Below are positions 1 to 64,000 of a DNA stretch of 64,000 bases, piece after piece. Made by a program: the position numbers and the translations under genes. Under the pieces are notes generated by a model. That model did no database searches. It was not told the DNA's origin and was given only the letters and a program-made list of their open reading frames with translations. The DNA comes from a virus. The stretch lies in the IMG/VR virus record IMGVR_UViG_3300036939_000014, positions 1 through 64,000 of that record; one strand, written 5' to 3'. Every line of letters begins with the position of its first letter. Positions within the stretch are counted from its first letter, which is position 1.

Positions 1-15
1 AGTCTAAAGACAAGA

Positions 16-152
16 TTTTTAAACGGAACGTCCTCAGGTCTAATTAAGTAATAGAGTAGTTGCTTCCGTTAGCTCAAACCTATACACCATAAGCTTTAGA
101 GGTCAATTTCTAGCGAAGACTCCCTAGAGGTCAGTTCATTCGCTGCTCTGCC
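16..152 (-). ncRNA. structured repeat element E1 (candidate ncRNA)
   Basis: Minus sense: AGCGAA/TTCGCT hairpin, GAAAUUGACCUCUAAAGCUU block, ACGGAAGC..GUUCCGUUU end; 5' end may reach ~271. Confidence 0.55.
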
Positions 153-361
153 TGACATCAGGGTCTTTATTCTTGTCATCTGGCGGAAGCCTAGTCGCGT
201 CTCTTGACTAGTTGAGGGCATCTTATAAGACTCACTGTGTTATGGGTCTTCATGCCTCTTGCAAGTGCCAATGGTGAGGCGTAGAGTGTGGCACCCCACA
301 GGAATGAGCAAAAATGACTGGTGTTGTGTGATAGCACTAAGTTTTAGTGTCGTGCATCTGG

Positions 362-508
362 ATTTAAGACGGAAGCATTTAGTCTGGGTTCTAGTTAAAC
401 ATTAGTTGCTTCCGGTGAATGAAACCTATATACAGCAATGGTTAGGGGCTATTTTGGAAAGTGAGGTGAATGGCAAGTAGTTCATTCCCTGCTCACCTCA
501 CTGGGCAA
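362..508 (-). ncRNA. structured repeat element E2
   Basis: 10-bp hairpin AGTGAGGTGA/TCACCTCACT, core block, CCGGAAGC..GCUUCCGUCUU end. Confidence 0.55.
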
Positions 509-536
509 CAAAAAAGCCAGCTGTTCAGCTGGCTTT
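508..536 (-). terminator. rho-independent terminator
   Basis: AGCCAGCT-gaac-AGCTGGCT plus T6 in minus sense. Confidence 0.7.
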
Positions 537-558
537 AGGATGCGATCGCTTTAGTCTG

Positions 559-798
559 TTATCCCATTGGAGACATCCTTTTGTCTCTTAAGTACTCCTC
601 TAGGGTTCTCTCTGAAACAAAAGTTGGCTGCTCACTTAATTCAGCTATTAATTTGGCGCGAGCAAAAGCTTCTTCTTTTGTTGACTCCCACGTTTCAGGC
701 AATGGGTAGTCATAATTAGGACTTTCACGATAGATAGCAAATACTTTTGGGTCTTCAGGGGTGGTCATGGTATTGACTCTTGGGAGTGGTTTACTCAT
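559..798 (-). CDS. hypothetical protein (79 aa)
   Basis: ORF with box promoter 812-829 and terminator 508-536 on same strand; bracketed by two element copies. Confidence 0.55.
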   Translation of the reverse strand: MSKPLPRVNTMTTPEDPKVFAIYRESPNYDYPLPETWESTKEEAFARAKLIAELSEQPTFVSERTLEEYLRDKRMSPMG

Positions 799-811
799 CT
801 AGTAAAACAAT

Positions 812-829
812 ATTTTAGCTTAACGTCAA
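812..829 (-). promoter_or_regulatory. box promoter
   Basis: TTGACG-ttaagc-TAAAAT, 14 nt before ATG 798. Confidence 0.6.
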
Positions 830-847
830 TAGCTTATAGGCAAGGTC

Positions 848-1007
848 TTAAAACGGAACGTACTCTGCTTATATCTAGTTAAACACTTGTTGCTTCCGGC
901 GCTTAAAACCCATAGCCCATAAGCATTACAAGTCATTTCTGTGAGACAGCACCAGGCATACCAGTTAGTTGCCACCAGTCGCCCTCAGAATCCACTAACT
1001 CTAGCCA
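848..1007 (-). ncRNA. structured repeat element E3
   Basis: Core plus CCGGAAGCAAC...GUUCCGUUUUAA terminator-like end. Confidence 0.55.
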
Positions 1008-1119
1008 GTGCCCTCATTGTTTGGGACTTAGTGCGAGCATACAGACGGCAATGAGGCATAGACTGACTGCTGCTTGGGACTGAGCTTAAGTACCTTTAAT
1101 TGTGGGTTACTCATTGCTA

Positions 1120-1254
1120 TTTAGACGGAACCAACTGCTGTTTCTATTAGTTATACATCCTCTCGTTCCGGTGGCTCAAAGCTTTACTGCATAAGCATCA
1201 CAGGTCATTTGTGAGAGGCAACACCTCACTAGTCTGTTCCTCTGCTGCTCGCCT
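1120..1254 (-). ncRNA. structured repeat element E4
   Basis: Core plus CCGGAACGAG...GGUUCCGUCUAAA end. Confidence 0.5.
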
Positions 1255-1783
1255 TCCTTAAGGCTGTAATGAGTATTTCTGCTAGTTGTGTTAAAATTTG
1301 CAGCAAAAAATGGACTATCCAAAAATAGCCTAAAAAAATATAGCCTTATGGCTAGTATTCTTTTGTGAGTGAAATTCTCAGCGCTGAGTGTCCGGACAAT
1401 TAGAGAATGTAAGTAGACTCGTTTTTTCGTTGAATCGTATCTTGTCTTCTGCGACTGCTTTTTGACTGTTACCTTGCCAGCAAGTGTAACTTTGTTATGA
1501 CTAAACCCAAGAATCACCACATTGGGGCTATCCGGCTCGCAGTTTGTATCCCCTACTTGGACATCGAACTTCAGAGTCTCTCACAAGCAACCTTGGGGTT
1601 TACCTGTTGTTCCTCTGGCATCCCATTCAATTTTCAGGCTGAATGGAGGGGAGTCAAAAAGTCTTAGCACTTTTGTGCAGCTATCAGTTGGTACAACCAA
1701 CTGCTCTAGAGAAATGGCTCTAGCCACTGACGCTAGTTACAGAGACTATTCCAATAATAGTGGATTCTTACAGTCTTGTCAAT

Positions 1784-1800
1784 ATTGACGTTTAGTAAAA
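1784..1800 (+). promoter_or_regulatory. box promoter
   Basis: TATTGACGTTTAGTAAAAA upstream of 1840. Confidence 0.55.
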
Positions 1801-1839
1801 AATCAAAGATATTTAAATAGATGTCTTTTATCAAAATGT

Positions 1840-2694
1840 ATGATTGCTGAAAATATTTCAATGTTGAATTACAAACTAAGAAGGATTAAAAAGAAGCGGG
1901 AGAAAATTAATAAGGTCGCATTTACTGTTGATAAAGAAAACAATGAAATTAAATTAAGGTTGAGTTCATGTACATCCTTGTTTTGTTTGAGTTTACGTCT
2001 GGTAGTTTTTCTAGAACAAAATAAGTCAGAAGAAAAAAGGATGGCTTCTGAACACACAAAAGCAATTTTGATTCAATATATGGGCATAACAGACGATCAC
2101 CTCAAAAAATGGAAAGAAGAAGGAGTTAGTCTAAGTGATTTTGAGAAATTAATGTTTTGCTTAAGAACGCCAAGCGCCGTTGCAATAAGTCAAATATATT
2201 TAGACTTAGGCAGAGAAAAGTTTTTTAAAGGCTTGTTTAGAGGATTCATTCACCCTAAAGTTTTTGATTTACCAGGTGTTCTAGACTTTCCGCCTCTTGT
2301 TTTTAAGCCTACTGAAAAGCCACAGCCTGAGCATCCTAAGCCAGTAACAGTCAAGTCATCCACAAAACGCCTCAAGCGTTACCGACCTGAATATGAGGCA
2401 TTACCTCGCCACTGCAAAGAGTACGCTATCAGCTTGCGCTTACAGGCTGAATTGGGAGGATTCAGAGAAGTTTCCACTCCATCAGGCAACATCGACCTTT
2501 TGACAGCCTACAAACTCATAGAACTCAAAGCGGGCGAACGTTGGACTCATGGCATAGGTCAGTTGATAGCCTATGGTTTCCACCATCCAGATAAACAGAA
2601 AATCCTCTACCTATTCGACTACGACAACCTTGATTTAGACAACGTTCGGGCTGTATGCCAGAGCGCAAATATTGAGGTGATGCTAGAGCCATAA
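1840..2694 (+). CDS. PD-(D/E)XK nuclease-like protein
   Basis: 284 aa; C-terminal GNIDLL...IELK fits D...ExK nuclease core; full-length paralog of 27031-27885; box promoter 1784-1800. Confidence 0.5.
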   Translation: MIAENISMLNYKLRRIKKKREKINKVAFTVDKENNEIKLRLSSCTSLFCLSLRLVVFLEQNKSEEKRMASEHTKAILIQYMGITDDHLKKWKEEGVSLSDFEKLMFCLRTPSAVAISQIYLDLGREKFFKGLFRGFIHPKVFDLPGVLDFPPLVFKPTEKPQPEHPKPVTVKSSTKRLKRYRPEYEALPRHCKEYAISLRLQAELGGFREVSTPSGNIDLLTAYKLIELKAGERWTHGIGQLIAYGFHHPDKQKILYLFDYDNLDLDNVRAVCQSANIEVMLEP

Positions 2695-2716
2695 CCCACA
2701 ATCATTAAATCCGCAA

Positions 2717-2750
2717 CAAAAAAGAGGGCTAATCACTAGCCCTCTTTTGT
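2717..2750. terminator. bidirectional terminator
   Basis: A6-AGAGGGCTA-atcac-TAGCCCTCT-T4; near-identical copy at 42823-42855. Confidence 0.7.
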
Positions 2751-2765
2751 TATTCAAGCTCGACT

Positions 2766-3170
2766 CTAAAAGCTGTAATTATCTGGGCTGATTTGTCCCT
2801 CACTCACCATCTGGCTGAAGGCGTCAAACACTTCTCTACCTCTAGCTGCAAAGCCCTCTACCAGTGCAAACGCTTCATTAGGCATAAATCCTCGTGACTC
2901 TAACTCGCGCCTCACACACCAGCTGTTAGTGCTGTCGAAGATAGCCGTTAATTTACCTTTCTCAAATGCCAGTGTGACATACCAGTCACCATGCTTGATA
3001 GTGCGTTCACCTTGGCTATGGCTGATTAGTCTTGTGTTGAAGTAAAAGTTTAAAGCTTGGATGGCATAGCAGGGCATATAACCCTCAAACTTATACGCTG
3101 TGCCTTCTCCAAGGTCAAAAGCCTTATCTAGCATTACCTCTATAATGTCTATTGCTGTCTGTTCTATCAC
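2766..3170 (-). CDS. hypothetical protein (134 aa)
   Basis: GTG start; promoter 3201-3229; bidirectional terminator 2717-2750. Confidence 0.55.
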   Translation of the reverse strand: MIEQTAIDIIEVMLDKAFDLGEGTAYKFEGYMPCYAIQALNFYFNTRLISHSQGERTIKHGDWYVTLAFEKGKLTAIFDSTNSWCVRRELESRGFMPNEAFALVEGFAARGREVFDAFSQMVSEGQISPDNYSF

Positions 3171-3200
3171 TGTAAGAATTCTTGATTGCTCGCTGAATCC

Positions 3201-3229
3201 AGTATGATTTAGCTTTAGCTAAACGTCAA
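3201..3229 (-). promoter_or_regulatory. box promoter
   Basis: TTGACG-tttagc-TAAAGC; also TTGACG-17-CATACT. Confidence 0.6.
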
Positions 3230-3250
3230 CGGTATGTTTACTGGATTGTC

Positions 3251-3280
3251 TATTGACATTTAGTTAAAGATAGATATAAT
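3251..3280 (+). promoter_or_regulatory. box promoter
   Basis: TATTGACATTTAGTTAAAG; TTGACA-16-TATAAT. Confidence 0.7.
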
Positions 3281-3304
3281 GATAAAAACACAAGTAAGAA
3301 AACC

Positions 3305-3556
3305 ATGAAGACTTTTGAGCCAAGGTTAAGCGTAGGGCAAGTTGTAATTAATAAATGGGGAAGTAGAGGAGACGAAAAAAATGGTACAGTAATCTGTTTT
3401 GTCCCAGCAAATGTTAAAGCTTCAGATTTACATCCTGACTGTAAAGATAAGCTAAAAGGGCTTTATGATAGCTCAACAAAAGCCAGGTATCTAGTTCAGC
3501 TTGACAATGGAAACTATGCTCTACCTTACGCTGGAGCATTAGAAAAAAACAATTAG
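3305..3556 (+). CDS. hypothetical protein (83 aa)
   Basis: TTGACA-16-TATAAT promoter 3251-3280; strong terminator 3571-3617. Confidence 0.55.
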   Translation: MKTFEPRLSVGQVVINKWGSRGDEKNGTVICFVPANVKASDLHPDCKDKLKGLYDSSTKARYLVQLDNGNYALPYAGALEKNN

Positions 3557-3570
3557 TAAATTGCTGTGAC

Positions 3571-3617
3571 AACAATAACCTCTAGGTTGAGCTAGCCTAG
3601 AGGTTATTGTTATTTAT
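3571..3617 (+). terminator. rho-independent terminator
   Basis: 16-bp stem AACAATAACCTCTAGG/CCTAGAGGTTATTGTT followed by ATTTAT. Confidence 0.7.
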
Positions 3618-3627
3618 ACTTACTCTT

Positions 3628-5052
3628 ATGGTTGCCACTCCTGAACAAACACGCCTCAAACTGTTAGAAGCTGAAAATGAAGCGCTAAAGCTAGACAGTC
3701 TCTTAAGGAATTTAGCGACTGGTTTGGGAAGTCTCACAGGAGACAAACGTCTGGCAAATGTTGTACAACCCCCTACGCATTTAGACCATAAAGAGATTGA
3801 CTCCTGGTTCGAGTCTAATAAGTATGCTGCTAAACTTATAACGACTCCGGTAGAATATTCTACACGCAAGTGGTGTATCTATTCTTTAACGGATGAAATA
3901 GATGATAGAGGCGAAGTGGCTCAGGCAATGCAGAAGCTGATAGACTCTGTTGCGCCAATCTTTACTGAGGCTTTAATCACTGCTCTTAAGTATGGCGGCA
4001 GTGCAATTGTGATAGGTGCCCTAGATGGCATAGAAGACCCTTCTCAGCCACTAAACAAAGACCGTCTTAAGTCCCTTAAGCTCATCCGAGTAGCAGAAGC
4101 GGGAGTATCACAAGAACTACAAGTCGCCAGATGGGGGGAAAATCCGTTAGAGGCTGATTACAATATGCCAATCATGTATCAATTTGCCTCCAATGAGACA
4201 GCGTTTGTACACCCTTCCAGGCTTATCCTGTTCAATGGTATTGATGTAGGTGCAAGACGTTCTAGAGAGCAATACAACGGTTTTGGCGCGCCATTGTTGC
4301 AACGTTGCATTGGAGAGCTTAGAGACTTTACGTCTTCGATAGACTCTATTGCTTTGGCGCTTACTGATTGGAATCGTCTGGTAGTTAAGCTCAAAGGCTT
4401 AGTTGATTTAATTGCCGCTAAGAAAAAAAAAGAAGTAGAAGAAAGACTTAGGCTGTATCAATATACGTCATCCGTAATGAGTGCGTTTGTGGGTGACCCT
4501 GAAGACCAGATAGAGTATCTTAACCGCTCATTTCAGGGTGTGCGTGAGATGCTCGAAGTATTAAAGATGGACTTAGGAGCGTGTGCAATAGAACCTCACA
4601 CTACTTTCTTCAACGAGAGTCCATCAGGCAATACATCTGGCACTGACCAGATGAGAAACATTAATAGTCAGATAGCCAACTTCCAAGAGAAGGCTATCAG
4701 AAAGCAGATTGAGTACCTAATAGACCTCTGGCATCATTGCCAAGATTCACCCACTAAAGGACAACCACCAGAGTCCTATGAACTAACATTCCCTGTAGTG
4801 TACGAACTCAATGAAATCGAACGTGCAGCGCTCGAGAAGACTCAAGCTGAACGTATGGCAATACTGCTTAAGGGTAATGGCAATGAGGGCGTAATTAATC
4901 CCCTAGAGGCTGCTGAGGCGATTGCTCGTGATGTACCACTGAGCAGTGTGATTGACTTAGATGCTCGCCAGAAGGCAGCTGCTGAGGCTGCTAAGGAACT
5001 GGCAGAATTTGAGACTGAGGGTTTTGTAGTTAAGAAGCGTGAAATAGTATGA
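3628..5052 (+). CDS. putative phage portal protein
   Basis: ATG 3628 chosen because track start 3607 lies inside the upstream terminator; 474 aa; size, acidic C-terminus and sequence character resemble DUF1073-type portals; Mu-F-like gene nearby. Confidence 0.5.
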   Translation: MVATPEQTRLKLLEAENEALKLDSLLRNLATGLGSLTGDKRLANVVQPPTHLDHKEIDSWFESNKYAAKLITTPVEYSTRKWCIYSLTDEIDDRGEVAQAMQKLIDSVAPIFTEALITALKYGGSAIVIGALDGIEDPSQPLNKDRLKSLKLIRVAEAGVSQELQVARWGENPLEADYNMPIMYQFASNETAFVHPSRLILFNGIDVGARRSREQYNGFGAPLLQRCIGELRDFTSSIDSIALALTDWNRLVVKLKGLVDLIAAKKKKEVEERLRLYQYTSSVMSAFVGDPEDQIEYLNRSFQGVREMLEVLKMDLGACAIEPHTTFFNESPSGNTSGTDQMRNINSQIANFQEKAIRKQIEYLIDLWHHCQDSPTKGQPPESYELTFPVVYELNEIERAALEKTQAERMAILLKGNGNEGVINPLEAAEAIARDVPLSSVIDLDARQKAAAEAAKELAEFETEGFVVKKREIV

Positions 5053-5264
5053 AATTTACTGAATCTCAGATAACGATAGTGGTAATTGTGGGATTAGTCT
5101 CTATTCTGTTCTCATTAGCTTTATGGTTTCAGCTTTCCCAAATAAACCAAGCTAAAGAAAGAACTGCTCAATACCTAGAAGTCTGTGTGCAGGATGGCTA
5201 CAAAAAAAGTGATTGTATAATCAAATGGACAGAAGCACACAGAGTTTATTACAACAATGACTAA
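5049..5264 (+). CDS. small membrane protein
   Basis: ATGA overlap with portal stop; one hydrophobic helix IVVIVGLVSILFSLALWF. Confidence 0.5.
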   Translation: MKFTESQITIVVIVGLVSILFSLALWFQLSQINQAKERTAQYLEVCVQDGYKKSDCIIKWTEAHRVYYNND

Positions 5265-5496
5265 AGAGTTGGAAAAGGGCGCTTATTCACTGAAGCCACA
5301 CGACATTATTGTTTATAAGCATACCTTAGGCGTAGCAAGGCAATACACAATACTATCTGTAATTGTTGGCGGTTTAAATGATGAGGGATTTGTAGAATTA
5401 GAATCTAGTGTTGAACCTTCTAGAGTATTTCATTTTCCTATTGCTTTATTAGATGCAGCCATTGAATCTGGCATCTTCCAGATTTATGAAGGGTAG
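5257..5496 (+). CDS. hypothetical protein (79 aa)
   Basis: Overlap-coupled to upstream ORF. Confidence 0.5.
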   Translation: MTKELEKGAYSLKPHDIIVYKHTLGVARQYTILSVIVGGLNDEGFVELESSVEPSRVFHFPIALLDAAIESGIFQIYEG

Positions 5497-5545
5497 GAAA
5501 CAATGACTAGACAGCAAGGGAAACAAACTCTTTGTGGTTTTCATG

Positions 5546-5670
5546 TTTCCTACACTAATAGCTTTCTATTCTAGTTAACAACCTGTTGCTGTAGGTTGCT
5601 GAAAGCTATACCCAGTAAGTATCACAAGTCATTTTTGAGTGAAAGCCTCCGTCAAGTCTGTTCTGCCTAG
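5546..5670 (-). ncRNA. structured repeat element E5 (CCTAC-stem variant, no U-run)
   Basis: Core recognisable; overlaps the last codons of CDS 5629-6279 on the same strand. Confidence 0.4.
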
Positions 5671-6279
5671 CTTCAGGTTCCAATCTTCATTTCCTACTAC
5701 AGCCTCAAGAGAGCCACTCATGGTCTTGTATGCACCGTCCACTTTGACAACCAAGTGACTGACTTCTCCTTCTTCACTCAACTTGAAGGTAATATTCACT
5801 CGTTGCGAACTACATACAGTTCCACCCCCCTGTGTTTGTGTCTTGTACTGCTTTTTGCAGCGTCCACAAGTCCACTTATCTTCGCTTTCTGTACTACTGC
5901 GACTTATTGCTTTTGAAGCCTTGCAGAAGGGACATCTAGGGCGATGCTTCTTGTAATATTCCTTACGCAGAGCTTTAAGCAGTTCGTACCGTTTATTTTT
6001 GTCGAGTCCTAACCTACGCTCTGCGCGTTCTAGCTGTACACTTACCTGATTGTGTGAGTTAATGCCCAACTCATTGCGAATGTCAGCATTGCTCATCGGC
6101 TCGCACCCAAAACCGTAGAACATCACAAACACTTGGCGCTGCTGTAATGACTTAATCTTAGTGTCTATGTCATCTTGAGTCAGATTGGGGTACATCTGTT
6201 CCAAGTATTTGTGACGCAATGGAAGAGGTAGCCCTCTAATTTTTTCAGGCATGGCAGCGAGCAAGTGAGGATAACTCAT
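5629..6279 (-). CDS. sigma-70 region-4-like HTH protein with zinc ribbon
   Basis: LQQRQVFVMFYGF..SNADIRNELGI..VSVQLERAERRL resembles sigma region 4; CPFC...CGRC ribbon; flanked by element copies at both ends. Confidence 0.45.
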   Translation of the reverse strand: MSYPHLLAAMPEKIRGLPLPLRHKYLEQMYPNLTQDDIDTKIKSLQQRQVFVMFYGFGCEPMSNADIRNELGINSHNQVSVQLERAERRLGLDKNKRYELLKALRKEYYKKHRPRCPFCKASKAISRSSTESEDKWTCGRCKKQYKTQTQGGGTVCSSQRVNITFKLSEEGEVSHLVVKVDGAYKTMSGSLEAVVGNEDWNLKLGRTDLTEAFTQK

Positions 6280-6325
6280 TATGTCACACAGAATATAGCG
6301 TCATGTGATAACAGACATGAGCTTC

Positions 6326-6455
6326 ATAAAAACGGAACGTTAGTGCTGTAGTTAAGTATTAGATCTTAGGCGTTCCGGTGACTGCAACATATACAGAGTA
6401 AGGCTTTGAGGTTGATTTTGAGAAAGAGCTGAATAGAGGTTAGTTGCTGTGTGGT
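6326..6455 (-). ncRNA. structured repeat element E6
   Basis: CUCAAAAUCAACCUCAAAGCCUUACU core, CCGGAACG..CGUUCCGUUUUUAU end; directly upstream of CDS 5629-6279. Confidence 0.6.
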
Positions 6456-6457
6456 TA

Positions 6458-6478
6458 GGTTGACAGTTAGGTAAAAAC
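6458..6478 (+). promoter_or_regulatory. box promoter
   Basis: TTGACA-gttagg-TAAAAA; also 17 nt to CATAGT. Confidence 0.5.
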
Positions 6479-6865
6479 AAGGCATAGTGAAGATAGAGTT
6501 AACCAATCACAAAGATGCTAGCCAATACACTAAACACTGCATTGACGACCAAAAACTTAGATCAAGTAAGTTCGCTAAGGATAGAGATAACAGCCGAGGT
6601 GCTTAATCATCTGGGCATAATCGTGTGGAATAGTTCCCAAGGATTGGGATAAGCCCGAAGGCAATCAAGCATTGTGTGTTTCATTTTGCAAAGATAACCC
6701 ATCTTTAGGGCAGTGCTTAGACATCCTCTTTACAATGCATGACGGACATCCGCAAGTGCAGATTAATGGAGTAGCACAATCTCACTGGAGGCTCAACCAA
6801 CAGCAAAGCTAGAATGACCCCATAAGTTTGCTCGCTAACCTCTCAATAATGAGAGGTTATTTTTT

Positions 6866-7180
6866 ATGAATCACAGCACTATTGTTGCAACAAAATATAT
6901 AGATAACAAACTAACAGTAGTAGCAGAGTGCTACCAGCATGATAATGGCAAGAATGAGTGGTTCAAGTTGAACGATATCCAGACGTGGCAAGATTGGTCT
7001 GAGGACTGGTTAGCTTATCTTGATGGGGACATTGTAAAGTATGGCAAGCAGATGTTCAGGGCAATCAGCAGAATGAGAATAGAGCCATTGCACACTTGCC
7101 CTACTAAACCACTATTCGACAGTTGCGCTGTAGATTGGTCTAAAGTGGGAGAGATAATCCGCTCGCATTTTAGAACATGA
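6866..7180 (+). CDS. hypothetical protein (104 aa)
   Basis: First gene of a three-ORF overlap-coupled operon; terminator-like hairpin just upstream. Confidence 0.55.
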   Translation: MNHSTIVATKYIDNKLTVVAECYQHDNGKNEWFKLNDIQTWQDWSEDWLAYLDGDIVKYGKQMFRAISRMRIEPLHTCPTKPLFDSCAVDWSKVGEIIRSHFRT

Positions 7181-7461
7181 CAAGGCTAGTAGAGAAAGAA
7201 CTAGAAGATCGTAAAGTTTATATAGTTGCAGGTTTATTATCTTATTCTTTTGCATCTGCTTGTGATGATTATGATGGCGAACCTAAAGACTACTTAGCGG
7301 GAAAATGGGAGGAAATTATAAAAGGCTTGAATGATGTCAATTGGGTAAATGGAAAGCATGAAGGAGATTGTACTAAAGTGCCAGCATCGTGTCTAAGATG
7401 TCATATTGAAGCACTCGTTGATGAGGCTAAGGAACTACTAGTAAGTTGTGGATTGCAATGA
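7177..7461 (+). CDS. hypothetical protein (94 aa)
   Basis: ATGA overlap with upstream ORF. Confidence 0.55.
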   Translation: MTRLVEKELEDRKVYIVAGLLSYSFASACDDYDGEPKDYLAGKWEEIIKGLNDVNWVNGKHEGDCTKVPASCLRCHIEALVDEAKELLVSCGLQ

Positions 7462-7640
7462 GTAAAAATGAGTACACCGATTCAGAAATCTTCCAGAAGC
7501 CCGGTAAAGTCTTAGACGATTCAGAGTATCAAAAGATAGCTGACGAGTCCTCAGAAGCCGTAGATGCTGCGATTACGGCTCTTAGAAAAGCTGGTATGAA
7601 TAAGGCTGTAGAACTGATTGAGGCGACAGATAGTGAGTAA
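7458..7640 (+). CDS. hypothetical protein (60 aa)
   Basis: ATG 7458 overlaps upstream stop (ATGA); track start 7446 is a GTG extension. Confidence 0.45.
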   Translation: MSKNEYTDSEIFQKPGKVLDDSEYQKIADESSEAVDAAITALRKAGMNKAVELIEATDSE

Positions 7641-7834
7641 AGTTTTACAAAGTGATGGCGAGATTGATTACAAACCAGTCCCTCCAAAAAGTTCAAGAAT
7701 CGTACGCATGAAAGCGCAGTTTAAAGGACGTGGAAAACCTTTGCTGTATCCAATAGACAAAGCAGGCGATCCCGGTTTTTGAGCATGAGGCACAATCCGC
7801 TAGTAGTTTTGGATAACAATAAAATACTTAAGCA

Positions 7835-8503
7835 GTGTCATACTCTTACGACAAGAAAAGCCAGCGTTACCGCAATAAACAGACAGGTCGTTACATTCCA
7901 AAGTCCACTGTAGATAATCTGATTGCAAAGCGCATCGCTGCAATCGAGTCAGATGTCTTAACCATAGGTTCACTACTTCAGAATGACCGCATTTCATTAG
8001 AAACTTGGCAATACACTACTGCCAACACTATTCGAGAATTGCACCTACAGTCATACCTACTAGCTAGAGGCGGGAAAGCTCAGATGACACCTGAGGATTA
8101 TCTAGTAGTAGCGCGTGAGCTTAAGAAACAGTACCGCTACTTGAGAAGCTTTGCTGAGGATGTCAACCGTGGTTACAGTATCGATAAAAATGGGCGTCAG
8201 GTTCCTATGACAGTTGCTCGTTTTGAACAACGCTTAAGACTCTACGCTAAGTCAGGTAGAGCAGCAGCTAATCTAGCAGAAGAACAGAGTAATAGGCGAG
8301 CTGGCAAGGTTGCAATGTCACGTCATCTTGGAGCAACAGACAGGCACTGTAGTAGCTGCGTAAGTTATGCCTCAGCTGGCATACAGCCGCTAGGGGCTTT
8401 GCCTCTACCATGTCAACAATGTGAATGTGGCAACAATTGCTTGTGTAGTGTTCGATGGTATGGTGTGGATGATTTGCAGAGAATAGCTGACAAAGTTAGT
8501 TAA
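7835..8503 (+). CDS. putative head morphogenesis / minor capsid protein (Mu F / SPP1 gp7-like)
   Basis: 222 aa; C-terminal D..HCSSC...P.PCQQCECGNNCLC resembles the Cys-rich end of Mu F-like proteins; near portal-like gene. Confidence 0.45.
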   Translation: MSYSYDKKSQRYRNKQTGRYIPKSTVDNLIAKRIAAIESDVLTIGSLLQNDRISLETWQYTTANTIRELHLQSYLLARGGKAQMTPEDYLVVARELKKQYRYLRSFAEDVNRGYSIDKNGRQVPMTVARFEQRLRLYAKSGRAAANLAEEQSNRRAGKVAMSRHLGATDRHCSSCVSYASAGIQPLGALPLPCQQCECGNNCLCSVRWYGVDDLQRIADKVS

Positions 8504-8515
8504 TATTTTAAAATT

Positions 8516-8749
8516 ATGTCTGAAGCATTAGGTAGAGAAATTAATGAATTTTATACAAATTACTATCCACCTCACTGCTACCTTAGTGAGATGGAAGACT
8601 GGGTATTAAAATACATCCAGAAAGACGGTAGTTTGACGTTGCCAGATGACGGCTTGTTTGACATAGAGGACTTTGGTATTTTTGTCAATGAGGATACTGA
8701 AGAATCCAAAAGCTTTAGCAGTCTTTTTAAAAAATGGCGAACATCATGA
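8516..8749 (+). CDS. hypothetical protein (77 aa)
   Basis: ORF directly after 7835-8503. Confidence 0.5.
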   Translation: MSEALGREINEFYTNYYPPHCYLSEMEDWVLKYIQKDGSLTLPDDGLFDIEDFGIFVNEDTEESKSFSSLFKKWRTS

Positions 8750-8973
8750 TTAAAGAACCTATAATTCTACTAACTTGCCATGATGTTCTTGATGAAAAGT
8801 TTTATTATTGGTTTGGACTTGTATTCTTCGCTGTTCAGTTAGATATTGCTTTTATTCTTAGGACTGGCGATGTAATTACTATACAAGAGTCTCATGAGAG
8901 GCTATGGAAGTTAGAAGAATTTTATCTCAATGAAAACAATACAGTGAGTATTTATGCCATTCAAGTAGAATAA
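8734..8973 (+). CDS. hypothetical protein (79 aa)
   Basis: Overlaps upstream ORF; followed by terminator 8972-9000. Confidence 0.5.
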   Translation: MANIMIKEPIILLTCHDVLDEKFYYWFGLVFFAVQLDIAFILRTGDVITIQESHERLWKLEEFYLNENNTVSIYAIQVE

Positions 8974-9000
8974 AAGCCCTCTTAGTTAGAGGGCTTTTTC
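8972..9000. terminator. bidirectional terminator
   Basis: AAAAGCCCTCT-tagtt-AGAGGGCTTTTT. Confidence 0.75.
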
Positions 9001-9025
9001 AATAGCTCCATGAAACAGCAGCCGA

Positions 9026-9292
9026 CTAGACAAGCTGTTCAAGTTCTAGCTTATCAAACTCTACAGTCTCACCTTCTGGCACTCTGAGTTTAAATTGTGG
9101 ATAAGAGCTTACTTTGGGGCTATCAGACGGAACAAACTGCAAAGTGTAGAGGTTGCTTTGCAATACGAGGTCTTTATCTGGTTTGCCATCTTTCACAGGT
9201 AGCTGACTAAGGTTGCCACTCAAGTCATTAATGATGAGCATCCCAGTAAAAGGCTTTTCCTGATATTTTACTGAACCAACAATCTTAGGCAC
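9026..9292 (-). CDS. hypothetical protein, PFTG-domain paralog 2
   Basis: GTG 9292 gives MPKIVGSVKYQEKPFTGMLI, which parallels the paralog-1 N-terminus; GTGCCTAA overlap with upstream stop; track start 9385 would overlap 100 nt. Confidence 0.45.
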   Translation of the reverse strand: MPKIVGSVKYQEKPFTGMLIINDLSGNLSQLPVKDGKPDKDLVLQSNLYTLQFVPSDSPKVSSYPQFKLRVPEGETVEFDKLELEQLV

Positions 9293-9728
9293 TAGTTGAA
9301 GCTCCACCACCGCGCTTTGTGCTGACTGTATTTGGTGCCACTTCTTGCTCAGTTGCTGGTGGCTGTGCCACCACTGTAGGGTCATTTAGTACGCCAACTA
9401 CACCAGCATCAGCAGCAGGTTCTGGCTGTGGCATTGTCTGCTTAATTTCCTCCTCATTGACCTTCTCGCCTTTTAATGAAGCACAGATATCAGCCAGTTC
9501 TACCTCAGGCTTATCAGGAACGATTAAGAGGTCGAATACAGTAGGTTTCTCAGCTTGTACCCATTCAACGTTGTAGCGACCCGGCATAAGCTCCACTGGC
9601 TCAATCTCAGGATTGCCATCGTTGATTTGCAACATTCTACGCTCTTGCTGAGAGTTTAGATAGATTAAGTACCCAGTAAACGGTTGTCCGGGCTTGGGGC
9701 TTAAAGGACGGGTTGTGATAACAGGCAT
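9285..9728 (-). CDS. hypothetical protein, PFTG-domain paralog 1
   Basis: 147 aa; starts MPVI...PFTGYLI; paralogous to downstream ORF. Confidence 0.55.
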   Translation of the reverse strand: MPVITTRPLSPKPGQPFTGYLIYLNSQQERRMLQINDGNPEIEPVELMPGRYNVEWVQAEKPTVFDLLIVPDKPEVELADICASLKGEKVNEEEIKQTMPQPEPAADAGVVGVLNDPTVVAQPPATEQEVAPNTVSTKRGGGASTSA

Positions 9729-9780
9729 TTCAAATGTTTTGTAAGCTTACGGTTAACAAGTTTAGCTCAATTGCATCGTG

Positions 9781-9943
9781 TGGCATAGTGTCTAGGGGCA
9801 GAAGTAGTGGGAGCAGAGGGGGGAACATACCGTGCTGATGCTCATGCTTTAAACTAACCCCTAATCCTTGCTGCATATAGTGTGTAGCTGCCGGAAGGTC
9901 TAGACTCTAGATAATAACTACAGTGTTAACGTTCCGTTTTTTT
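9781..9943 (+). ncRNA. structured repeat element E7
   Basis: Starts TGGCAT; GAGCA/TGCTC hairpin; core; CCGGAAGG..CGTTCCG plus T7 run. Confidence 0.65.
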
Positions 9944-9947
9944 ATTG

Positions 9948-9969
9948 GCGTTGACATTAAGTTAAAAGC
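9948..9969 (+). promoter_or_regulatory. box promoter
   Basis: TTGACA-ttaagt-TAAAAG directly after the E7 terminator. Confidence 0.55.
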
Positions 9970-9996
9970 TGGATAAGCTGTAGGAGAAGTTAACCA

Positions 9997-10095
9997 ATGA
10001 TGTCTGATGCAGAGAAACAGAATCTTAAGGTTTTGTGTTGTAGCCAGTCTTACAGTCGTTCTGAGTGGATTGAGTTTCGCCGCCGTCGCCAGTGA
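9997..10095 (+). CDS. possible small ORF (32 aa)
   Basis: ATG about 30 nt after box promoter 9948-9969; below the track threshold. Confidence 0.25.
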   Translation: MMSDAEKQNLKVLCCSQSYSRSEWIEFRRRRQ

Positions 10096-10161
10096 TGGTC
10101 AATCACCTCCACCCGGTTGCGGTCGTAGAGATTCTACTGAATGCGAGCAGGGGAAATAAGG

Positions 10162-10380
10162 ATGCCAAATTACAAGTCAGTCACAGACTATCAAAAAGCC
10201 AAACAGGCTGAGCAGCGTCAAGAGGCGATCTCTCAACAACAGAGCAAGGTGAATGAGTTACGGCAGAAGCACGCACAAGCCTGTAAACATGGGATATTCG
10301 GAAGGTATCGTCAAGAACTAGAGGAGGCAGAGTTAGAACTGGAAAGACTCAAAAACTCTTGGGACGGTTGTAACAATTAA
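10162..10380 (+). CDS. hypothetical coiled-coil protein (72 aa)
   Basis: ATG 10162 preceded by AAGGA; terminator 10384-10410. Confidence 0.5.
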   Translation: MPNYKSVTDYQKAKQAEQRQEAISQQQSKVNELRQKHAQACKHGIFGRYRQELEEAELELERLKNSWDGCNN

Positions 10381-10410
10381 TAGTAAAGCCACTCCGACGA
10401 GTGGCTTTAC

Positions 10411-10441
10411 TATTGACGTTTGACTAAATTCTCATTAAACT
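10411..10441 (+). promoter_or_regulatory. box promoter
   Basis: TATTGACGTTTGACTAAATT; TTGACG-17-TAAACT. Confidence 0.6.
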
Positions 10442-10470
10442 AGAATAGTCAACACATAAAGTTTACGAGC

Positions 10471-10773
10471 ATGGCAATATACATTGGCATACACGAAAAG
10501 GGCAGCGAAGTAGATACAGAAGCTATTGTTTTAGCTAATACAACAGCACAGCATTTCTACCCGACAATAGATGCTATGAATGGGATTAGAGCTGTTTACG
10601 GCTTAACAGGTAAGCAGACAATGCCATTGTTTGAAACAGCATTAAATCAGCTTAATGCTGTTGACAATAGTCCTAAAGTGTTTGACCCGACGCTGGAAAA
10701 TGCTAAGGAGGCATTAAGACACCTAATTAAGATTGCCAAACACAATCCTCGTTGCATTTGGGGTGGAGACTAG
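10471..10773 (+). CDS. hypothetical protein (100 aa)
   Basis: Box promoter 10411-10441; terminator 10802-10825. Confidence 0.55.
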   Translation: MAIYIGIHEKGSEVDTEAIVLANTTAQHFYPTIDAMNGIRAVYGLTGKQTMPLFETALNQLNAVDNSPKVFDPTLENAKEALRHLIKIAKHNPRCIWGGD

Positions 10774-10801
10774 AATTAATTGAATTTTGGATTGAAATAT
10801 T

Positions 10802-10825
10802 AAAGCCACTCAAATGAGTGGCTTT
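10802..10825. terminator. bidirectional terminator
   Basis: AAAGCCACTC-aaat-GAGTGGCTTT between convergent genes. Confidence 0.7.
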
Positions 10826-10829
10826 CGCT

Positions 10830-11234
10830 TTAGAACTTGTGTGTTCCCTCTTTGCCCTCTGAAGTCTTTCTATTTGTTCGCTTATTGAGTGCCGCCAAAG
10901 CTAGTTGCAAATATTCAATAGCTTCTTGATTTTCATCGCATTTGCTGATTGTTTGTTGATAAGCTTCAATCCTGTCTCTAGCAGCGTCTATGATTGTCTC
11001 AACAAAAGCTCCGTTGATGTCATCTGCTTCTAAAATTGCGCCATTTTGCCAGCTGATACAGAAGCCTGTACCGTAGCTACAGCCTCCTGAGATGATTTCA
11101 GAGCCGTCTTCAGTGCGTGTTGTGAAGTGCGAAGAGTCGTAACTGCCTAGCATAATTTTCTCTTTGTGACTACTCTCAATTCTATGAGAGTAGAGTGACT
11201 TTCGTTTAGTCGTTGGCTCAATGCTATTGTTCAA
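10830..11234 (-). CDS. hypothetical protein (134 aa)
   Basis: TTG start is uncertain; shares bidirectional terminator 10802-10825. Confidence 0.45.
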   Translation of the reverse strand: MNNSIEPTTKRKSLYSHRIESSHKEKIMLGSYDSSHFTTRTEDGSEIISGGCSYGTGFCISWQNGAILEADDINGAFVETIIDAARDRIEAYQQTISKCDENQEAIEYLQLALAALNKRTNRKTSEGKEGTHKF

Positions 11235-11294
11235 GATTTGGGATATCCAGGATGAGGTTAGTCACAATATAAAGCTGCTTACTGGTTGACTAGA

Positions 11295-11314
11295 CGTTGA
11301 CATTTCGCTAAAAT
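11295..11314 (+). promoter_or_regulatory. box promoter
   Basis: TTGACA-tttcgc-TAAAAT. Confidence 0.6.
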
Positions 11315-11341
11315 ATAGCTAATGAGTTAAGTGTTTTTGCA

Positions 11342-11734
11342 ATGTCAGAAATTAACAGTTGTGGCAAAGAAGAGGTTTATGGTTATGTCTTGCCTGGATG
11401 GTATCTGTGCCGTCTTGTAGAAGCTACGTATACCTTCAGAGTCAATCAATTTGTTTCCATGAATAATAATGATTGGGGGCTAACTACATCGAATGATCCA
11501 AGCTTTGTATTTTCAATGAATCCTATTGAAGTTACAGAAGATACGGAAGACTACACGACCTTAAATCATTACCGGAACCGTCTTATAGGGGATGCTGAAA
11601 GCTGTCATCAACTTGTTAATGCCTGCATAGAAGCTGGTTATGATATAAACGAGGGAGGATTAGCAGCATGGTTGTGTAATCGAATGTGGAAACACTTAGA
11701 GATTAGGGGCTGGAAACCATACACGGTCTATTAA
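11342..11734 (+). CDS. hypothetical protein (130 aa)
   Basis: Box promoter 11295-11314. Confidence 0.55.
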   Translation: MSEINSCGKEEVYGYVLPGWYLCRLVEATYTFRVNQFVSMNNNDWGLTTSNDPSFVFSMNPIEVTEDTEDYTTLNHYRNRLIGDAESCHQLVNACIEAGYDINEGGLAAWLCNRMWKHLEIRGWKPYTVY

Positions 11735-11754
11735 GGAGTTTTAGAGAGAGAAAA

Positions 11755-11952
11755 ATGACAAAAAAGAAAGTGTCAGATCTTAAGATGGGTGATGAAATAA
11801 TTCATCCTGAGACCGAAGAACAACTAACTGTAGATTCAGTATGGATGCTAAACTCAAATCCCTCTTTATGTATGGTTAGATTTGAAGGCATTGCAAGACC
11901 TGCGGCACATAACGAGAATGTAGAATTTGAAGTTTTGCTAACAGAAGATTAA
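11755..11952 (+). CDS. hypothetical protein (65 aa)
   Basis: AGAGAGAGAAAA-ATG; convergent with the tail gene. Confidence 0.5.
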   Translation: MTKKKVSDLKMGDEIIHPETEEQLTVDSVWMLNSNPSLCMVRFEGIARPAAHNENVEFEVLLTED

Positions 11953-14762
11953 TTGATAGTCACAAGACCTTCTGAAGTCAACATATTCGGAAGCCATATG
12001 ACTCCACCAATACCGACCGTACCATCTGGCTGAGGATCTATCGAATTAACCCGATAGATTCTTTTTTGTTCAGTAATTTTGCTTACACAAACATAGTCGC
12101 CATTCCGGTTCTCACCCGGTTGTTGCAATGGAACTTGTAAACCCTGAATAGCCAACAGCACCTCTTGTATAGTCGGTTCCAGGTAGCTAATCAAAGGTAA
12201 GTCGGTTTGCATCCCACCATCCTGTAGACGGAATATAGCCGCCACATAGCCAGCCTCTTCACCAATTCCCTGACGTACTGGTGCGCTTAATCTGACATTG
12301 CAAGTATAGGTTCCATTCGGCTGCAATACACACCCCGCAAATTGAACAAAACCACTACATTCCCTGTCAAACTCAGTGATAAGGTGCTGAACATAAATCA
12401 AGTCACCCGGTGTAATGTAACTGCCTTGCAGCCCGGTCTTAAAGCTAATTGCACGGTCTTGTAAGAGTCTAGTCTTAAGATAGACTTGCCCTATTTTCTC
12501 GGCTTGGGAAAAGTTTGTAACACTGTCTAATCCCAGAGACTCTTCTACTACAGGAACTTCACCGTTATAGGCTGCAAGGGTTTGAATTGTAATAGTTTTA
12601 GTCTCAAACTTTTCGTCTTCCCCATTTTTGTAACTAACAATCAGCGTGTTAAGGTCTTGACGCTCTGCAAATTCTTCATTAAACGAACCTTCTATAATGT
12701 TGCTCGCATTGAACAGAGCAATGGGTTTTGCCATACTAAGCCGTTGTTCCGGTATTAGTGCAAACTTGCCACTAATGCGACTAGGGAATAGCAAAGACCC
12801 TAAACTCTCACGGGTTGCCCATTGTGCCCACGGGGTAGGACTTGCAATAATTCCATCCCAAAAGAACCCATTGAGCTTACAGTATATTTTGCTGTCAATT
12901 ATGCTGTTGTAGTCTACAAAAAAGTCAGCATCAATAAAATTACCCAGCCCACCATCAAAGCTGGTTAATGTATCGGCGTAGATGTCGGGGAAATAATTAG
13001 AGCAACCGTAGTGGTAGATTAACCAGCGATCGCCATTAGACCAATTACAGGACTGAGCTGTAACTATTTGTCCTGCGGCTAAATTAATGCTTGTGATAGT
13101 TGACTCAGTGCGCTTGTCAAGATTCCTTAGGATGTCACCTACTTTAATGAAACCGACATTACTTAGCGATTGCAAGTATGCATCAGCGGTTCTTAGGTCG
13201 TTGTTAGAACTTCCGGCAAATGCAATAGAACTGCCTCCTAGCACCCGCATTCTGCTTCGACCTTTGCGGATTAGTCCCTTAAGATTAGGTTGCCCTTGTA
13301 ATTGTGCTGATGCTGTTGCAACAAGTCCAATCATGGGCATACCGGGATAGCCTACTACACTGAGCTGACCGATAGCACCGGGATAGACTATTTCATTGAC
13401 ACTGGTAATCTGACATGGCGCTCCTCCTTGAGCCGCCCATTGAGTGCGATCGGTGTAGCTGTTATCATCACGTACAGCTTCTAACACTCCCCCTTCTAAT
13501 GTGAGTGTCCAGCCATTAGCTACCGGGAATGATCGCAACACCCCATCATCTTTAAGAGCGTAGGTCTGCTCGCCTACTGGCTGCTCATCACGAGTAATGG
13601 TAATAAGTTCAAGCTTGTACTTAGAGAGCGGTAAGTCTTGTATCAGGAATGTCCTACGCAGATTAGTTTTAGTCTTGCTCTTGATGTGGATGCGAGCAAG
13701 TTTGGTGCGAACCTGAGTAGTAAGGCTAGTGAGGTAGATATCCCAGACATTCGCTAGATTTACGTCTTCTACTTCCTTTGAGTCTTTATCCTGTTTGACT
13801 GCCCAGTATTGAGCATTTAGATTAACCTGTATTTCAGTAACACGTTTTGAAGTAGTGTAGTTTGCGTTCCAATAGGCATAGACTGGCTGTGCATTGGTTT
13901 GATTAATTACTTTATCCGCTATTACAGAGGTTGTAGTTTTAGCCTTGAGTCGGAAGGACTGACCTGCATGACGGTAGCTGTCTCCAGGGCTAAACGCTGT
14001 AACGTCCTCTTCCTTCAGTACTATGGTTGAGCTAGATGTTGTTGTCTCCAGAATTGCTCTAGAGTCCAGCCCCATTTGATTTTGGGCAGCGGGACTTATG
14101 GCTTGTGAGTAGTAGGGGAATTCTGGAAAGGGTGCCTGATTTGGCAGTCCTAATGCAACTTTGGTAATTACTTCATCCTCAAAGTAGTTAATACGTGGTT
14201 GATCGTTGATAGTCATGCCAGCTTGGTCTATGCTTCCAAATTGACCGTAGCCTAGTACAACTAGTTGATAGAGCCTCTGTACTCCCATACGAGTTTCTAC
14301 GCGGCTATTGACCACAAAGCCGCTAGTCAGCACACCTCCGTTGGGATTAGTGTCACGGTCACAGTAGATGAGCGGGATAGGACCCCCGATAGAAGGCAAT
14401 GCCGCAACACTGTCAAAACCATAAGCCTGAGCGGGTGCCCTCTGTTGTTCCTCCTCTTCCTTTTTCTTCTTGCTGCCAAATAACCTAAACCCTATTGCTG
14501 CACCCATTAATGCCCCAATAATGCCACCTACACCTAATAGAGGAGCTGCAAAGAAACCGATCGCAGCAAAAGCTATAATCCCAAGTATTTTGCCATTCTG
14601 AACGTCATAGAATACCGCCTCGGGGTCAGATGCGAGTCTGACTGCTGTCTGATTCCTCAGATGGAAGTGAAACTCATTGAGAGCCTGGATGTCAGAGGAG
14701 GTCAGATTAACTCCGTGGCGTTCCTCAAGGTAAGACAAAAACTCAAAATCAGATGGCAGCAT
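11949..14762 (-). CDS. tail-tip / host-specificity protein (lambda gpJ-like)
   Basis: 937 aa; KLNGFFWDGIIASPTPWAQWATRESLG resembles the Phage-tail_3 domain; unusual N-terminal TM segment plus KKKKEEEEQ; downstream of L- and K-like genes. Confidence 0.55.
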   Translation of the reverse strand: MLPSDFEFLSYLEERHGVNLTSSDIQALNEFHFHLRNQTAVRLASDPEAVFYDVQNGKILGIIAFAAIGFFAAPLLGVGGIIGALMGAAIGFRLFGSKKKKEEEEQQRAPAQAYGFDSVAALPSIGGPIPLIYCDRDTNPNGGVLTSGFVVNSRVETRMGVQRLYQLVVLGYGQFGSIDQAGMTINDQPRINYFEDEVITKVALGLPNQAPFPEFPYYSQAISPAAQNQMGLDSRAILETTTSSSTIVLKEEDVTAFSPGDSYRHAGQSFRLKAKTTTSVIADKVINQTNAQPVYAYWNANYTTSKRVTEIQVNLNAQYWAVKQDKDSKEVEDVNLANVWDIYLTSLTTQVRTKLARIHIKSKTKTNLRRTFLIQDLPLSKYKLELITITRDEQPVGEQTYALKDDGVLRSFPVANGWTLTLEGGVLEAVRDDNSYTDRTQWAAQGGAPCQITSVNEIVYPGAIGQLSVVGYPGMPMIGLVATASAQLQGQPNLKGLIRKGRSRMRVLGGSSIAFAGSSNNDLRTADAYLQSLSNVGFIKVGDILRNLDKRTESTITSINLAAGQIVTAQSCNWSNGDRWLIYHYGCSNYFPDIYADTLTSFDGGLGNFIDADFFVDYNSIIDSKIYCKLNGFFWDGIIASPTPWAQWATRESLGSLLFPSRISGKFALIPEQRLSMAKPIALFNASNIIEGSFNEEFAERQDLNTLIVSYKNGEDEKFETKTITIQTLAAYNGEVPVVEESLGLDSVTNFSQAEKIGQVYLKTRLLQDRAISFKTGLQGSYITPGDLIYVQHLITEFDRECSGFVQFAGCVLQPNGTYTCNVRLSAPVRQGIGEEAGYVAAIFRLQDGGMQTDLPLISYLEPTIQEVLLAIQGLQVPLQQPGENRNGDYVCVSKITEQKRIYRVNSIDPQPDGTVGIGGVIWLPNMLTSEGLVTIN

Positions 14763-14801
14763 GACACTTAGAGGTAAATTAATATACTACCTCTTGTGTT
14801 A

Positions 14802-14819
14802 TATTGACGTTTAGCTAGG
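14802..14819 (+). promoter_or_regulatory. box promoter driving element E8
   Basis: TATTGACGTTTAGCTAGGCT; no CDS downstream on this strand before E8. Confidence 0.55.
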
Positions 14820-14826
14820 CTTCAAC

Positions 14827-14993
14827 TGGCACACAAAAAAGGCGGAAGATGGGAGAATTTGAGGCGAGCATCGGAGGAACATCCTCGTATTCAGTTCCCT
14901 CTCGAAAATGACTCCTAAGCCTTACTGTATATGGGTTGTAGCTACCGGAACGTACAGTATCTAGGTAATAAATACAGCGTTAATGTTCCGTCT
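14827..14993 (+). ncRNA. structured repeat element E8
   Basis: Box promoter 14802-14819 ends 7 nt before TGGCAC; core; CCGGAACG..GTTCCGTCT. Confidence 0.65.
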
Positions 14994-15071
14994 AAGATGA
15001 TGCTTGAAAATTGGCACAATAAAGGGCAGTTGTTACACTGCCCTCTGCTAGATAGTTATGAGTATGTTTAC

Positions 15072-15347
15072 TTAGCCTTCAATTTGCCTCAATGACTTGA
15101 CTGTTACCGAGTCGTAACTTCCTATTGAGTCTTCATTGATAATTACTTCTACACGGTGCGTAGCTGGAAGAGGATATTCAAAAGCATTGGCTTTAATCTC
15201 AGACCAGATAGGGTCTTTCTCTTCATTGAGTATTGGATTGCCACATTTTGCCGTTAATCCTAATTCCGGGCTAGGAATAAGATAGTAAACTTCAATGCCG
15301 TCTCTCTTGATCTCTTTGGTGATTTGGCACTTAATGGCTTGTGTCAT
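15072..15347 (-). CDS. hypothetical protein (91 aa)
   Basis: Terminator 15019-15046; bracketed by two plus-strand element copies. Confidence 0.5.
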   Translation of the reverse strand: MTQAIKCQITKEIKRDGIEVYYLIPSPELGLTAKCGNPILNEEKDPIWSEIKANAFEYPLPATHRVEVIINEDSIGSYDSVTVKSLRQIEG

Positions 15348-15403
15348 TTTGCTGTAAAAACTCGACTCCTACAGTCTATTATTTTTTTACCTTAATGTCA
15401 AAT

Positions 15404-15583
15404 TGGCACATCCCAATTACGGAAGGTTGCCACTAAAACCCTATTTTGAGGCATAAACTCAGAAGCAACTAGCCTCTATTTAGCTTCCTCACAAAATCAA
15501 CCTCTAAAGCTTACTACATATACATTATAGCTACCGACAGCAAAGGTTATTCAGTAACAAATAAGCAGTTATCCTTCCGTCTA
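15404..15583 (+). ncRNA. structured repeat element E9
   Basis: TGGCAC start; GAAGC/GCTTC hairpin; ACAAAATCAACCTCTAAAGCTTAC core; weak terminal stem. Confidence 0.55.
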
Positions 15584-15651
15584 CTACCCCCCCGTTGTTC
15601 GCCTCTCAATTGTCACACACTTCCATGTCACAATACCGTATTTTAATATTG

Positions 15652-15682
15652 TTGACATTTAGCAAAACGTCAATCATGATGA
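15652..15682. promoter_or_regulatory. palindromic double box upstream of parB
   Basis: TTGACATTTAGCAAAACGTCAA reads as the box on both strands. Confidence 0.55.
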
Positions 15683-15712
15683 ATACAGCGAGCAAACGTA
15701 AAGGATGAAGTC

Positions 15713-16075
15713 ATGCCTAAGACATCAGGATTAGAATCAATAGCCCAGCGCTCATCAGCATGGTCACTAGAGATCGACTTATTGCGCGTCAAGCTTTCAG
15801 ACGGCAGTATTATTGACCCTAAGACTTTAGACCTTCAGGAGGTCTTTGCAGGGAAGTATGAACTGTGGAATGTCTGCCGACAGACTTATGACGTAGAGCG
15901 GATTGAGGAGCTGAGAGATTCCATTATTGCCATCGGGGTTCAGGATGAACTTAAAGGCTACTACGTAGGCTCCAATGACGGTGAACAGATTGTAGTTCTT
16001 ACCGATGGTCATAGAAGGCTGTTTGCAAGCCTCTGGGCAAGGCAAATGGGGCATCACATAGTCAGAGCCTTTTAG
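15713..16075 (+). CDS. parB: ParB-like nuclease domain protein, N-terminal part of split ParB
   Basis: VLTDGHRRLFA is the ParB GxRR box; ends at TTT TAG; continuation is open in the +1 frame from 16062. Confidence 0.7.
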   Translation: MPKTSGLESIAQRSSAWSLEIDLLRVKLSDGSIIDPKTLDLQEVFAGKYELWNVCRQTYDVERIEELRDSIIAIGVQDELKGYYVGSNDGEQIVVLTDGHRRLFASLWARQMGHHIVRAF

Positions 16076-16118
16076 AGCTGATAAGCTCCAAAAAGGGCAA
16101 ACAGAGGCACACTACCTA

Positions 16119-16619
16119 TTGACTCAATTGAGGTCTAATAGTGCTACTCAAGTCCCACTGACAATGTTAGAACAGGGGCTTGTGATAAAGCGCTTCTTGG
16201 CTTATGGCAACACTGTTGATGAGGTGTCATCTCAGACTGGCATCAAGCGAGCGCATCTTGAGAACTGCCTAGCGATAGCTAACACACCCAGTGATGTCAA
16301 GGAATTAATCAAGGAGGGCACTATTGCACCTACTACGGTGGTTGGGGCAATTAACACAGACAAGACAGAGTTTCAAGAGGTCATCAAGGAAGCCTTAGAT
16401 ATTGCAGAGATAGAGGCGCGTAACAATGGCAAGGGTAAAGTTAAGGTTACCAATACTCACGTCAAACAAGCTCGTGAGAAGCGCAAGAATACAGAGGTGA
16501 GTGAAGCCGAAAAACAGAAGCTTTTAGAAGATGTACAGAATGCTGATTTTGCAGCACTGTCCTACTCAGAACTAGCCAAGATTAACGAGATTATCCGTAA
16601 GCATTGGAGCAAAAAATAA
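16119..16619 (+). CDS. parB: ParB-like HTH/C-terminal part of split ParB
   Basis: LEQGLVIKRFLAYGNTVDEVSSQTGIKRAHLENCLAI resembles the ParB HTH region; frame open from 16062, with no ATG before TTG 16119. Confidence 0.6.
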   Translation: MTQLRSNSATQVPLTMLEQGLVIKRFLAYGNTVDEVSSQTGIKRAHLENCLAIANTPSDVKELIKEGTIAPTTVVGAINTDKTEFQEVIKEALDIAEIEARNNGKGKVKVTNTHVKQAREKRKNTEVSEAEKQKLLEDVQNADFAALSYSELAKINEIIRKHWSKK

Positions 16620-16789
16620 TGACAACTGAACAGTTGGAAGCCTTGCAAGAATTGATAGCTCGGTGGAGATTGAGAGACTGTGGCACAGGGAATCCCGACT
16701 ATGACAATGGCAGAGAGTCAGCTTACAACGCTTGTGCTGATTGGCTAGAGGAAGTAGTGCAAACATTCACAAAAGATGAAGAATCATGA
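16619..16789 (+). CDS. hypothetical protein (56 aa)
   Basis: TAATG overlap with ParB stop. Confidence 0.45.
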   Translation: MTTEQLEALQELIARWRLRDCGTGNPDYDNGRESAYNACADWLEEVVQTFTKDEES

Positions 16790-17007
16790 GAAAACAATAT
16801 TTACAAGATAAGCTCCTCAGCTTAATGCCTTCTCAATGGGAAGAATTTTTATTTCGGCTAGAAGAAGATTGTCCAGCTTATTTTCATCCTTCGCAATTAA
16901 TGACTCGTTTAGACCAAGTAGCACAGTTAATTGACAAAGTGTCTTTTGATGTTTTGATGAAGCACTTAAGAAATACTGTTCCATGTTTAAGTGAAGAGGA
17001 GTCATAA
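16786..17007 (+). CDS. hypothetical protein (73 aa)
   Basis: ATGA overlap coupling. Confidence 0.5.
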   Translation: MRKQYLQDKLLSLMPSQWEEFLFRLEEDCPAYFHPSQLMTRLDQVAQLIDKVSFDVLMKHLRNTVPCLSEEES

Positions 17008-17210
17008 TGCTCGCAACTAAATTAGCAGGAGCTTTAACCATATTCGCTAGTTACGCACCAGCTGTGCAAATAGAATACCAACAGAATGCCTACAGGCTCT
17101 ATGGTTATTCCGAAGACGCCTTTAAGTCTATGACTCTTTCTGCTAGGAGTAAGCTTTTTTCTTTGGGATGGTGCATTAGTTCAGATGGGGAATGGTACTT
17201 ACCCGACTAA
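17007..17210 (+). CDS. hypothetical protein (67 aa)
   Basis: TAATG overlap coupling. Confidence 0.5.
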   Translation: MLATKLAGALTIFASYAPAVQIEYQQNAYRLYGYSEDAFKSMTLSARSKLFSLGWCISSDGEWYLPD

Positions 17211-17572
17211 TCTAAATACCACACAGACTCAACACATCTAATAACACGTTTATGGAGCGGTTCAAAAGCTGCTCCATTTTCATTGGCATACACTACCCAC
17301 TGCTCACCTTCTACCTCATAAACCATCCCCAGATTGGCTTCGGTGCCCAGTCTGAGGCAGAGCAGGTCTCCATGCTGTATGCCAGTTTCACGACGCTTAC
17401 AGTACCGTTCCAGAAGCTCTGCAACGAGGTTAGGTGGATGACTCTCTACAGTCGGATATCGTTCATACACCCATGTGAGGTTGGGTAGTGGTGATAAGCC
17501 TAAACGTTCACGCTCTTTTATGACTATGCTAAGGCAGTCGTTTTTCTGGCGTTGGAATTTAAATATTGACAT
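17207..17572 (-). CDS. possible NlpC/P60-like tail protein (gpK-like, degenerate)
   Basis: NDCLS ... HGDLLCL ... NLGMVY pattern; lies between the L-like and J-like genes on the same strand; catalytic His not evident. Confidence 0.3.
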   Translation of the reverse strand: MSIFKFQRQKNDCLSIVIKERERLGLSPLPNLTWVYERYPTVESHPPNLVAELLERYCKRRETGIQHGDLLCLRLGTEANLGMVYEVEGEQWVVYANENGAAFEPLHKRVIRCVESVWYLD

Positions 17573-17627
17573 TTTGTTATTGATTTGTTATTTTTGCTAT
17601 GAGTCAACATTAAAGAGTTAAGTAATT

Positions 17628-17888
17628 ATGACACCAGATAAAAAGCTTGAAATTTGCCAATGGTTTTTTGAGCAATCATTAACCGTCAAGATAGGAACGT
17701 ACAAGGGAGAAGCAATAGTTGCGACAGGGGAGGGAAAAATAGACAGTATGCCAAAGCAATGCTCAGGGGTTTGGGGATATGGAGGGGACAGTATTGCAGT
17801 CAGAGTTGACGGAATGCCTTATCCTTCTGAGGCAATAGTCAATCTAAATGAACATCTATACAAGGAAAACCTAGCAAGAGAAAGTTGA
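17628..17888 (+). CDS. hypothetical protein (86 aa)
   Basis: ORF followed by terminator 17950-17984. Confidence 0.5.
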   Translation: MTPDKKLEICQWFFEQSLTVKIGTYKGEAIVATGEGKIDSMPKQCSGVWGYGGDSIAVRVDGMPYPSEAIVNLNEHLYKENLARES

Positions 17889-17949
17889 ACAAGCCTGTAG
17901 AAAGGCGCAAAAAATAGGCTAATATTCTACTGATACCATGCACAAGTCT

Positions 17950-17984
17950 AGCCAGTCTTACTCTTCGAGACTGGCTTCTTTATT
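17950..17984 (+). terminator. rho-independent terminator
   Basis: GCCAGTCT...AGACTGGC plus T-rich tail. Confidence 0.65.
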
Positions 17985-18011
17985 GATACCGTATTGACGT
18001 TTATATAAAAT
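17983..18011 (+). promoter_or_regulatory. double-box promoter
   Basis: TTGATA-17-TAAAAT with TTGACGTTTATA in the spacer. Confidence 0.65.
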
Positions 18012-18038
18012 AAGATAAGCGAGCTAGAGAATTAAAAT

Positions 18039-18560
18039 ATGTCAGACAGTCTAACAGAAGCAATCGAACTACTTAAGGATGTTCGCAATGAGTTTGTGCA
18101 GTCTGTTATTTTACAATGGAAGCGTGGCACAAATTTAAGTAATAAGCAGGCTGCTCATTTGATTTTGCTGGCAGAGCAACAGAAGCGCTCAATAGAGCGT
18201 GGGTACACAGGCATAGATCACGGAGTGACAGACAAAGAATGGGCAGATGTTCAGGCAAAGTTAGGCATTTCCTCTAAGGCTGTAAACACAAAAGAATCAA
18301 GTTCTGGCTACAAGAAAAGATATTTTATTAAGGAACTTCAACCCATCTTAAACGAGATAGGCGGCAAACTAGAGAAGATTACGAGCGAATCAGTCGGCTA
18401 CAATGGATTTAAAGAACAATGTTATCAACTAACATTGTTTTCTGAAGACTCCCTAGCCGGAAACGAGACAAAACAGTTTAGGACACTACTAGATTTCGTT
18501 AAATACGTTACTGAGAATAATCCAGATCACCCACTACTTAAGCTGAAGCCTCAAAAATAG
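18039..18560 (+). CDS. hypothetical protein (173 aa)
   Basis: Promoter 17983-18011; terminator 18593-18625. Confidence 0.55.
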   Translation: MSDSLTEAIELLKDVRNEFVQSVILQWKRGTNLSNKQAAHLILLAEQQKRSIERGYTGIDHGVTDKEWADVQAKLGISSKAVNTKESSSGYKKRYFIKELQPILNEIGGKLEKITSESVGYNGFKEQCYQLTLFSEDSLAGNETKQFRTLLDFVKYVTENNPDHPLLKLKPQK

Positions 18561-18592
18561 GGTAATATTCTACTGATACCATGCATACTTCA

Positions 18593-18625
18593 AGCCAGTC
18601 TCACTCTTCAGGACTGGCTTTTTTA
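18593..18625 (+). terminator. rho-independent terminator
   Basis: GCCAGTC...GACTGGC plus T6. Confidence 0.7.
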
Positions 18626-18654
18626 TTGACACTATATTGACGTTTAGCTAATAT
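18626..18654 (+). promoter_or_regulatory. double-box promoter
   Basis: TTGACA-ctatat-TTGACG-TTTAGC-TAATAT (17-nt spacing to the upstream hexamer). Confidence 0.7.
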
Positions 18655-18686
18655 AAGGAAAGCGAGCAAACATAAGACCAAAGGCA

Positions 18687-18893
18687 ATGAGCATTACAAT
18701 AGAACGCGTCTTTCAGCGTATACACTGCAACGGGACAGTATTGTTTGAGGTGCCAGCTGGCACTACTGTAAGGATAGATATGCTGTATGGAAATAGTGCT
18801 TGGAGAGTAACGGCTAGCGAACCTGTGGGTAGGTTTGGAGAGACAAGTTTTTGCGTGAATGCGAGCGAGTACAAAATTTTAGTGGGGGCTTAA
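18687..18893 (+). CDS. hypothetical protein (68 aa)
   Basis: Promoter 18626-18654 with AGCGAGCAAAC leader. Confidence 0.5.
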   Translation: MSITIERVFQRIHCNGTVLFEVPAGTTVRIDMLYGNSAWRVTASEPVGRFGETSFCVNASEYKILVGA

Positions 18894-19060
18894 AATGATG
18901 AAAACTTTAGGTGTTGGGCAAATAGTAGAATGGGAAGTTACAGGAGGAAAGGGTATTGATTACTACTCCCCCGTTGCATCTAAATTCAGAACTTAAGCGT
19001 TAGAACCATACACATAAGCCTTAACCGAAGCCACTCTGTTTCCTCCTACAGGTGGCTTTT

Positions 19061-19567
19061 TCATTGCACATTAACACTAGTATTCCTTGGCACCTCTGGC
19101 ACTAGTCCCGGTATGTCTGTGCGTCCGTTGCCTGTACCTGTACGGAAGTAGATTGAAGGAAACAACGCCTCTACAGCACTGAACGGCGACTGCAAGTCTA
19201 TGTTTATCTCAGCCCCTTCAAATCGGCTAGACTTAACTACGAGCATATCCTGGATAGGTGTTGCGGCATGGTTGTTGGGGAACATCTGGATTACAGTAAC
19301 GATCGCCTTACGAAATCCGTCATTCTGCCACACATACTCATTAATGGGTGGGATATTGGGCAGGATTATATTAGCGCTGGTATTCTCTAGTTCTAGGGTG
19401 CGTTGACTACCTGTGTAGTAAATTGGTGCGTACTCATAAACTCTGCCTAAGAAGATGTAGTCAGTGTCGGCTGTAAAGTTCTGGTAAAAAAGGTCAATTC
19501 CTGATAGAAGTCTAACCTCTACCAGGATTGCTCGCTCGACTGATGTCTTTAAGTATTCGACTGTCAT
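19061..19567 (-). CDS. possible minor tail protein (lambda gpL / DUF1833-like)
   Basis: 168 aa; AILVEV.L.....LF..NFT.D..Y..LG..Y...PI pattern; first in the minus-strand order L-K-J. Confidence 0.35.
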   Translation of the reverse strand: MTVEYLKTSVERAILVEVRLLSGIDLFYQNFTADTDYIFLGRVYEYAPIYYTGSQRTLELENTSANIILPNIPPINEYVWQNDGFRKAIVTVIQMFPNNHAATPIQDMLVVKSSRFEGAEINIDLQSPFSAVEALFPSIYFRTGTGNGRTDIPGLVPEVPRNTSVNVQ

Positions 19568-19611
19568 GGCTACCAGCTAATGCTTAGAAGTAGCCTTATT
19601 CTAGCTTTGGG

Positions 19612-19779
19612 CTATCCTCCACAATTTAATGTAGGGTGAAATGCATTTAGAGCATTGGTTACTCTGTTGAGGCGTTGCCATTCTGGTACATCTTCGCTTG
19701 CCGCTGCTTTCCTGCGAGCATCCCACCATATTGACCATGCTGCATGATTGGCTTTTTCTTTGATGTCGGTTTGTGTCAT
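19612..19779 (-). CDS. possible small ORF (55 aa)
   Basis: ATG 19779; fills the gap between 19828-20853 and 19061-19567 on the same strand. Confidence 0.3.
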   Translation of the reverse strand: MTQTDIKEKANHAAWSIWWDARRKAAASEDVPEWQRLNRVTNALNAFHPTLNCGG

Positions 19780-19827
19780 TGGTTTACTGAAATAACTGTA
19801 ACTACTGTAACATCTTTTATTTAATTG

Positions 19828-20853
19828 TCAATCAATAGCGCCAACTGACTTAAGGTATTCTCTGCTGTAACCTTTGGGGTAGCGCTGTTTAGCCAAGGCT
19901 GTATTGATGGCTAGCTTTTCTTCAGGGTGAATTAGCGTGAAGTTAGGATGATTCTGTTTTACGGATGCTTCGATGTCTAGGATGCGTTCATACATAGCTT
20001 TTCGGTGACTGAGCAGAACAGCACCCAAAAGTTTACCGTCTGGGCGCATAATTCGATTAGACTTCTCTCTGAAGCTTAGATAGATGGCTGCTAAATCTGT
20101 TAAAGGTGAGTATCCGGGATGTACATTAACAAACCGTTCTAGGGATTTGTCTTTTTTGATTAGAGGACAGCCTATGCAGCCTGTTCTTAAGGAATCTCCA
20201 CTATTTTGCTCACTGATGCTATAAATCATTTCAAGTCTATTAAAAGCATCTGGCAATACTTCTGATAAATCCAATACGGCTAAAGTATCCCAGACTTGAC
20301 AAGTACTAAAGTTTAACAATGGGCGGCAAAGGTGTCTAAATACTTTCTTTTTGTCTTGTTCAGTGATACCACATTCATTAGTGCTATCGCATTGCCCTTT
20401 AAGCTTTTTGTCTCTGTTGTTGCTTTCCCCTAAGCGCTCACCATTGATTCCTATATAAGCTTCTTGAGAGGCTTTTACAATCTTTTCAATGGGCTTGATT
20501 TTTAACTTATCTGTACACCATCTAAAGTTTCGATGTGGAGTAGGAACCCCTTTTCCTATTAGTTGATAAAAGAACCTTGACTCAACATCAGGGATAGCGT
20601 AGTGAAAAATAATTCCACGCTCTTTACAAAGTTTTTGGCACTCTTCGATATGAGCATCCATCATTGGTATTTCCATTAATGTGTTGGAGTGTACAACTTC
20701 CCAGTTAGAAAAACCTTCTTGAGTTGCGAGCAGGGCTAAACCAAGTAAGGCTGTACTATCTTTTCCTCCACTAAAGCTTAAGTACTTCTTGGTAGAAGCT
20801 GGAAGACCTAACAAGATGTCAATAGCTTTACTTTGATGAAAATCAAGTTGCAT
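19828..20853 (-). CDS. PAPS reductase family / PP-loop protein (DndC- or IbrA-like)
   Basis: SFSGGKDS PP-loop; FRWCTDKLKIKP; C-terminal CIGCPL; box promoter 20880-20905. Confidence 0.7.
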   Translation of the reverse strand: MQLDFHQSKAIDILLGLPASTKKYLSFSGGKDSTALLGLALLATQEGFSNWEVVHSNTLMEIPMMDAHIEECQKLCKERGIIFHYAIPDVESRFFYQLIGKGVPTPHRNFRWCTDKLKIKPIEKIVKASQEAYIGINGERLGESNNRDKKLKGQCDSTNECGITEQDKKKVFRHLCRPLLNFSTCQVWDTLAVLDLSEVLPDAFNRLEMIYSISEQNSGDSLRTGCIGCPLIKKDKSLERFVNVHPGYSPLTDLAAIYLSFREKSNRIMRPDGKLLGAVLLSHRKAMYERILDIEASVKQNHPNFTLIHPEEKLAINTALAKQRYPKGYSREYLKSVGAID

Positions 20854-20879
20854 AATCAGAAACCTGTAACTCTCTTCAG

Positions 20880-20905
20880 TCTAACCTTTTTTACGTAAAC
20901 GTCAA
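20880..20905 (-). promoter_or_regulatory. box promoter
   Basis: TTGACG-tttacg-TAAAAA upstream of the PAPS-reductase-like gene. Confidence 0.55.
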
Positions 20906-20933
20906 ACAGTAAGAATAACTCGCCTAAAGTAGG

Positions 20934-21030
20934 CTCAATCATAAAAACCACCTCAAAGGCTTGCTGTGTATAACGTTGGACAACCTACACCAATAGACTC
21001 TAATACAGAATAGAAGGTGTTTGCTGTAGG
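20934..21030 (+). ncRNA. structured repeat element E10 (CCTAC-stem variant, no U-run)
   Basis: Core AAAAACCACCTCAAAGGCTTGCTGTGTATAA; lies in the leader of CDS 21070-24258. Confidence 0.45.
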
Positions 21031-21069
21031 TAATTGGTAGCCTAGTTCTATCCTTTGCAGCAGTTATTC

Positions 21070-24000
21070 ATGGCACTACCGTTTGTCCCTGCTACCCTAC
21101 AGAACCAGTTAGCTCTTGCTCGCATCTTTCTAGAAACTTACACCCGTGATGAGTTTCCCTTCATGATGAACAGCCTGCATGTCATCAGGAACAACTTTCA
21201 CAGTCTTTTGGCTGGTGGTAGAGGTGGGTACTTTTGGGATAGTGCGGGACCCACAGAAGGTCAAGCTCTGATGGCTAAGGCTTGTTTTATGGCTGCTCGC
21301 GCTAGTGGGGATGTGGCATGGCGCTCTAAGGGCATACAGGTAACGGAAGCACTAGTCAATTACTTTTACCTTGATCCGATTCCCACAAGCCCTACAAGTC
21401 CAGCTGACCCCTTATGGTTGAGTCATTGGTTAATTAATGCGGGACCCGGTGCAGTACCGTCTAAGGGATTGCCAGCAGATAATCCTTTTGAGATGGGACA
21501 CTTCTTTGAGCCGTTCCAATTCACTAATGGTGTTGCTCAACTCCCGGCAATGCTCGCAGATGTCTATAAGGTCGCTACCACTGATGCTGAACCATCGTTT
21601 AAGTCTGTGTTCGCACCTCTTAAGTCGGGTAGCCTTTACCCGTTCAGTTATTGGGTAGCAAACCTAAGTCTTAGTGGACGGAACTTTAGAGTATTTGCGG
21701 ATACAGCAACAGCTGGTGGTACACCACCGCAGGAAACTAATGAGCCAGCGGGTAAGGTAGTCTTAACCTCAAACTTTACTGGCACAGCTCTAGTTACGTA
21801 CTCGGTGTACCGTCCTGATATTCCTATCGGTGTGAATAAGCTGGGTGAACCTTATCCTCTCTGGTATCCAATTGAGAGAGCTGGATTACCCACGTATTTG
21901 GGCTGTGCTTGGGATGCCCAATGGTGGGCATGGGATGCGTTTAAGGAGGCATTTGACGCCACAGGGGATAACAAGTGGAAGCGAGCAGCAGACGCAACAA
22001 AGTACAGTGCCATCAATGCTGCTACAGTAGATAACCCGTCTTATTACTACCCTAAAAGTACGGATACTAACCCGTTTAGCTACCCTGGCACACAAGTAGT
22101 TACTGCCAACAATCGCACGCTAGCAGTCGGCTCTAGAGTAGTTGGTACAATTCATGACCGATTCTTAAGAGTTGATGCACCAACTAAAGATAGTCCAGCT
22201 GTTGATCCTGATTTTGAGTTCCCCTCTTATGAGGTACAGAACTTTATTGTTCTGACTCAATTTGATACCAGTACCACTAGAGTCATGGTGGAATGTGCCC
22301 ACAGCAGAGGTAGTGTTCAAACTAATTTTGTCTATGACGGGATAATAGAAATAGTTCTATCCACCTCGCAGAATTCGCAAGACTTTAGTCAAAATTTTAA
22401 ATGTCCGTTAGTGCCACCTAGCGGCAACGGAATACTAACCAAAGTTTTAGTTCGTACTGACTTCTTGAGATGGTCTTCTGCTCGCAATATTTGGTGGAGT
22501 ACTGCTGCTGATGACCCTATTTACACTTACTTTGGTGGTGGAGCAACAATCACCAAAGTAGTCCAGCAAGAGATGATTAATGGCAACACTGCTCTGGTGT
22601 GGCGCGTCAATATGAACGTTAGTGCGACAGGTAGTTTTGCTGGATTTGGGTTTCCTTTAATTCATGCTCAGACTGCTGACCCACCAGGCTTTATGTATGC
22701 TCAAGTCGGCACTACCCGAATCAAACTTAGTGATTCTAATGACGTTGATTTCTTTTGTGATTTACCTGATACTGGCGGCAACTGGCAATACTTTAAGCCT
22801 AGCTTCAGTCAATTCTCAGGAACAGGGACGCCTGTAGGAACGCTCACAAACATCCAAATAGTCTCAAAAAGTGTCACATCCTCTACTAGAATCTGGTACG
22901 TTGGAGAGCCTGCTGAACCTTTACCCCCAGGAATAGTCTACAAGGCTAGTGCCGTGAGTCGCACCAAGGTAGCTCACACATTTTGGGTAGGGGACTTTAA
23001 GCCTCTTAACAATAATCTTGATACGCTACTCTACAACCCTGGAGTCGTAAGTTTTACTGTCAATACAATCGAGACAGCAGCTGGTAGCGGCATCCGAGTT
23101 AAAGATTCTTGGGGAGGTCCCCCTTATACGGGCTATCAAGACGCGTATCACTGGTATGTGTGGGGCTATCCTCAACGCTCTAGTCAAGTGGTGACCTTTA
23201 TCAAGGATGCTCAAAACGCCTACACTCGTCAATCTTCTGCCAGAATTAGAGGCTTAGTCGCTCCGGTCTTCTTGTGGGCGTATTGGGATAGTGCTGACTT
23301 TAAGATCTATAGTGACAATCAGATAAATGTCTTTACATTTAGTGGTCCCGATCCTAATACAAGATGGGCACCTTACACTTACAGAGCAATGGAAGCGCTT
23401 GCTCGTTATCTATTTGCTAATCCAAATGACCAAACAGCACGAGGCGTTTTAACTGCTTTCTTTAGATTCATTCTGAATTATTACAAGGCGAGCGGTTCTA
23501 ATCGAGCCATTACAGACATCCCCCCTGTGGTCAATCCCCAAGTAAATTACAGAGAACCTCATGCCTCAGCATTAATTTGTAGGGCAGCACTTTACGCTAA
23601 TGTTGCTGGACTTGAGCCAGCTGTAACCTATGAGCTTATTGAGCGCACCTTACAGGATATGGATGAGCAATTCCAATCTACGGGTGTAATGGCTGGTTCA
23701 TGGACTGGTGGGCAACCTACGTTTGTACACAACAGTATAACGTATAATGAAGCGTTTTTGTTCTGGCAAGCGGAACAAATTATAACGTTATCACAATTAC
23801 TGTTACTTCAGTCTTCAATTAATGATGCCAGTGAATCGGCTTATAGTGGCGTTGCTCAAGCTGGTATTTATCCAGATTTAGAGCCACAGTTTGTTAGGTC
23901 GTTTGAGATGCCAGCATTTAAACAGAACATTAACCGCTTTGATGAAGGGACAGAACAACGGATTAAGACCTCACACACTGGCGTTGGCACTAAGATTGTG

Positions 24001-24258
24001 CTGGGTTATGAAAAGATTAGTGATGCTAGCGTAAGACTTTTAATGGAGTTCTATCAAAAAAGCAGAGGTAAGGAGATTCCTTTCACTCTGCCCTTAAATA
24101 TTATTCAACATCCTACTGTGATGCTCGTTGCTCTGACTAATCTGACCGCTACAACTTATTGGAGATTTAGTGATGCACCCAACATTGAAACCTTTAATGC
24201 AACATTACAGCGGGGACTATATAAAGTTGACGTGACGATTCAGAGCGTAATAAACTAA
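21070..24258 (+). CDS. large virion-associated protein, possible polysaccharide depolymerase with gpM/DUF2460-like C-terminus
   Basis: ATG 21070; alpha/alpha-toroid-like segments at both ends of the central region; last ~130 aa (F..P.F....F..GTEQR...L..FY..SRGK..PF) resemble the TIGR02217/DUF2460 tail family. Confidence 0.35.
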   Translation: MALPFVPATLQNQLALARIFLETYTRDEFPFMMNSLHVIRNNFHSLLAGGRGGYFWDSAGPTEGQALMAKACFMAARASGDVAWRSKGIQVTEALVNYFYLDPIPTSPTSPADPLWLSHWLINAGPGAVPSKGLPADNPFEMGHFFEPFQFTNGVAQLPAMLADVYKVATTDAEPSFKSVFAPLKSGSLYPFSYWVANLSLSGRNFRVFADTATAGGTPPQETNEPAGKVVLTSNFTGTALVTYSVYRPDIPIGVNKLGEPYPLWYPIERAGLPTYLGCAWDAQWWAWDAFKEAFDATGDNKWKRAADATKYSAINAATVDNPSYYYPKSTDTNPFSYPGTQVVTANNRTLAVGSRVVGTIHDRFLRVDAPTKDSPAVDPDFEFPSYEVQNFIVLTQFDTSTTRVMVECAHSRGSVQTNFVYDGIIEIVLSTSQNSQDFSQNFKCPLVPPSGNGILTKVLVRTDFLRWSSARNIWWSTAADDPIYTYFGGGATITKVVQQEMINGNTALVWRVNMNVSATGSFAGFGFPLIHAQTADPPGFMYAQVGTTRIKLSDSNDVDFFCDLPDTGGNWQYFKPSFSQFSGTGTPVGTLTNIQIVSKSVTSSTRIWYVGEPAEPLPPGIVYKASAVSRTKVAHTFWVGDFKPLNNNLDTLLYNPGVVSFTVNTIETAAGSGIRVKDSWGGPPYTGYQDAYHWYVWGYPQRSSQVVTFIKDAQNAYTRQSSARIRGLVAPVFLWAYWDSADFKIYSDNQINVFTFSGPDPNTRWAPYTYRAMEALARYLFANPNDQTARGVLTAFFRFILNYYKASGSNRAITDIPPVVNPQVNYREPHASALICRAALYANVAGLEPAVTYELIERTLQDMDEQFQSTGVMAGSWTGGQPTFVHNSITYNEAFLFWQAEQIITLSQLLLLQSSINDASESAYSGVAQAGIYPDLEPQFVRSFEMPAFKQNINRFDEGTEQRIKTSHTGVGTKIVLGYEKISDASVRLLMEFYQKSRGKEIPFTLPLNIIQHPTVMLVALTNLTATTYWRFSDAPNIETFNATLQRGLYKVDVTIQSVIN
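24226..24258 (+). repeat. 3' end of tail gene, duplicated at 24621-24653
   Basis: 29/33 nt identical; encodes VDVTIQSVIN*. Confidence 0.8.
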
Positions 24259-24286
24259 TTCTAATTACGCTCCAGTCTAGCTGTTG

Positions 24287-24493
24287 TTATGGCAACTCGT
24301 TATACTTATCAATCGCATCTCCCAGCCTGTCAAAATAAAACTTGTCTCGTGTTTTAGTATTTGTAACAATGTAATCGATTTTGTTTGATACGGCTGCAAA
24401 GATTTGAACCATAAGCCTCTTGCTGGAACAATTTGCCAAGTCTTGAGACATTTCAAAGTCTTGTAGGTCTGCTAATGATATTCGTGCGCTCAT
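24287..24493 (-). CDS. hypothetical protein (68 aa)
   Basis: Own promoter 24519-24547; cassette bounded by a duplicated 33-nt gene end. Confidence 0.5.
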   Translation of the reverse strand: MSARISLADLQDFEMSQDLANCSSKRLMVQIFAAVSNKIDYIVTNTKTRDKFYFDRLGDAIDKYNELP

Positions 24494-24518
24494 AATCTTA
24501 CTTGGTTGCTTCTTCTAC

Positions 24519-24547
24519 AATCTACTTATTTTTTGTCTAAATATCAA
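24519..24547 (-). promoter_or_regulatory. box promoter
   Basis: TTGATA-tttaga-CAAAAA; TTGATA-17-TAGATT. Confidence 0.5.
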
Positions 24548-24555
24548 CATTTCCC

Positions 24556-24596
24556 ACAAAATACAAAACCGCTCAGAATATTCTTTGAGCGGTTCA
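24556..24596 (-). terminator. terminator, CCGCTCA family copy 1
   Basis: AACCGCTCA...TGAGCGGTT followed by TTGTATTTT in minus sense. Confidence 0.65.
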
Positions 24597-24620
24597 GGTT
24601 TGATAGTGTGTCTGTACAAC

Positions 24621-24653
24621 GTTGATGTAACAATTCAGAGCGCAATAAACTAA
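24621..24653 (+). repeat. orphan copy of tail-gene 3' end
   Basis: Would encode VDVTIQSAIN*; three of four differences are synonymous third positions. Confidence 0.8.
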
Positions 24654-24656
24654 ACC

Positions 24657-24908
24657 TTAGATAAGAGCAAAACTGAATAATTTAGGATTCATCTTTTCTT
24701 GTCTCTTGTAGCCTCCTGTCCCTTTGGCTTGTACCCAGTATTCTCTTACAGCTTTTTGCTTCATTTCTTGTGTGATTGTATCATCCGAATTACTTGCTAC
24801 TGCAACCGTACATCCTCTAAGAAAACAGTCTGATAGAGGTTCAATAGTTTTGCTGTACATCTCAGTGTTTAAGGTCACTATCAGTTGTCTAATCATTTTT
24901 TCTTTCAT
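24657..24908 (-). CDS. hypothetical protein (83 aa)
   Basis: Promoter 24920-24950; terminator 24556-24596. Confidence 0.5.
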   Translation of the reverse strand: MKEKMIRQLIVTLNTEMYSKTIEPLSDCFLRGCTVAVASNSDDTITQEMKQKAVREYWVQAKGTGGYKRQEKMNPKLFSFALI

Positions 24909-24919
24909 GTGTTTTCACT

Positions 24920-24950
24920 AATTTATCAATTAATTATAGAAACGTCAATA
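24920..24950 (-). promoter_or_regulatory. box promoter
   Basis: TATTGACGTTTCTATAAT. Confidence 0.55.
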
Positions 24951-24957
24951 CTGTCTC

Positions 24958-24994
24958 AAAAATATAAAACCGCTCAATTTTTTGAGCGGTTTTA
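24958..24994 (-). terminator. terminator, CCGCTCA family copy 2
   Basis: Same stem as 24556-24596. Confidence 0.65.
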
Positions 24995-25014
24995 TGCTCG
25001 AGTTCACAATGTTA

Positions 25015-25332
25015 TTAATTAAATTCTAAGGGGACAAGACCTTTGTAAGGGATTTCTTGCTGGCAGCAGACGTTGAAACTGACGGGCTTTAGACTTTTAG
25101 CCAAAGCTATTGCAACGTCCTTTGAATTGTATCCTGATGGACAAGAAATCATAAGATTGTGCCGATCCTTACCGAATATATTCCAAAATCCAGGGATAGA
25201 CAAGATGCGCTCTATCACTGCCAATTGCTCATCTGTAGGATCGCCACAAAACTGTACCCCTACTTCTGGACTATGGTCGATGATCGTTACCGTTCTTTGG
25301 CTGTTAAGTATTAGCTGATCGATAGCATCCAT
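25015..25332 (-). CDS. hypothetical protein (105 aa)
   Basis: Promoter 25363-25391; terminator 24958-24994. Confidence 0.5.
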   Translation of the reverse strand: MDAIDQLILNSQRTVTIIDHSPEVGVQFCGDPTDEQLAVIERILSIPGFWNIFGKDRHNLMISCPSGYNSKDVAIALAKSLKPVSFNVCCQQEIPYKGLVPLEFN

Positions 25333-25362
25333 TGATTTATATTTTTGTTCGACTGCTCTAAC

Positions 25363-25391
25363 AGTCTACTAACTTATTGCTAAAATGTCAA
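25363..25391 (-). promoter_or_regulatory. box promoter
   Basis: TTGACA-ttttag-CAATAA; TTGACA-17-TAGACT. Confidence 0.55.
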
Positions 25392-25399
25392 TGCTGTCT

Positions 25400-25441
25400 A
25401 CAAAATACAAAACCGCTCAAAGATTTATTCTGAGCGGTTCA
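25400..25441 (-). terminator. terminator, CCGCTCA family copy 3
   Basis: Same stem as 24556-24596. Confidence 0.65.
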
Positions 25442-25556
25442 GGTTTCCATATAGTTTGGGCATAAGCAGCGAGCAAACGCACAAATGATGATTAGTTGTT
25501 TTCTTCCCCTTTCTAAGTGATGCTATAAGTTTAATCGTTCTTTAGTCTGATGTCAA

Positions 25557-25829
25557 CTACTTGCGTTGAGTAATTTCTGTGACTTCCTCATCACTCAGAG
25601 AGAAGAACTCGCGCCTATCATCTCGGCAATGAGCATACTTATTGTGTAGTTCTTTCTCTAGTGCTACAGCATCGTAAGAAAAAATGCTCGCGACGTGATA
25701 GATGCGAGCTGGGTGTACACCTTGGAGTTGTTTGCGACGTTGCCAGGGACGCTTAGAGCGTCCGATTTTGTAACCAGAGGGGTAAAGGAGTAAATAGACG
25801 TATCCTGATTTAGAAGCTGACATCCTCAC
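25557..25829 (-). CDS. T5orf172 / GIY-YIG-like domain protein
   Basis: GYVYLLLYPSGYKIGRS...R..QL......I......D...LE..LH..Y...R..REFF. Confidence 0.6.
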   Translation of the reverse strand: MRMSASKSGYVYLLLYPSGYKIGRSKRPWQRRKQLQGVHPARIYHVASIFSYDAVALEKELHNKYAHCRDDRREFFSLSDEEVTEITQRK

Positions 25830-26223
25830 TTATCGGCATTTCACCAGGGTAGACTTCCTTGAGTTTGCCCTTATCGGCTTGAAAGTATTTTGCATTATTC
25901 ATTTGGCTGTTACGAAAGTCCTGTGCTTTTTGCATCATTTTGCGGTTGGACTCTTCCATCTTTAAACGAGTGTGTTCACTCTCAATATATTGTTGCAGCA
26001 GTTTACCAAAAGGTCTAAACTCATCTGTCATTCTGTAGTAGCCCCAGTCAATATGCTCATTTGCAACCCATAGAGCAAGGTTGGAGGGATTAGCAGGTGT
26101 GGTTATCTTGATAAAATCTTGTCTTAGTGACGCCCATTGCTGGATTACAGGAAGGAAGTCTGTGGGCAATCCTTCCCACACTAATGTAAATCCTTTGAAT
26201 TGTTCTAGATTTTCATTGCTCAT
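25810..26223 (-). CDS. hypothetical protein (137 aa)
   Basis: Overlap-coupled to the downstream T5orf172 gene. Confidence 0.55.
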   Translation of the reverse strand: MSNENLEQFKGFTLVWEGLPTDFLPVIQQWASLRQDFIKITTPANPSNLALWVANEHIDWGYYRMTDEFRPFGKLLQQYIESEHTRLKMEESNRKMMQKAQDFRNSQMNNAKYFQADKGKLKEVYPGEMPISEDVSF

Positions 26224-26268
26224 TACTCTATTCTCCTTAAATAATTAGCAGTAGATGCACCGATATCT

Positions 26269-26781
26269 TTAGAATCCCATCAGCTGAATTGATGCCCATG
26301 CATCAAAATTTAGATTTAAGGGATTGCCTTCTGTTTTCTGAAACTCCTTAAAAGCTTTCTTGGTTGGCTTCTTTTTCTTTTCTGTGATCCCCGTTTTCAG
26401 GTTGTATCTCCGACCGCACACTGGACCATAGCCGAGTGCGACACTTACCTCATCGGTCAACAGTCGAGAGCAAAAACAGCAGCTTCCTATCTTCTTGCCA
26501 TGTTCGGCGGCAATTCCCTCAGGATTATCGGCTAGTTTTTGTAAGACTTCTGTTACCCAAGGTTTAGCGTCCTTGGAACTCCAGAATGTACCTTGACGTG
26601 TTACATTCCCTAGCCAGTGTCCAAACTCTGTTGTAACGCTAATAGAACCAGGGTACTTAGACCTATCGCCTGTACGGTACAGAGTCAATATCCGACCATC
26701 GACACTTAGGTTTTTTATCTTGGGAGACTTGATAGCTTTTGCAGCCTCGTCAAACATCTCTATCAGTCTCATTAAGCTCAT
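26269..26781 (-). CDS. hypothetical protein with DUF6011-like Cys motif
   Basis: CCFCSRLLTDEVSVALGYGPVC motif; leader is near-identical to the ParB leader. Confidence 0.5.
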   Translation of the reverse strand: MSLMRLIEMFDEAAKAIKSPKIKNLSVDGRILTLYRTGDRSKYPGSISVTTEFGHWLGNVTRQGTFWSSKDAKPWVTEVLQKLADNPEGIAAEHGKKIGSCCFCSRLLTDEVSVALGYGPVCGRRYNLKTGITEKKKKPTKKAFKEFQKTEGNPLNLNFDAWASIQLMGF

Positions 26782-26817
26782 GGCTTCATCCTCAACGTTT
26801 GCTCGCTTCCTTAATAA

Positions 26818-26835
26818 TATTGACGTTTTACCAAA
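26818..26835 (+). promoter_or_regulatory. box promoter driving element E11
   Basis: TATTGACGTTTTACCAAAAA. Confidence 0.45.
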
Positions 26836-26841
26836 AAGTCA

Positions 26842-26975
26842 AGGTTGAGCAGAAAGATAACAGACTGGAAAGATGTTCATGTGTCAAATAGACTTGTAAT
26901 ATATAGCCAGTATAGGTTACAGCTGCCAGAGCTACTGAAGTGTAGATTAAAACAAAAGCTAGTAAGTTCCGTTAA
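26842..26975 (+). ncRNA. structured repeat element E11 (divergent)
   Basis: Box promoter 26818-26835 upstream; diverged core; ends GTTCCGTTAAAA. Confidence 0.4.
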
Positions 26976-27030
26976 AATTCAGGCAATAAAAAAGCCCTCA
27001 TAGGAGGGCAGCTAGCTGAGTCCAGCGAGG

Positions 27031-27885
27031 TTAGGGTTCTAGCGTCACCTTAATATTGACTTTGTTGCAAACATATTTGACGTTATCAAGGTTTATATCC
27101 CTGTAGTTGAATAGATGCAAGACTAGTTGCTTATCCTCTAGATGTGAACCATAAGCGATAAGTTGACCTATTCCGTGTTTCCATAATTCGCCGTCTTTGA
27201 CCTCTACAAGACTGTCTGCTGTTAGCAAATCAATATTGCCAGATGGTGTCGGATATTCTCTGACTCCTCCTAGTTGAGTCTGTAAGCGTTTCACTATCGC
27301 GTACTCTTTGCGTTGCTGAGATGTTACATGATATTTAGGCAGATAACGCTTAAGTCGTTTTACTGTGCCAAGCGTTTCTGTAACTGCTACACATTGCTCT
27401 TGGTTTAATTTCGTTTCGATGTGTGGCGCAGATTCTCTAAGAAGTAAATTTAACACCTCTTCAGGGATATCGCTTTTTAGGAGATACTTCTTAAAGTCTT
27501 TGCTTTCTGTTACCAAAAACTTTTCATAAGTATTTTTGTGCCACCCTTGGGCGTTTTTACGTGTAGCGAAAAATTCAATTATTAGCATCAATTCATCAAA
27601 AGTCAATCCATCTCTTATCCAACTAAAAAGCTTTTTTCTATTGATGCCTTTTCCTCTCAAATACTCTCTAAGCTTTTTAGCGTAAGATTCTCTTGGAGGT
27701 TTTTTAGACTTGATTACTTTGCAAAGAATCTTTGCTTGTATATTTGTCAATCTCGTCAATCTGCAAACTAGACCTATTTCAAATCTAAACTCTCCTGTTG
27801 TTCCATCAACAATATATTCTGGCTTGCACTTTATTTTGGGGATTATTTCAGTTTCGTCTATTTTCATTACTTTGGAGTGTGACAT
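27031..27885 (-). CDS. PD-(D/E)XK nuclease-like protein
   Basis: 284 aa paralog of 1840-2694 (KRLKRY.P.Y...KEYAI..RLQ..LGG.RE..TPSGNIDLLTA..L.E.K.GE.W.HGIGQLIAYG); bracketed by element copies. Confidence 0.5.
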   Translation of the reverse strand: MSHSKVMKIDETEIIPKIKCKPEYIVDGTTGEFRFEIGLVCRLTRLTNIQAKILCKVIKSKKPPRESYAKKLREYLRGKGINRKKLFSWIRDGLTFDELMLIIEFFATRKNAQGWHKNTYEKFLVTESKDFKKYLLKSDIPEEVLNLLLRESAPHIETKLNQEQCVAVTETLGTVKRLKRYLPKYHVTSQQRKEYAIVKRLQTQLGGVREYPTPSGNIDLLTADSLVEVKDGELWKHGIGQLIAYGSHLEDKQLVLHLFNYRDINLDNVKYVCNKVNIKVTLEP

Positions 27886-27903
27886 CTATACCAAAATAAC
27901 TAG

Positions 27904-27930
27904 CTTTTATGCAATCGTCAATATCGACAA
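27904..27930 (-). promoter_or_regulatory. box promoter
   Basis: TTGTCG-ata-TTGACG-attgca-TAAAAG upstream of 27885. Confidence 0.55.
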
Positions 27931-27994
27931 TCCTGTAAAACTAAGATAACTTGCTCTGGAAGTCTATTTTTTCCTGCAAATTTATAGAAATGCT

Positions 27995-28155
27995 GGGTTG
28001 GGGCAGCGAGCAACGGAACATAACACCCTCTAAAGACCAACTGGCTAGCCTTCTGTTGCATCTCAAAACAGACTTCTATTGCATACTGCGTATAGGTTTC
28101 GGCTACCGACACCTCCATGTGTTTAACTAATAGAAACAGTAGTTGCTTCCGTTTA
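27995..28155 (+). ncRNA. structured repeat element E12
   Basis: GGCAGCGAGCAACGG 5' domain; TCTCAAAACAGACTTCTATTGC core; ends TTCCGTTTAAG; first unit of a tandem duplication. Confidence 0.55.
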
Positions 28156-28221
28156 AGAGAACAGTAGATAGACTTAGTTAATGCATCCATTGGTATGGAA
28201 ACACCAAGTCAAGTCATGCGA

Positions 28222-28246
28222 GCCGCTAACGATTAGCGGCTTTTTT
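28222..28246 (+). terminator. rho-independent terminator
   Basis: GCCGCTAAcgaTTAGCGGC plus T6; ends tandem unit A. Confidence 0.7.
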
Positions 28247-28249
28247 GCT

Positions 28250-28395
28250 GGCTTTAGATTTTAAGCAGGTGTAAGCTAACTACCTTGCTATCTGTTCTCT
28301 CTCAAAATCAACCCTAAACGCTTGCTGTATAAGGCTTTCAACAACCGGAACCTCTGGATCTATAACTTAAACACACACTGGTACGTTCCGTTTTT
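28250..28395 (+). ncRNA. structured repeat element E13
   Basis: CTCAAAATCAACCCTAAACGCTTGCTG core; CCGGAAC..GTTCCGTTTTTAT; second unit of the tandem duplication. Confidence 0.6.
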
Positions 28396-28480
28396 ATGAA
28401 GCAATAGGTAGACTTAGTTCATGCACCCTTGGGTCTAGGAACAGACCAGATATACTAGCCGCTGATAGGCTGCTTTTTTG

Positions 28481-28509
28481 TTGACAAGCTTTTGACGTTT
28501 TGCTAAAGT
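28481..28509 (+). promoter_or_regulatory. double-box promoter
   Basis: TTGACA-17-TAAAGT with TTGACGTTTTGC in the spacer. Confidence 0.65.
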
Positions 28510-28536
28510 GAAGAAGTAGTTAAGTAGGTGACGCTT

Positions 28537-28755
28537 ATGAGCGGAATTAAGATTGTAAATAAAGGTGTCTTGGGAATTCAGATCGATGTGCCTTTTGTGA
28601 CTGACTTAGGCAGCGACAGGAATGTTAATGTAACGGTGTCTGATTTCGGTATCAATGTAGCTGCAACAGGAGAACTTAATGCAGATGGAGTTCAAGCACT
28701 CAAACAAGCAGTAAACATTGCAGAAGCCGTTCAATCAAGAGGTTTTGCTGGATAA
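28537..28755 (+). CDS. hypothetical protein (72 aa)
   Basis: ATG 28537; promoter 28481-28509; terminator 28788-28818. Confidence 0.5.
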   Translation: MSGIKIVNKGVLGIQIDVPFVTDLGSDRNVNVTVSDFGINVAATGELNADGVQALKQAVNIAEAVQSRGFAG

Positions 28756-28860
28756 CAAACCAAAATCAAATTCTCAATGCTCGCCTTAGCCGTAAGAGAT
28801 GACTCTTACGGCTTTTTGTTGCCTTTGGTAATCTATTACTAAAGACTCAGGTTGAACCCC

Positions 28861-31521
28861 ATGCCTACCCCCAATGCTGTACACAATCTCCTAAAAGACT
28901 TCCGCAAAGAGTATCCAGATTGGGGGTCTACTCCAAGTCCTGAGACGTTGCTGCTCTACAAACTTACCCGTACCATGTCAGGTGTCTCTACAACCCCAAC
29001 AGGCTCTACAGGCGGCATTGCAACAGCAGTTAGCATCATGGGGTCTACAGGCACCACGGTATTAACAGATAATGACGGCAGAATAGTCGTTGCCAACATC
29101 GCTAACCTCTTAGGCAGAATCCCCGCTCTCAGTGATGGCAGAATACCTGTAGGAGTAGTCTTTCCACAAAATCAAAATGTTACTGTGACTAATCAGCTCA
29201 CAGGTGTTGCAACAGAACAAAGTCTTAATGCATTGTTGCAACGCATACCAAGTAGTACCAACAACAGGTTGCCAGTAGCAGTAGAGTTTCCAGGGAATCA
29301 GCAGGTAACGGTAAGCAATCAATTAACGGGGTTTGCCACACAAGCTACGTTAGGGAATATTCTCACTAAGCTTGACAGTTTCAGCACAGATGCGGCGAGC
29401 GAGCAGACCTTACAGGACATCTTGACTAATCTGCCACTGAGTATTGCTGGAAGGGTGCCTGTAAGTCTTGACACGTCCTCTTTTAGTGTGACCAATCAGA
29501 TACAGGGTTATTCCACTGAAGGCACCCTAAAAGCCCTTCTGGATAAGACTCCGACCTTGACGGAAGTACAGCAGTCATTAACGGAAATACGAAACAGATT
29601 ACCAGAGTTAGATCAAGGCAAGGTTCCCGTAGCTTTTACGGCTCAGGCAAATATCACCGGGTTCAGTACTGAAGAAACACTAAGCGCTCTGCTCAATAAG
29701 ACTCTTGCTCCGGTAGACGGTAAATTACCAGTTTCGTTAACGTTTCCTTCCAATCAGTCAGTCACAGTAAGCAATCAGCTTTCTGGTTTTGCTACTCAAG
29801 AGACACTGGCGAGCATTCTTAATAAGTTGGCAACTCCCGTTAATGGTAAAGTACCAGTTTCGTTAGAATTTCCAACTAGTCAGCAAGTTACAGTAAGTAA
29901 TCAACTTGACATTGCTGCTTTGGGCAAAGATGCGACTCTTACAAATATTCTTAACAAGGTTCCTGCTGCTGTTGATGGGAAAATACCAGTATCTTTAACA
30001 TTCCCAACTAATCAAGCAGTAACGGTCAGCAATCCTATTGATGTTTCAGGATTAGGTAAAGACGCCAGTCTTGTCAATATTCTTAATAAGCTGCCAACTG
30101 TTGTTAATGGTAAGTTACCTGTCGCTTTAGACTTCCCACAGAATCAATCAGTTATTGTCACCAATCAGCCAGCACCTTTAGACATTTCTGGACTAGGTAA
30201 AGACTCAACGCTTGTGAGCATACTAGGTAAACTTCCAACGTTGGTAAACGGTAAAACTCCAGTGGAGTTCCCAGCTAATCAGACGGTAACGGTCAGCAAT
30301 CCTAGTGATATGTCTGCATTGGGAAAAGAAGCCACACTCACAAGCATTCTTAACAAGCTTCCTACCTTAACCAATGGCAAAGCACAAGTAGTTTTAGACT
30401 TTCCTGTCAATCAGACCGTTACCGTAAGCAACCAGCCTACGCCCTTAGATATTTCAGCACTGAGCAAGGATTCCACCCTAACTAACATCCTCAATAAACT
30501 GCCTACACTAATTAACGGTAAGACCCTTGTTGATTTTCCGACTAATCAGACAGTGACAGTCAGCAATCAATTAGACGTAAGCGCTTTAAGCAAAGAATCA
30601 ACGCTCACGTCTGTCCTTAATCGTCTCCCTGTTGACCTCAGTAAAGCGATCGCCTCAGGTTTTAGGTCAGAGTTCACCTCAGCCAGTCCACTTGCTACAA
30701 CGCTGCCTAGCCCGGTCTTAAACGATTCGCCGTTATGGACTATTGCTCGCACTAAAAAGGCGGAAGGTCAGGACTCTTTTGTAATGACCTGCTTAGGGCG
30801 TCGGTTAGCGACATTTGCAGCAGGCTTTACTGACATTGTAGAATTTGACCTTCAAACAGTAGGCAACAACTTAAGAAGCCCTACACTTACGGGCATACAT
30901 CCCGTTGAGATTCTGTCCTCTAATGCTGCTGACTCTTCTACAGGTACAGGCATTAGAACCATTGAGATAATGTATCTTGACGAGAATTACGTACTCAAGA
31001 CAACTGTGGTTACTATGGCTGGCACTACTGCTGTACAAGTGCTTAAGGATGGTGTAGCAATCAAGCCCACCTGTATTTTGAAGATGCAAACTACCAGCCA
31101 CGGTTCATCAGCGGGTGCTGTTGGTACCGTGATCTTAAGAACACCAGCAGGGTCATTTGCGGCAATCGCAGCACCAGTTGATCAGATTAGTGTAGGCTTT
31201 ACCTCTAGTTTCTCTGCCAGAACTTGTGTGCCTGAAGGCTACTTGGGTTATGTAGTAGACATTTCAGGGGTAGGCATTACAGCTAATCATGACTTTCATC
31301 TGCTCGCCACAGTGGCACAGTCAGATAAGCGACTCTTAGACGGTGTGTTCAGTAGTCTAGATTTCTTTACGGCTAACGCTGGCACACTTCCAGTAAACCG
31401 TGATGAGTTCTACTATGAATTGCCAAGTCGTTGTAGGGTAAGGCTTGCAAGTCGCAGCAGCAGTACTACTGCGAGTGCAACGGGTAGTTTTACTGTAGTA
31501 TTTGTGAAGAAGCCTGTATAG
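28861..31521 (+). CDS. tail fibre-like protein with ~13 tandem repeats
   Basis: ATG 28861; repeats of L..ILNKLP...NGK.PV.L.FP.NQ.VTVSNQ (38-47 aa) followed by a ~290-aa non-repetitive C-terminal domain. Confidence 0.55.
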   Translation: MPTPNAVHNLLKDFRKEYPDWGSTPSPETLLLYKLTRTMSGVSTTPTGSTGGIATAVSIMGSTGTTVLTDNDGRIVVANIANLLGRIPALSDGRIPVGVVFPQNQNVTVTNQLTGVATEQSLNALLQRIPSSTNNRLPVAVEFPGNQQVTVSNQLTGFATQATLGNILTKLDSFSTDAASEQTLQDILTNLPLSIAGRVPVSLDTSSFSVTNQIQGYSTEGTLKALLDKTPTLTEVQQSLTEIRNRLPELDQGKVPVAFTAQANITGFSTEETLSALLNKTLAPVDGKLPVSLTFPSNQSVTVSNQLSGFATQETLASILNKLATPVNGKVPVSLEFPTSQQVTVSNQLDIAALGKDATLTNILNKVPAAVDGKIPVSLTFPTNQAVTVSNPIDVSGLGKDASLVNILNKLPTVVNGKLPVALDFPQNQSVIVTNQPAPLDISGLGKDSTLVSILGKLPTLVNGKTPVEFPANQTVTVSNPSDMSALGKEATLTSILNKLPTLTNGKAQVVLDFPVNQTVTVSNQPTPLDISALSKDSTLTNILNKLPTLINGKTLVDFPTNQTVTVSNQLDVSALSKESTLTSVLNRLPVDLSKAIASGFRSEFTSASPLATTLPSPVLNDSPLWTIARTKKAEGQDSFVMTCLGRRLATFAAGFTDIVEFDLQTVGNNLRSPTLTGIHPVEILSSNAADSSTGTGIRTIEIMYLDENYVLKTTVVTMAGTTAVQVLKDGVAIKPTCILKMQTTSHGSSAGAVGTVILRTPAGSFAAIAAPVDQISVGFTSSFSARTCVPEGYLGYVVDISGVGITANHDFHLLATVAQSDKRLLDGVFSSLDFFTANAGTLPVNRDEFYYELPSRCRVRLASRSSSTTASATGSFTVVFVKKPV
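29090..30640 (+). repeat. in-frame tandem coding repeats (~13 units of 114-141 nt) in the fibre gene
   Basis: Recurrent ...aataagct(g/t)cc(a/t)ac...aatggtaa...gtaac(g/a)gt(c/a)agcaatca... Confidence 0.8.
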
Positions 31522-31560
31522 GGGTTATGTTAAGTCGCTTAAATTAGAGCGGCTTTTTTA

Positions 31561-31589
31561 TTGACATCGTGTTGACGTTTAGTTAAAGT
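31561..31589 (+). promoter_or_regulatory. double-box promoter
   Basis: TTGACA-17-TAAAGT with TTGACGTTTAGT in the spacer. Confidence 0.65.
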
Positions 31590-31617
31590 ATAGAAGTTAG
31601 TCAATAAAAAGAAAAAA

Positions 31618-31866
31618 ATGAAGCTCAAATCATTAAAAGACATTTCCACGAAAGTTATTGCTGAGGTACGAGACGGCTCACTAATACACTTGGATGAAAC
31701 AAAAGTGGCAGAGATAGCCTTAGGTAAAAGCATTGAGTGGACTGAAGTACCAGATAGCAGAGAAACAGCAGGAAATTATTTTCAGTGCTTGTATGAAGCA
31801 ATACTGCCTAATCATGAAGCAAAAATTGCAAAACAAGCAATTGTTAAATATAGGAACCCTGAGTAG
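31618..31866 (+). CDS. hypothetical protein (82 aa)
   Basis: Promoter 31561-31589; terminator 31905-31930. Confidence 0.55.
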   Translation: MKLKSLKDISTKVIAEVRDGSLIHLDETKVAEIALGKSIEWTEVPDSRETAGNYFQCLYEAILPNHEAKIAKQAIVKYRNPE

Positions 31867-31904
31867 TTCACTTCATTGTCATCCAAAATTTCCTTAAACA
31901 CGAA

Positions 31905-31930
31905 AGCCGACTGTAGTAGTCGGTTTTTTG
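31905..31930 (+). terminator. rho-independent terminator
   Basis: CCGACT-gtagt-AGTCGG plus T6. Confidence 0.7.
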
Positions 31931-31994
31931 TTGCTTATCATCCTCTTCTAGTTGCGTACTAATACTCTTAGTGCTAAATTAACGATAGCGAACT

Positions 31995-32052
31995 TAAGCG
32001 AGCAGCTATCTCTCTTAGCTACCCGCTCGCGCCTAAGCACTAACCCCTAATG
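31995..32052 (+). ncRNA. partial element (5' domain only) in the leader of 32079 gene
   Basis: AAGCGAGCAG...GCTCGC hairpin and CTAACCCCTAAT, as in E7, but no core hairpins or terminator. Confidence 0.3.
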
Positions 32053-32078
32053 ACTTAAACACCAAGGAGCTAAGACTA

Positions 32079-32303
32079 ATGAAAGCACGAACACCAAAAC
32101 TTAATCTAGAGCCTTTGGCAATAGAGTCTGTGAACATTCAGCAATTTATCCTTAACGACTGTGCAACTTATGCTGAGGCTGCACAGTTCTTTGGAGTAGA
32201 CACTTCTACTGTCGGACGTTGGATGATGGGAGTTAAGAAGCCTCATCCAGCTTGTTACACGGCTGTTGCAGCTTACAAGAAGCTACAAGAGGTGGCAGCA
32301 TGA
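32079..32303 (+). CDS. HTH DNA-binding protein
   Basis: YAEAAQFFGVDTSTVGRWMMG helix-turn-helix; AAGGAG SD. Confidence 0.5.
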   Translation: MKARTPKLNLEPLAIESVNIQQFILNDCATYAEAAQFFGVDTSTVGRWMMGVKKPHPACYTAVAAYKKLQEVAA

Positions 32304-32755
32304 ACAAACCTGATAAGTTCCCCGCTTATTGGATTAAGTTGGCTGTGGATCAGGTTTACGGGACTGAGGTTGCATCTTCCACTTGGCGTAAGTGGTTGCG
32401 CTTGTTTGACGTTAAACCTAGGAGTCATTACCTCACAGTTGAGCAATCCATTTTTTTACTTACCTATGCTCACCTAAGACGCTACAAGCCAAATAAAGGG
32501 TTGGGCGTTATTGATGTTAAAAATCACCTCAAGGCTTATCCTTATGCTCTAAAGACTTTTAAAGAGCAGGTTGAGCAGGCGTTATTTATTGAAACAAAAG
32601 GGCGTGATATGCCTACACTTATTCGTCAGTACACAGGTAAGACAGTCACGCTTAGAACTCTGTACAGATGGGCTAAAAGGCATAAGCTAGAGTTTGGAGT
32701 TAGCAAGCCTATACTTAAGCCTGAACTTAAACGATGGCTTGACATTGCGAGCTGA
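32300..32755 (+). CDS. hypothetical protein with C-terminal HTH-like segment
   Basis: ATGA overlap with upstream ORF; VTLRTLYRWAKRHKL. Confidence 0.5.
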   Translation: MNKPDKFPAYWIKLAVDQVYGTEVASSTWRKWLRLFDVKPRSHYLTVEQSIFLLTYAHLRRYKPNKGLGVIDVKNHLKAYPYALKTFKEQVEQALFIETKGRDMPTLIRQYTGKTVTLRTLYRWAKRHKLEFGVSKPILKPELKRWLDIAS

Positions 32756-32787
32756 CCTAAAGCCTGAGAACATTCTCGGGCTTTTTA

Positions 32788-32816
32788 TTGACATTGCTTT
32801 GACATTTAGTTAACAT
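32788..32816 (+). promoter_or_regulatory. double-box promoter
   Basis: TTGACA-17-TAACAT with TTGACATTTAGT in the spacer. Confidence 0.65.
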
Positions 32817-32843
32817 TGTGAATGTAGAGAAGAGATTAGTGTA

Positions 32844-33149
32844 ATGGACAAAGTAATTAGAGACGGTAAAGTAGCGGTATTGTACAGTCCTGGTTATGGT
32901 TCAGGATGGTATTCTTACCACAAAGTAAGAGAATTATTGTACCACCCTCATATCGTCGAGTTGGTTGAGCAGGGGCGCAGAGAGGATATTACAGAAGACT
33001 TAGTAAAAGGTTTGGGTTTCGCAAATGTGTATTGTGGAGGTGCGGAAGATTTAAGGATTGAATGGATACCTGAAGGCGTTCAATTTAAAATTTCCGAATA
33101 TGACGGCTTTGAAAGCTTTCTGTTTGAAGAGGAGTGGTTAACAGCTTAA
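32844..33149 (+). CDS. hypothetical protein (101 aa)
   Basis: Promoter 32788-32816; terminator 33175-33201. Confidence 0.55.
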   Translation: MDKVIRDGKVAVLYSPGYGSGWYSYHKVRELLYHPHIVELVEQGRREDITEDLVKGLGFANVYCGGAEDLRIEWIPEGVQFKISEYDGFESFLFEEEWLTA

Positions 33150-33174
33150 AAAAAACAATATAAATTGCCAGCTA

Positions 33175-33201
33175 AAGCCGTCCACCAAGGACGGCTTTTT
33201 A
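33175..33201 (+). terminator. rho-independent terminator
   Basis: GCCGTCC-accaa-GGACGGC plus T5. Confidence 0.7.
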
Positions 33202-33229
33202 GTGGAAATATTCGCCAAAACCCTCGAAA

Positions 33230-33640
33230 AATTGCCGCAAAACTTTTTGAAACTTACCGTAGCGGTTTAGCTTGTGACACTAGAAGTATAAAGGTTTGAG
33301 ACTATTTTTAAACAAAATGCCATTCTCAATAAGGGCAAAATAAGCTCAAATAATTGAGAATGCTACAGTCAACCGCCATAAGTCAAAATACTACATGGCT
33401 TAAATGCTTTCTTTGATTGAGTCCTAGCGTTTCGTCGTCTGTGACACTAGAACCATAAGGGTTTGAGCTGAATTCGCTACAGTGTCACAAGCTCAAACCC
33501 TTGATTTTGCGTGTCACGCTACAGCACTTTTTAGAAGCTGAAAATTTTTTGTGACATTTTTAGACCGAATTGCCTTGTGCAATAGCAATTCAGTGATTCA
33601 CTGCAATACAGTAGATTCAGTGAACAGAAACCACAAAATC
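33230..33640. repeat. iteron / inverted-repeat-rich non-coding region (candidate ori, clt or pac-like site)
   Basis: Direct TGTGACACTAGAAnnATAAnGGTTTGAG at 33273-33300 and 33440-33467; 13-bp stem GGGTTTGAGCT/AGCTCAAACCC; GTGTCAC/GTGACA copies; CATTCTCAAT/ATTGAGAATG stem; no ORF. Confidence 0.5.
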
Positions 33641-33642
33641 AC

Positions 33643-34173
33643 ATGAACAGGATTAAGGAATTACTACAAGCACAGGGCAAGCAGATAGCCGACAGTGCTA
33701 TCGAGGCAAAGTTAGCAGAGTATGGATTGAATGCGGACAAGGTAAGTGAGGCTGATGCCAAGACAATTGCTGAAGAGTTGGCACCACTAGCTCAGACGAT
33801 TAGCGGTCTAGCTGTAAGTAATGGCAATCCTGCACCAGCTACAGCATCTAAAGGCGGCAAACCAGCCAAGAAGGGACGCACAAAAAAGCTAAAGAACGAA
33901 GTCGATGAGAGTGCATTCAATGAGAGCATCACTCACCTTGCTCATGTAGCTAAAGCTGAGATTGACGTTGTTACTCATGAATTACAAGCGGGTGCTGACG
34001 CCTGGAAAGAGCAGACCAAGCAGGACTGGAAAGAAATCATCCTCAACACTCCTGTAGAGGCGATGAACGAGATGCTTGACGAGGTTCGGGAGGAGGCACC
34101 TGATATTGCCGGGTTTCGCAAAACTACTCAATCTGCGGTTAGAACTGTTTTCCCACTTCGCACTGCATCTTAA
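33643..34173 (+). CDS. hypothetical protein (176 aa), first gene after iteron region
   Basis: Lys-rich central linker; starts a co-directional 7-gene block. Confidence 0.55.
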   Translation: MNRIKELLQAQGKQIADSAIEAKLAEYGLNADKVSEADAKTIAEELAPLAQTISGLAVSNGNPAPATASKGGKPAKKGRTKKLKNEVDESAFNESITHLAHVAKAEIDVVTHELQAGADAWKEQTKQDWKEIILNTPVEAMNEMLDEVREEAPDIAGFRKTTQSAVRTVFPLRTAS

Positions 34174-34247
34174 GCCACCTAATTACCTAGTCCTTTTAGG
34201 CGTAATTCACTCACTACTTTTACTGATTACTTTTGGAGCAATAATTC

Positions 34248-34562
34248 ATGGACAACTACAAGGAGGAAACGACAGAGAAGACAACAGTAAAGTTCACAGT
34301 CGGCAAGAATGGCGAGCTTGAGTTCAAGTCAGACGGTCTTGACCCTTGGCAACAAACTGAAGCCATAGGACAAGCTCGCCAGCTAGCCAACGGCAATAGT
34401 GTCCGTCAAATCAAAATTACTGAGATACAAGCAACTACAGCAATCGCTAGTCACATCATTATGGGGAGCTTCTTAACCCTGTTGGTGTTTGGCACAACCT
34501 TCAGCTGTAGCAGATTAGTTTCAACTCAAGTCAATCAACCCGTACAGCAGGTTACAAAATGA
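34248..34562 (+). CDS. membrane-anchored protein (C-terminal TM)
   Basis: IIMGSFLTLLVFGTTF hydrophobic helix. Confidence 0.5.
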   Translation: MDNYKEETTEKTTVKFTVGKNGELEFKSDGLDPWQQTEAIGQARQLANGNSVRQIKITEIQATTAIASHIIMGSFLTLLVFGTTFSCSRLVSTQVNQPVQQVTK

Positions 34563-34888
34563 CAGAACACGAAGACGAAAACTCATTAGAGGATTCTACT
34601 GAATCAATACCCTTAGGGAGTTTCGAGATACAGGATTATGCAAACAGACTCTCTGTCACAGCTGACAATGTTAATTCTTACGATGTCATCTATCTACTAG
34701 AGAGAGCTTATGAGATCAGAAAGGAAAATCCACAATATCAAAGAAGTAATCCCGCAACAGCAGCAATGGGGATAATCATATTAGCCATTGCGATCGCCGC
34801 TCTAATCGGCTCAACTATCGGAATAATCAGAGACTATCCAAAGCTACATCAACAAATTACTCAGCCCATTATGGAGAACAACAAATAA
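34559..34888 (+). CDS. membrane-anchored protein (C-terminal TM)
   Basis: ATGA overlap; AAMGIIILAIAIAALIGSTIGII. Confidence 0.5.
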   Translation: MTEHEDENSLEDSTESIPLGSFEIQDYANRLSVTADNVNSYDVIYLLERAYEIRKENPQYQRSNPATAAMGIIILAIAIAALIGSTIGIIRDYPKLHQQITQPIMENNK

Positions 34889-35328
34889 TGCTAGGCGGAT
34901 TCATTACTTTTAATCAAAGCGGTACGGTCTACGGGGCAGCATTAGCCTCAGGTGTTGACCCCACAAACATGGCTCATATTGAGAAATCAGCTAAAGGGAC
35001 AATCAAAACCAACAGCAAGCTAAAGCTGGTTAACAGTCCTGACACAATCCTCAAGAATGCCACAATCAATCGTCAGCTAGAAGTCCAGAACGACCTTATG
35101 AAGCAAGCCTCAGACGTACAAATAAAAGGAATGCGAGCAGCTGTTGAACGCTTGCGGATTGGCAGACAACACCGTAAAGCGGCAATGGGTATTGAGACAG
35201 ACTTCCAGAAAGAAATGGCGGGTGTTACAGAAGACTTGCTCGCTTTCAGAATGGCAACAGGCATGATTCAAGCTGAGTCAGTCGGAACCCAAAAAGCTTA
35301 TAAGTCTAGTCGCTTTGCAGGGTTGTAA
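34888..35328 (+). CDS. hypothetical protein (146 aa)
   Basis: TAATG overlap coupling. Confidence 0.5.
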   Translation: MLGGFITFNQSGTVYGAALASGVDPTNMAHIEKSAKGTIKTNSKLKLVNSPDTILKNATINRQLEVQNDLMKQASDVQIKGMRAAVERLRIGRQHRKAAMGIETDFQKEMAGVTEDLLAFRMATGMIQAESVGTQKAYKSSRFAGL

Positions 35329-35331
35329 GCC

Positions 35332-35610
35332 ATGACTATGAGTAGATTCATGCTTGGTCTGATTGCAACTATACTCGCCAGTGGTCTTCTACTTGCTCAA
35401 CTTGCTGCCTCTTTCGCAGTTATCAGATTCGGCTGTATTGTTCTACTGTTCGCCATGTTCCTAGGGATTGCAATTGATGCAGCAATCGATAAAGCTAAAG
35501 CTTCAGCACAAGGCTATGACGGTGAACTGATTACTGTTATTACACCTCACATAGGGTATGCAATAGTACTGACATTCTTAATCATTGTGGGGGTTGCAAT
35601 CGGATTATGA
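35332..35610 (+). CDS. polytopic small membrane protein
   Basis: Three hydrophobic segments in 92 aa. Confidence 0.5.
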   Translation: MTMSRFMLGLIATILASGLLLAQLAASFAVIRFGCIVLLFAMFLGIAIDAAIDKAKASAQGYDGELITVITPHIGYAIVLTFLIIVGVAIGL

Positions 35611-35807
35611 GCAGAGGAGGAAGGAACGGTATCGGGATACAGGTAGCCAACAAATTATTTGAGGATGTAGGCATAACTTTTACAGACCTTAAAAAGACTA
35701 CAGGTGGCTACCTTGCAACCCACGCAAACGGAACAACCACACTACAGAGGGCAACAGTAACCGAACTAACCAAACAAGTCATTAACTCTTGGTTTGTACT
35801 CAAATGA
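35607..35807 (+). CDS. hypothetical protein (66 aa)
   Basis: ATGA overlap; terminator 35813-35835. Confidence 0.45.
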   Translation: MSRGGRNGIGIQVANKLFEDVGITFTDLKKTTGGYLATHANGTTTLQRATVTELTKQVINSWFVLK

Positions 35808-35856
35808 CACACAGCCCCGTTAAAGGGGCTTTTTAGTAACTATAAGGAGATACACA

Positions 35857-37347
35857 ATGTTATTTCAGACAGAGCGAGCAGCATTAAAACCCACAAGTAT
35901 TATTGCTAACGCTTATGATGCAATATTCCTAAGCACAGCTGTTGTGACAATTGGCAGCAGCTTAATGTTTAGTGGCACTCTAGACAAAATCAGCAAAGCC
36001 CTACTGACTTCTACTGGAGTCGCTAGCCTAAGCTGTTACACCATTAATTGCAAAGCGACTGAGAGAGTCAGAAAAGTTAACAAGGCTTTTGAAGATGCCC
36101 AGATGGACTCTATGAAATACACTCTTGCTGAAGAGGAAGAAGTCTATCAACTTAAGGCTCAAATACAAGGCGCAACCCGCAAGGTAGAAGTGATACTGAA
36201 TGAGTCTGAGCCGTGGGAATGGCAACATTGGGCAAGACAAGGTGAAGTGGTTGAGGTATTCCCTCCAGCGCAAGAACTGACTGGCGAACAGGTAGAACAA
36301 CCGACTATTCAGCAGCATCGCACTGTAAACACTCAAGAAGTAGTTTTTGAGCAGGAAATGCCAGATTTAGCCAAGCAATTGGCTGATGATATGAAGAATT
36401 CGCTAATTGTAGGTGTGCCTGGTAGCGGCAAAGGTCTATTAGTCAGCAACGCTCTACAACACGTTCAGAACCGAGGTGACACCACAGTCTTTTATATTGA
36501 CCCTAAGAACGATAAACGCGAGACAGGTTACTTTACAGGACGCGTCAATCATCTATTTAGATTGCCTGGTGGAATTATCAAAGCTAAACCTATTGAGGTT
36601 TATCACTGGTTATTACAATGCATGGAAGCCTACGAAAACTTTGATTGTGGTAACGGTCGCAAGCTCTTAGTTTTAGATGAGATGACAGCGCTCATGATGA
36701 AATTGGCGAACGTACCAGCTAAGGTTACTGGCACTGTAAAGGGTGATGCTTGGCTAACAGAAGAAGTTGTGACGCGAGCAGCAGCAGGCGATAGTGCAGG
36801 CGGAACAATGTGGGGCATTGCACAGAACGGTCACAATACTGGAGTGGGAATGGATGGTGGGGCTAAGTCCCAATTAACCCCCATTGCACTCATCAGTATC
36901 AAACAGCTTCCTGCTAGTCAAGCTCTGCTTAAAGCTGACTTTGTACCAAGTGACCACAAACTTAGCAGCAATGAAATCAAATACATTTGCGAGCAGTCCC
37001 CAATTGGACGCGCCATTTTTCACGGTGGCTTAAACAATTGGTATCCGATGCCAGTGCTACCTAACCCGTCAGGCTATGACAGAGATAATCGTAAAGCAAT
37101 CGAGCAGCCAGCAAGAGATAGCGAGTCTACAGGCGTTAAGACGACCGTTGTAGAAGAAATTCCCGCAGACCATAATATTCCCGGTATCAACAGCATTCAC
37201 GATCAGATGGTTGCATGGATGCAATCACTAGAGACAATGCCCAATCCAAAACAGGTCAAGGACAAGTGGGAGTCTCTAACTGGTCAAGAGATGTCTATTA
37301 AAGCACTCAAGGGAATGCTTATCGCTTTAGGACTTGAAAAGCCATGA
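35857..37347 (+). CDS. membrane-anchored FtsK/SpoIIIE/TraB-like P-loop ATPase
   Basis: N-terminal TM helices; Walker A VGVPGSGKG; FYIDPKND (FtsK-type DPK); Walker B LLVLDE. Confidence 0.5.
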   Translation: MLFQTERAALKPTSIIANAYDAIFLSTAVVTIGSSLMFSGTLDKISKALLTSTGVASLSCYTINCKATERVRKVNKAFEDAQMDSMKYTLAEEEEVYQLKAQIQGATRKVEVILNESEPWEWQHWARQGEVVEVFPPAQELTGEQVEQPTIQQHRTVNTQEVVFEQEMPDLAKQLADDMKNSLIVGVPGSGKGLLVSNALQHVQNRGDTTVFYIDPKNDKRETGYFTGRVNHLFRLPGGIIKAKPIEVYHWLLQCMEAYENFDCGNGRKLLVLDEMTALMMKLANVPAKVTGTVKGDAWLTEEVVTRAAAGDSAGGTMWGIAQNGHNTGVGMDGGAKSQLTPIALISIKQLPASQALLKADFVPSDHKLSSNEIKYICEQSPIGRAIFHGGLNNWYPMPVLPNPSGYDRDNRKAIEQPARDSESTGVKTTVVEEIPADHNIPGINSIHDQMVAWMQSLETMPNPKQVKDKWESLTGQEMSIKALKGMLIALGLEKP

Positions 37348-37480
37348 AAAGTCTAAAGCAAAGCTTCAAAGTCGCATTTATCACCCTATTGTTTTCTCTT
37401 GCATTTGGAATTCATGTCACTATTATCACAACTGTCATGGAGCTAAACTTACTTGCAACAGAAGAAAGAGGGACAGGCAG

Positions 37481-37810
37481 ATGACCTTTTACCCTAATCT
37501 CAACTGGGATGTACGTTACCCGCCTAATTGGTCTGACATCAGGCGAGCGACTCATGAAGCTACAGGCGGCATCTGCTGCTGTTGCAAACAGAATCTAAGC
37601 ACAGAAGTTCATCACAGTCGCTACCTTTGGAAGGGTGACACACCGGGTAGTAATATTTTCGGGTTGTGCCAATCCTGTCATAAATTAAGTCATTCTGAAC
37701 AACACTGGATTAAGCACAAAGGTAATCCACTTTGGAAGAGTCGCAACACTGAACAATGGGAGGCAAAGCTTAGAGCAGGATTTAATGACCTAAAGAGAAG
37801 ACCTCTATGA
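37481..37810 (+). CDS. HNH endonuclease-like protein
   Basis: ATG 37481; CCCCKQ..STEVHHSRY...LCQSCHKLSH; paralog of the next gene. Confidence 0.55.
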   Translation: MTFYPNLNWDVRYPPNWSDIRRATHEATGGICCCCKQNLSTEVHHSRYLWKGDTPGSNIFGLCQSCHKLSHSEQHWIKHKGNPLWKSRNTEQWEAKLRAGFNDLKRRPL

Positions 37811-37941
37811 AACAATTCTTAGCTCGATTATTCCTTGAGTTACTATTAATGGCTGTTTCTATAGATTCCCCTGTAGATGCAGCCATTTTTGTTACTATTG
37901 TCCACATTCAATCAATGGAGTACGTCAATGGTTAGCAACAA

Positions 37942-38355
37942 ATGAAAAAGCATAAAAATCTTAAGAAACGTAAACAGAAGACCACAAACACAATTGAGTT
38001 TAGACCCAAGAATGAATATGACTGGACTGTCCGTTATGGCAATCTGGATGACTACCGGGTGCTATGCGCCCGCACTCATGCTGCCACTTATGGGAAGTGT
38101 TGCGTATGCCTTACAGCAAAAAGTGAGGTAATTCATCACAGCCGATACTTAGGTGACGAAGACAAACCAGGACTAAACGTCTTTGCCTGTTGCTCTAGGT
38201 GCCACCGTAAAAGGTGTCACTCTAAGTCTAATTGGGTGTGGGATAACAAGAACCCTGTATGGGGTAACCACAACACCGCTGGTTTTGAGAAACGACTTCA
38301 GACTGGCTACAAGATACTGAGTGCGAGTGGAAGCATCAAGATAACTCCCGTCTGA
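37942..38355 (+). CDS. HNH endonuclease-like protein
   Basis: CCVCL...SEVIHHSRY...CCSRCHRKRCH; immediately followed by an element copy. Confidence 0.55.
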   Translation: MKKHKNLKKRKQKTTNTIEFRPKNEYDWTVRYGNLDDYRVLCARTHAATYGKCCVCLTAKSEVIHHSRYLGDEDKPGLNVFACCSRCHRKRCHSKSNWVWDNKNPVWGNHNTAGFEKRLQTGYKILSASGSIKITPV

Positions 38356-38357
38356 TA

Positions 38358-38462
38358 GGCTTATGCTCGAAATCGACCTCTAAGCCTTACTGGGGATGAC
38401 TTAGAGCCACCGACACCACCAGGATATTAACTAGAAATGAAAGCTAGAGGTGTCGGTTTTAC
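38358..38462 (+). ncRNA. structured repeat element E14 (core only, compensatory stem variant)
   Basis: Starts 3 nt after HNH stop; CTCGAAATCGACCTCTAAGCCTTAC core; stem CCGACACC/GGTGTCGG plus TTTT. Confidence 0.6.
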
Positions 38463-38469
38463 TTCTTAC

Positions 38470-38628
38470 TGGCAACAATGTTCTGTCTGGAACTACCGCT
38501 AGCCGCAAGGTAACTGGCTGGTATTCAGTTTATGCTCAAAACCACCCTCTAACACTTACTGTGTATAGCTTTCAGCGACCGGAACCTCCAATATGTTAGT
38601 TAAATCAGAAGCACTAACGTTCCGTTTT
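38470..38628 (+). ncRNA. structured repeat element E15
   Basis: TGGCAA start; core; terminal 48 nt identical to 49130-49177; T-run. Confidence 0.65.
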
Positions 38629-38632
38629 AAAT

Positions 38633-38666
38633 AGCCACCCCTAGAATCGGTTTCTAGGGGTGGCTT
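38633..38666. terminator. bidirectional terminator
   Basis: 13-bp stem GCCACCCCTAGAA/TTCTAGGGGTGGC between E15 and the minus-strand operon. Confidence 0.65.
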
Positions 38667-38696
38667 AAGGAGAAGTGATAGTTAGAGCGTTAATGT

Positions 38697-39077
38697 TTAT
38701 TCAGTCACGCTGCTTGCCTCCTGAGTGGCACTGGTTACTTTCTTAATTGTCCATCCCCTGTAGGGTTTGCCCCAACGGATGTACTGTTGAACCGAAGGAT
38801 AAGGTAAGTCCTGCTCTGCACACCATTCAGGTAAGTCTGTAATTGTGGTCTGCTCACCTTCAGGACTAATAGCCACGTAAGTCCTCAGCCGTGATTGCCT
38901 ACCTTTCTCTATCATTGCCTCACGGTTAGATTCCCATTCCCGTGCAAGTGGTCTTTTAACAGGCTCGCTAAGGGCTTGCTCTAATGAGATGCCTTTTCGT
39001 AGTCGCGAGTAGACAGTTCGTGGCTTTAAGCCGTGCTGTAGGGCTAACTGATAGACGTTAGGTGTTTCCTTAGGCAT
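38697..39077 (-). CDS. HTH-domain protein, paralog A
   Basis: MPKETPNVYQLALQHGLKPRTVYSRLRKGISLEQAL; about 60 percent identical by eye to 39070-39426. Confidence 0.55.
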   Translation of the reverse strand: MPKETPNVYQLALQHGLKPRTVYSRLRKGISLEQALSEPVKRPLAREWESNREAMIEKGRQSRLRTYVAISPEGEQTTITDLPEWCAEQDLPYPSVQQYIRWGKPYRGWTIKKVTSATQEASSVTE

Positions 39078-39426
39078 TGCTTGGCACCTTTTTGATAGTC
39101 CAGCCCTTGTAAGGCTTGCCTCTACGGCTGTAAGTGCTAACAGATTTATAGTTCAACCCTTTTTCAGCACACCACTGTGGCAAGTCTGTAATTGTTTCTT
39201 CCTTCCCTTGAGGACTGATTGCAATGTAAGTCTTTAGTTTAGAGAGTCTCCCTTTTTCAATCATCGCTTCACGATTTAATCTCCATTGTTGTTGGATAGA
39301 ACCCTTAAGAGGCTCGCTTAAGGCTTCCTCAAATGTCATTCCTCTGCGTATTCGGGCATAGACAGTATAAGGATTAAAGCCGTGTTGCAATGCCAATTGA
39401 TAGACGTTTGGTGTGGTTTTAGGCAT
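39070..39426 (-). CDS. HTH-domain protein, paralog B
   Basis: MPKTTPNVYQLALQHGFNPYTVYARIRRGMTFEEAL; overlap-coupled. Confidence 0.55.
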   Translation of the reverse strand: MPKTTPNVYQLALQHGFNPYTVYARIRRGMTFEEALSEPLKGSIQQQWRLNREAMIEKGRLSKLKTYIAISPQGKEETITDLPQWCAEKGLNYKSVSTYSRRGKPYKGWTIKKVPSNA

Positions 39427-39715
39427 CTTGATTATCCTTATTTACTTTTCCCTTAAAGCAATGGTGTAAAGGGTCATTTAGTGCCTGTTCTAATGACAGA
39501 CCTTTACGCAGTCGAGCATAAACAGTGCCTGGTAATAAACCAGATTTCAAAGCCAGCTGATAGACATTTGGTTTATCCTCTTGAAAAGTTTTTACAGCTT
39601 CTTCAGCCGACAAACCTGTTCGTTTCATTCGTGCATAGAGGGTTTTTGGTTTAATGCCGTTTTCAATAGCAATCTGGTTAGCTGTTTTTTTGAGGGGGCG
39701 TTTAGTTCTTGACAT
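39419..39715 (-). CDS. tandem double-HTH protein, paralog C
   Basis: Two copies of the A...G..P.T.YAR...G.S.E.A motif. Confidence 0.55.
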   Translation of the reverse strand: MSRTKRPLKKTANQIAIENGIKPKTLYARMKRTGLSAEEAVKTFQEDKPNVYQLALKSGLLPGTVYARLRKGLSLEQALNDPLHHCFKGKVNKDNQDA

Positions 39716-39911
39716 TGGATGCCTCCGTAGTAGCTTTTACCGTCGCTTCGCTCGTTTCTGTGACCTGTAAGCGGTAGTCTGGGAGGCTTCTGATTAATTC
39801 CCTCAGCACATCTGTCTTAGAGCGTCTAGTAGCCTTGCAATAAGCCTCTAGCTTGCCTTTCTCTTTGTGCGTTGGTTGAAAAGTTACAAATGGTTGTCCT
39901 TGAATTGCCAT
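39702..39911 (-). CDS. ribbon-helix-helix (CopG/Arc-like) protein
   Basis: GKLEAYCKATRRSKTDVLRELIRSL; first gene after the palindromic promoter region. Confidence 0.45.
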   Translation of the reverse strand: MAIQGQPFVTFQPTHKEKGKLEAYCKATRRSKTDVLRELIRSLPDYRLQVTETSEATVKATTEASNVKN

Positions 39912-39913
39912 TT

Positions 39914-39980
39914 TGGTATTGACTCAGTTGGTACTCACGTTTACTATAGTGACATAACCACTCACAAAAGGTCAATACCA
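39914..39980. promoter_or_regulatory. face-to-face promoter pair inside a 10-bp inverted repeat
   Basis: TGGTATTGAC...GTCAATACCA; plus strand TTGACT-17-TACTAT; minus strand TTGACC-18-CACTAT; the -10 hexamers overlap in TACTATAGTGA. Confidence 0.55.
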
Positions 39981-39984
39981 GGTT

Positions 39985-40557
39985 ATGCAAAATAAAAAAC
40001 TGCCTACAGATTACGTTAGGCTTTTTAAGCCAGAAGATTTAGAAAATATCTCTATCTTTTTAGAGGCTGTTTACCTTATCTCACAAGCAATTGAGTCATT
40101 AAATGAATATGACTTAGGCGATTCTAAATTTAGAGATTTATTGGAGCAAAGCAATCTAGTGCTACAAGGGCACGCAATGTCTGAAAATAACACTAAAGCC
40201 TTGGTTGCATTAGAATTTTCTGCAATGCTGACATGGGCAAGAGTAAGTGATTACCGCAAAAAAGGAGATCAGAAAACTACGATAAAAAGCAAAGTTTATT
40301 TCTTGCTAGACGAAGAAAGCAATTTGCTCAAGATAGGTAGAACTTTAGATGTTACATCAAGGCGCAGAACATTAGAAACCATGTCAGGTAGAAAATTAAC
40401 GTTAATAGGAAGCATAAAAGGAGGGGCAGAGATGGAATCATATTTTCATCGAATGTACAAGCCTTACCGATGCGAGGGAGAATGGTTCAGACTTCCAAGC
40501 GAATTTATAGAAGATATTAAAAAAGGGGTCAGGGTTACTAAACCACGTAAACAATAA
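39985..40557 (+). CDS. T5orf172 / GIY-YIG-like domain protein
   Basis: C-terminal KVYFLLDEESNLLKIGRT.....R...L.........E..FH..Y...R..GEWFRL. Confidence 0.6.
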   Translation: MQNKKLPTDYVRLFKPEDLENISIFLEAVYLISQAIESLNEYDLGDSKFRDLLEQSNLVLQGHAMSENNTKALVALEFSAMLTWARVSDYRKKGDQKTTIKSKVYFLLDEESNLLKIGRTLDVTSRRRTLETMSGRKLTLIGSIKGGAEMESYFHRMYKPYRCEGEWFRLPSEFIEDIKKGVRVTKPRKQ

Positions 40558-40575
40558 CCCATTAAAATTTAGCTA

Positions 40576-40604
40576 TTGACATTCATCTAAAGCCAAGCTA
40601 ACTT
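40576..40604 (+). promoter_or_regulatory. sigma70-like promoter
   Basis: TTGACA-17-TAACTT. Confidence 0.5.
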
Positions 40605-40934
40605 GTAATAGTAAGCCGTTCCACAAGGCAAAATGACCGAAATCAAAAGACCCGGTAGGCACATCATCTTAAATGGTGGACCTACAACGAGAAAGTAGAA
40701 GGCAATTACATCCAAGGCGAACACAAGCCTACTCAGCCTGAACACAAAGAGCGCAACATTACAGATCAGTCTGAAGTCACAGACAGCAACGGTAAAAACT
40801 TTGTAGAGAATCTGGGAGGTGGGGTAGTAAATCGCTGGTTCTAAAACTTAATCCTTAACGCTCGCTAAGAAAGCCGACTACACCAGTCGGCTTTTCTGCT
40901 TTAATGGCAGCAATAAAACTAATCCCCTAAACTC

Positions 40935-40963
40935 TTGACACTATATTGACATTTAGCTAATAT
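40935..40963 (+). promoter_or_regulatory. double-box promoter (leaderless gene)
   Basis: TTGACA-ctatat-TTGACA-TTTAGC-TAATAT; ATG 7 nt later. Confidence 0.65.
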
Positions 40964-40970
40964 AAGAAAC

Positions 40971-41174
40971 ATGAAGCCAAGATACAGGAGGCAGAGCAAA
41001 CTATACCTTTTAGACGAACTCAAGGAAGAAATCTCAGAAGACTATAATCTGACTGAAATTGAGGAAGCATTTCTCTTTTCCCACACAGGAGGTTCCACAG
41101 CCAACAAACTTCTTAGAATTCTCGAATGTCGATTAGTAACGTACCAACAACAGACTCACAAGGATAAAAAATGA
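40971..41174 (+). CDS. hypothetical protein (67 aa), probably leaderless
   Basis: ATG lies 7 nt after the -10 TAATAT of promoter 40935-40963. Confidence 0.5.
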   Translation: MKPRYRRQSKLYLLDELKEEISEDYNLTEIEEAFLFSHTGGSTANKLLRILECRLVTYQQQTHKDKK

Positions 41175-41362
41175 TTGAACTTGGACAATATGAGACAGTA
41201 GATGGATTGACCGCAACAGTTTTGGAATGGAATAAACAATTTGAAATAGCGGTTGGTTATGTTCTTGATTATCCAGTAAAAGGTGAAACCTACAATACTG
41301 CATGGTCTTCAAATGGGGAGGAAGTAGACGACAAAGACGAATTAGACCTTGACATAGACTAA
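41171..41362 (+). CDS. hypothetical protein (63 aa)
   Basis: ATGA overlap. Confidence 0.5.
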   Translation: MIELGQYETVDGLTATVLEWNKQFEIAVGYVLDYPVKGETYNTAWSSNGEEVDDKDELDLDID

Positions 41363-41404
41363 GAACAAACCGCAAACCTTAAACACTAAACAGGACTTAA
41401 GCAA

Positions 41405-42442
41405 ATGCAATCACAAGTAATGCAAGATTTAGCCGCTAAGAAAGCAGAATTAGAAGCTCGCCTGCTCCAACTAAAACAAGAGCAAGAAGCTGCCCAGAAA
41501 GAATTTGAACTCATGCAGAGTGGTGGTGAAAAAGCTCAAGAAGCCCTCGCTGTTCTAGAGCAGCTACTGAATGAGACACCAAACGAAATGAAGCCAGCAC
41601 TATTCAAAAGCCTCTACAAAGCTCTAGAACAAGAGGCAAAGCGAGCAGGTATCAGCTTGCTGGCTGAAGCTACAGTAAGCGTTAATGGCAACGGCAAAGC
41701 ATCAACAGCTGAGTCTAACGGTAAGCGCACCCGCAAGAGCAAGGATGAGCTGACAGAACCAGCTAATTTTTCAGTGTTTCCGAACAACAACAGGTTAGCG
41801 GTTAACGGCTTTATTCAAGGCAACGCTGTTAAGTTCAATCAAGTCTACATTAGTGTAGATGGACTGCGAGCTACACCAGCATCTGAAGCATCGGCTACAG
41901 TCTGGAAAGCTTGGTTTTTAGAAAACCAGTATGCCACAAGCATTAAGACGGGGGATATGTTCGACAAAGCTAAAGATTTGATGGCGGGTATCTACCTGCT
42001 AGAACTTTCTGACGTTACTCTGAAAGACCTGAGTAAGCTAGTAGACCTGGATTTCTCAAAAGCTCCTGACTCAGAAGAAAATGAGCGCCGCATGAATCAG
42101 GATTATGTAGGATTAATTCTGTTGACTGATGAAGAGGAACCAGCTAGCGAGCCTGAAATACAGCCTACTGAAGAACCTACACCAGTTCAGCATGAGGAAA
42201 TCATGGAGGTTGCACCCGCTAATGACTTCTTGCCAATTGGTACTAAGTTCCAAGCTACAGGTCTACAAGGATTTGAATCTAAGTATGGTGAGGTAGTGGG
42301 AGTTAACCCAAGCAACCAAAGACCCTACGAATGTAAGCTTGACGGCTTTGCTCAAAATATAATGCTGAGTGACGACCAATTTACAGCGATTTCAGAAGAG
42401 GAATACGAGACAGAGGAGGAAGACTTAAACATTCCCTTCTAA
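41405..42442 (+). CDS. acidic coiled-coil protein with SSB-like C-terminal tip
   Basis: 345 aa; ends EEEDLNIPF. Confidence 0.55.
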   Translation: MQSQVMQDLAAKKAELEARLLQLKQEQEAAQKEFELMQSGGEKAQEALAVLEQLLNETPNEMKPALFKSLYKALEQEAKRAGISLLAEATVSVNGNGKASTAESNGKRTRKSKDELTEPANFSVFPNNNRLAVNGFIQGNAVKFNQVYISVDGLRATPASEASATVWKAWFLENQYATSIKTGDMFDKAKDLMAGIYLLELSDVTLKDLSKLVDLDFSKAPDSEENERRMNQDYVGLILLTDEEEPASEPEIQPTEEPTPVQHEEIMEVAPANDFLPIGTKFQATGLQGFESKYGEVVGVNPSNQRPYECKLDGFAQNIMLSDDQFTAISEEEYETEEEDLNIPF

Positions 42443-42496
42443 TCTGAACTTCTAATAAGCCTATTAATAAGCCCTCTAAAATCTAGAGGGCTTATT

Positions 42497-42545
42497 TTTG
42501 ACATTTAGGAAATAAGCAGCTATCTTGTATTTATTGACATTGTAA
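42497..42545 (+). promoter_or_regulatory. tandem promoters
   Basis: TTGACA-tttagg-AAATAA, with TATCTT at 17 nt; second TTGACA at 42534. Confidence 0.5.
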
Positions 42546-42559
42546 TAAAGGTTTTCCAA

Positions 42560-42790
42560 ATGACGCAATCAACTAGCCAAGAACTTTACCCAGTAGTGGT
42601 GGTAACCTCTAAATCGCTTCTTGGAGATTCAGAAAAACAAATATCTTTTAAAGAGGCTTTAATAAGGTTTAAAACCTTGCCTGTTGTAATGGCTTTTCTA
42701 CAAGACGATGAAATACAAGAAATGACAGTCTGTTCTGCCAACAGCGGCTTTGTTAAGACCTTCAGAAAGTACAGTGCGAGCAATATGTAA
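42560..42790 (+). CDS. hypothetical protein (76 aa)
   Basis: Tandem promoters at 42497-42545. Confidence 0.5.
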   Translation: MTQSTSQELYPVVVVTSKSLLGDSEKQISFKEALIRFKTLPVVMAFLQDDEIQEMTVCSANSGFVKTFRKYSASNM

Positions 42791-42822
42791 AGGACGCTTA
42801 AGCAGCAACACTAAATACCGAA

Positions 42823-42855
42823 TAAAAAAGAGGGCTAACAATAGCCCTCTTTTGC
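42823..42855. terminator. bidirectional terminator
   Basis: A6-AGAGGGCTA-acaa-TAGCCCTCT-T4. Confidence 0.7.
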
Positions 42856-43326
42856 TTATCTAGCCCTTTCTTGTAGCCATAGCCAGCGAGCAATCAGTAG
42901 AGCATCAGAGCGTCCATCTTTCCTCACAGGTTCACCTTTCTTGTTGTATTCAATGAGCGGTAAAAGCGGCTCAGGATAAAGCTTTAAACATTGGTTAATA
43001 CTGTCATTGCCTCTACTCTTGCCCTTCACTCCAAAAACTCGTTGCCAATCTTTAGGGTCTACCATTAAAAATGGAACATGGCGAGCAGCCAGTATGCCTC
43101 TTAAATCCCCTATGCTTATTCCAAAACTCATGCAGCTAGGCTTTCCCATTTTTTCACCTGGGAATGGTTGTTCAATGACGCCTCTTGCTATTTGGGGCAA
43201 TGCTTCAATCAATGCAACAGTCTCAATGATGTTAGAGGGCATATCATGTAGCGCAATGCACATCCCCTTTGAATCCAATAGGGCGATCGCCCCTTCTTTA
43301 CCGGGGTCAATTCCTAGATAGTTCAT
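42856..43326 (-). CDS. RuvC-like Holliday junction resolvase
   Basis: MNYLGIDPGKEGAIALLD ... VIEQPF ... SDALLIARW, typical RuvC-fold catalytic layout. Confidence 0.7.
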   Translation of the reverse strand: MNYLGIDPGKEGAIALLDSKGMCIALHDMPSNIIETVALIEALPQIARGVIEQPFPGEKMGKPSCMSFGISIGDLRGILAARHVPFLMVDPKDWQRVFGVKGKSRGNDSINQCLKLYPEPLLPLIEYNKKGEPVRKDGRSDALLIARWLWLQERAR

Positions 43327-43381
43327 AAATGCAAAAAGACGGCTTAAGCCGTCTAGGTAAGGTTGATGTTACAGTTGTTTG

Positions 43382-43591
43382 TTAGTTTTCCAAAAAGCCT
43401 TCATAGTATCCCCAAGCATAGTTGCTGTCTGATTTGAGAATAGTTTCTATGGGAAAGCTTCTGATTGGTGTTCCTCGATAGCTTGATTTCTTTCCATCTT
43501 CATAGCCTTGCTGAAAGTTTTGGCTAGAATAGTCAGCAGTTAGTCCAAATTTTTGTTTTAATTGCTGTCTGTAAGTCTTTAATGCACTCAT
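43382..43591 (-). CDS. hypothetical protein (69 aa)
   Basis: Terminator 43333-43355. Confidence 0.5.
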   Translation of the reverse strand: MSALKTYRQQLKQKFGLTADYSSQNFQQGYEDGKKSSYRGTPIRSFPIETILKSDSNYAWGYYEGFLEN

Positions 43592-43594
43592 TCT

Positions 43595-43813
43595 TTAAAA
43601 CTCCTGTGCTAATTGTTTAATCGTTTCTTTTGCTACTTCCCAACCTGATACAACAACTCCTACCTGATGTTTAGTGTCATGCACCCAAAAGCTACAACGG
43701 TCAAGCCTTAAAATTGCCAATCCTGGATACTGCTCAAAGTTGTAGGTCTTTGTATTGCCACTAATCAAGACTGGATTCAATGGCGTTAAGCGTATCTGTT
43801 GTAATGTAGGCAT
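43595..43813 (-). CDS. hypothetical protein (72 aa)
   Basis: Box promoter 43854-43871 with AGCGAGCAACGG leader. Confidence 0.5.
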   Translation of the reverse strand: MPTLQQIRLTPLNPVLISGNTKTYNFEQYPGLAILRLDRCSFWVHDTKHQVGVVVSGWEVAKETIKQLAQEF

Positions 43814-43853
43814 TTGTTGTACTCCGTTGCTCGCTACATACTATCTTAGGCAG

Positions 43854-43871
43854 ATTTTACGCAATCGTCAA
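43854..43871 (-). promoter_or_regulatory. box promoter
   Basis: TTGACG-attgcg-TAAAAT. Confidence 0.6.
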
Positions 43872-43956
43872 TATGTCTATCTAAAAAAAGTCAGCTTTCA
43901 GGGTTGACCTCAATGTCTTAAACATTAAGTGTCATGCTTTTATTGGGAAATCCCAC

Positions 43957-44196
43957 TCAAGGTTCTACTTCAACGCAAAAATGTACAGAATCAACTTCTG
44001 TATGGAATTTGGGATATATTCTAACAACCTGGTAAAGTTTATTGTTTATGTAGATTTTGGCGCTAGGGTTATTGCCTAGCCAAGTAATTACACTTGGGGC
44101 AATTTTTAATCCGCCTAGATACTCAGAGCCATTATCTGTCATGTGTTTAAAAACAATAGAACAATTACTGACAATTTCTTTTTTCTTCCCAAACAT
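43957..44196 (-). CDS. hypothetical protein (79 aa)
   Basis: Divergent from the helicase gene. Confidence 0.5.
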   Translation of the reverse strand: MFGKKKEIVSNCSIVFKHMTDNGSEYLGGLKIAPSVITWLGNNPSAKIYINNKLYQVVRIYPKFHTEVDSVHFCVEVEP

Positions 44197-44239
44197 GGCT
44201 TAAACCTAGTACTCGACTACTCATCTACAATAACATACT

Positions 44240-44257
44240 TTGACAATTGCGTAAAAT
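44240..44257 (+). promoter_or_regulatory. box promoter
   Basis: TTGACA-attgcg-TAAAAT upstream of the SF2 helicase. Confidence 0.6.
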
Positions 44258-44294
44258 ATTTAGTAAAATAAAGCATCAATACTAAGGCGAGCCA

Positions 44295-46202
44295 ATGGAA
44301 CATCCAGTAATACAGCGAATACAGCATGAGTTACAAACCAAAGACTACTTGCAGCAGCTTTACCCTCATCAAAAGAAAGCTTACCTAGAGATAGCCTTGG
44401 AGTACATCAAGGGCAAGAAAGCACCAGTGTTTCAAGCTGTGACGGGGTATGGTAAAAGCCAACTAGCTAGGGCAATAGTTCGCAGCACTTATGAACGGAT
44501 GATAGAGAAAGACCCTAATAATATTCGCAGCAAGATATTGTGGCTAGGTAAAAATGACCACATTCTGACAAACGCTTATGAGCATCTTTTAGGTGTGGGA
44601 TTACCTGCAAGTGACATAGGAATAATTAAAGCCTATAAGAGCGCATCAAAGTATCCTTTTGAGCCTGCCAAAAAAATCCAAATAGCGAGTATTCAAACTC
44701 TACAGTCTTGCTGGGATGATTGGAAAGTCCGAGGTTTGCTTTACATGATGGACTTCCAGTTCATTGTCATTGATGAGTGTCATAACTTCTGCAACCGCTC
44801 AAAGCTTTATAGTGGCATTATTGAACACTATCCTCATGTGCGTAAGTTAGGATTAACAGCAACGCCTTATCACAAGGCAGGACTTAACGAGAACTTTGAC
44901 ACCCTAATAATGTCACTCACCCAGCGCGAGTTAGCTCACATGGGTTATCAGCCTTTCTGGGAAACATTTGGTACAGACTCCCCCGTAGACCGCAAGACTC
45001 TAACAGTAGGTGCTGATGGTGAGTACACACAAAAGTCTGCAAAGAAAGCTGCTGATGCAATAGCAACCAAACATGGCGACATCGTTAAGAGCTGGCTGCA
45101 ACACGTTGGCAATCGATATGGTCATGTTCCTACAATACTGTTTGCTGAAAGCATCCAACACAGCAAAGATTATTGTCAGTACATTAATGATGCTGAATTG
45201 GTAGTTAATAATAAGCCGCTGCGAGCCGTTCACATCGATGGCACCATGAAGTCATGGGAGATGGACAAAGTTTTTGAAACCATTCTTACTCGTGAAGCCA
45301 CAATATTATGTAACTGTGCAAAGTTCTTGGAAGGTCTAGACTTAGCAACAGTGGCAGAGTCTAGAGGATTTCCTAAACTAGCCTTTGGTTGTGTTCAAGA
45401 CATGACGTTTGTCAATAGCATCAATAGACATAAGCAGAAGGTTGGACGCGCCAGAGGCTTCTACTGGGGGGGCAAACTTATTGCTATCTACTTAGACCAT
45501 GTGGGTGCCAGTGAGGAGCATGGTGACCCTGACACAGTATTTGAGTGGAGTCTAGATGGTACACCCAAGAAAGCACCCGGAGAGAAGCCCGTTAAATTGT
45601 GCCCACCAGAGGATAGGGGTTGTGGTAAATACATTCTACGCTTGCTAATGCAATGCCCTCATTGTGGTTATGATGGATTTCCACAACAACTAGAGGAAGA
45701 ATTAGAGCCTGAAGACTTACATGATAAAGATGCTGAATTGGTCAGATTAGAACGTACTAACTTAGACCACTTTCAATTCATGCTCAAAACTCAAGAGACT
45801 AAGGGATGGGCAATCGGTGAGTTCGTCAAGTACGCTCCAACCTATGAGGAAATGTTACAAGCTTGCAAGTTAGCTGACTATGATTGCTCACTGGCTTTGC
45901 AAAGATGGGTAGAAGGGCAACGTATCGCCTTACAGTCTTATGATTGGTTGCCAGAATTTCAGACGGTGTTAGACATCCTCAAAAGCCTTACAGACCTCTG
46001 CAATCAAAAGCCCTGGAAAAAAGCAAAGGCAATCAAACCATTGCACACCTATCGTGTATGGGTCAGTCTAATGAGGCGAGCAAATGGCTCAGGATGGAAA
46101 CCTAGCATGGAGGAACTGTTACAAATTCAGAACGCTTGCGGATTCTCAAGCAAATGGGCATGGGCAGAAAGTCAACAACAGATCGCTAGAAGAGGAGCAT
46201 GA
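44295..46202 (+). CDS. SF2 DEAD/DEAH-box helicase with C-terminal zinc ribbon
   Basis: AVTGYGKS (Walker A), VIDECHNF (DExH), GLTATP (motif III), CPHCGY. Confidence 0.8.
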   Translation: MEHPVIQRIQHELQTKDYLQQLYPHQKKAYLEIALEYIKGKKAPVFQAVTGYGKSQLARAIVRSTYERMIEKDPNNIRSKILWLGKNDHILTNAYEHLLGVGLPASDIGIIKAYKSASKYPFEPAKKIQIASIQTLQSCWDDWKVRGLLYMMDFQFIVIDECHNFCNRSKLYSGIIEHYPHVRKLGLTATPYHKAGLNENFDTLIMSLTQRELAHMGYQPFWETFGTDSPVDRKTLTVGADGEYTQKSAKKAADAIATKHGDIVKSWLQHVGNRYGHVPTILFAESIQHSKDYCQYINDAELVVNNKPLRAVHIDGTMKSWEMDKVFETILTREATILCNCAKFLEGLDLATVAESRGFPKLAFGCVQDMTFVNSINRHKQKVGRARGFYWGGKLIAIYLDHVGASEEHGDPDTVFEWSLDGTPKKAPGEKPVKLCPPEDRGCGKYILRLLMQCPHCGYDGFPQQLEEELEPEDLHDKDAELVRLERTNLDHFQFMLKTQETKGWAIGEFVKYAPTYEEMLQACKLADYDCSLALQRWVEGQRIALQSYDWLPEFQTVLDILKSLTDLCNQKPWKKAKAIKPLHTYRVWVSLMRRANGSGWKPSMEELLQIQNACGFSSKWAWAESQQQIARRGA

Positions 46203-46203
46203 A

Positions 46204-46449
46204 ATGTTCCTACCGGGCGATCGCTTTCAAATTTACTATGATGACTGGCTGCTTAAAGTCCATCCGGAAGGTTTCAGGCACCCTAGAGTAGGCAGCTATC
46301 ATAAGGTTTGGATTGAGGTCTTCAGACTCTACCTAGACACAGCTGGTGATTATGCTTATGTCTGTAGACACTGTGATTGCAAAGAGGTAGATAGCGAGCG
46401 AAGCGACCGTGAGTTTGTAGTCAGACTTGGTGAATTGGCTTTTAAGTGA
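46204..46449 (+). CDS. hypothetical protein (81 aa)
   Basis: ATG 46204 directly after helicase stop; terminator 46467-46510. Confidence 0.5.
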   Translation: MFLPGDRFQIYYDDWLLKVHPEGFRHPRVGSYHKVWIEVFRLYLDTAGDYAYVCRHCDCKEVDSERSDREFVVRLGELAFK

Positions 46450-46466
46450 GAGGACGGTTTAACACT

Positions 46467-46510
46467 AAAATAATACCCGCTAACTATTCCAGTTAGCGGG
46501 TATTATTTTC
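46467..46510. terminator. bidirectional terminator
   Basis: 15-bp stem ATAATACCCGCTAAC/GTTAGCGGGTATTAT flanked by A and T runs. Confidence 0.75.
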
Positions 46511-46523
46511 TAAGCAAAAATTA

Positions 46524-47303
46524 TTACTTAGGTCGTATCATCTGCTTGGCTTTTTTAATGTGTGCAACTTTTACCGCTTGCAATGGGTGGAGGTTGTCAT
46601 CATCTATCAAATCTGTAACATTAGCCTCAGCACGATCTATTAAAGCCAAGTCGTCAATGCTGCAATAGTCCCTTATCTTATTGCGAGGGCAACCTAAGAT
46701 TGATTCTAGTTGCATTGCATCACGACCCCATAGCCTTTGATAAATCTGATTCGTGACTATTGAAATCAAACGACCCATTTCAGAATACGGCTCATTAATA
46801 TCGTTAAGATACCACCATGCCTTTATAGAATCGGTAAGTGATCGCCTTGTCTTTTTACCCGAAGCTCGTATCTTGCACCATTCTTTTAAAAACTCTAGTT
46901 TGTCTTTCTCTGCCTCTTCTGTTATTGCAGAGAAGTCCCCGTTAATTACTCCCCATAGAACTTTGTTAGCTTTAAGCTCAAATTCAGGACTAATCCAGAC
47001 AGCAAGGCTTAAAGCTATCAGGTGATGTCCCCATGTGCTTTGTTGATCGGCTGAAAATGCCTTTCCTCCACCGCGTATTTCAACGATTAAAGCGGATATG
47101 GGAAATCCCGTATCCGTTGACAAACAAGAGGTATAGGCTTTTGTGCGCTTAAGTCTTAGAAAGTCAGCTAGCTTCTTTTTGCCAGCTTTGCACATCTCAG
47201 TAAGGTTTACATAACCTTTAGGTATCCGATATTGCCCTATAAAAAAATCTTCGCTAGCTTGTGAAACGTTCAGCCCGTCAAATGAATGTGGTAAGATGCT
47301 CAT
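46524..47303 (-). CDS. KilA-N domain DNA-binding protein
   Basis: GYVNLTEMCKAGKKKLADFLRLKRTKAY resembles KilA-N. Confidence 0.55.
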   Translation of the reverse strand: MSILPHSFDGLNVSQASEDFFIGQYRIPKGYVNLTEMCKAGKKKLADFLRLKRTKAYTSCLSTDTGFPISALIVEIRGGGKAFSADQQSTWGHHLIALSLAVWISPEFELKANKVLWGVINGDFSAITEEAEKDKLEFLKEWCKIRASGKKTRRSLTDSIKAWWYLNDINEPYSEMGRLISIVTNQIYQRLWGRDAMQLESILGCPRNKIRDYCSIDDLALIDRAEANVTDLIDDDNLHPLQAVKVAHIKKAKQMIRPK

Positions 47304-47397
47304 TGTGAACCTATGTCGTGATATGGTTTGCCGTGCCGCAGAGCGTCAACTCGTGCGGTCTTAATTATTTTACCATCCATTAACGAATAAAGAAAAT

Positions 47398-47682
47398 ATG
47401 AATAGCACCAAAGTTACCCAAGAAGAAGTGACCGCTCTACTTAACTCAGCCGACATTGAAGAAGCTGTGTTGTTCGGCGCAACACTAGTAGTTGCGTATC
47501 AGTTCCCATCATTAGGTGGATGGACTGTCAGAGGCGAAGGTTCTGTGGTAGACCCTAACAACTTTGATATTGAAACAGGACGCAAGTATGCTAGAGAACA
47601 GGTAGAGCATAAACTATGGCAGCATTTGGGATTTGTCAAGCAATTGGAATTAGCTGGACTTATTCAGTGGATTAAGCCATAA
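47398..47682 (+). CDS. Gp49-like phage protein
   Basis: 94 aa; G.G.SVVDP.NFD.E.GRKYAREQ...KLW pattern resembles the N4 Gp49 / Sf6 Gp66 family. Confidence 0.4.
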   Translation: MNSTKVTQEEVTALLNSADIEEAVLFGATLVVAYQFPSLGGWTVRGEGSVVDPNNFDIETGRKYAREQVEHKLWQHLGFVKQLELAGLIQWIKP

Positions 47683-47699
47683 CTAACTAAGCAGGGATA

Positions 47700-47736
47700 G
47701 CGCCAACTACATTTAATCCCTACCAGGGATTGAAAT
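47700..47736 (+). other. solitary CRISPR-repeat-like 37-mer
   Basis: GCGCCAACTACATTTAATCCCTACCAGGGATTGAAAT: hairpin TCCCT-acc-AGGGA followed by ATTGAAAT. Confidence 0.35.
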
Positions 47737-47811
47737 TGCTCGCTCTTTGTAAGCGTTAATATTCCCGCTAAAGCCCTCTAGATTCTAGAGGGCTTTTAAA
47801 ATACCTTTATG

Positions 47812-47830
47812 TTGACATTTGGGTAAAACT
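47812..47830 (+). promoter_or_regulatory. box promoter
   Basis: TTGACA-tttggg-TAAAAC. Confidence 0.55.
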
Positions 47831-47865
47831 GGCTAGGATAGTAAGAGAAGTTAATTAAGGTGATT

Positions 47866-48018
47866 ATGCTCACAACAGGAAACTTTGCAAACTTTTCAGC
47901 AGCAGTGAGACTCTACCGGGAGCTAAAGCAAAAGCCAGAAAATCAACTAACAGCTAGTGACCGTATTCACATTAAGAACGTGGAGCAATACGCAGAATGG
48001 AACGGAATAAATCTTTGA
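47866..48018 (+). CDS. possible small ORF (50 aa)
   Basis: ATG after box promoter 47812-47830; overlaps the next ORF start. Confidence 0.3.
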   Translation: MLTTGNFANFSAAVRLYRELKQKPENQLTASDRIHIKNVEQYAEWNGINL

Positions 48019-48518
48019 GTAAAATGACCAAGAAAGATGAGCAACTATTCAGCATGATTAAGCAGGGCTGGATACCTTATCTAGTCGTAGAACTGAATCA
48101 CAGTAAAGGCATCTATTCTGTAAACTCTGGTTCTACAATTGGCTGTTATCACATTGTCAAAAACAATGAAATACTTGGTCTGACTTGTGAGCATGAGCAT
48201 GGGTCTTACAATGACCATCACCCCTGCTCACACATTCGTGCGGTGCAAGAGTATCTACTAAGTGCTGATGGTTACGTAAGTTTTGATCAAGAGGTTCATA
48301 GTAGATGCCACTCTAAGAGCCTGAGAGCCAGCAAAACCAAGACAAGGTGGGAATGGCTAATTACAGACACTAGAGGTCTGTCAATCGGCTGTATGGGTGT
48401 CACAGTAGAAGCCGATAGTCCCATCCAATGGTGGACAACTTATGAGGGCAATCATGCCGCCACTTGGGACAACTGCAATCAGGCTCTAGAGTACTTACTG
48501 GCAACAGTAAGCTTCTAG
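47997..48518 (+). CDS. hypothetical protein with SWIM-like Cys/His motif
   Basis: LTCEHEHGSYNDHHPCSHIRAV; terminator 48562-48587. Confidence 0.45.
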   Translation: MERNKSLSKMTKKDEQLFSMIKQGWIPYLVVELNHSKGIYSVNSGSTIGCYHIVKNNEILGLTCEHEHGSYNDHHPCSHIRAVQEYLLSADGYVSFDQEVHSRCHSKSLRASKTKTRWEWLITDTRGLSIGCMGVTVEADSPIQWWTTYEGNHAATWDNCNQALEYLLATVSF

Positions 48519-48561
48519 GCTACTGATTACGATAAGCTTTAGACAAATCTGTTTGTCTTGC

Positions 48562-48587
48562 TACCCGCTCACAAGGCGGGTTTTTTA
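48562..48587 (+). terminator. rho-independent terminator
   Basis: CCCGC-tcacaag-GCGGG plus T6. Confidence 0.65.
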
Positions 48588-48588
48588 G

Positions 48589-48745
48589 TGGCAATATAAT
48601 AGCCGGGAGTGAGCAAGCATGAGAGGAACATGACTAGGTTCGGCTCTTGTTCAGAACAGACTTCAACGCTTCACTACATATAGCTTTGAGCCACAGACAC
48701 CAACAGCATGTAGATAATAACTACAGAGGTTTGCTACCGTCTGAT
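48589..48745 (+). ncRNA. structured repeat element E16
   Basis: TGGCAATATAAT then GGGAGTGAGCAAGC 5' domain; core; degenerate terminal stem. Confidence 0.5.
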
Positions 48746-48761
48746 ACCAGGTCTAGTTTGG

Positions 48762-48938
48762 TGGCATTTGGTGCGATCGCTCAGGTCTTCATTGCCTGAA
48801 GTTTGGCAGAACCATCGCACCAACTGACTGATTATGTGTTCCCCCTGAAAATTGACCTCTAATGCTTGCTGCTTATGGATTACAGCTACCGGAACCAATA
48901 GACTCTAGATAATAAGTAAGCAGCTAACGTTCCGTTTA
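48762..48938 (+). ncRNA. structured repeat element E17
   Basis: TGGCAT start; 10-bp stem TTGGTGCGAT/ATCGCACCAA; CCTGAAAATTGACCTCTAATGCTTGCTG core; CCGGAAC..GTTCCGTTT. Confidence 0.65.
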
Positions 48939-48953
48939 CAGATACTGGGTCAC

Positions 48954-49180
48954 TGGCAATACAGACACGATCGCAAAAGCAACAGGTGTGATAACAATGT
49001 CCCCCCGCATAAGGCTAGCATCAGTCACCCAATGCAAGCCTTATTTGTTGCCAGAAGCAAAGCAACTGACTTCTATTCTGTTCATTCTCAAAACAGACCT
49101 ATAAGCCTTGCTCCATATGGTGTTGAGCTACCGGAACCTCCAATATGTTAGTTAAATCAGAAGCACTAACGTTCCGTCTA
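48954..49180 (+). ncRNA. structured repeat element E18 (long 5' domain)
   Basis: TGGCAA start; extra hairpin ATAAGGCT/AGCCTTAT; AGAAG/CTTCT hairpin; core; canonical terminal hairpin. Confidence 0.6.
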
Positions 49181-49211
49181 ACACCTCTCTCCCAAAAAAT
49201 TTAACTCAGCG

Positions 49212-49232
49212 TATTGACATTCTGCTAAAGAT
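49212..49232 (+). promoter_or_regulatory. box promoter
   Basis: TATTGACATTCTGCTAAAGA upstream of the SSB-like gene. Confidence 0.55.
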
Positions 49233-49317
49233 AGAGTTATCTTTGATTCATGGAACAAGCCACAGTCAATCAAGACGCACGGCACCATCCTGTAAACCTT
49301 TACAAAACTTCAAGCTT

Positions 49318-50094
49318 ATGTCTTCCTTCATTCCTTCTAGCTACGATGTTTCTTCTTTGCAATCTGGGGGCGATCAGCAGTACTTCAAAATCAAAAACGG
49401 TGAGAACAAAATCCGCATTCTATCCAAAGAGCTTGTGTTTGGCTTTGAATACTGGACAAATGAGAACAAACCAAAGCGTCTTAAGACCCGTCCGGCTATT
49501 ACACCTTCAGACATCCGGTTGAATGATGACGGTAAGGCTTCACCGATTCGTGAGCTATGGTCAATGTTCGTTTGGGATTACTCAGACGGACAAGTTAAAA
49601 TTTGGAACTTCTATCAGATGTCACTCAAGAAAGACCTGACAGCATTGAGTAATGATGAAGACTGGGGGCATCCCAACCAGTACGACATCAAAATCACTAA
49701 GACAGGCAGCAGCCTTACCACTGAGTACAAAATTATTGCTAGTCCCAAAAAAGACCTTACTCAGTCTCAGCTTGACGCCATTGAGGATAAAGTTCTAACG
49801 TTCGACCTCAATAGTCAGTTCAGTGATGCTCAGACGCTGCCACAACAGGCTGCCGCCCCTCAGAATGGCTTTCCACCTAAACTGCCATCTTCAAGAGCAG
49901 AATTAACACAATGGGCAATGAGTAAGGGTATCGCTGAAGACATGGTTAACAACCTGCTGGAAGACATCAATAAGGTTGCTCAAGAGAAAGCTGAAGCAGG
50001 GACACCAATGTCTAGCGAAGACAAGCGTAAAAGCTTCTTTGATTCTGTAAATGCTTATCTCGCAGCTAATGGAGACGATGTAATTCCCTTCTAA
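49318..50094 (+). CDS. putative ssDNA-binding protein
   Basis: ATG 49318; ends NGDDVIPF, matching the bacterial SSB C-terminal tip (DDDIPF); directly upstream of the RecD-like helicase. Confidence 0.5.
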   Translation: MSSFIPSSYDVSSLQSGGDQQYFKIKNGENKIRILSKELVFGFEYWTNENKPKRLKTRPAITPSDIRLNDDGKASPIRELWSMFVWDYSDGQVKIWNFYQMSLKKDLTALSNDEDWGHPNQYDIKITKTGSSLTTEYKIIASPKKDLTQSQLDAIEDKVLTFDLNSQFSDAQTLPQQAAAPQNGFPPKLPSSRAELTQWAMSKGIAEDMVNNLLEDINKVAQEKAEAGTPMSSEDKRKSFFDSVNAYLAANGDDVIPF

Positions 50095-50147
50095 GCCTCT
50101 CCCCATAGTTTGACTCGCTTACAGCCTCCGAAAGGAGGCTTTTTGTT

Positions 50148-50196
50148 TTGACATTATGCTGACATTTAGTTAAGCTTGTATTATCTAAACGTCAAC
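50148..50196. promoter_or_regulatory. double-box promoter plus inverted box
   Basis: TTGACA-17-TAAGCT with CTGACATTTAGT in the spacer; inverted full box TTGACGTTTAGATAA on the minus strand at 50181-50196, just before ATG 50198. Confidence 0.6.
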
Positions 50197-50197
50197 A

Positions 50198-51763
50198 ATG
50201 ATTATGAACGCGCAAGAAATACCACTAATTGGGCAAGGCAACTGGGATGCAATCGACTACGCGAGTATTGAGCAAGGTTTGTACGGCATTACAACACCGG
50301 ATGGCAAAGTGTTGAATGAGCAGCAGGTGTGTGCAGTATTGTTAATGGAATGCTGGTATTTAAAAAACTGGGATTTTTTTAACACTCCGATAGGCAAGCA
50401 TCTATTAAAAGATATCGCACAGAAATTAGTGCTAGAAAGGGCAAATGAATGGATTTATGATCCCGTAGAAGTTACTTTAGATGATCCCAATCTTGCCTAC
50501 TATGTTGAAGATTGGTTTGAGTCTGACTTTACCCTTATAGGTTTTGCCGGAGTGGGCAAAACTGCGAGCCTACAAGCATTCTTGCATCGTGCCAAACAGA
50601 GAGCGCACCTATTAATTACTGCCACTACACCAACAAATAAGGCACTTAAAGTCCTGAAGGCTTTTGGAAAGTCTTCTAAGATTACAGGCATCGAATACCA
50701 AACCATTTATCAGTCTTTAGGGATGAAATTAGAGACTGATGACGATGGTAAAGAAGTCGCAGTAGGCGATAAAGACGGCAAACAGAACTTACAAGACTTT
50801 GACTTAGCCATTCTTGATGAAGCATCAATGCTGAATGCTTCAATGCATACTCGCATTGTCGGCTTGAGTAAGCGCCCTAAGTTCATCTTCATGGGTGACA
50901 GTAAACAGCTAAAACCCGTAGGCGATAAAACCATCTCGCCAGTCTTCACTAATGTCTTAGCCTCTTACACGCTCTCAAAGGTTATGCGTTACCCAGAAGG
51001 CAGCGCTATTTCCAACCTAGTAACCGCTGTAAGGGATAACGTAGGCTCTACTGAGTGGATAGACCCGCGTGACTATGCAAATGGCTCAGACGTAATAGTG
51101 ACTGACTCTGAGGACTTCCTTGACCGTCTAATAGAAGACCTACAGAGCGATCGCTATCAAGACAACCCTGATTCTGTGAAAGCAATCTGCTACACCAATA
51201 AAGTAGTTGATTGGATTAACGGCTATTGCCATGAAAAACTTTACGGTAAGAAAGCTGATGCATTCGTACCGGGGGAGCGGTTAGTCAGCACCAAGCCTAT
51301 TACCCGTTGGAAGCCTGGAAGTGGAACAGAAGTTATCCTGAAAAACCGCTTTGAAGTGGATGTTTTAAGCGTTGTAGAGGATGAGGTAGAACGATACAAG
51401 GCTTGGAAAGTAACAGCAAGTGTAGTTGATGAAGACCGTAGAGTCAGACTGGTAATTGTTGACCCTAGCGAGCGTAAGAGGTTAGCTGAACAATTAGACG
51501 AATTAAGACAATGGGCGTTACAGCTCCCAAAAGGAAGTACAGAACGTAAGAGCGCTTGGCATGATATGTTCCAGCTTCGAGATGCGTTTGATAGTGTTGT
51601 ACATTCTTATGCAATAACGGTTCACGGCTCGCAAGGAAGTAGTTTTACAAGTGTTTATGTCGCAGCAAAAGATATTTTAAGGTGCAGAGATACGCTGGAA
51701 CGCTCACAGCTTAATTATGTTGCGTACAGCCGTGCTATGGAACGTCTCATAATTTCGGTATGA
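50198..51763 (+). CDS. RecD/Dda-like SF1 helicase
   Basis: GFAGVGKT (Walker A), LAILDEASML (Walker B), AITVHGSQGSSF (motif V/VI). Confidence 0.85.
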   Translation: MIMNAQEIPLIGQGNWDAIDYASIEQGLYGITTPDGKVLNEQQVCAVLLMECWYLKNWDFFNTPIGKHLLKDIAQKLVLERANEWIYDPVEVTLDDPNLAYYVEDWFESDFTLIGFAGVGKTASLQAFLHRAKQRAHLLITATTPTNKALKVLKAFGKSSKITGIEYQTIYQSLGMKLETDDDGKEVAVGDKDGKQNLQDFDLAILDEASMLNASMHTRIVGLSKRPKFIFMGDSKQLKPVGDKTISPVFTNVLASYTLSKVMRYPEGSAISNLVTAVRDNVGSTEWIDPRDYANGSDVIVTDSEDFLDRLIEDLQSDRYQDNPDSVKAICYTNKVVDWINGYCHEKLYGKKADAFVPGERLVSTKPITRWKPGSGTEVILKNRFEVDVLSVVEDEVERYKAWKVTASVVDEDRRVRLVIVDPSERKRLAEQLDELRQWALQLPKGSTERKSAWHDMFQLRDAFDSVVHSYAITVHGSQGSSFTSVYVAAKDILRCRDTLERSQLNYVAYSRAMERLIISV

Positions 51764-51785
51764 TACTTTCAGGTGAATACCCCGA

Positions 51786-51815
51786 CTGCCACCTTGACTA
51801 GAGGTGGCTTTTTTG
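51786..51815 (+). terminator. rho-independent terminator
   Basis: GCCACCT...AGGTGGC plus T6. Confidence 0.7.
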
Positions 51816-51844
51816 TTGACAAACTATTGACGTTTAGCTAATAT
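51816..51844 (+). promoter_or_regulatory. double-box promoter
   Basis: TTGACA-aactat-TTGACG-TTTAGC-TAATAT. Confidence 0.7.
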
Positions 51845-51868
51845 GGAAACATCGAATTATGTAAAGCG

Positions 51869-52072
51869 ATGACACAGCAGCAAAAAGAATATGGTGGTTA
51901 CATTTCAGCAATCAGGGTGGGTGATGCATCGATGAAACCTATTTGGGTAACCGCTCACAATGAAAGCGAAGCAATTGCTGAGTTAAAAAAGAAGGCACTG
52001 CAAGAGTTTCCTATTCGAGATGGCTGGGCAAATCATGCAACAAGTAGCGAAGAAGGACTGGCAACGAAATGA
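51869..52072 (+). CDS. hypothetical protein (67 aa)
   Basis: Promoter 51816-51844. Confidence 0.5.
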   Translation: MTQQQKEYGGYISAIRVGDASMKPIWVTAHNESEAIAELKKKALQEFPIRDGWANHATSSEEGLATK

Positions 52073-52485
52073 AAGACCCCATTAGACGAATTTTCTACTT
52101 ACTTGGCATAGCGGCATTCTCTGCGCTGTTTGATGTTCTTTTTGAGCAGTACCAAACACTTCAGTTGTATTGGATAATCAGAGCGCTTCTCGATCTATTG
52201 TTCTGGGTATTGGCTATCTATCCTAATTACAGATGGCGCTTCATGGGACTGTTCAGGCGAATAATTGTGAGTGGGGTGTGTATTAGGTTCTGTACCTACT
52301 TCCTGCCTGTAGTAATTTTGCTATCAGAACCGTATCAACACTTTGAAAAGTGGCTAAACTTGGTTATGGTTCTGGCTATTATTTGGGACAACGACGATGG
52401 AGGGGGAGGCAAAGGCAAAGGCAAGCGAACTAAGGATACTGAAGAAGAAGTGGACAGCAATCGACTACCAACAGACAATATTTAA
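52069..52485 (+). CDS. polytopic membrane protein
   Basis: ATGA overlap; four hydrophobic segments; Gly/Lys-rich tail. Confidence 0.5.
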   Translation: MKDPIRRIFYLLGIAAFSALFDVLFEQYQTLQLYWIIRALLDLLFWVLAIYPNYRWRFMGLFRRIIVSGVCIRFCTYFLPVVILLSEPYQHFEKWLNLVMVLAIIWDNDDGGGGKGKGKRTKDTEEEVDSNRLPTDNI

Positions 52486-52545
52486 CCAACAGGATATTTA
52501 TTGCAAGCATACAGTAGCGGCTACTCTAAGGTTGCCGCTATTTTA

Positions 52546-52574
52546 TTGACAATGTGTTGACGTTTAGCTAAACT
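52546..52574 (+). promoter_or_regulatory. double-box promoter
   Basis: TTGACA-atgtgt-TGACG-TTTAGC-TAAACT. Confidence 0.7.
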
Positions 52575-52605
52575 GTAAGCATTCACCCTAATGGGATTTT
52601 AGACA

Positions 52606-53274
52606 ATGGCTCGCAAGTTTATAATATTTGATTGGGTTCCTGAATGGCTTAAGTCTGAGATTTTAAGGCAGATTCCTGAAGACTGTACTGTTGAACATCT
52701 AGAAGATTTAGCAGATTCGCTTAAGTATGAACTGGCAGACCTTCATGTACAACTTAGGGGAGTATCAGCTAAAGCTCGCTTAGAAGAAAGTCTCGATACA
52801 GATGAATATCAAGACTGGAAAGAACGTATAAACACTCGATTGAGAGTAAGAAATGTAACCTATGGTACGGTACTTTACAACCTCAGACTATTAAAAAATG
52901 ATGCGGAGGAAGAAACAGAAAAGAGAATAAAAAGGCTAGAGAATTTAGTAAATTTAGAATATAACAAGCGGATAGAAAAAACAGAAAATTTAGTAAGACA
53001 TCTTTTAGAGGAGCAAGGGAAACAGCATCAAAGAAATCTTAAACGACTTAAATACATTGAAGAAATATTGAAAGACCTTAAGCCATTTAGATCTTTTGTC
53101 TATCGCTCTTTGTATCATCTGCTTTTGAGAGATGGATACAGAACCGATCCAGAATCAGAATGGATTGCTGAGACTTTATCGTTTGTTCCACCCTGTCTAG
53201 AAAAGAACGGGAGTTACGGAAATTTGCCAACCCCGCAAACTAGAGCAGTTGAAACTGAAATTCAACAAAACTAG
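52606..53274 (+). CDS. hypothetical coiled-coil protein (222 aa)
   Basis: Promoter 52546-52574. Confidence 0.55.
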   Translation: MARKFIIFDWVPEWLKSEILRQIPEDCTVEHLEDLADSLKYELADLHVQLRGVSAKARLEESLDTDEYQDWKERINTRLRVRNVTYGTVLYNLRLLKNDAEEETEKRIKRLENLVNLEYNKRIEKTENLVRHLLEEQGKQHQRNLKRLKYIEEILKDLKPFRSFVYRSLYHLLLRDGYRTDPESEWIAETLSFVPPCLEKNGSYGNLPTPQTRAVETEIQQN

Positions 53275-53388
53275 CTAATTCCTCCCACAACAATTAAATA
53301 GCTTAACAAACCCTAGTATGCTCAGACACTAGGGTTTAGCTGTTATCAAAGCTACAATATCCTTTTGGAGGCAAGGGCTGGAAACTAG

Positions 53389-54789
53389 ATGGCAGTCCGC
53401 GTAACCCAACAACGCTGGTCATTTATTGCACTACTTGGGTTAAGTATTACAAGTGGTGTAATTGCACTAGGAATTATTTCTCAAAACTATTCTACTGCCT
53501 CTGTTAGCAGCATGAGAGCAAAGAACGCGATACTAGCCCTAAGCCAGCTAGAAGGTTCTCTAAAGGATGCTGAAACGGGGCAGCGGGGATTCTTGTTAAC
53601 GGGTGACGATGATTACTTAGATCCCTACATAGAGGGTGCTGGAATAGCGCAAGCCAATGTTGCAAAGCTTGAGACTCTACTCAACTACTCTGATACAGTA
53701 AGCTCCAAAAGCCTTGAAGACATCAAACACTTCACAGACCTTAAGCTTAAAGAACTTGAAACAACTATTGCGCTAAGACGATTCAAGAGTCTAGAGGCAG
53801 CTTTGCCGCTGGTCAAGAGTGGCGAAGGCAAAGGCTACATGGACATCATTAGAGCGCGAGCCAATCGCATTAGGTACGCTCAAGAGTCCATATTGGGGAC
53901 TAACCTTGCAATTCTTGACCAGCTAGACGTATTCCGCAACAGCATAATAGTGCTAATCGGCGTAGCTTCTACTGGTATCTTCTGCCTGCTGTTCCAAAGT
54001 TTTCGTGAAGAGATAGCCTTACGCAAACTGATAGTAGCTAATCAAGAAGCTGAGATTAAAGCGAATGAAAATACTGTTAAGACCCTAAGAGATGCTGCCA
54101 ACCTTAAAGAACGTGAGTTGAGCCTGCGTATCCATGATTGGAAAAACCCTGTAACTTCAATCCAAAGCAGTATTGACCTAATACACTACTATTACGAAAA
54201 AAAACAACTGTCTTTAGCCAATTTTGAAAAACACTACAATCGCATAGTTGTAAGTGTTGCAACATTGCTAGATGGCTTTAACGATGCACTAACAGTGGCG
54301 CGAGCAGAAGCTGGAAAGTTAGACATCACAAAAGAACGTACCGACCTTGTTACAACAATCCGCAATAGTATTGCAGCAGTAGAGGCAAAGGCTGTCAATC
54401 ACACAATTAGACTGTATCAGAGTGATATTGAGTACCAGGTAGAGTGTGATGCAACGTTAGTGCAGCGAGCAGTGGTAAATCTATTGGAGAATGCCATCAA
54501 ACACACCCCATCAGGTGAGATTGCGGTATGTCTCTGTAGGGGGTCTACAAAGACCGTTATCCAGGTAGCTGACCAAGGTGAGGGGATTCCACATGAAGAC
54601 CTGCAACGTCTGTTCAGTGCCTTTGAGAGGGGCAATACAGCAGCAACAGGGACAGGTCTAGGTTTAGCAGTGGTGAAATCGTGTGCAGAAGCTCATGAGG
54701 GTACAGTGCGAGTGGAGTCACGAGAGGGACTAAGACTTGCACATCCTGACGGACTGACCTACAGAACTATGTTTACGCTGGTGATTTAA
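53389..54789 (+). CDS. CHASE3-domain sensor histidine kinase
   Basis: N-terminal TM; ETGQRGFLLTGDDDYLDPY (CHASE3); second TM; H-box LRIHDWKNPV; ENAIKHTP, DQGEGIP, GTGLGLAVV (HATPase_c N/G1/G2). Confidence 0.85.
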   Translation: MAVRVTQQRWSFIALLGLSITSGVIALGIISQNYSTASVSSMRAKNAILALSQLEGSLKDAETGQRGFLLTGDDDYLDPYIEGAGIAQANVAKLETLLNYSDTVSSKSLEDIKHFTDLKLKELETTIALRRFKSLEAALPLVKSGEGKGYMDIIRARANRIRYAQESILGTNLAILDQLDVFRNSIIVLIGVASTGIFCLLFQSFREEIALRKLIVANQEAEIKANENTVKTLRDAANLKERELSLRIHDWKNPVTSIQSSIDLIHYYYEKKQLSLANFEKHYNRIVVSVATLLDGFNDALTVARAEAGKLDITKERTDLVTTIRNSIAAVEAKAVNHTIRLYQSDIEYQVECDATLVQRAVVNLLENAIKHTPSGEIAVCLCRGSTKTVIQVADQGEGIPHEDLQRLFSAFERGNTAATGTGLGLAVVKSCAEAHEGTVRVESREGLRLAHPDGLTYRTMFTLVI

Positions 54790-54882
54790 CCTACAGTAGA
54801 GGCTGTCTGTATTAGTTTAGATGGGTCTGCTGTAGGTTGCTACAATGTATATACACCAAGGCTTAGGGTTTGATTTTGGGAA
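54790..54882 (-). ncRNA. structured repeat element E19 (CCTAC-stem variant)
   Basis: CCCAAAAUCAAACCCUAAGCCUUGGUGUAUAUAC core; CCTACAG/CTGTAGG stem; between the kinase gene and 54897. Confidence 0.45.
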
Positions 54883-54896
54883 TAAGCCGACAGCAG

Positions 54897-55139
54897 ATGA
54901 GTTACTTAAGAGTTGTCCGCTGGTTTGAGAGAGACGGCGACAAATTAATCGGAGAGCAGCCACTAGACGGCGTTGACTTGTCTATTCTTCAGAAGGCTTT
55001 TGCTGTTGCCGCCGATGACCCAATGTATGATTGCTATCCGATTGAAACTAAGCAACAAGTTGAATACATTCAGGGCGTCACGCATCTGGTGATTAACATA
55101 CAATCTTATGATTACTTTTTGGAGTGTGATGCCAGTTAG
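54897..55139 (+). CDS. hypothetical protein (80 aa)
   Basis: ATG 54897; the track TTG extension overlaps an element copy. Confidence 0.5.
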   Translation: MSYLRVVRWFERDGDKLIGEQPLDGVDLSILQKAFAVAADDPMYDCYPIETKQQVEYIQGVTHLVINIQSYDYFLECDAS

Positions 55140-55230
55140 ATAAATTCCAATATCATGTGATAATCAGCTTCGATAGCTGGATGGATAAAGGTGATTTGCG
55201 TTTCGTACTGTCAAACTTGGCGCAAATCAC

Positions 55231-55259
55231 TTGACAAATATTTGACAATTAGATAATAT
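55231..55259 (+). promoter_or_regulatory. double-box promoter
   Basis: TTGACA-aatatt-TGACA-ATTAGA-TAATAT; abuts 10-bp hairpin 55191-55230. Confidence 0.65.
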
Positions 55260-55327
55260 AAAAGGTATAGGTAATGTCGTGATGACACCCTTGGCTCAAC
55301 CTATCAGGCTATGAGCCTAAAGAAAAA

Positions 55328-56200
55328 ATGACAGTAGTAACAAAACAGTTCGTAATTGATGCGCTGAACTCTATTGAAGAGTTCCCGATTGACTTTGATG
55401 ATGTATGGCAAGAAGCTGGATACACGCGAAGAGATAACGCACGTCGCCGTCTTAAGGACTTAGAAGAGAATGTAGATTTCGCATTACTCACTTCTGAGGA
55501 ATGGAGTCAGGAAGGGCGTTTGAAGGATTCCATAAAATTCTCTGTGGATGGCTACAAGCATTTTTGCTTGATGGCGAAGAATTCCAAGGGAAGGGAAACA
55601 CGGAACTACTTCATCACAATAGAAAAGGTACAACGTCAAAAGCTAGAGCAGCAGTTCAACCAACCTTACATCAGGACTGACTTTAACCTCCTTAAGCAAG
55701 AGCAAGACAAAAATGATGCACTCTGCTTCGAGATTAAAAAGCTACAAGTTCAAGTAGAAAGTCTAAATACTAAAGTCGGTAAGCTTACAGGATTACTCAA
55801 CACTGCTAAACGTAAGCTTGAGATTGCAGAGCGAAACCACCGCTCAGGGCAATGGGCAGCAGATATCACTGGAGAGTCTACAGGCTTCACCTACGATGCT
55901 GATTATTTGTTTCTTATCACTGGTATTGCTTGCCGTAAGTACTTCATTGCAAAGCTGTTCGAGAACTTCAAGCTGTCGGAAGACTTTATCAAAGAACGCT
56001 ACTCTAAGTCAAAACATGGTGACTTTGCACTAGGCAAGGATAAATACTTTACTGACGCACAAACAGCACTAGCTACCGTAATCAATCACCGAAGCAAAGC
56101 TGGCATCAGTAAACGTGAGTTACCCGCCATGTATCACTTCTTGTTTGACCATATTACAGACGGCAACAATACCAACAGACGACACCTAAGAGCTAGGTAG
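55328..56200 (+). CDS. antirepressor-like / DNA-binding protein
   Basis: SVDGYKHFCLMAKNSKGRETRNYFITIEK resembles AntA/ANT-type phage domains; coiled-coil centre. Confidence 0.4.
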   Translation: MTVVTKQFVIDALNSIEEFPIDFDDVWQEAGYTRRDNARRRLKDLEENVDFALLTSEEWSQEGRLKDSIKFSVDGYKHFCLMAKNSKGRETRNYFITIEKVQRQKLEQQFNQPYIRTDFNLLKQEQDKNDALCFEIKKLQVQVESLNTKVGKLTGLLNTAKRKLEIAERNHRSGQWAADITGESTGFTYDADYLFLITGIACRKYFIAKLFENFKLSEDFIKERYSKSKHGDFALGKDKYFTDAQTALATVINHRSKAGISKRELPAMYHFLFDHITDGNNTNRRHLRAR

Positions 56201-56221
56201 ACTCATCACACCATAGTCGTT

Positions 56222-56245
56222 AGCCCTCAACTGAGGGCTTTTTTA
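56222..56245 (+). terminator. rho-independent terminator
   Basis: GCCCTCA-ac-TGAGGGC plus T6. Confidence 0.7.
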
Positions 56246-56249
56246 TTGC

Positions 56250-56401
56250 CCAAAATGCAAGCGCACCCGCAGAACCATCAGTAAACAGTAGCAGGTTCTG
56301 TTTAATCTCAAAACGAACCTCGAAGCCTTACTGAATATACACTACAGCTACCGGAACGTGCAGGATATTAACTACTACAGATTAGCTCACGTTCCGTTTT
56401 A
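56250..56401 (+). ncRNA. structured repeat element E20
   Basis: CAGAACC/GGTTCTG hairpin; CTCAAAACGAACCTCGAAGCCTTACTG core; CCGGAACG..CGTTCCGTTTT. Confidence 0.65.
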
Positions 56402-56413
56402 CTCCTCTCATCC

Positions 56414-56442
56414 TTGTCACTCTCTTGACATCCTGTTAATAT
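56414..56442 (+). promoter_or_regulatory. double-box promoter
   Basis: TTGTCA-17-TAATAT with TTGACATCCTGT in the spacer. Confidence 0.55.
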
Positions 56443-56478
56443 GTAGTAATCCTTTACACCTTTACCACTGTGATAACA

Positions 56479-56907
56479 ATGGCAACTACAAGCACGGAAC
56501 GGATGCGGTTATTAAATGCTCGCCGCAAAGCTGGAATAAAGTTACCTATTTGCAAAAGGTGTTGTGCTAAATGCACATCCGCAGAAGGAATCAAACAGCA
56601 CCTATGCTCATCATGTAGGCGAGCAACGCCAGAAGGGCGTAAGAAGGCAATAGAGAATGCCTACAAGAGCATTTACCGTAGAGAGGCATTGAAAGCTCTA
56701 CAGGCTCAGCTAGAGGGCTTTGAGTGGCAGTGGCAAGAAGTAGAAGTTAGGTTGCCGAGCCACTCTCAACAGGTACTCACAGAAACTCTTAGGGGAGCAA
56801 GAACTATGGGCATTTATTCCCCTGAGCAGGGCTGGACAGATAGCATTGATGGTAGTGCCGTCAAAGTGAAGCGATGGGCTGAAATACCTAAAAGAGAGGA
56901 AAGCTAA
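56479..56907 (+). CDS. Cys-rich hypothetical protein
   Basis: ATG 56479; CKRCCAKC...CSSC; flanked by inverted element copies. Confidence 0.5.
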   Translation: MATTSTERMRLLNARRKAGIKLPICKRCCAKCTSAEGIKQHLCSSCRRATPEGRKKAIENAYKSIYRREALKALQAQLEGFEWQWQEVEVRLPSHSQQVLTETLRGARTMGIYSPEQGWTDSIDGSAVKVKRWAEIPKREES

Positions 56908-57010
56908 AACGGAACGTCTGTGAGTCAGATTAAGTAATAGACTTACTCCTCCCGTCTACTTAAACGTATATACAGCAACAGTTATAAGTCGTTTTTAACC
57001 TTAGACTGCT
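56905..57010 (-). ncRNA. structured repeat element E21
   Basis: Minus sense UUAAAAACGACUUAUAACUGUUGCUGUAUAUACG core; ACGGGA/UUCCGU stem plus UUUU; inverted relative to E20 across CDS 56479-56907. Confidence 0.5.
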
Positions 57011-57035
57011 GACCATGTAGTTATCTCCAGATTCT

Positions 57036-57269
57036 ATGAAATACCGACAAATGGCATGGCTAAAAACTCATGACACAGCTGACAACAAAGTCCTACACCT
57101 AAAAGCCGATGACGGTAAGTTCCACCCCTATTACGCGTTTTCGCACCTCAGACAGCCTGACAGTACCTTACCCGGTGCGAGCCGTGGTTATCCCACAATG
57201 CAGCACCTAATGAGGTCAGGATGGACTCTAGTGCCCTCTGAAGAGGCGAGCAAGTTACAATTGGTCTAG
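57036..57269 (+). CDS. hypothetical protein (77 aa)
   Basis: ORF after an element copy. Confidence 0.5.
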   Translation: MKYRQMAWLKTHDTADNKVLHLKADDGKFHPYYAFSHLRQPDSTLPGASRGYPTMQHLMRSGWTLVPSEEASKLQLV

Positions 57270-57322
57270 GTTAACTACCTATTGAATGATTTTTACCAGG
57301 CAGTAAGATGTCTGGTTTTTCA

Positions 57323-57351
57323 TTGACAACTTGCTGACGATTGGCTAAAAT
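57323..57351 (+). promoter_or_regulatory. double-box promoter
   Basis: TTGACA-17-TAAAAT with CTGACGATTGGC in the spacer. Confidence 0.65.
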
Positions 57352-57376
57352 AAAGCAAGTTTACCACAAGCCTGTA

Positions 57377-57691
57377 ATGCAAACAAAACAAAAGACAAAA
57401 GTTACAGCAGTGCAAAAAGAGATTGAAACGCTTGAGAGAGGGCAGCTGCTTTGGATTACACGAGACTATTTAACAAATGGAATATATCAAGTAAAGTTTT
57501 TTAACACTGGAAGCAATTATTCTTCTGTAGAGGTAGAAAACAAAGACTACAGTCGTTTCTTGGTTTCAAAGCCTGACTGGCATATTACAGCTGAGGCGGC
57601 ATTATTGCGAATAACTCAAATTACGGCACAGGAGCAAATCAAGCTCATTGAAAAACAGTATCAAGCAAGTCAGCTGCTATTGGGGGGCTAA
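57377..57691 (+). CDS. hypothetical protein (104 aa)
   Basis: ATG 57377, 25 nt after -10 of promoter 57323-57351. Confidence 0.5.
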   Translation: MQTKQKTKVTAVQKEIETLERGQLLWITRDYLTNGIYQVKFFNTGSNYSSVEVENKDYSRFLVSKPDWHITAEAALLRITQITAQEQIKLIEKQYQASQLLLGG

Positions 57692-57737
57692 TCTTCAAAC
57701 CTGTACAAAATTAATGAGCGCAAAATGGAGGTGAAAG

Positions 57738-57766
57738 TTGACGTTCTTCTGACGATTACCTAAAAT
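57738..57766 (+). promoter_or_regulatory. double-box promoter (duplicate of 57323-57351 including leader)
   Basis: TTGACG-17-TAAAAT with CTGACGATTACC in the spacer; shared leader AAGCAAGTNTACCACAA. Confidence 0.65.
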
Positions 57767-57789
57767 AAGGCAAGTGTACCACAAAAGCA

Positions 57790-57963
57790 ATGACTATCAG
57801 CGAAGATGAGTTGCGGCAACGCCTTCTACAGGAACTAAAGGGAATTGACCTTAATAAGCTTGATGACGTACCAGAAGCCACAGAACAGCAAGTAGAAGAA
57901 GCTCTTGCAAAAACAATGCATTGGTTTTTGAATAGCAATGTCAATGTGGAGAAAGATTCATGA
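57790..57963 (+). CDS. small ORF (57 aa)
   Basis: Below track threshold; promoter 57738-57766 is a duplicate of 57323-57351; ATGA overlap with the next ORF; opposite-strand track ORF 57756-57944 rejected. Confidence 0.45.
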   Translation: MTISEDELRQRLLQELKGIDLNKLDDVPEATEQQVEEALAKTMHWFLNSNVNVEKDS

Positions 57964-58184
57964 CACCACTACAAAGCATCAAGACCGCATTTGAAGAGAG
58001 AGGCGTACCACTAAACCTCTACCAGATTGATGAAGTGAACAAAACCATAAGACTACAGGAGTCATTCTTGATTATGTTGCGAAATAATACAACGATGTGG
58101 AAGCCATTAGAGGATGCGCTGCTCGCAGATGGCGGCAAAATCCACCAGTATCCAAGTTTATTTTTAATGGATTTAGAGGTATGA
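57960..58184 (+). CDS. hypothetical protein (74 aa)
   Basis: Overlap-coupled chain. Confidence 0.5.
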   Translation: MTPLQSIKTAFEERGVPLNLYQIDEVNKTIRLQESFLIMLRNNTTMWKPLEDALLADGGKIHQYPSLFLMDLEV

Positions 58185-58426
58185 CACCAATCACTTTAAC
58201 GACTCAACAAAAACGAGACTATCTATATATGCCTAATCAGCGAGTCAGCTTCTTGTATGGCGAGAAGACTTATGCGGGTAGAGTTTGCGGCATGGGCACA
58301 AATTATAACGCTATCCCCTTCCTCGGTACGATGTGGATTGTCAGACTTGAGTCACCAATAGAGGGCTATTGTTACGAATGTGTTGGAGTGCCTTCGCTCC
58401 ACATGGAACCACTAGAGGGGATGTAA
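58181..58426 (+). CDS. hypothetical protein (81 aa)
   Basis: ATG 58181 overlaps upstream stop (ATGA). Confidence 0.5.
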   Translation: MTPITLTTQQKRDYLYMPNQRVSFLYGEKTYAGRVCGMGTNYNAIPFLGTMWIVRLESPIEGYCYECVGVPSLHMEPLEGM

Positions 58427-58493
58427 CGCTTGCCTCAAACTCAGAAGCGTTATACACTAGACTGCATTCACCACACCCCTTTCGATTGAACAC

Positions 58494-58530
58494 GCAAAAA
58501 AAATGGCGTGATTGGCATCACGCCATTTGT
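58494..58530. terminator. bidirectional hairpin upstream of primase gene
   Basis: A8-TGGCGTGAT...ATCACGCCA-TTTGT. Confidence 0.6.
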
Positions 58531-58557
58531 AATCCAAGAACATATTTGTTTAAATAC

Positions 58558-61500
58558 ATGACTCAATCTAACACGCCCGGTTCCCATCAGTCAAGCCCCA
58601 GCCAAGTAATGCTTGACCTAGCCGCTCATAAGGCAGCAGCAGAAGCCAGATTTACCACAATTCAACAGTCTCCACAAGAACAGCCACAGATAGACCCATT
58701 ACAGGCAGCTAGAGCTACATCGCCTCTATTGCAGTATTTAGAAGCCACCAAAGACCAAGCGTCTACGTTACAGGATGCTGATATTCAGCCAATCCCTCAG
58801 CCTATTACAAAGATTGCCTTAAGTGTCCACAACCGTGATGAGTGGAATGCCAATTTAAAGCAGGCAATTGACCAAATCAAGGCTCTGGGTTATGAAGTTG
58901 GCGACACAGTACCTATTCGCCTCATTCTTGCTAAGAATGTTTCTGAGAAGGTCAAGATAGAGAAAAAGTTAGGCAGAGCAAAGAGTTATGACCTAGAACT
59001 GAAAGCCGATGGACGCCATAAACTCACTTTTTACAAGTGGCATGAGACGGGTGCTAAAAAAGCAGATGGCTCGCCTGTACTGACTTACATAAAAGACCCC
59101 ACTCGATTTACCTATGATTGGTGGGCTGAGTTAATTAACCAGAATGCTAGGGGTTATGGAGTGTACTTACTGCCAAATAAAGGTGGGCACTTTGATAAAG
59201 ATACAACCCACTGGCAAAATGCATTCTATGAGGTGGATGACAGGTCACTCAGCCAACAGCAAGCGCTGGTAAATGACTTTACTGCTAAGACAGGGGTGAA
59301 ACCTTCTGTAGTGGTAAGAACTCGCAAGAGTCTCCACGTCTATTTCAGATTGGCAAAGTCTGAATGGCAGTTGAGCAACTGGGCAGATGAGGTACAGAAA
59401 CCTACTATTCTGGCTTTTCAATCTGACCCATCAATCATAAATAATGCCAGATTGATGAGGCTTGCAGGCTTCTATCATGTCAAATTTGAACAGCACCTAA
59501 ATGAGTTCAATTTCCTTAAGTGTGAGTTGCAAGTTTGCAAACCAGAGAGAGAATACACTAGAAAAGAATACCGTCAAGCGCTTGCAAAGTATTCCGGCGG
59601 CGAATATTCAGAGGACAAGTTAAGCCTTCTGAAGGAAATTACAACAGCAGCAACTTCTGATTATTTCCAGCTTGACTCAGACTATCAGTTGGCACCTAAG
59701 CCCCATCAGATTGTAAGGTGTCCCGATGAATTAGTTTCAGAGCTTAAACGTCGTACAAATGCCTATTTGGCAATGCTGCGAAAGGAACTGAATGCCGAGT
59801 ATGTTGACCCGATAGAAGCATGGACTAAGCCTCTAGAAGAGTTAGCTATTCACAAGAATTACAATCTCACTTTTGATGACGGTGAAGAGTCAGACGTTTT
59901 ACGCTGGGCACAATACCTCTATTGCTACAATCCTGAAGGGCGTCCGGGCTGGGTAACGGGTCAAGACCCCACAATACCTGAAGATGAGCGTGACAGTCAC
60001 TCACCCGACTCATTACACATCAACAAAGAGACGGGTCAGTTTAAGTCTCACCGCAATACTTGCACAAAAGAACTGTATCGTTCCTTAAGGGAGTTAGCGT
60101 TCAGGTCTAATCCTGAAGAAAAGACACGTTATGCTGCCAAGATGCAGCGAGCAAAGCGCAAGGAAGAGGGGCAAATTACAGCTGAGGAGTATAAAGCCAA
60201 AGGACTTAAGCCAGAGCTAACAGAAGCTGAGAAGCTTGACAATGTTATAAGCCTTGCTCAGGCGCAAGCTGCAAAAGATGCCGTCATTGAAAAAGAATTT
60301 GCAGAGTACTATGCTCGCACGGTAATCAACAAGACTAAGGTGAAGACCTATTATGATTGCAATGAGCGTTACCTGAGCGATAAGACTGTCTCACACATTC
60401 CTACCATTGAGCAGTGCAAACAGCAAGGTAAGATTCTAGCCTTAAAAGCTCCAAAGGGCACAGGTAAGAGCTATCGAATCAGAGACCTCATAAAAGATGT
60501 TCAGAAGGATTGCTGGCTTACTGTAAGTGTGACACTAAGACGAAACTTAGGCTTGGCACAATCTAATGATTGGGGTATCAAGTGGGTTGATGAAGACGGC
60601 ATGGAGTCATTTTTCCAAGGACAGTCAAACACTATGAGCTGTTGTTGGGATAGTCTTCACAAGTTCCACAAAGCAAATTACCGTGACAAGCAAATCCTAC
60701 TCATCATTGATGAAGTTGAGAGCGGACTAGACCATCTCTGCACAGCTAAGACTATTCAACGCCGTGGAAACCGAGCTGATATTCACGCTGAACTCAGAAG
60801 GATTGTAGACCACATCAGAGCGCACGGTGGCATGATTATTGCTGCTGATGCCGACCTGAGTGAGTCGTCTGTAGATTTCTTCAGAACTATCGGCAAAGAA
60901 CTGCCTGTCACAGTAATTGACAACCATTACGTTGAACAGAAAAAAACTATCCCTGTTTACCACACGAAAGATGGTGAGGTGAAAAACGCAATAAAAGCAG
61001 GCATTGAAATGAATATGCCTTTCCTTGTTGCAACAGATAGCTTACAGACAGCCAAGGTCATGCACAAGTACGCCGACAAAGAATTAAGAGCAATGGGTGC
61101 TGACGATTTAGCTGACAAGCTCTGGCTTATTGATAGCGAGACGAGTCACACAGAGGCTAACAAGGCTCGCCTCAAGGATATTAACAAGGCAATCAGAGAA
61201 GAACAGCCTATCGCTATTTTCTACACTCCCACAATTAACGTAGGTGTCTCAATAAACGTTGAGCATTTTACTGAAGGCTACGGAGTGTTTAAGGGTGCTA
61301 TCATTCCAGACCAAGCTCGCCAGATGGTAGCTCGCAACCGTCAGACAATACCTTGGACTATCTTTGCAGATAACCTTGTAGAACCCGATAAGAAGGGCAA
61401 GGACACTCTTATTACGCCTAAGCCTATCAAAGACAGGCTAATCAAAAAAGTAGAGGCGCAATCGTTTATCACTGCCAAGGTAGCCAATAAACTACTTGAA

Positions 61501-62565
61501 GAAGGGAAAGACCCTGAAGACAATATGAATGTTGCAAGGGCAACCTTAGAGCTGATGGAGAAGCTTCAAAACGATAAGCCAAGCTTTGATACGGCTGAAT
61601 TTCACCTCTTGGCAAACATCGAAGCCAGGAAGAATTTTCAATTGAAGCATTATCATAAGTGTTTTGTGGATGGGATGAAGGCTGAAGGCTGGAATGTAGT
61701 AAGCAAGAAGGGCAACAAAACAGCGTTGTGTGACGAAATTAAAGAACTCAAGCAACAAATGATGAAAGAAGAGGCTAAGGCTATTGCTGAGGCTGATGCT
61801 AGCCAGATACTTGATTATGAGCAAGCTAGACAGATTCTGTCGAACGTTGACGACAAAGAACAGCGGAACGCGGCACACAAGTTCTGTGTGGCTCACTGGA
61901 CAAAACTAGAGTTAGACAAAGTGGACGCTGCACTTGTTGAGCTTGTTAAGTTCAATCCTCGGTGGTTATCTGCGGTAAAACTCCAGTTGTACCTGCAAAA
62001 CCCAGAAATCATTGAGACTATCGATGCTTACCGTACTAATAAAATGGCAAAGCAATATGAAAAACATGGCTTTGTTACCCTTCAAGACGTACCTGGCAAG
62101 GTGGAAGAGGTCAGACAGATTCTAAACTTCGGTTTACTTAAGGTGATTGACCTGAATGATGATGAGCAGAAATTTGAGAAGAAAGATTTTGAGCCACTGC
62201 TCAAGCGACTAAAGCAATGTACTACAAGTTATCTGATTGGATGGGGAGAGAGTTGTGGAATTTCCATTCAGAGTCGAGCATTCTTGCATGACCCAATTAA
62301 ACTGCTAATTAAGCCGATGTTGGCAAAAATGGGTTACAGCATCACAAAAGCCACTAAGAATCAAAAACAGTCCTACAAGATTCCAGCAGAGGAAATCAAC
62401 TGTATCCACAGAGCCAATGTACTAGAGGCTATTCTAAAGGATTGGCGCGAAAGCCAAACGCAGCATGGCTTTCAGGTACCGACAGGAGAAGGTATAAAAC
62501 TAGAAAAGACAGAGGCAGCTGTAGGCAAAGAGCAAGTATTAGACACACAGGTTACAGCCTGTTAG
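58558..62565 (+). CDS. AEP primase-polymerase fused to P-loop helicase (replication protein)
   Basis: ATG 58558 after hairpin 58494-58530; FYEVDD (DxD), SLHVYF (sxH), then ALKAPKGTGKS (Walker A) and LLIIDEVE (Walker B); architecture resembles cyanobacterial plasmid Rep proteins. Confidence 0.6.
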   Translation: MTQSNTPGSHQSSPSQVMLDLAAHKAAAEARFTTIQQSPQEQPQIDPLQAARATSPLLQYLEATKDQASTLQDADIQPIPQPITKIALSVHNRDEWNANLKQAIDQIKALGYEVGDTVPIRLILAKNVSEKVKIEKKLGRAKSYDLELKADGRHKLTFYKWHETGAKKADGSPVLTYIKDPTRFTYDWWAELINQNARGYGVYLLPNKGGHFDKDTTHWQNAFYEVDDRSLSQQQALVNDFTAKTGVKPSVVVRTRKSLHVYFRLAKSEWQLSNWADEVQKPTILAFQSDPSIINNARLMRLAGFYHVKFEQHLNEFNFLKCELQVCKPEREYTRKEYRQALAKYSGGEYSEDKLSLLKEITTAATSDYFQLDSDYQLAPKPHQIVRCPDELVSELKRRTNAYLAMLRKELNAEYVDPIEAWTKPLEELAIHKNYNLTFDDGEESDVLRWAQYLYCYNPEGRPGWVTGQDPTIPEDERDSHSPDSLHINKETGQFKSHRNTCTKELYRSLRELAFRSNPEEKTRYAAKMQRAKRKEEGQITAEEYKAKGLKPELTEAEKLDNVISLAQAQAAKDAVIEKEFAEYYARTVINKTKVKTYYDCNERYLSDKTVSHIPTIEQCKQQGKILALKAPKGTGKSYRIRDLIKDVQKDCWLTVSVTLRRNLGLAQSNDWGIKWVDEDGMESFFQGQSNTMSCCWDSLHKFHKANYRDKQILLIIDEVESGLDHLCTAKTIQRRGNRADIHAELRRIVDHIRAHGGMIIAADADLSESSVDFFRTIGKELPVTVIDNHYVEQKKTIPVYHTKDGEVKNAIKAGIEMNMPFLVATDSLQTAKVMHKYADKELRAMGADDLADKLWLIDSETSHTEANKARLKDINKAIREEQPIAIFYTPTINVGVSINVEHFTEGYGVFKGAIIPDQARQMVARNRQTIPWTIFADNLVEPDKKGKDTLITPKPIKDRLIKKVEAQSFITAKVANKLLEEGKDPEDNMNVARATLELMEKLQNDKPSFDTAEFHLLANIEARKNFQLKHYHKCFVDGMKAEGWNVVSKKGNKTALCDEIKELKQQMMKEEAKAIAEADASQILDYEQARQILSNVDDKEQRNAAHKFCVAHWTKLELDKVDAALVELVKFNPRWLSAVKLQLYLQNPEIIETIDAYRTNKMAKQYEKHGFVTLQDVPGKVEEVRQILNFGLLKVIDLNDDEQKFEKKDFEPLLKRLKQCTTSYLIGWGESCGISIQSRAFLHDPIKLLIKPMLAKMGYSITKATKNQKQSYKIPAEEINCIHRANVLEAILKDWRESQTQHGFQVPTGEGIKLEKTEAAVGKEQVLDTQVTAC

Positions 62566-62572
62566 AGGTTTG

Positions 62573-62631
62573 TTGACACACCTAAGTTAACAGGGTTATG
62601 ATGGGTGCATCGATTTACTTAAACGTCAATG
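62573..62631. promoter_or_regulatory. promoter plus inverted box overlapping dam start
   Basis: TTGACA-17-TTATGA; inverted box CATTGACGTTTAAGTAAA on the minus strand at 62614-62631. Confidence 0.45.
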
Positions 62632-63483
62632 TTGCATTTTGAAAGCTTAATGCCTTCTTTTGAGAATGTACATCCTAAGTCCTTTGTAAAATGGGCGGGT
62701 GGCAAAACTCAGCTTTTACCAGAGTTGTTAAAGCACATACCAGAGTACAGCACTTATTTTGAGCCGTTTTGCGGCAGTGGTGCATTGTTGTTTGCTTTAA
62801 AGCCAACTCTATCTTTTATCTCAGATATCAATGACGAGTTGATGAATTGCTATGAAGTCATTGCAGAGCAGCCTCTTCAGTTGCTGATAGAAATTGAAAA
62901 AATGCCAATTGGTGAGGATTTTTTCTATAAGCTGAGAGCAGCAGACAGAAGTCCAGATTTTAAAAGCACTAGAAGGGCTTGGAGGGCAGCAAGGTTTATT
63001 TACCTAAATAAGACTTGTTATAACGGATTGTACAGAGTTAACAAACAAGGTCAAAATAACGTACCTTGGGGTAAATATGCAAATCCAACTCTGATAGACA
63101 AAAATGTTTTGAGAGACACAGCGTTTTATTTGAAACACGCTGGTATTTATATCTCTTCCTTGCATTGGTCTGAAATGTTCAAAGTTCCTAGTAAGGGTGA
63201 TTTTGTTTATTTAGACCCTCCTTATGACGTGGTCAGTGATACAGCAAATTTTACCAGCTACTCCAAAGAAAAATTTGGCAAACAAGAATACGTTGAGTTA
63301 AAAACTGGTGTAGATGACTTGACATCTAGAGGAATAAAAGTTCTTCAAAGTAATGCCGATACGCCTTTTATCCGCAACCTGTACAAGGATTATGAGATTG
63401 TAGAGGTACAAGCGAAACGAAACATCAACAGCAAAGGCAATAAACGAGGCAACGTTACAGAACTACTAATTAAGAATTATTAA
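62629..63483 (+). CDS. dam: Dam-type N6-adenine DNA methyltransferase
   Basis: FVKWAGGK, FEPFCGSGAL (motif I), VYLDPPY (motif IV). Confidence 0.9.
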   Translation: MLHFESLMPSFENVHPKSFVKWAGGKTQLLPELLKHIPEYSTYFEPFCGSGALLFALKPTLSFISDINDELMNCYEVIAEQPLQLLIEIEKMPIGEDFFYKLRAADRSPDFKSTRRAWRAARFIYLNKTCYNGLYRVNKQGQNNVPWGKYANPTLIDKNVLRDTAFYLKHAGIYISSLHWSEMFKVPSKGDFVYLDPPYDVVSDTANFTSYSKEKFGKQEYVELKTGVDDLTSRGIKVLQSNADTPFIRNLYKDYEIVEVQAKRNINSKGNKRGNVTELLIKNY

Positions 63484-63485
63484 TC

Positions 63486-64000
63486 ATGGACAAATACTTT
63501 AGAGTTGAACTCTTGCGAGCAACCCCCAATCCCCAGCAATTGTGCTGGCTTGCAATGCATCAAGATTACTCTCCTCATGCTGTGGTTGATAGGCTGGATA
63601 AGTGTCCCAATGAACAACAGTCTGGTGAATACATTGTTAAGCATTGCATGAAGCCGTCCCACTTTGGAATTCTCGAACATCCTCAAATAACGATAAATGG
63701 AGTAGGTTTTCCACACCATACTGTTATGCAGATCAGAACACATCGCATTGGCGTATCCTTTGATGTTCAAAGTTTTAGGTACTGTGGGGATAATATTTTA
63801 GATGTTGCGAAAGGTAGAAAGACCATAGATGAGGTTTTTTGGTTACGTAAACCAGGAAGGTATACCGATCGTCACGGCGCAAAATATGAAATGACTGAGC
63901 AGCTATATCAACATAAGCTTAGAAGTGTTCAGCTTATGTGTGATGAATATAGTGCTGATATAGCTGATGGTTTTTCAGAGGAACACGCAAGAGAGCTGGT
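63486..64000 (+). CDS. thyX: flavin-dependent thymidylate synthase ThyX (3' end outside window)
   Basis: My own translation from ATG 63486: ...QIRTHRIGVSFDVQSFRY carries the ThyX RHR..S..(Q)S.RY signature; not in the ORF track because it runs off the window. Confidence 0.85.
   Translation, partial: MDKYFRVELLRATPNPQQLCWLAMHQDYSPHAVVDRLDKCPNEQQSGEYIVKHCMKPSHFGILEHPQITINGVGFPHHTVMQIRTHRIGVSFDVQSFRYCGDNILDVAKGRKTIDEVFWLRKPGRYTDRHGAKYEMTEQLYQHKLRSVQLMCDEYSADIADGFSEEHAREL

Follow-up and report, generated by a model that had tools for sequence, protein, structure and literature searches.

In the Streptomyces TraB/clt DNA-transfer system, TraB forms hexamers whose C-termini bind 8-bp repeats in clt, and the short palindrome bound by SpdA is kept in plasmids that have otherwise diverged; actinophages, too, carry SpdB2 homologues (PMC4447253, PMC4170104).

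The DNA analysed here (the window) comprises 64,000 nt, positions 1-64,000 of IMG/VR record IMGVR_UViG_3300036939_000014, on one strand, and belongs to a phage of filamentous cyanobacteria. It carries an array of GTGWCAC repeats followed by seven co-directional genes (33643-37347), the last of which encodes a membrane-anchored FtsK-like ATPase (g7). This module is of the FtsK/TraB type and differs in layout from the known ones: its short, overlap-coupled and partly membrane-bound genes resemble the TraB plus spd operon, whereas its ATPase lacks both a winged helix and a repeat cluster at the 3' end of its gene. An earlier, sequence-only reading of this region had drawn the analogy to TraB/clt and Spd, and that interpretation is partly supported by the results below.

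Results

The features of the locus are collected in Table 1. The repeats, hairpins, seven co-directional genes and ATPase listed by the sequence-only reading were all found, among them the two direct 28-nt repeats, the 13-bp and the A/T-rich stems and at least five GTGACAC, GTGTCAC or GTGACAT heptamers, which correspond to the five GTGWCAY boxes. The description of 33230-33640 as free of ORFs needs correcting at its start, which is overlapped by a mechanically called ORF of 44 aa (33165-33299).

Table 1. Positions in the window of the repeat array, the flanking signals and the genes of the module.
Feature	Position	Strand	Description
up74	32079-32303	+	74-aa small HTH protein, one of the pair accompanying the array
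up167	32300-32755	+	151 aa (ORF start possible at TTG 32252), second of the pair
Terminator-type hairpin	33174-33198	+	10-bp stem, 5-nt loop, T run
Repeat array	33273-33557	.	Five GTGWCAY boxes, direct repeats, TAARGGTTTGA and CGCTACAG boxes, hairpin
GTGWCAY boxes (5)	33274, 33441, 33482, 33511, 33551		GTGACAC or complement at the first four, GTGACAT at 33551
28-nt direct repeats (2)	33273-33300, 33440-33467		89% identical
TAARGGTTTGA boxes (2)	33289, 33456		
A/T-rich stem	33321-33330 / 33353-33362		10 bp
Inverted repeat	33457-33469 / 33490-33502		13 bp, perfect, loop 20 nt
CGCTACAG boxes (2)	33475, 33517		
Promoter-like block	33589-33621	+	Conserved, just 5' of g1; palindrome CAGTGATTCACTG, then TACAGT, TTCAGT
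g1	33643-34173	+	176 aa, soluble, basic linker KKGRTKKLK, no TM segment
g2	34248-34562	+	104 aa, one C-terminal TM anchor
g3	34559-34888	+	109 aa, acidic N-terminus, one C-terminal TM anchor
g4	34888-35328	+	146 aa, soluble
g5	35332-35610	+	92 aa, three TM segments
g6	35607-35807	+	66 aa, soluble
Hairpin with T run	35813-35830	+	GC-rich, between g6 and the ATPase gene
g7	35857-37347	+	496-aa ATPase: N-terminal TM, FtsK-like core, C-terminal three-helix domain
g8, g9	37484-37810, 37942-38355	+	Paralogous HNH-like small proteins

Four of the 11 exact GTGACAC copies in the window fall inside 244 bp, and shuffling of the whole 64 kb gave a mean of 5.7 copies and a maximum of 10. GTGWCAC is a 7-bp palindrome in its own right. 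No third copy of the 28-nt repeat was found in the window at three mismatches or fewer, and shuffles gave none. The CGCTACAG repeats noted in the earlier reading are present, each touching a GTGWCAC box, although two copies taken alone are at chance level (43 of 100 shuffles). Upstream, the terminator-type hairpin comes after a gene ending at 33149 and closes that transcription unit. In the promoter-like block, TACAGT (33607-33612), which we take to match the TAnnnT pattern of a -10 box, and TTCAGT (33616-33621) do not vary among the six aligned loci.

The array is also present in four related phage contigs and in two Nostoc plasmids (L012 and L013), the exact 14-mer CTGTGACACTAGAA included; the boxes and their spacing of about 29 nt are kept in L001, L006, L007 and L008. 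It was seen only where the two small HTH proteins up74 and up167 are encoded alongside, and it was not found in L005, the sole relative without the HTH pair. The repeats had been put forward as a recognition site for the ATPase; their co-occurrence with the HTH pair points instead to up74 and up167, by which they are probably bound. The HTH matches of up74 were all sub-threshold (SpoIIID, HTH_23, HTH_28). Its gene is conserved 5' of the module in L001, L006, L007 and L008, and no other accessory protein resembles the plasmid module in profile comparison (83.8% over 20 columns with the HTH of cluster c7). The second protein, up167, carries two 'T-x-x-RW' HTH-like motifs and matched HTH_33 and HTH_17 weakly; homologues adjoin the module in L001, L006-L008, phage vB_AphaS-CL131 (CL131; gp121) and, at 38% identity, the Nostoc plasmids L012 and L013. 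This family is tiny, with eight proteins, none of them functionally named.

The seven genes form a co-transcribable set in which g1, g4 and g6 encode soluble proteins, g2, g3 and g5 small membrane proteins, as identified by hydropathy and in line with the three or four noted earlier, and g7 the anchored ATPase. A homologous module is present in phage CL131 as gp113-gp108, and pCC7120alpha has a homologous operon whose last product is WP_010999624; both belong to culturable systems. Overlaps of 1-4 nt occur at three gene junctions of the operon, and the hairpin that precedes g7 is a possible attenuator. Related phage contigs carry homologues of g1, as do three Nostoc plasmids, whose proteins align with it from end to end at 23-27% identity. 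Among related phages g2 is conserved, its N-terminus matching CL131 gp112, and g6 is kept; a few cellular loci (L052, L067, L077) also have it beside the ATPase gene. Every related phage contig has g4, which found no family match in family-profile searches. Also conserved is g5, with a counterpart in CL131 gp109 (99 aa), which has the same position and a similar multi-TM hydropathy profile. For g3 there was no cluster partner among the compared loci, and relatives carry a gene of 43-49 aa there instead. Profile comparison of g1, g2, g4 and g5 with the accessory proteins of the plasmid module detected no homology, nor was any detectable between the small proteins and Spd proteins; therefore, the likeness to Spd stands as a resemblance between operons and is an analogy only.

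In g7, residues 1-128 comprise one or more N-terminal TM helices and a long coiled helix, an ASCE/RecA-fold FtsK-like core occupies residues 165-418 approximately, and the three-helix domain spans residues 444-490 in place of the C-terminal winged-helix (gamma-like) domain that the sequence-only reading had proposed to look for (AF2 models, pLDDT 79.7 for the whole chain, 88.8 for the core). The three motifs reported earlier, Walker A (G186xxGxGK192), IDPK (I214-D-P-K217) and Walker B (D274-E275), are invariant or nearly so across homologues, among which an AQN sensor-like motif is also conserved. The protein fell below every Pfam, NCBIfam, PHROG and PADLOC cut-off. When a 133-sequence alignment of the family core was compared by hhalign with a six-sequence alignment (E. 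coli FtsK, pCW3 TcpA, Streptomyces pSTS2 TraB-like and Enterococcus, Bacillus and cyanobacterial plasmid FtsK-like proteins), they matched at 96.9% (E 1.5e-10) across 152 columns, which begin at Walker A and run to the strand that follows the Q motif, and the match to a Rho/AtpA/AtpD/FliI alignment was lower (90.3%, E 1.5e-6, 111 columns). A sister 'variant' core within the same N- and C-terminal frame gave 95.5% against FtsK vs. 18.5% against Rho. Sub-threshold matches of g7 other than generic P-loop ones were mostly to FtsK-HerA or conjugation families (FtsK_SpoIIIE, AAA_10, DUF87, TrwB, Pox_A32, SXT_TraD, plasmid_TraB, VirB4), and its named BFVD structure matches were mostly FtsK-like or A32-like packaging ATPases. 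As judged from these comparisons, the core is a remote homologue of FtsK/SpoIIIE/TcpA/TraB-type ring translocases, as the sequence-only reading had supposed. The profiles thus favour the FtsK type, whereas in Foldseek against PDB, Rho and RecA ranked as high as FtsK and TcpA, at TM-scores under 0.5, so that an RNA or protein substrate is possible.

The g7 family is large and unnamed (693 clusters at 50% identity) and is carried by mobile elements, cyanobacterial plasmids among them. All 23 matching plasmid records are cyanobacterial, as are nearly all of the 80 genome loci recovered, often several in one genome, and these are mostly from Nostocales; against 50,697 deposited phage genomes, the window's own ATPase had no match. 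Two layouts were distinguished. Long-tailed proteins have a winged-helix-like C-tail, and their genes carry at the 3' end, in the manner of clt, 5-14 copies of a 7-mer particular to the lineage; short-tailed ones, including g7, have a three-helix tail without such a cluster. At least five copies of one 7-mer at the ATPase stop were found in 18 of 86 loci, vs. 1.6% of 2,515 background windows, and the 3' cluster accompanied 24/33 long-tailed and 1/51 short-tailed proteins (Fisher p 1.3e-12, uncorrected for shared ancestry). Where enough upstream sequence is available, most short-tailed loci have a small HTH gene of the c7/up74 type 2.4-3.9 kb upstream, and the window and several short-tailed relatives also have a repeat array in the upstream region. 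A 6-mer occurs at least five times upstream of c7 in 12 of 29 c7-bearing loci, mostly short-tailed, vs. 2.4% of background windows.

Directly 3' of the ATPase gene in several relatives lie HNH genes. In the window, g8 and g9 match PHROG HNH endonuclease families (E about 5e-9), and most relatives (L001, L005-L008, L012, L013, L034, L037) have homologues; since direct adjacency is not seen in L008, they are not obligatory adjacent partners of the ATPase.

Discussion

The best reading of the module is site-directed DNA translocation. We tentatively propose that the segment may be a conserved cyanophage module made of a membrane-embedded, ATP-driven nucleic-acid motor and a cis-acting DNA site.

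Somewhat unlikely, by comparison, is that the array is the regulatory region of the operon only, with up74 and up167 as transcription factors on a promoter with the TACAGT -10-like box and the membrane ATPase acting independently of the site, in protein export like T7SS EssC, superinfection exclusion or envelope remodelling. About 60-180 nt separate the boxes from the invariant TACAGT/TTCAGT block downstream of them; they come after a terminator, where the upstream sites of an activator-dependent promoter would be, and the HTH genes adjoin them. In plasmid-type loci, a TATTGAYA array directly 5' of the first operon gene, the HTH-like c7, is reminiscent of autoregulation. Moreover, L005 retains the operon without the array, which is thus dispensable to the operon. 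However, the array of L012 and L013, its orientation towards the operon unchanged, is flanked on both sides by the 3' ends of converging genes and is about 1 kb away from gene 1, which is no promoter position, and neither is the 3' end of the ATPase gene where the long-tailed relatives have their repeats. In addition, the GTGWCAC palindromes and TAARGGTTTSA boxes are kept by elements with as little as 24-40% identity between their proteins. The convergent-gene position, together with the joint absence of array and HTH pair from L005, suggests a cis site rather than a promoter only.

It is improbable that the array is a phage replication origin or plasmid-type iteron origin, with the membrane operon downstream unrelated to it. 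Features that would suit an origin are the several short repeats, the hairpin in an A/T-rich stretch (33300-33365), the DNA-binding proteins encoded alongside and the homologous arrays on Nostoc plasmids, but the 7-bp palindromic unit, which occurs in both orientations at spacings of about 29-40 nt, is not a direct iteron of 17-22 bp. Nor does a Rep, DnaA or primase-type gene adjoin the array; the replication genes that can be recognised are 11-25 kb away (44295-62565). The cumulative GC skew has a local minimum near 30-32 kb, but this falls at a switch of gene orientation, and the array, HTH pair and ATPase operon remain linked across divergent elements.

A phage-borne defence, exclusion or toxin-type system, in which the membrane ATPase and HNH nucleases sense or block competing DNA, seems similarly doubtful. 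The recurrence of two HNH-like genes after the ATPase in most relatives would agree with it, but not their separation in L008. The PADLOC match of the ATPase to mad8 is weak (E 5e-5) and limited to the P-loop region; the HNH protein had weak ZorE-like matches, and no defence model matches g1-g6. AIPR abortive-infection and toxin-antitoxin genes lie near cellular modules and the ATPase gene is multi-copy in genomes, but defence leaves the conserved repeat arrays and 3'-end clusters unexplained.

Least probable is a packaging site, with up74 and up167 as a small-terminase-like pair, the array as pac or cos, the HNH proteins aiding cleavage and the ATPase operon merely adjacent: the HTH genes do close the late region, after the tail genes, there are HNH genes in the vicinity, as in HK97-type cos phages, and no large terminase gene was found beside the portal gene within the window. 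But neither HTH protein has a terminase family match beyond generic HTH, Nostoc plasmids contain the same array, with the up167 homologue and the operon, beside ERF and BRO genes and not packaging genes, and the whole operon separates the HNH genes from the array.

Under site-directed translocation, up74 and up167 would bind the array and thereby mark the phage DNA. The three-helix C-terminal domain of g7 would then dock onto this nucleoprotein complex; in the long-tailed relatives, a built-in winged helix would read the lineage-specific 7-mers at the gene's own 3' end, as TraB does on clt. Finally, a ring of the ATPase in the cytoplasmic membrane, together with g2, g3 and g5, would pump or anchor double-stranded phage DNA there. 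Such translocation may serve to pass phage DNA between the cells of a filament, to pull the genome in after infection or to segregate it. The Streptomyces TraB/clt DNA-transfer system has so far had no description in cyanobacteria, and the plasmid relatives of the window ATPase are arranged like it.

The repeat region, the operon and their setting in the phage genome

The window is a segment of a tailed-phage genome with portal, tail, helicase and replication genes (Table). Its portal protein is at most about 27% identical to that of any deposited phage, thus indicating a lineage without a cultured close relative, and comparison of positions 33000-38400 at the DNA level gave no match in 50,697 phage and 72,556 plasmid records. 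The repeat array and the operon are located between a tail-fibre-like gene and the early/replication genes. The 889-aa product of the former, which has about a dozen tandem ~37-aa repeats ('...NGKxPVxLxFPxNQxVTVSNQ...') and no family match, probably acts as a tail fibre or in receptor binding, and 843-aa genes at the equivalent position in two related phage contigs (L001 and L006) may be its counterparts. Unusual auxiliary genes were also detected in the phage region, for a CHASE3 sensor histidine kinase and a PAPS-reductase-like protein, as were three tandem paralogous small genes made of repeated HTH-like 'PNVYQLALQxGxxPxTVYxRxRKG' units, of which the third has two.

Coordinates of the features discussed (positions in the window unless another locus is named)
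Feature	Locus	Coordinates	Strand	Remarks
Portal protein	window	3607-5052		Phage_portal_3, E 7e-54
Tail proteins	window	11949-14762	-	
PAPS-reductase-like	window	19828-20853		
Tail proteins	window	21055-24258		
Tail-fibre-like gene	window	28852-31521		889 aa
up74	window	32079-32303		small HTH-type protein
up167	window	32300-32755		small HTH-type protein
Terminator-type hairpin	window	33174-33198		
Repeat array	window	33273-33557		GTGWCAC and TAARGGTTTSA boxes; candidate cis site
Operon g1-g7	window	33643-37347	+	seven genes
GC-rich hairpin with T run	window	35813-35830		between g6 and g7
g7, ATPase	window	35857-37347	+	496 aa
g8, HNH-like	window	37484-37810		
g9, HNH-like	window	37942-38355		
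Three paralogous small genes	window	38697-39715	-	126, 118 and 98 aa
Helicases and replication protein	window	44295-62565		
CHASE3 sensor histidine kinase	window	53389-54789		
Variant-core ATPase	L012 (Nostoc plasmid)	9622-11169		
Variant-core ATPase	L013 (Nostoc plasmid)	10378-11919		
Variant-core ATPase	L119 (phage CL131)	5506-7431		
HIP1-type palindromes, dense	L119 (phage CL131)	8100-11800		up to 6 copies per 300 bp
CL131 module	MG209611.1 (L119)	88843-93040		gp113-gp108
ParM/ALP-type actin-like gene	L103	4538-5557		cluster c27
CGAAACG repeats	L084, L091 and L093	8795-9029		6-7 copies, both orientations

The repeats described in the sequence-only reading were all recovered in their places. 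Exactly two copies of the 28-nt direct repeat are present in the window, against none in shuffled sequences, and 4 of the 11 exact GTGACAC heptamers of the window lie inside 244 bp, the shuffle mean being 5.7 for the whole 64 kb. The CGCTACAG repeat is present in two copies, each touching a GTGWCAC box, but without enrichment on its own. GTGWCAC is a 7-bp palindrome in itself and, by eye, fits none of the consensuses of NtcA (GTA-N8-TAC), CRP (TGTGA-N6-TCACA) and the DnaA boxes. The repeat region opens with a terminator-type hairpin. No Rfam family was matched at gathering score anywhere in the window, with chance-level matches only in 33100-33700, and a tRNA search found none; therefore, the repeat region does not correspond to a known RNA gene.

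The seven genes, with overlaps of 1-4 nt, also showed the hydropathy profiles previously described, in which g2 and g3 are predicted to be tail-anchored, g5 to have three TM segments and the ATPase an N-terminal one. The hairpin preceding the ATPase gene may attenuate its expression relative to that of the small genes.

Conservation of the array in related phages and Nostoc plasmids

Five metagenomic phage contigs (L001 and L005-L008) were recovered via their ATPases, which are 59-82% identical to that of the window. All except L005 have a common gene order, starting with a 72-75-aa HTH protein and a protein of roughly 150 aa, followed by a ~500-nt gap, genes of 170-180, about 106, (43-49), 148, about 90 and 62-66 aa and then the ATPase. 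The gap contains GTGACA/TGTCAC boxes, two of them 28-29 nt apart at equivalent positions; the third box, TAARGGTTTSA, is likewise recurrent, and the 7-8-mers flanking the boxes vary by lineage (window, CGCTACAG; L006, CGCTACGG; plasmid L012, CGGAAGGG). The sequence TACAGT-N3-TTCAGT, 20-35 nt before the first start codon, was invariant in the six aligned loci, L005 included. The L005 ATPase is the closest to that of the window (82% identity), and neither an HTH pair nor an array was found in the 6 kb upstream of it. Thus, the array goes with the HTH pair.

The module was also detected within ERF/BRO-type prophage-like regions of the Nostoc plasmids pNFSY06 and pNPM1. In both, g1 (23-24% identity), up167 (38%) and the HNH-like protein have homologues, the ATPase has its C-terminal domain in common with the window ATPase, and there is a five-box TGTGACAC array with the exact 14-mer CTGTGACACTAGAA within it. 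In both plasmid loci (L012 and L013) the orientation of the array relative to the operon is kept, whereas the HTH pair is inverted and lies between the array and g1, so that the array is found between two convergent gene ends; this ruled out that array and up167 travel as an inverted unit. The paralogous g8 and g9 directly follow the ATPase gene in the window, and two HNH-like genes are often found downstream in the related phage contigs, although not directly so in L008. Homologues were present in most related phage loci, in both plasmids and in the IMG/VR loci L034 and L037.

A purely regulatory array would agree with the activator-like distances between the window boxes and a -10-like box, and also with L005, where the operon is found without array boxes. 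However, a site between convergent gene ends, as in L012 and L013, is not in a promoter position, and we consider a purely regulatory role unlikely, if well worth keeping in mind. A replication origin is an improbable alternative. Iteron origins were taken to consist of ~17-22-bp direct repeats in the same orientation, an adjoining initiator gene and an AT-rich unwinding element; the region has an AT-rich stretch, its repeat units, 7-bp palindromes found in either orientation, are accompanied by the two 28-nt direct repeats 167 nt apart, and no recognisable Rep gene adjoins it.

Assignment of the ATPase

When g1-g7 were searched against Pfam, PHROGs, PADLOC and NCBIfam, nothing was found above cut-off, and HNH families for g8 were the only meaningful family-library matches. 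Searches of PDB sequences with the ATPase, by phmmer and by profile, returned only P-loop noise such as ORC4. The FtsK/SpoIIIE family PF01580 remained below its gathering threshold and was not among the matches of the window ATPase at E <= 1; it was matched by 9 of 83 members of the ATPase family (best E 0.0037), and the sub-threshold matches to specific families were mostly to the FtsK-HerA and conjugation set. The ATPase was also considered as a large terminase and rejected, with only a weak PHROG P-loop match (E 0.09) and no match to nuclease or terminase models. Beside the portal gene, too, no terminase gene was found.

A word-based search returned 62 homologues, none functionally named, for which every organism-naming source was a filamentous cyanobacterium. 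With a profile of the core (residues 163-418), 693 representatives were matched at E <= 1e-3 among 1.84 billion clusters, 247 of them below 1e-30 and, among the matches listed, with near-full profile span. The ATPase family is therefore sizeable, and it has no name.

Reference sequences were fetched for an FtsK and a Rho set, and the alignments were compared by hhalign. The core alignment of 133 sequences scored 96.9% against six FtsK/TcpA/TraB-like sequences (E 1.5e-10, 152 columns) and 90.3% against Rho/AtpA/AtpD/FliI (E 1.5e-6, 111 columns), while the control comparison of the two reference sets gave 32% (E 4.9e-4, 45 columns). A variant core, sister to that of the window, was identified in the homologous proteins P0026 and P0038, in those of L012 and L013 and in gp108 of phage CL131. 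It scored 95.5% against the FtsK set (E 1.6e-8, 84 columns), 18.5% against the Rho set (E 1.3e-3, 41 columns) and 93.3% against the window core family (E 2.7e-7, 147 columns). The alignment with the FtsK set brings into register GxxGSGK, IDPK, a Trp conserved in the helix that follows, hhhhDE plus '(A/T)xLM', and '(A/T)Q(N/R)'. In the variant-core proteins, the deeply divergent core has the N-terminal TM domain of the window protein on one side and its C-terminal three-helix domain on the other; the motor domain is exchanged within a fixed N- and C-terminal frame. A further protein, P0023, has window-type ends around yet another core.

The AlphaFold model of the core (pLDDT 88.8, pTM 0.88) predicts a RecA/ASCE fold with long helices before and three helices after it. 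Comparison of this protein with FtsK and its relatives, as had been proposed, gave a divided outcome: the profiles favour the FtsK set, but Foldseek against the PDB placed Rho, RecA, FtsK (2ius, 6t8b) and TcpA within about one order of magnitude in E, with TM-scores (TMq) below 0.5, so that structure alone would indicate a RecA-fold NTPase of the ring-translocase kind. The top viral model (BFVD) was A0A482MIE7, an uncharacterised 712-aa protein of Nodularia phage vB_NspS-kac65v161, whose host is a filamentous cyanobacterium (14% identity to the ATPase core, TMq 0.56); tblastn with the protein P0028, run for the context of this phage, gave no match. The named BFVD matches that followed were mostly FtsK-like and A32-like FtsK-HerA ATPases. 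The C-terminal winged-helix (gamma-like) domain that had been suggested as a feature to look for is absent; the C-terminus consists of three helices (444-490) with no wing. We conclude that the protein is a divergent FtsK-HerA member, apparently closest to FtsK/SpoIIIE/TraB and outside every curated family.

Distribution of the family and its two layouts

The family was matched by tblastn in 23 of 72,556 plasmids, all of them cyanobacterial, nearly all from Nostocales and including pCC7120alpha; the window ATPase core had no match in 50,697 phage records. When one genome per species was scanned, 80 loci were obtained, often several per genome, on both plasmids and chromosomes, and IMG/VR contributed 11. 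Clustering of the neighbours, which covered 101 loci, revealed a conserved cellular operon with the order c7 (HTH-like, 143 aa), c6 (a soluble protein of 236 aa), c4 or c25 (138-158 aa, having a TM segment or signal at the N-terminus), c3 or c19 (polytopic, 225-238 aa) and the ATPase. ParM-like, tyrosine-recombinase, ERF and AIPR genes were frequent neighbours, a ParM/ALP-type actin-like gene often lying 2-3 kb upstream of the ATPase module; no relaxase or VirB4 gene was detected among the conserved neighbours. When g1, g2, g4, g5, g6 and up167 were compared by hhalign with 22 cellular accessory-gene clusters no homology was found, c7 being the only cellular accessory similar to a window protein (up74, 83.8% over the HTH).

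The main new result is that the family has two architectures. One 7-mer was present in at least five copies between -150 and +250 around the ATPase stop in 18 of 86 loci, compared to 1.6% of 2,515 background windows, and in at least seven copies in 11 loci, compared to 0.5%. The 7-mer is lineage-specific, as in CGCCACA (x7, at +6 to +175 on plasmid5 of Fischerella NIES-4106, with the long-tailed ATPase BAZ71340), GTCAACA (x8), ATTACCG (x6), GACAGAA (x7) and GGTGTAA (x14). In one lineage, represented by the loci L084, L091 and L093, the CGAAACG repeats are found not after the stop but within the sequence that codes for the C-terminal domain of the ATPase.

When a slightly wider window (-300 to +250) was used, such 3' clusters were found in 24 of 33 ATPases with long tails, defined as at least 91 residues after the SGYDRD motif, versus 1 of 51 with short tails (Fisher p 1.3e-12, a value that takes no account of phylogeny). 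The sequence pattern of the long tails, helix-helix-helix-hairpin, suggests a winged-helix-like domain. In Streptomyces, clt lies close to the TraB gene, and the long-tailed layout is the TraB/clt layout.

The short-tailed set includes the window ATPase, around whose stop no 7-mer exceeds three copies, its phage relatives and pCC7120alpha. Most short-tailed loci with enough upstream sequence have an HTH gene of the c7/up74 type 2.4-3.9 kb upstream, and a 6-mer, usually TATTGA, occurs at least five times upstream of c7 in 12 of 29 c7-bearing loci, mostly short-tailed (background 2.4%). An attempt to describe phage and plasmid arrays by a single TnTGACA pattern failed, only TGACA being in common.

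A related module in an isolated phage

The variant core is also present in an isolated phage, Aphanizomenon phage vB_AphaS-CL131, whose gp113-gp108 repeat the layout of the window module: proteins of 187, 120 (TM), 145, 167 (polytopic) and 99 aa (multi-TM) precede a 641-aa ATPase. The host of CL131 is a filamentous cyanobacterium, its ATPase has the C-terminal domain in common with that of the window next to a sister core, and gp121, nearby, is an up167 homologue. On the other hand, the core is of the variant type (43% identity to P0026) and gave no tblastn match with the window core, and no GTGWCAC array was found within 6 kb. The annotation lists every module gene as hypothetical, and they receive no discussion in the genome paper. 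A HIP1-type palindrome, GCGATCGC, is dense in part of this locus (Table) and also common in cellular loci; it was masked for the repeat scans.

Comparison with known translocases

The module resembles the TraB/clt/Spd systems of pSVH1 and pIJ101, which serve Streptomyces in the conjugative transfer of dsDNA and its intramycelial spreading, in architecture only: one membrane-anchored FtsK-like ATPase, an operon of short, diverse genes whose stop codons overlap the next start, some of them for membrane proteins, and a cis site of short repeats. TraB hexamers recognise 8-bp repeats through their C-termini, spd operons consist of 3-7 diverse, overlap-coupled genes, and SpdA binds a short palindrome kept among divergent plasmids (PMC4447253, PMC4170104). 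The long-tailed relatives come closer, with a 7-mer repeated 5-14 times at the gene's 3' end and a putative winged-helix-like C-terminus, and SpdA with its palindrome parallels up74/up167 with GTGWCAC. The hosts are also alike in being multicellular and filamentous (PMC4447253, PMC4170104). In contrast, the NCBIfam model plasmid_TraB (NF041214) gave 14.7 bits with the window ATPase (cut-off 800), over residues 181-232 only, and no sequence homology to Spd proteins was found for the small window proteins. The window ATPase ends in three helices instead of a winged helix. Unlike clt, located at or beside the 3' end of the Streptomyces TraB gene (PMC4447253), the window repeats are palindromic and upstream of the operon, with 2.3 kb between them and the ATPase start and with separate HTH genes beside them. 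Finally, the carrier is a tailed phage and not a plasmid or AICE, and the phylum is Cyanobacteria.

With FtsK/SpoIIIE the ATPase shares an N-terminal membrane anchor, a linker and then an ASCE motor, with the common motifs GxxGSGK, (I/V)DPK, W in the next helix, hhhhDE and Q after the next strand; however, an alpha/beta two-subdomain match beyond the 152 columns and a gamma domain are missing. The A32-like and PRD1 P9-type FtsK-HerA packaging ATPases of membrane-containing viruses belong to the same superfamily, are virus-encoded and account for many of the viral structure matches. The window, by contrast, belongs to a tailed phage with a portal, a kind of phage that packages its DNA by a terminase, and its ATPase has TM helices and is encoded in a membrane-protein operon, away from the head genes.

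The coupling proteins TcpA (pCW3) and VirD4/TraD/TrwB are likewise membrane-anchored ASCE ATPases, which couple a DNA-protein complex to a membrane channel, and the TcpA structures 6o1x and 6o1w are among the PDB matches. The corresponding models gave weak, sub-threshold matches only (TrwB_AAD_bind in 5 of 83 members; NCBIfam SXT_TraD, E 0.003), hhalign scored 4.8% against F-plasmid TraD alone and 1.9% against TcpA alone, and the module has neither a relaxase nor a VirB4 gene beside it. On pCC7120alpha, the model plasmid of the MPF_C type IV system (PMC4027160), no annotated T4SS genes were found within about 10 kb of the module.

Possible function of the module

A motor complex of the FtsK type, embedded in the membrane and provided with a cognate cis site, best accounts for the gene content, the predicted topologies, the remote homology, the conserved array and its linkage to the HTH pair, and the two layouts; we favour this reading tentatively, at somewhat less than even chances. 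In the window form, site recognition would be delegated to up74 and up167, which would bind the GTGWCAC array, and the ATPase tail would dock on the array-bound HTH proteins. The substrate would be dsDNA; the Rho-like signal leaves room for a substrate other than DNA.

A defence or exclusion function for the whole module appears to be a poor candidate. That the array is a pac site, with up74/up167 as a small-terminase-like pair, is very improbable.

The motor-complex reading can be extended to a broader proposal, to which we give a small probability: filamentous cyanobacteria and their mobile elements would possess a hitherto unrecognised TraB-like system for dsDNA transport across membranes, in a cis-reading form (a winged helix plus 7-mers that are lineage-specific and lie at the gene's 3' end) and an adaptor form (separate HTH proteins plus an upstream repeat array), the latter captured by tailed phages of Nostocales. 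The captured form might move phage genomes from cell to cell along the filament, or might serve to pull in or segregate the genome. If true, a second multicellular lineage of bacteria would have a counterpart, convergent or anciently shared, of the conjugation and spreading known from Streptomyces.

Significance

TraB-type dsDNA transfer by a single FtsK-like protein has been held peculiar to mycelial actinomycetes (PMC4170104, PMC4447253), and cyanobacterial conjugation is almost unstudied (PMC4027160). The present analysis describes a large unnamed ATPase family of hundreds of clusters, for which nearly all the plasmid and genome loci recovered are from cyanobacteria, many of them on plasmids, and which combines FtsK-like motifs, membrane anchors and clt-like repeat clusters, with one version inside phages of filamentous cyanobacteria. 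The window module, a putative translocase module of the FtsK/TraB type, belongs to an unnamed family, has an adaptor-type layout and is carried by a phage. A TraB/clt-like signature in a second multicellular phylum and its phages, with a computationally predicted function, would surprise specialists. Even if the module were a regulated membrane complex with another substrate, it would still be a conserved, unannotated core block of a phage lineage without a close sequenced relative. Testable candidates that bear on the movement of DNA between or within cyanobacterial filaments are the operon of pCC7120alpha with WP_010999624 as its last product, the gp113-gp108 module of vB_AphaS-CL131, a culturable phage, and the window array with its HTH pair.
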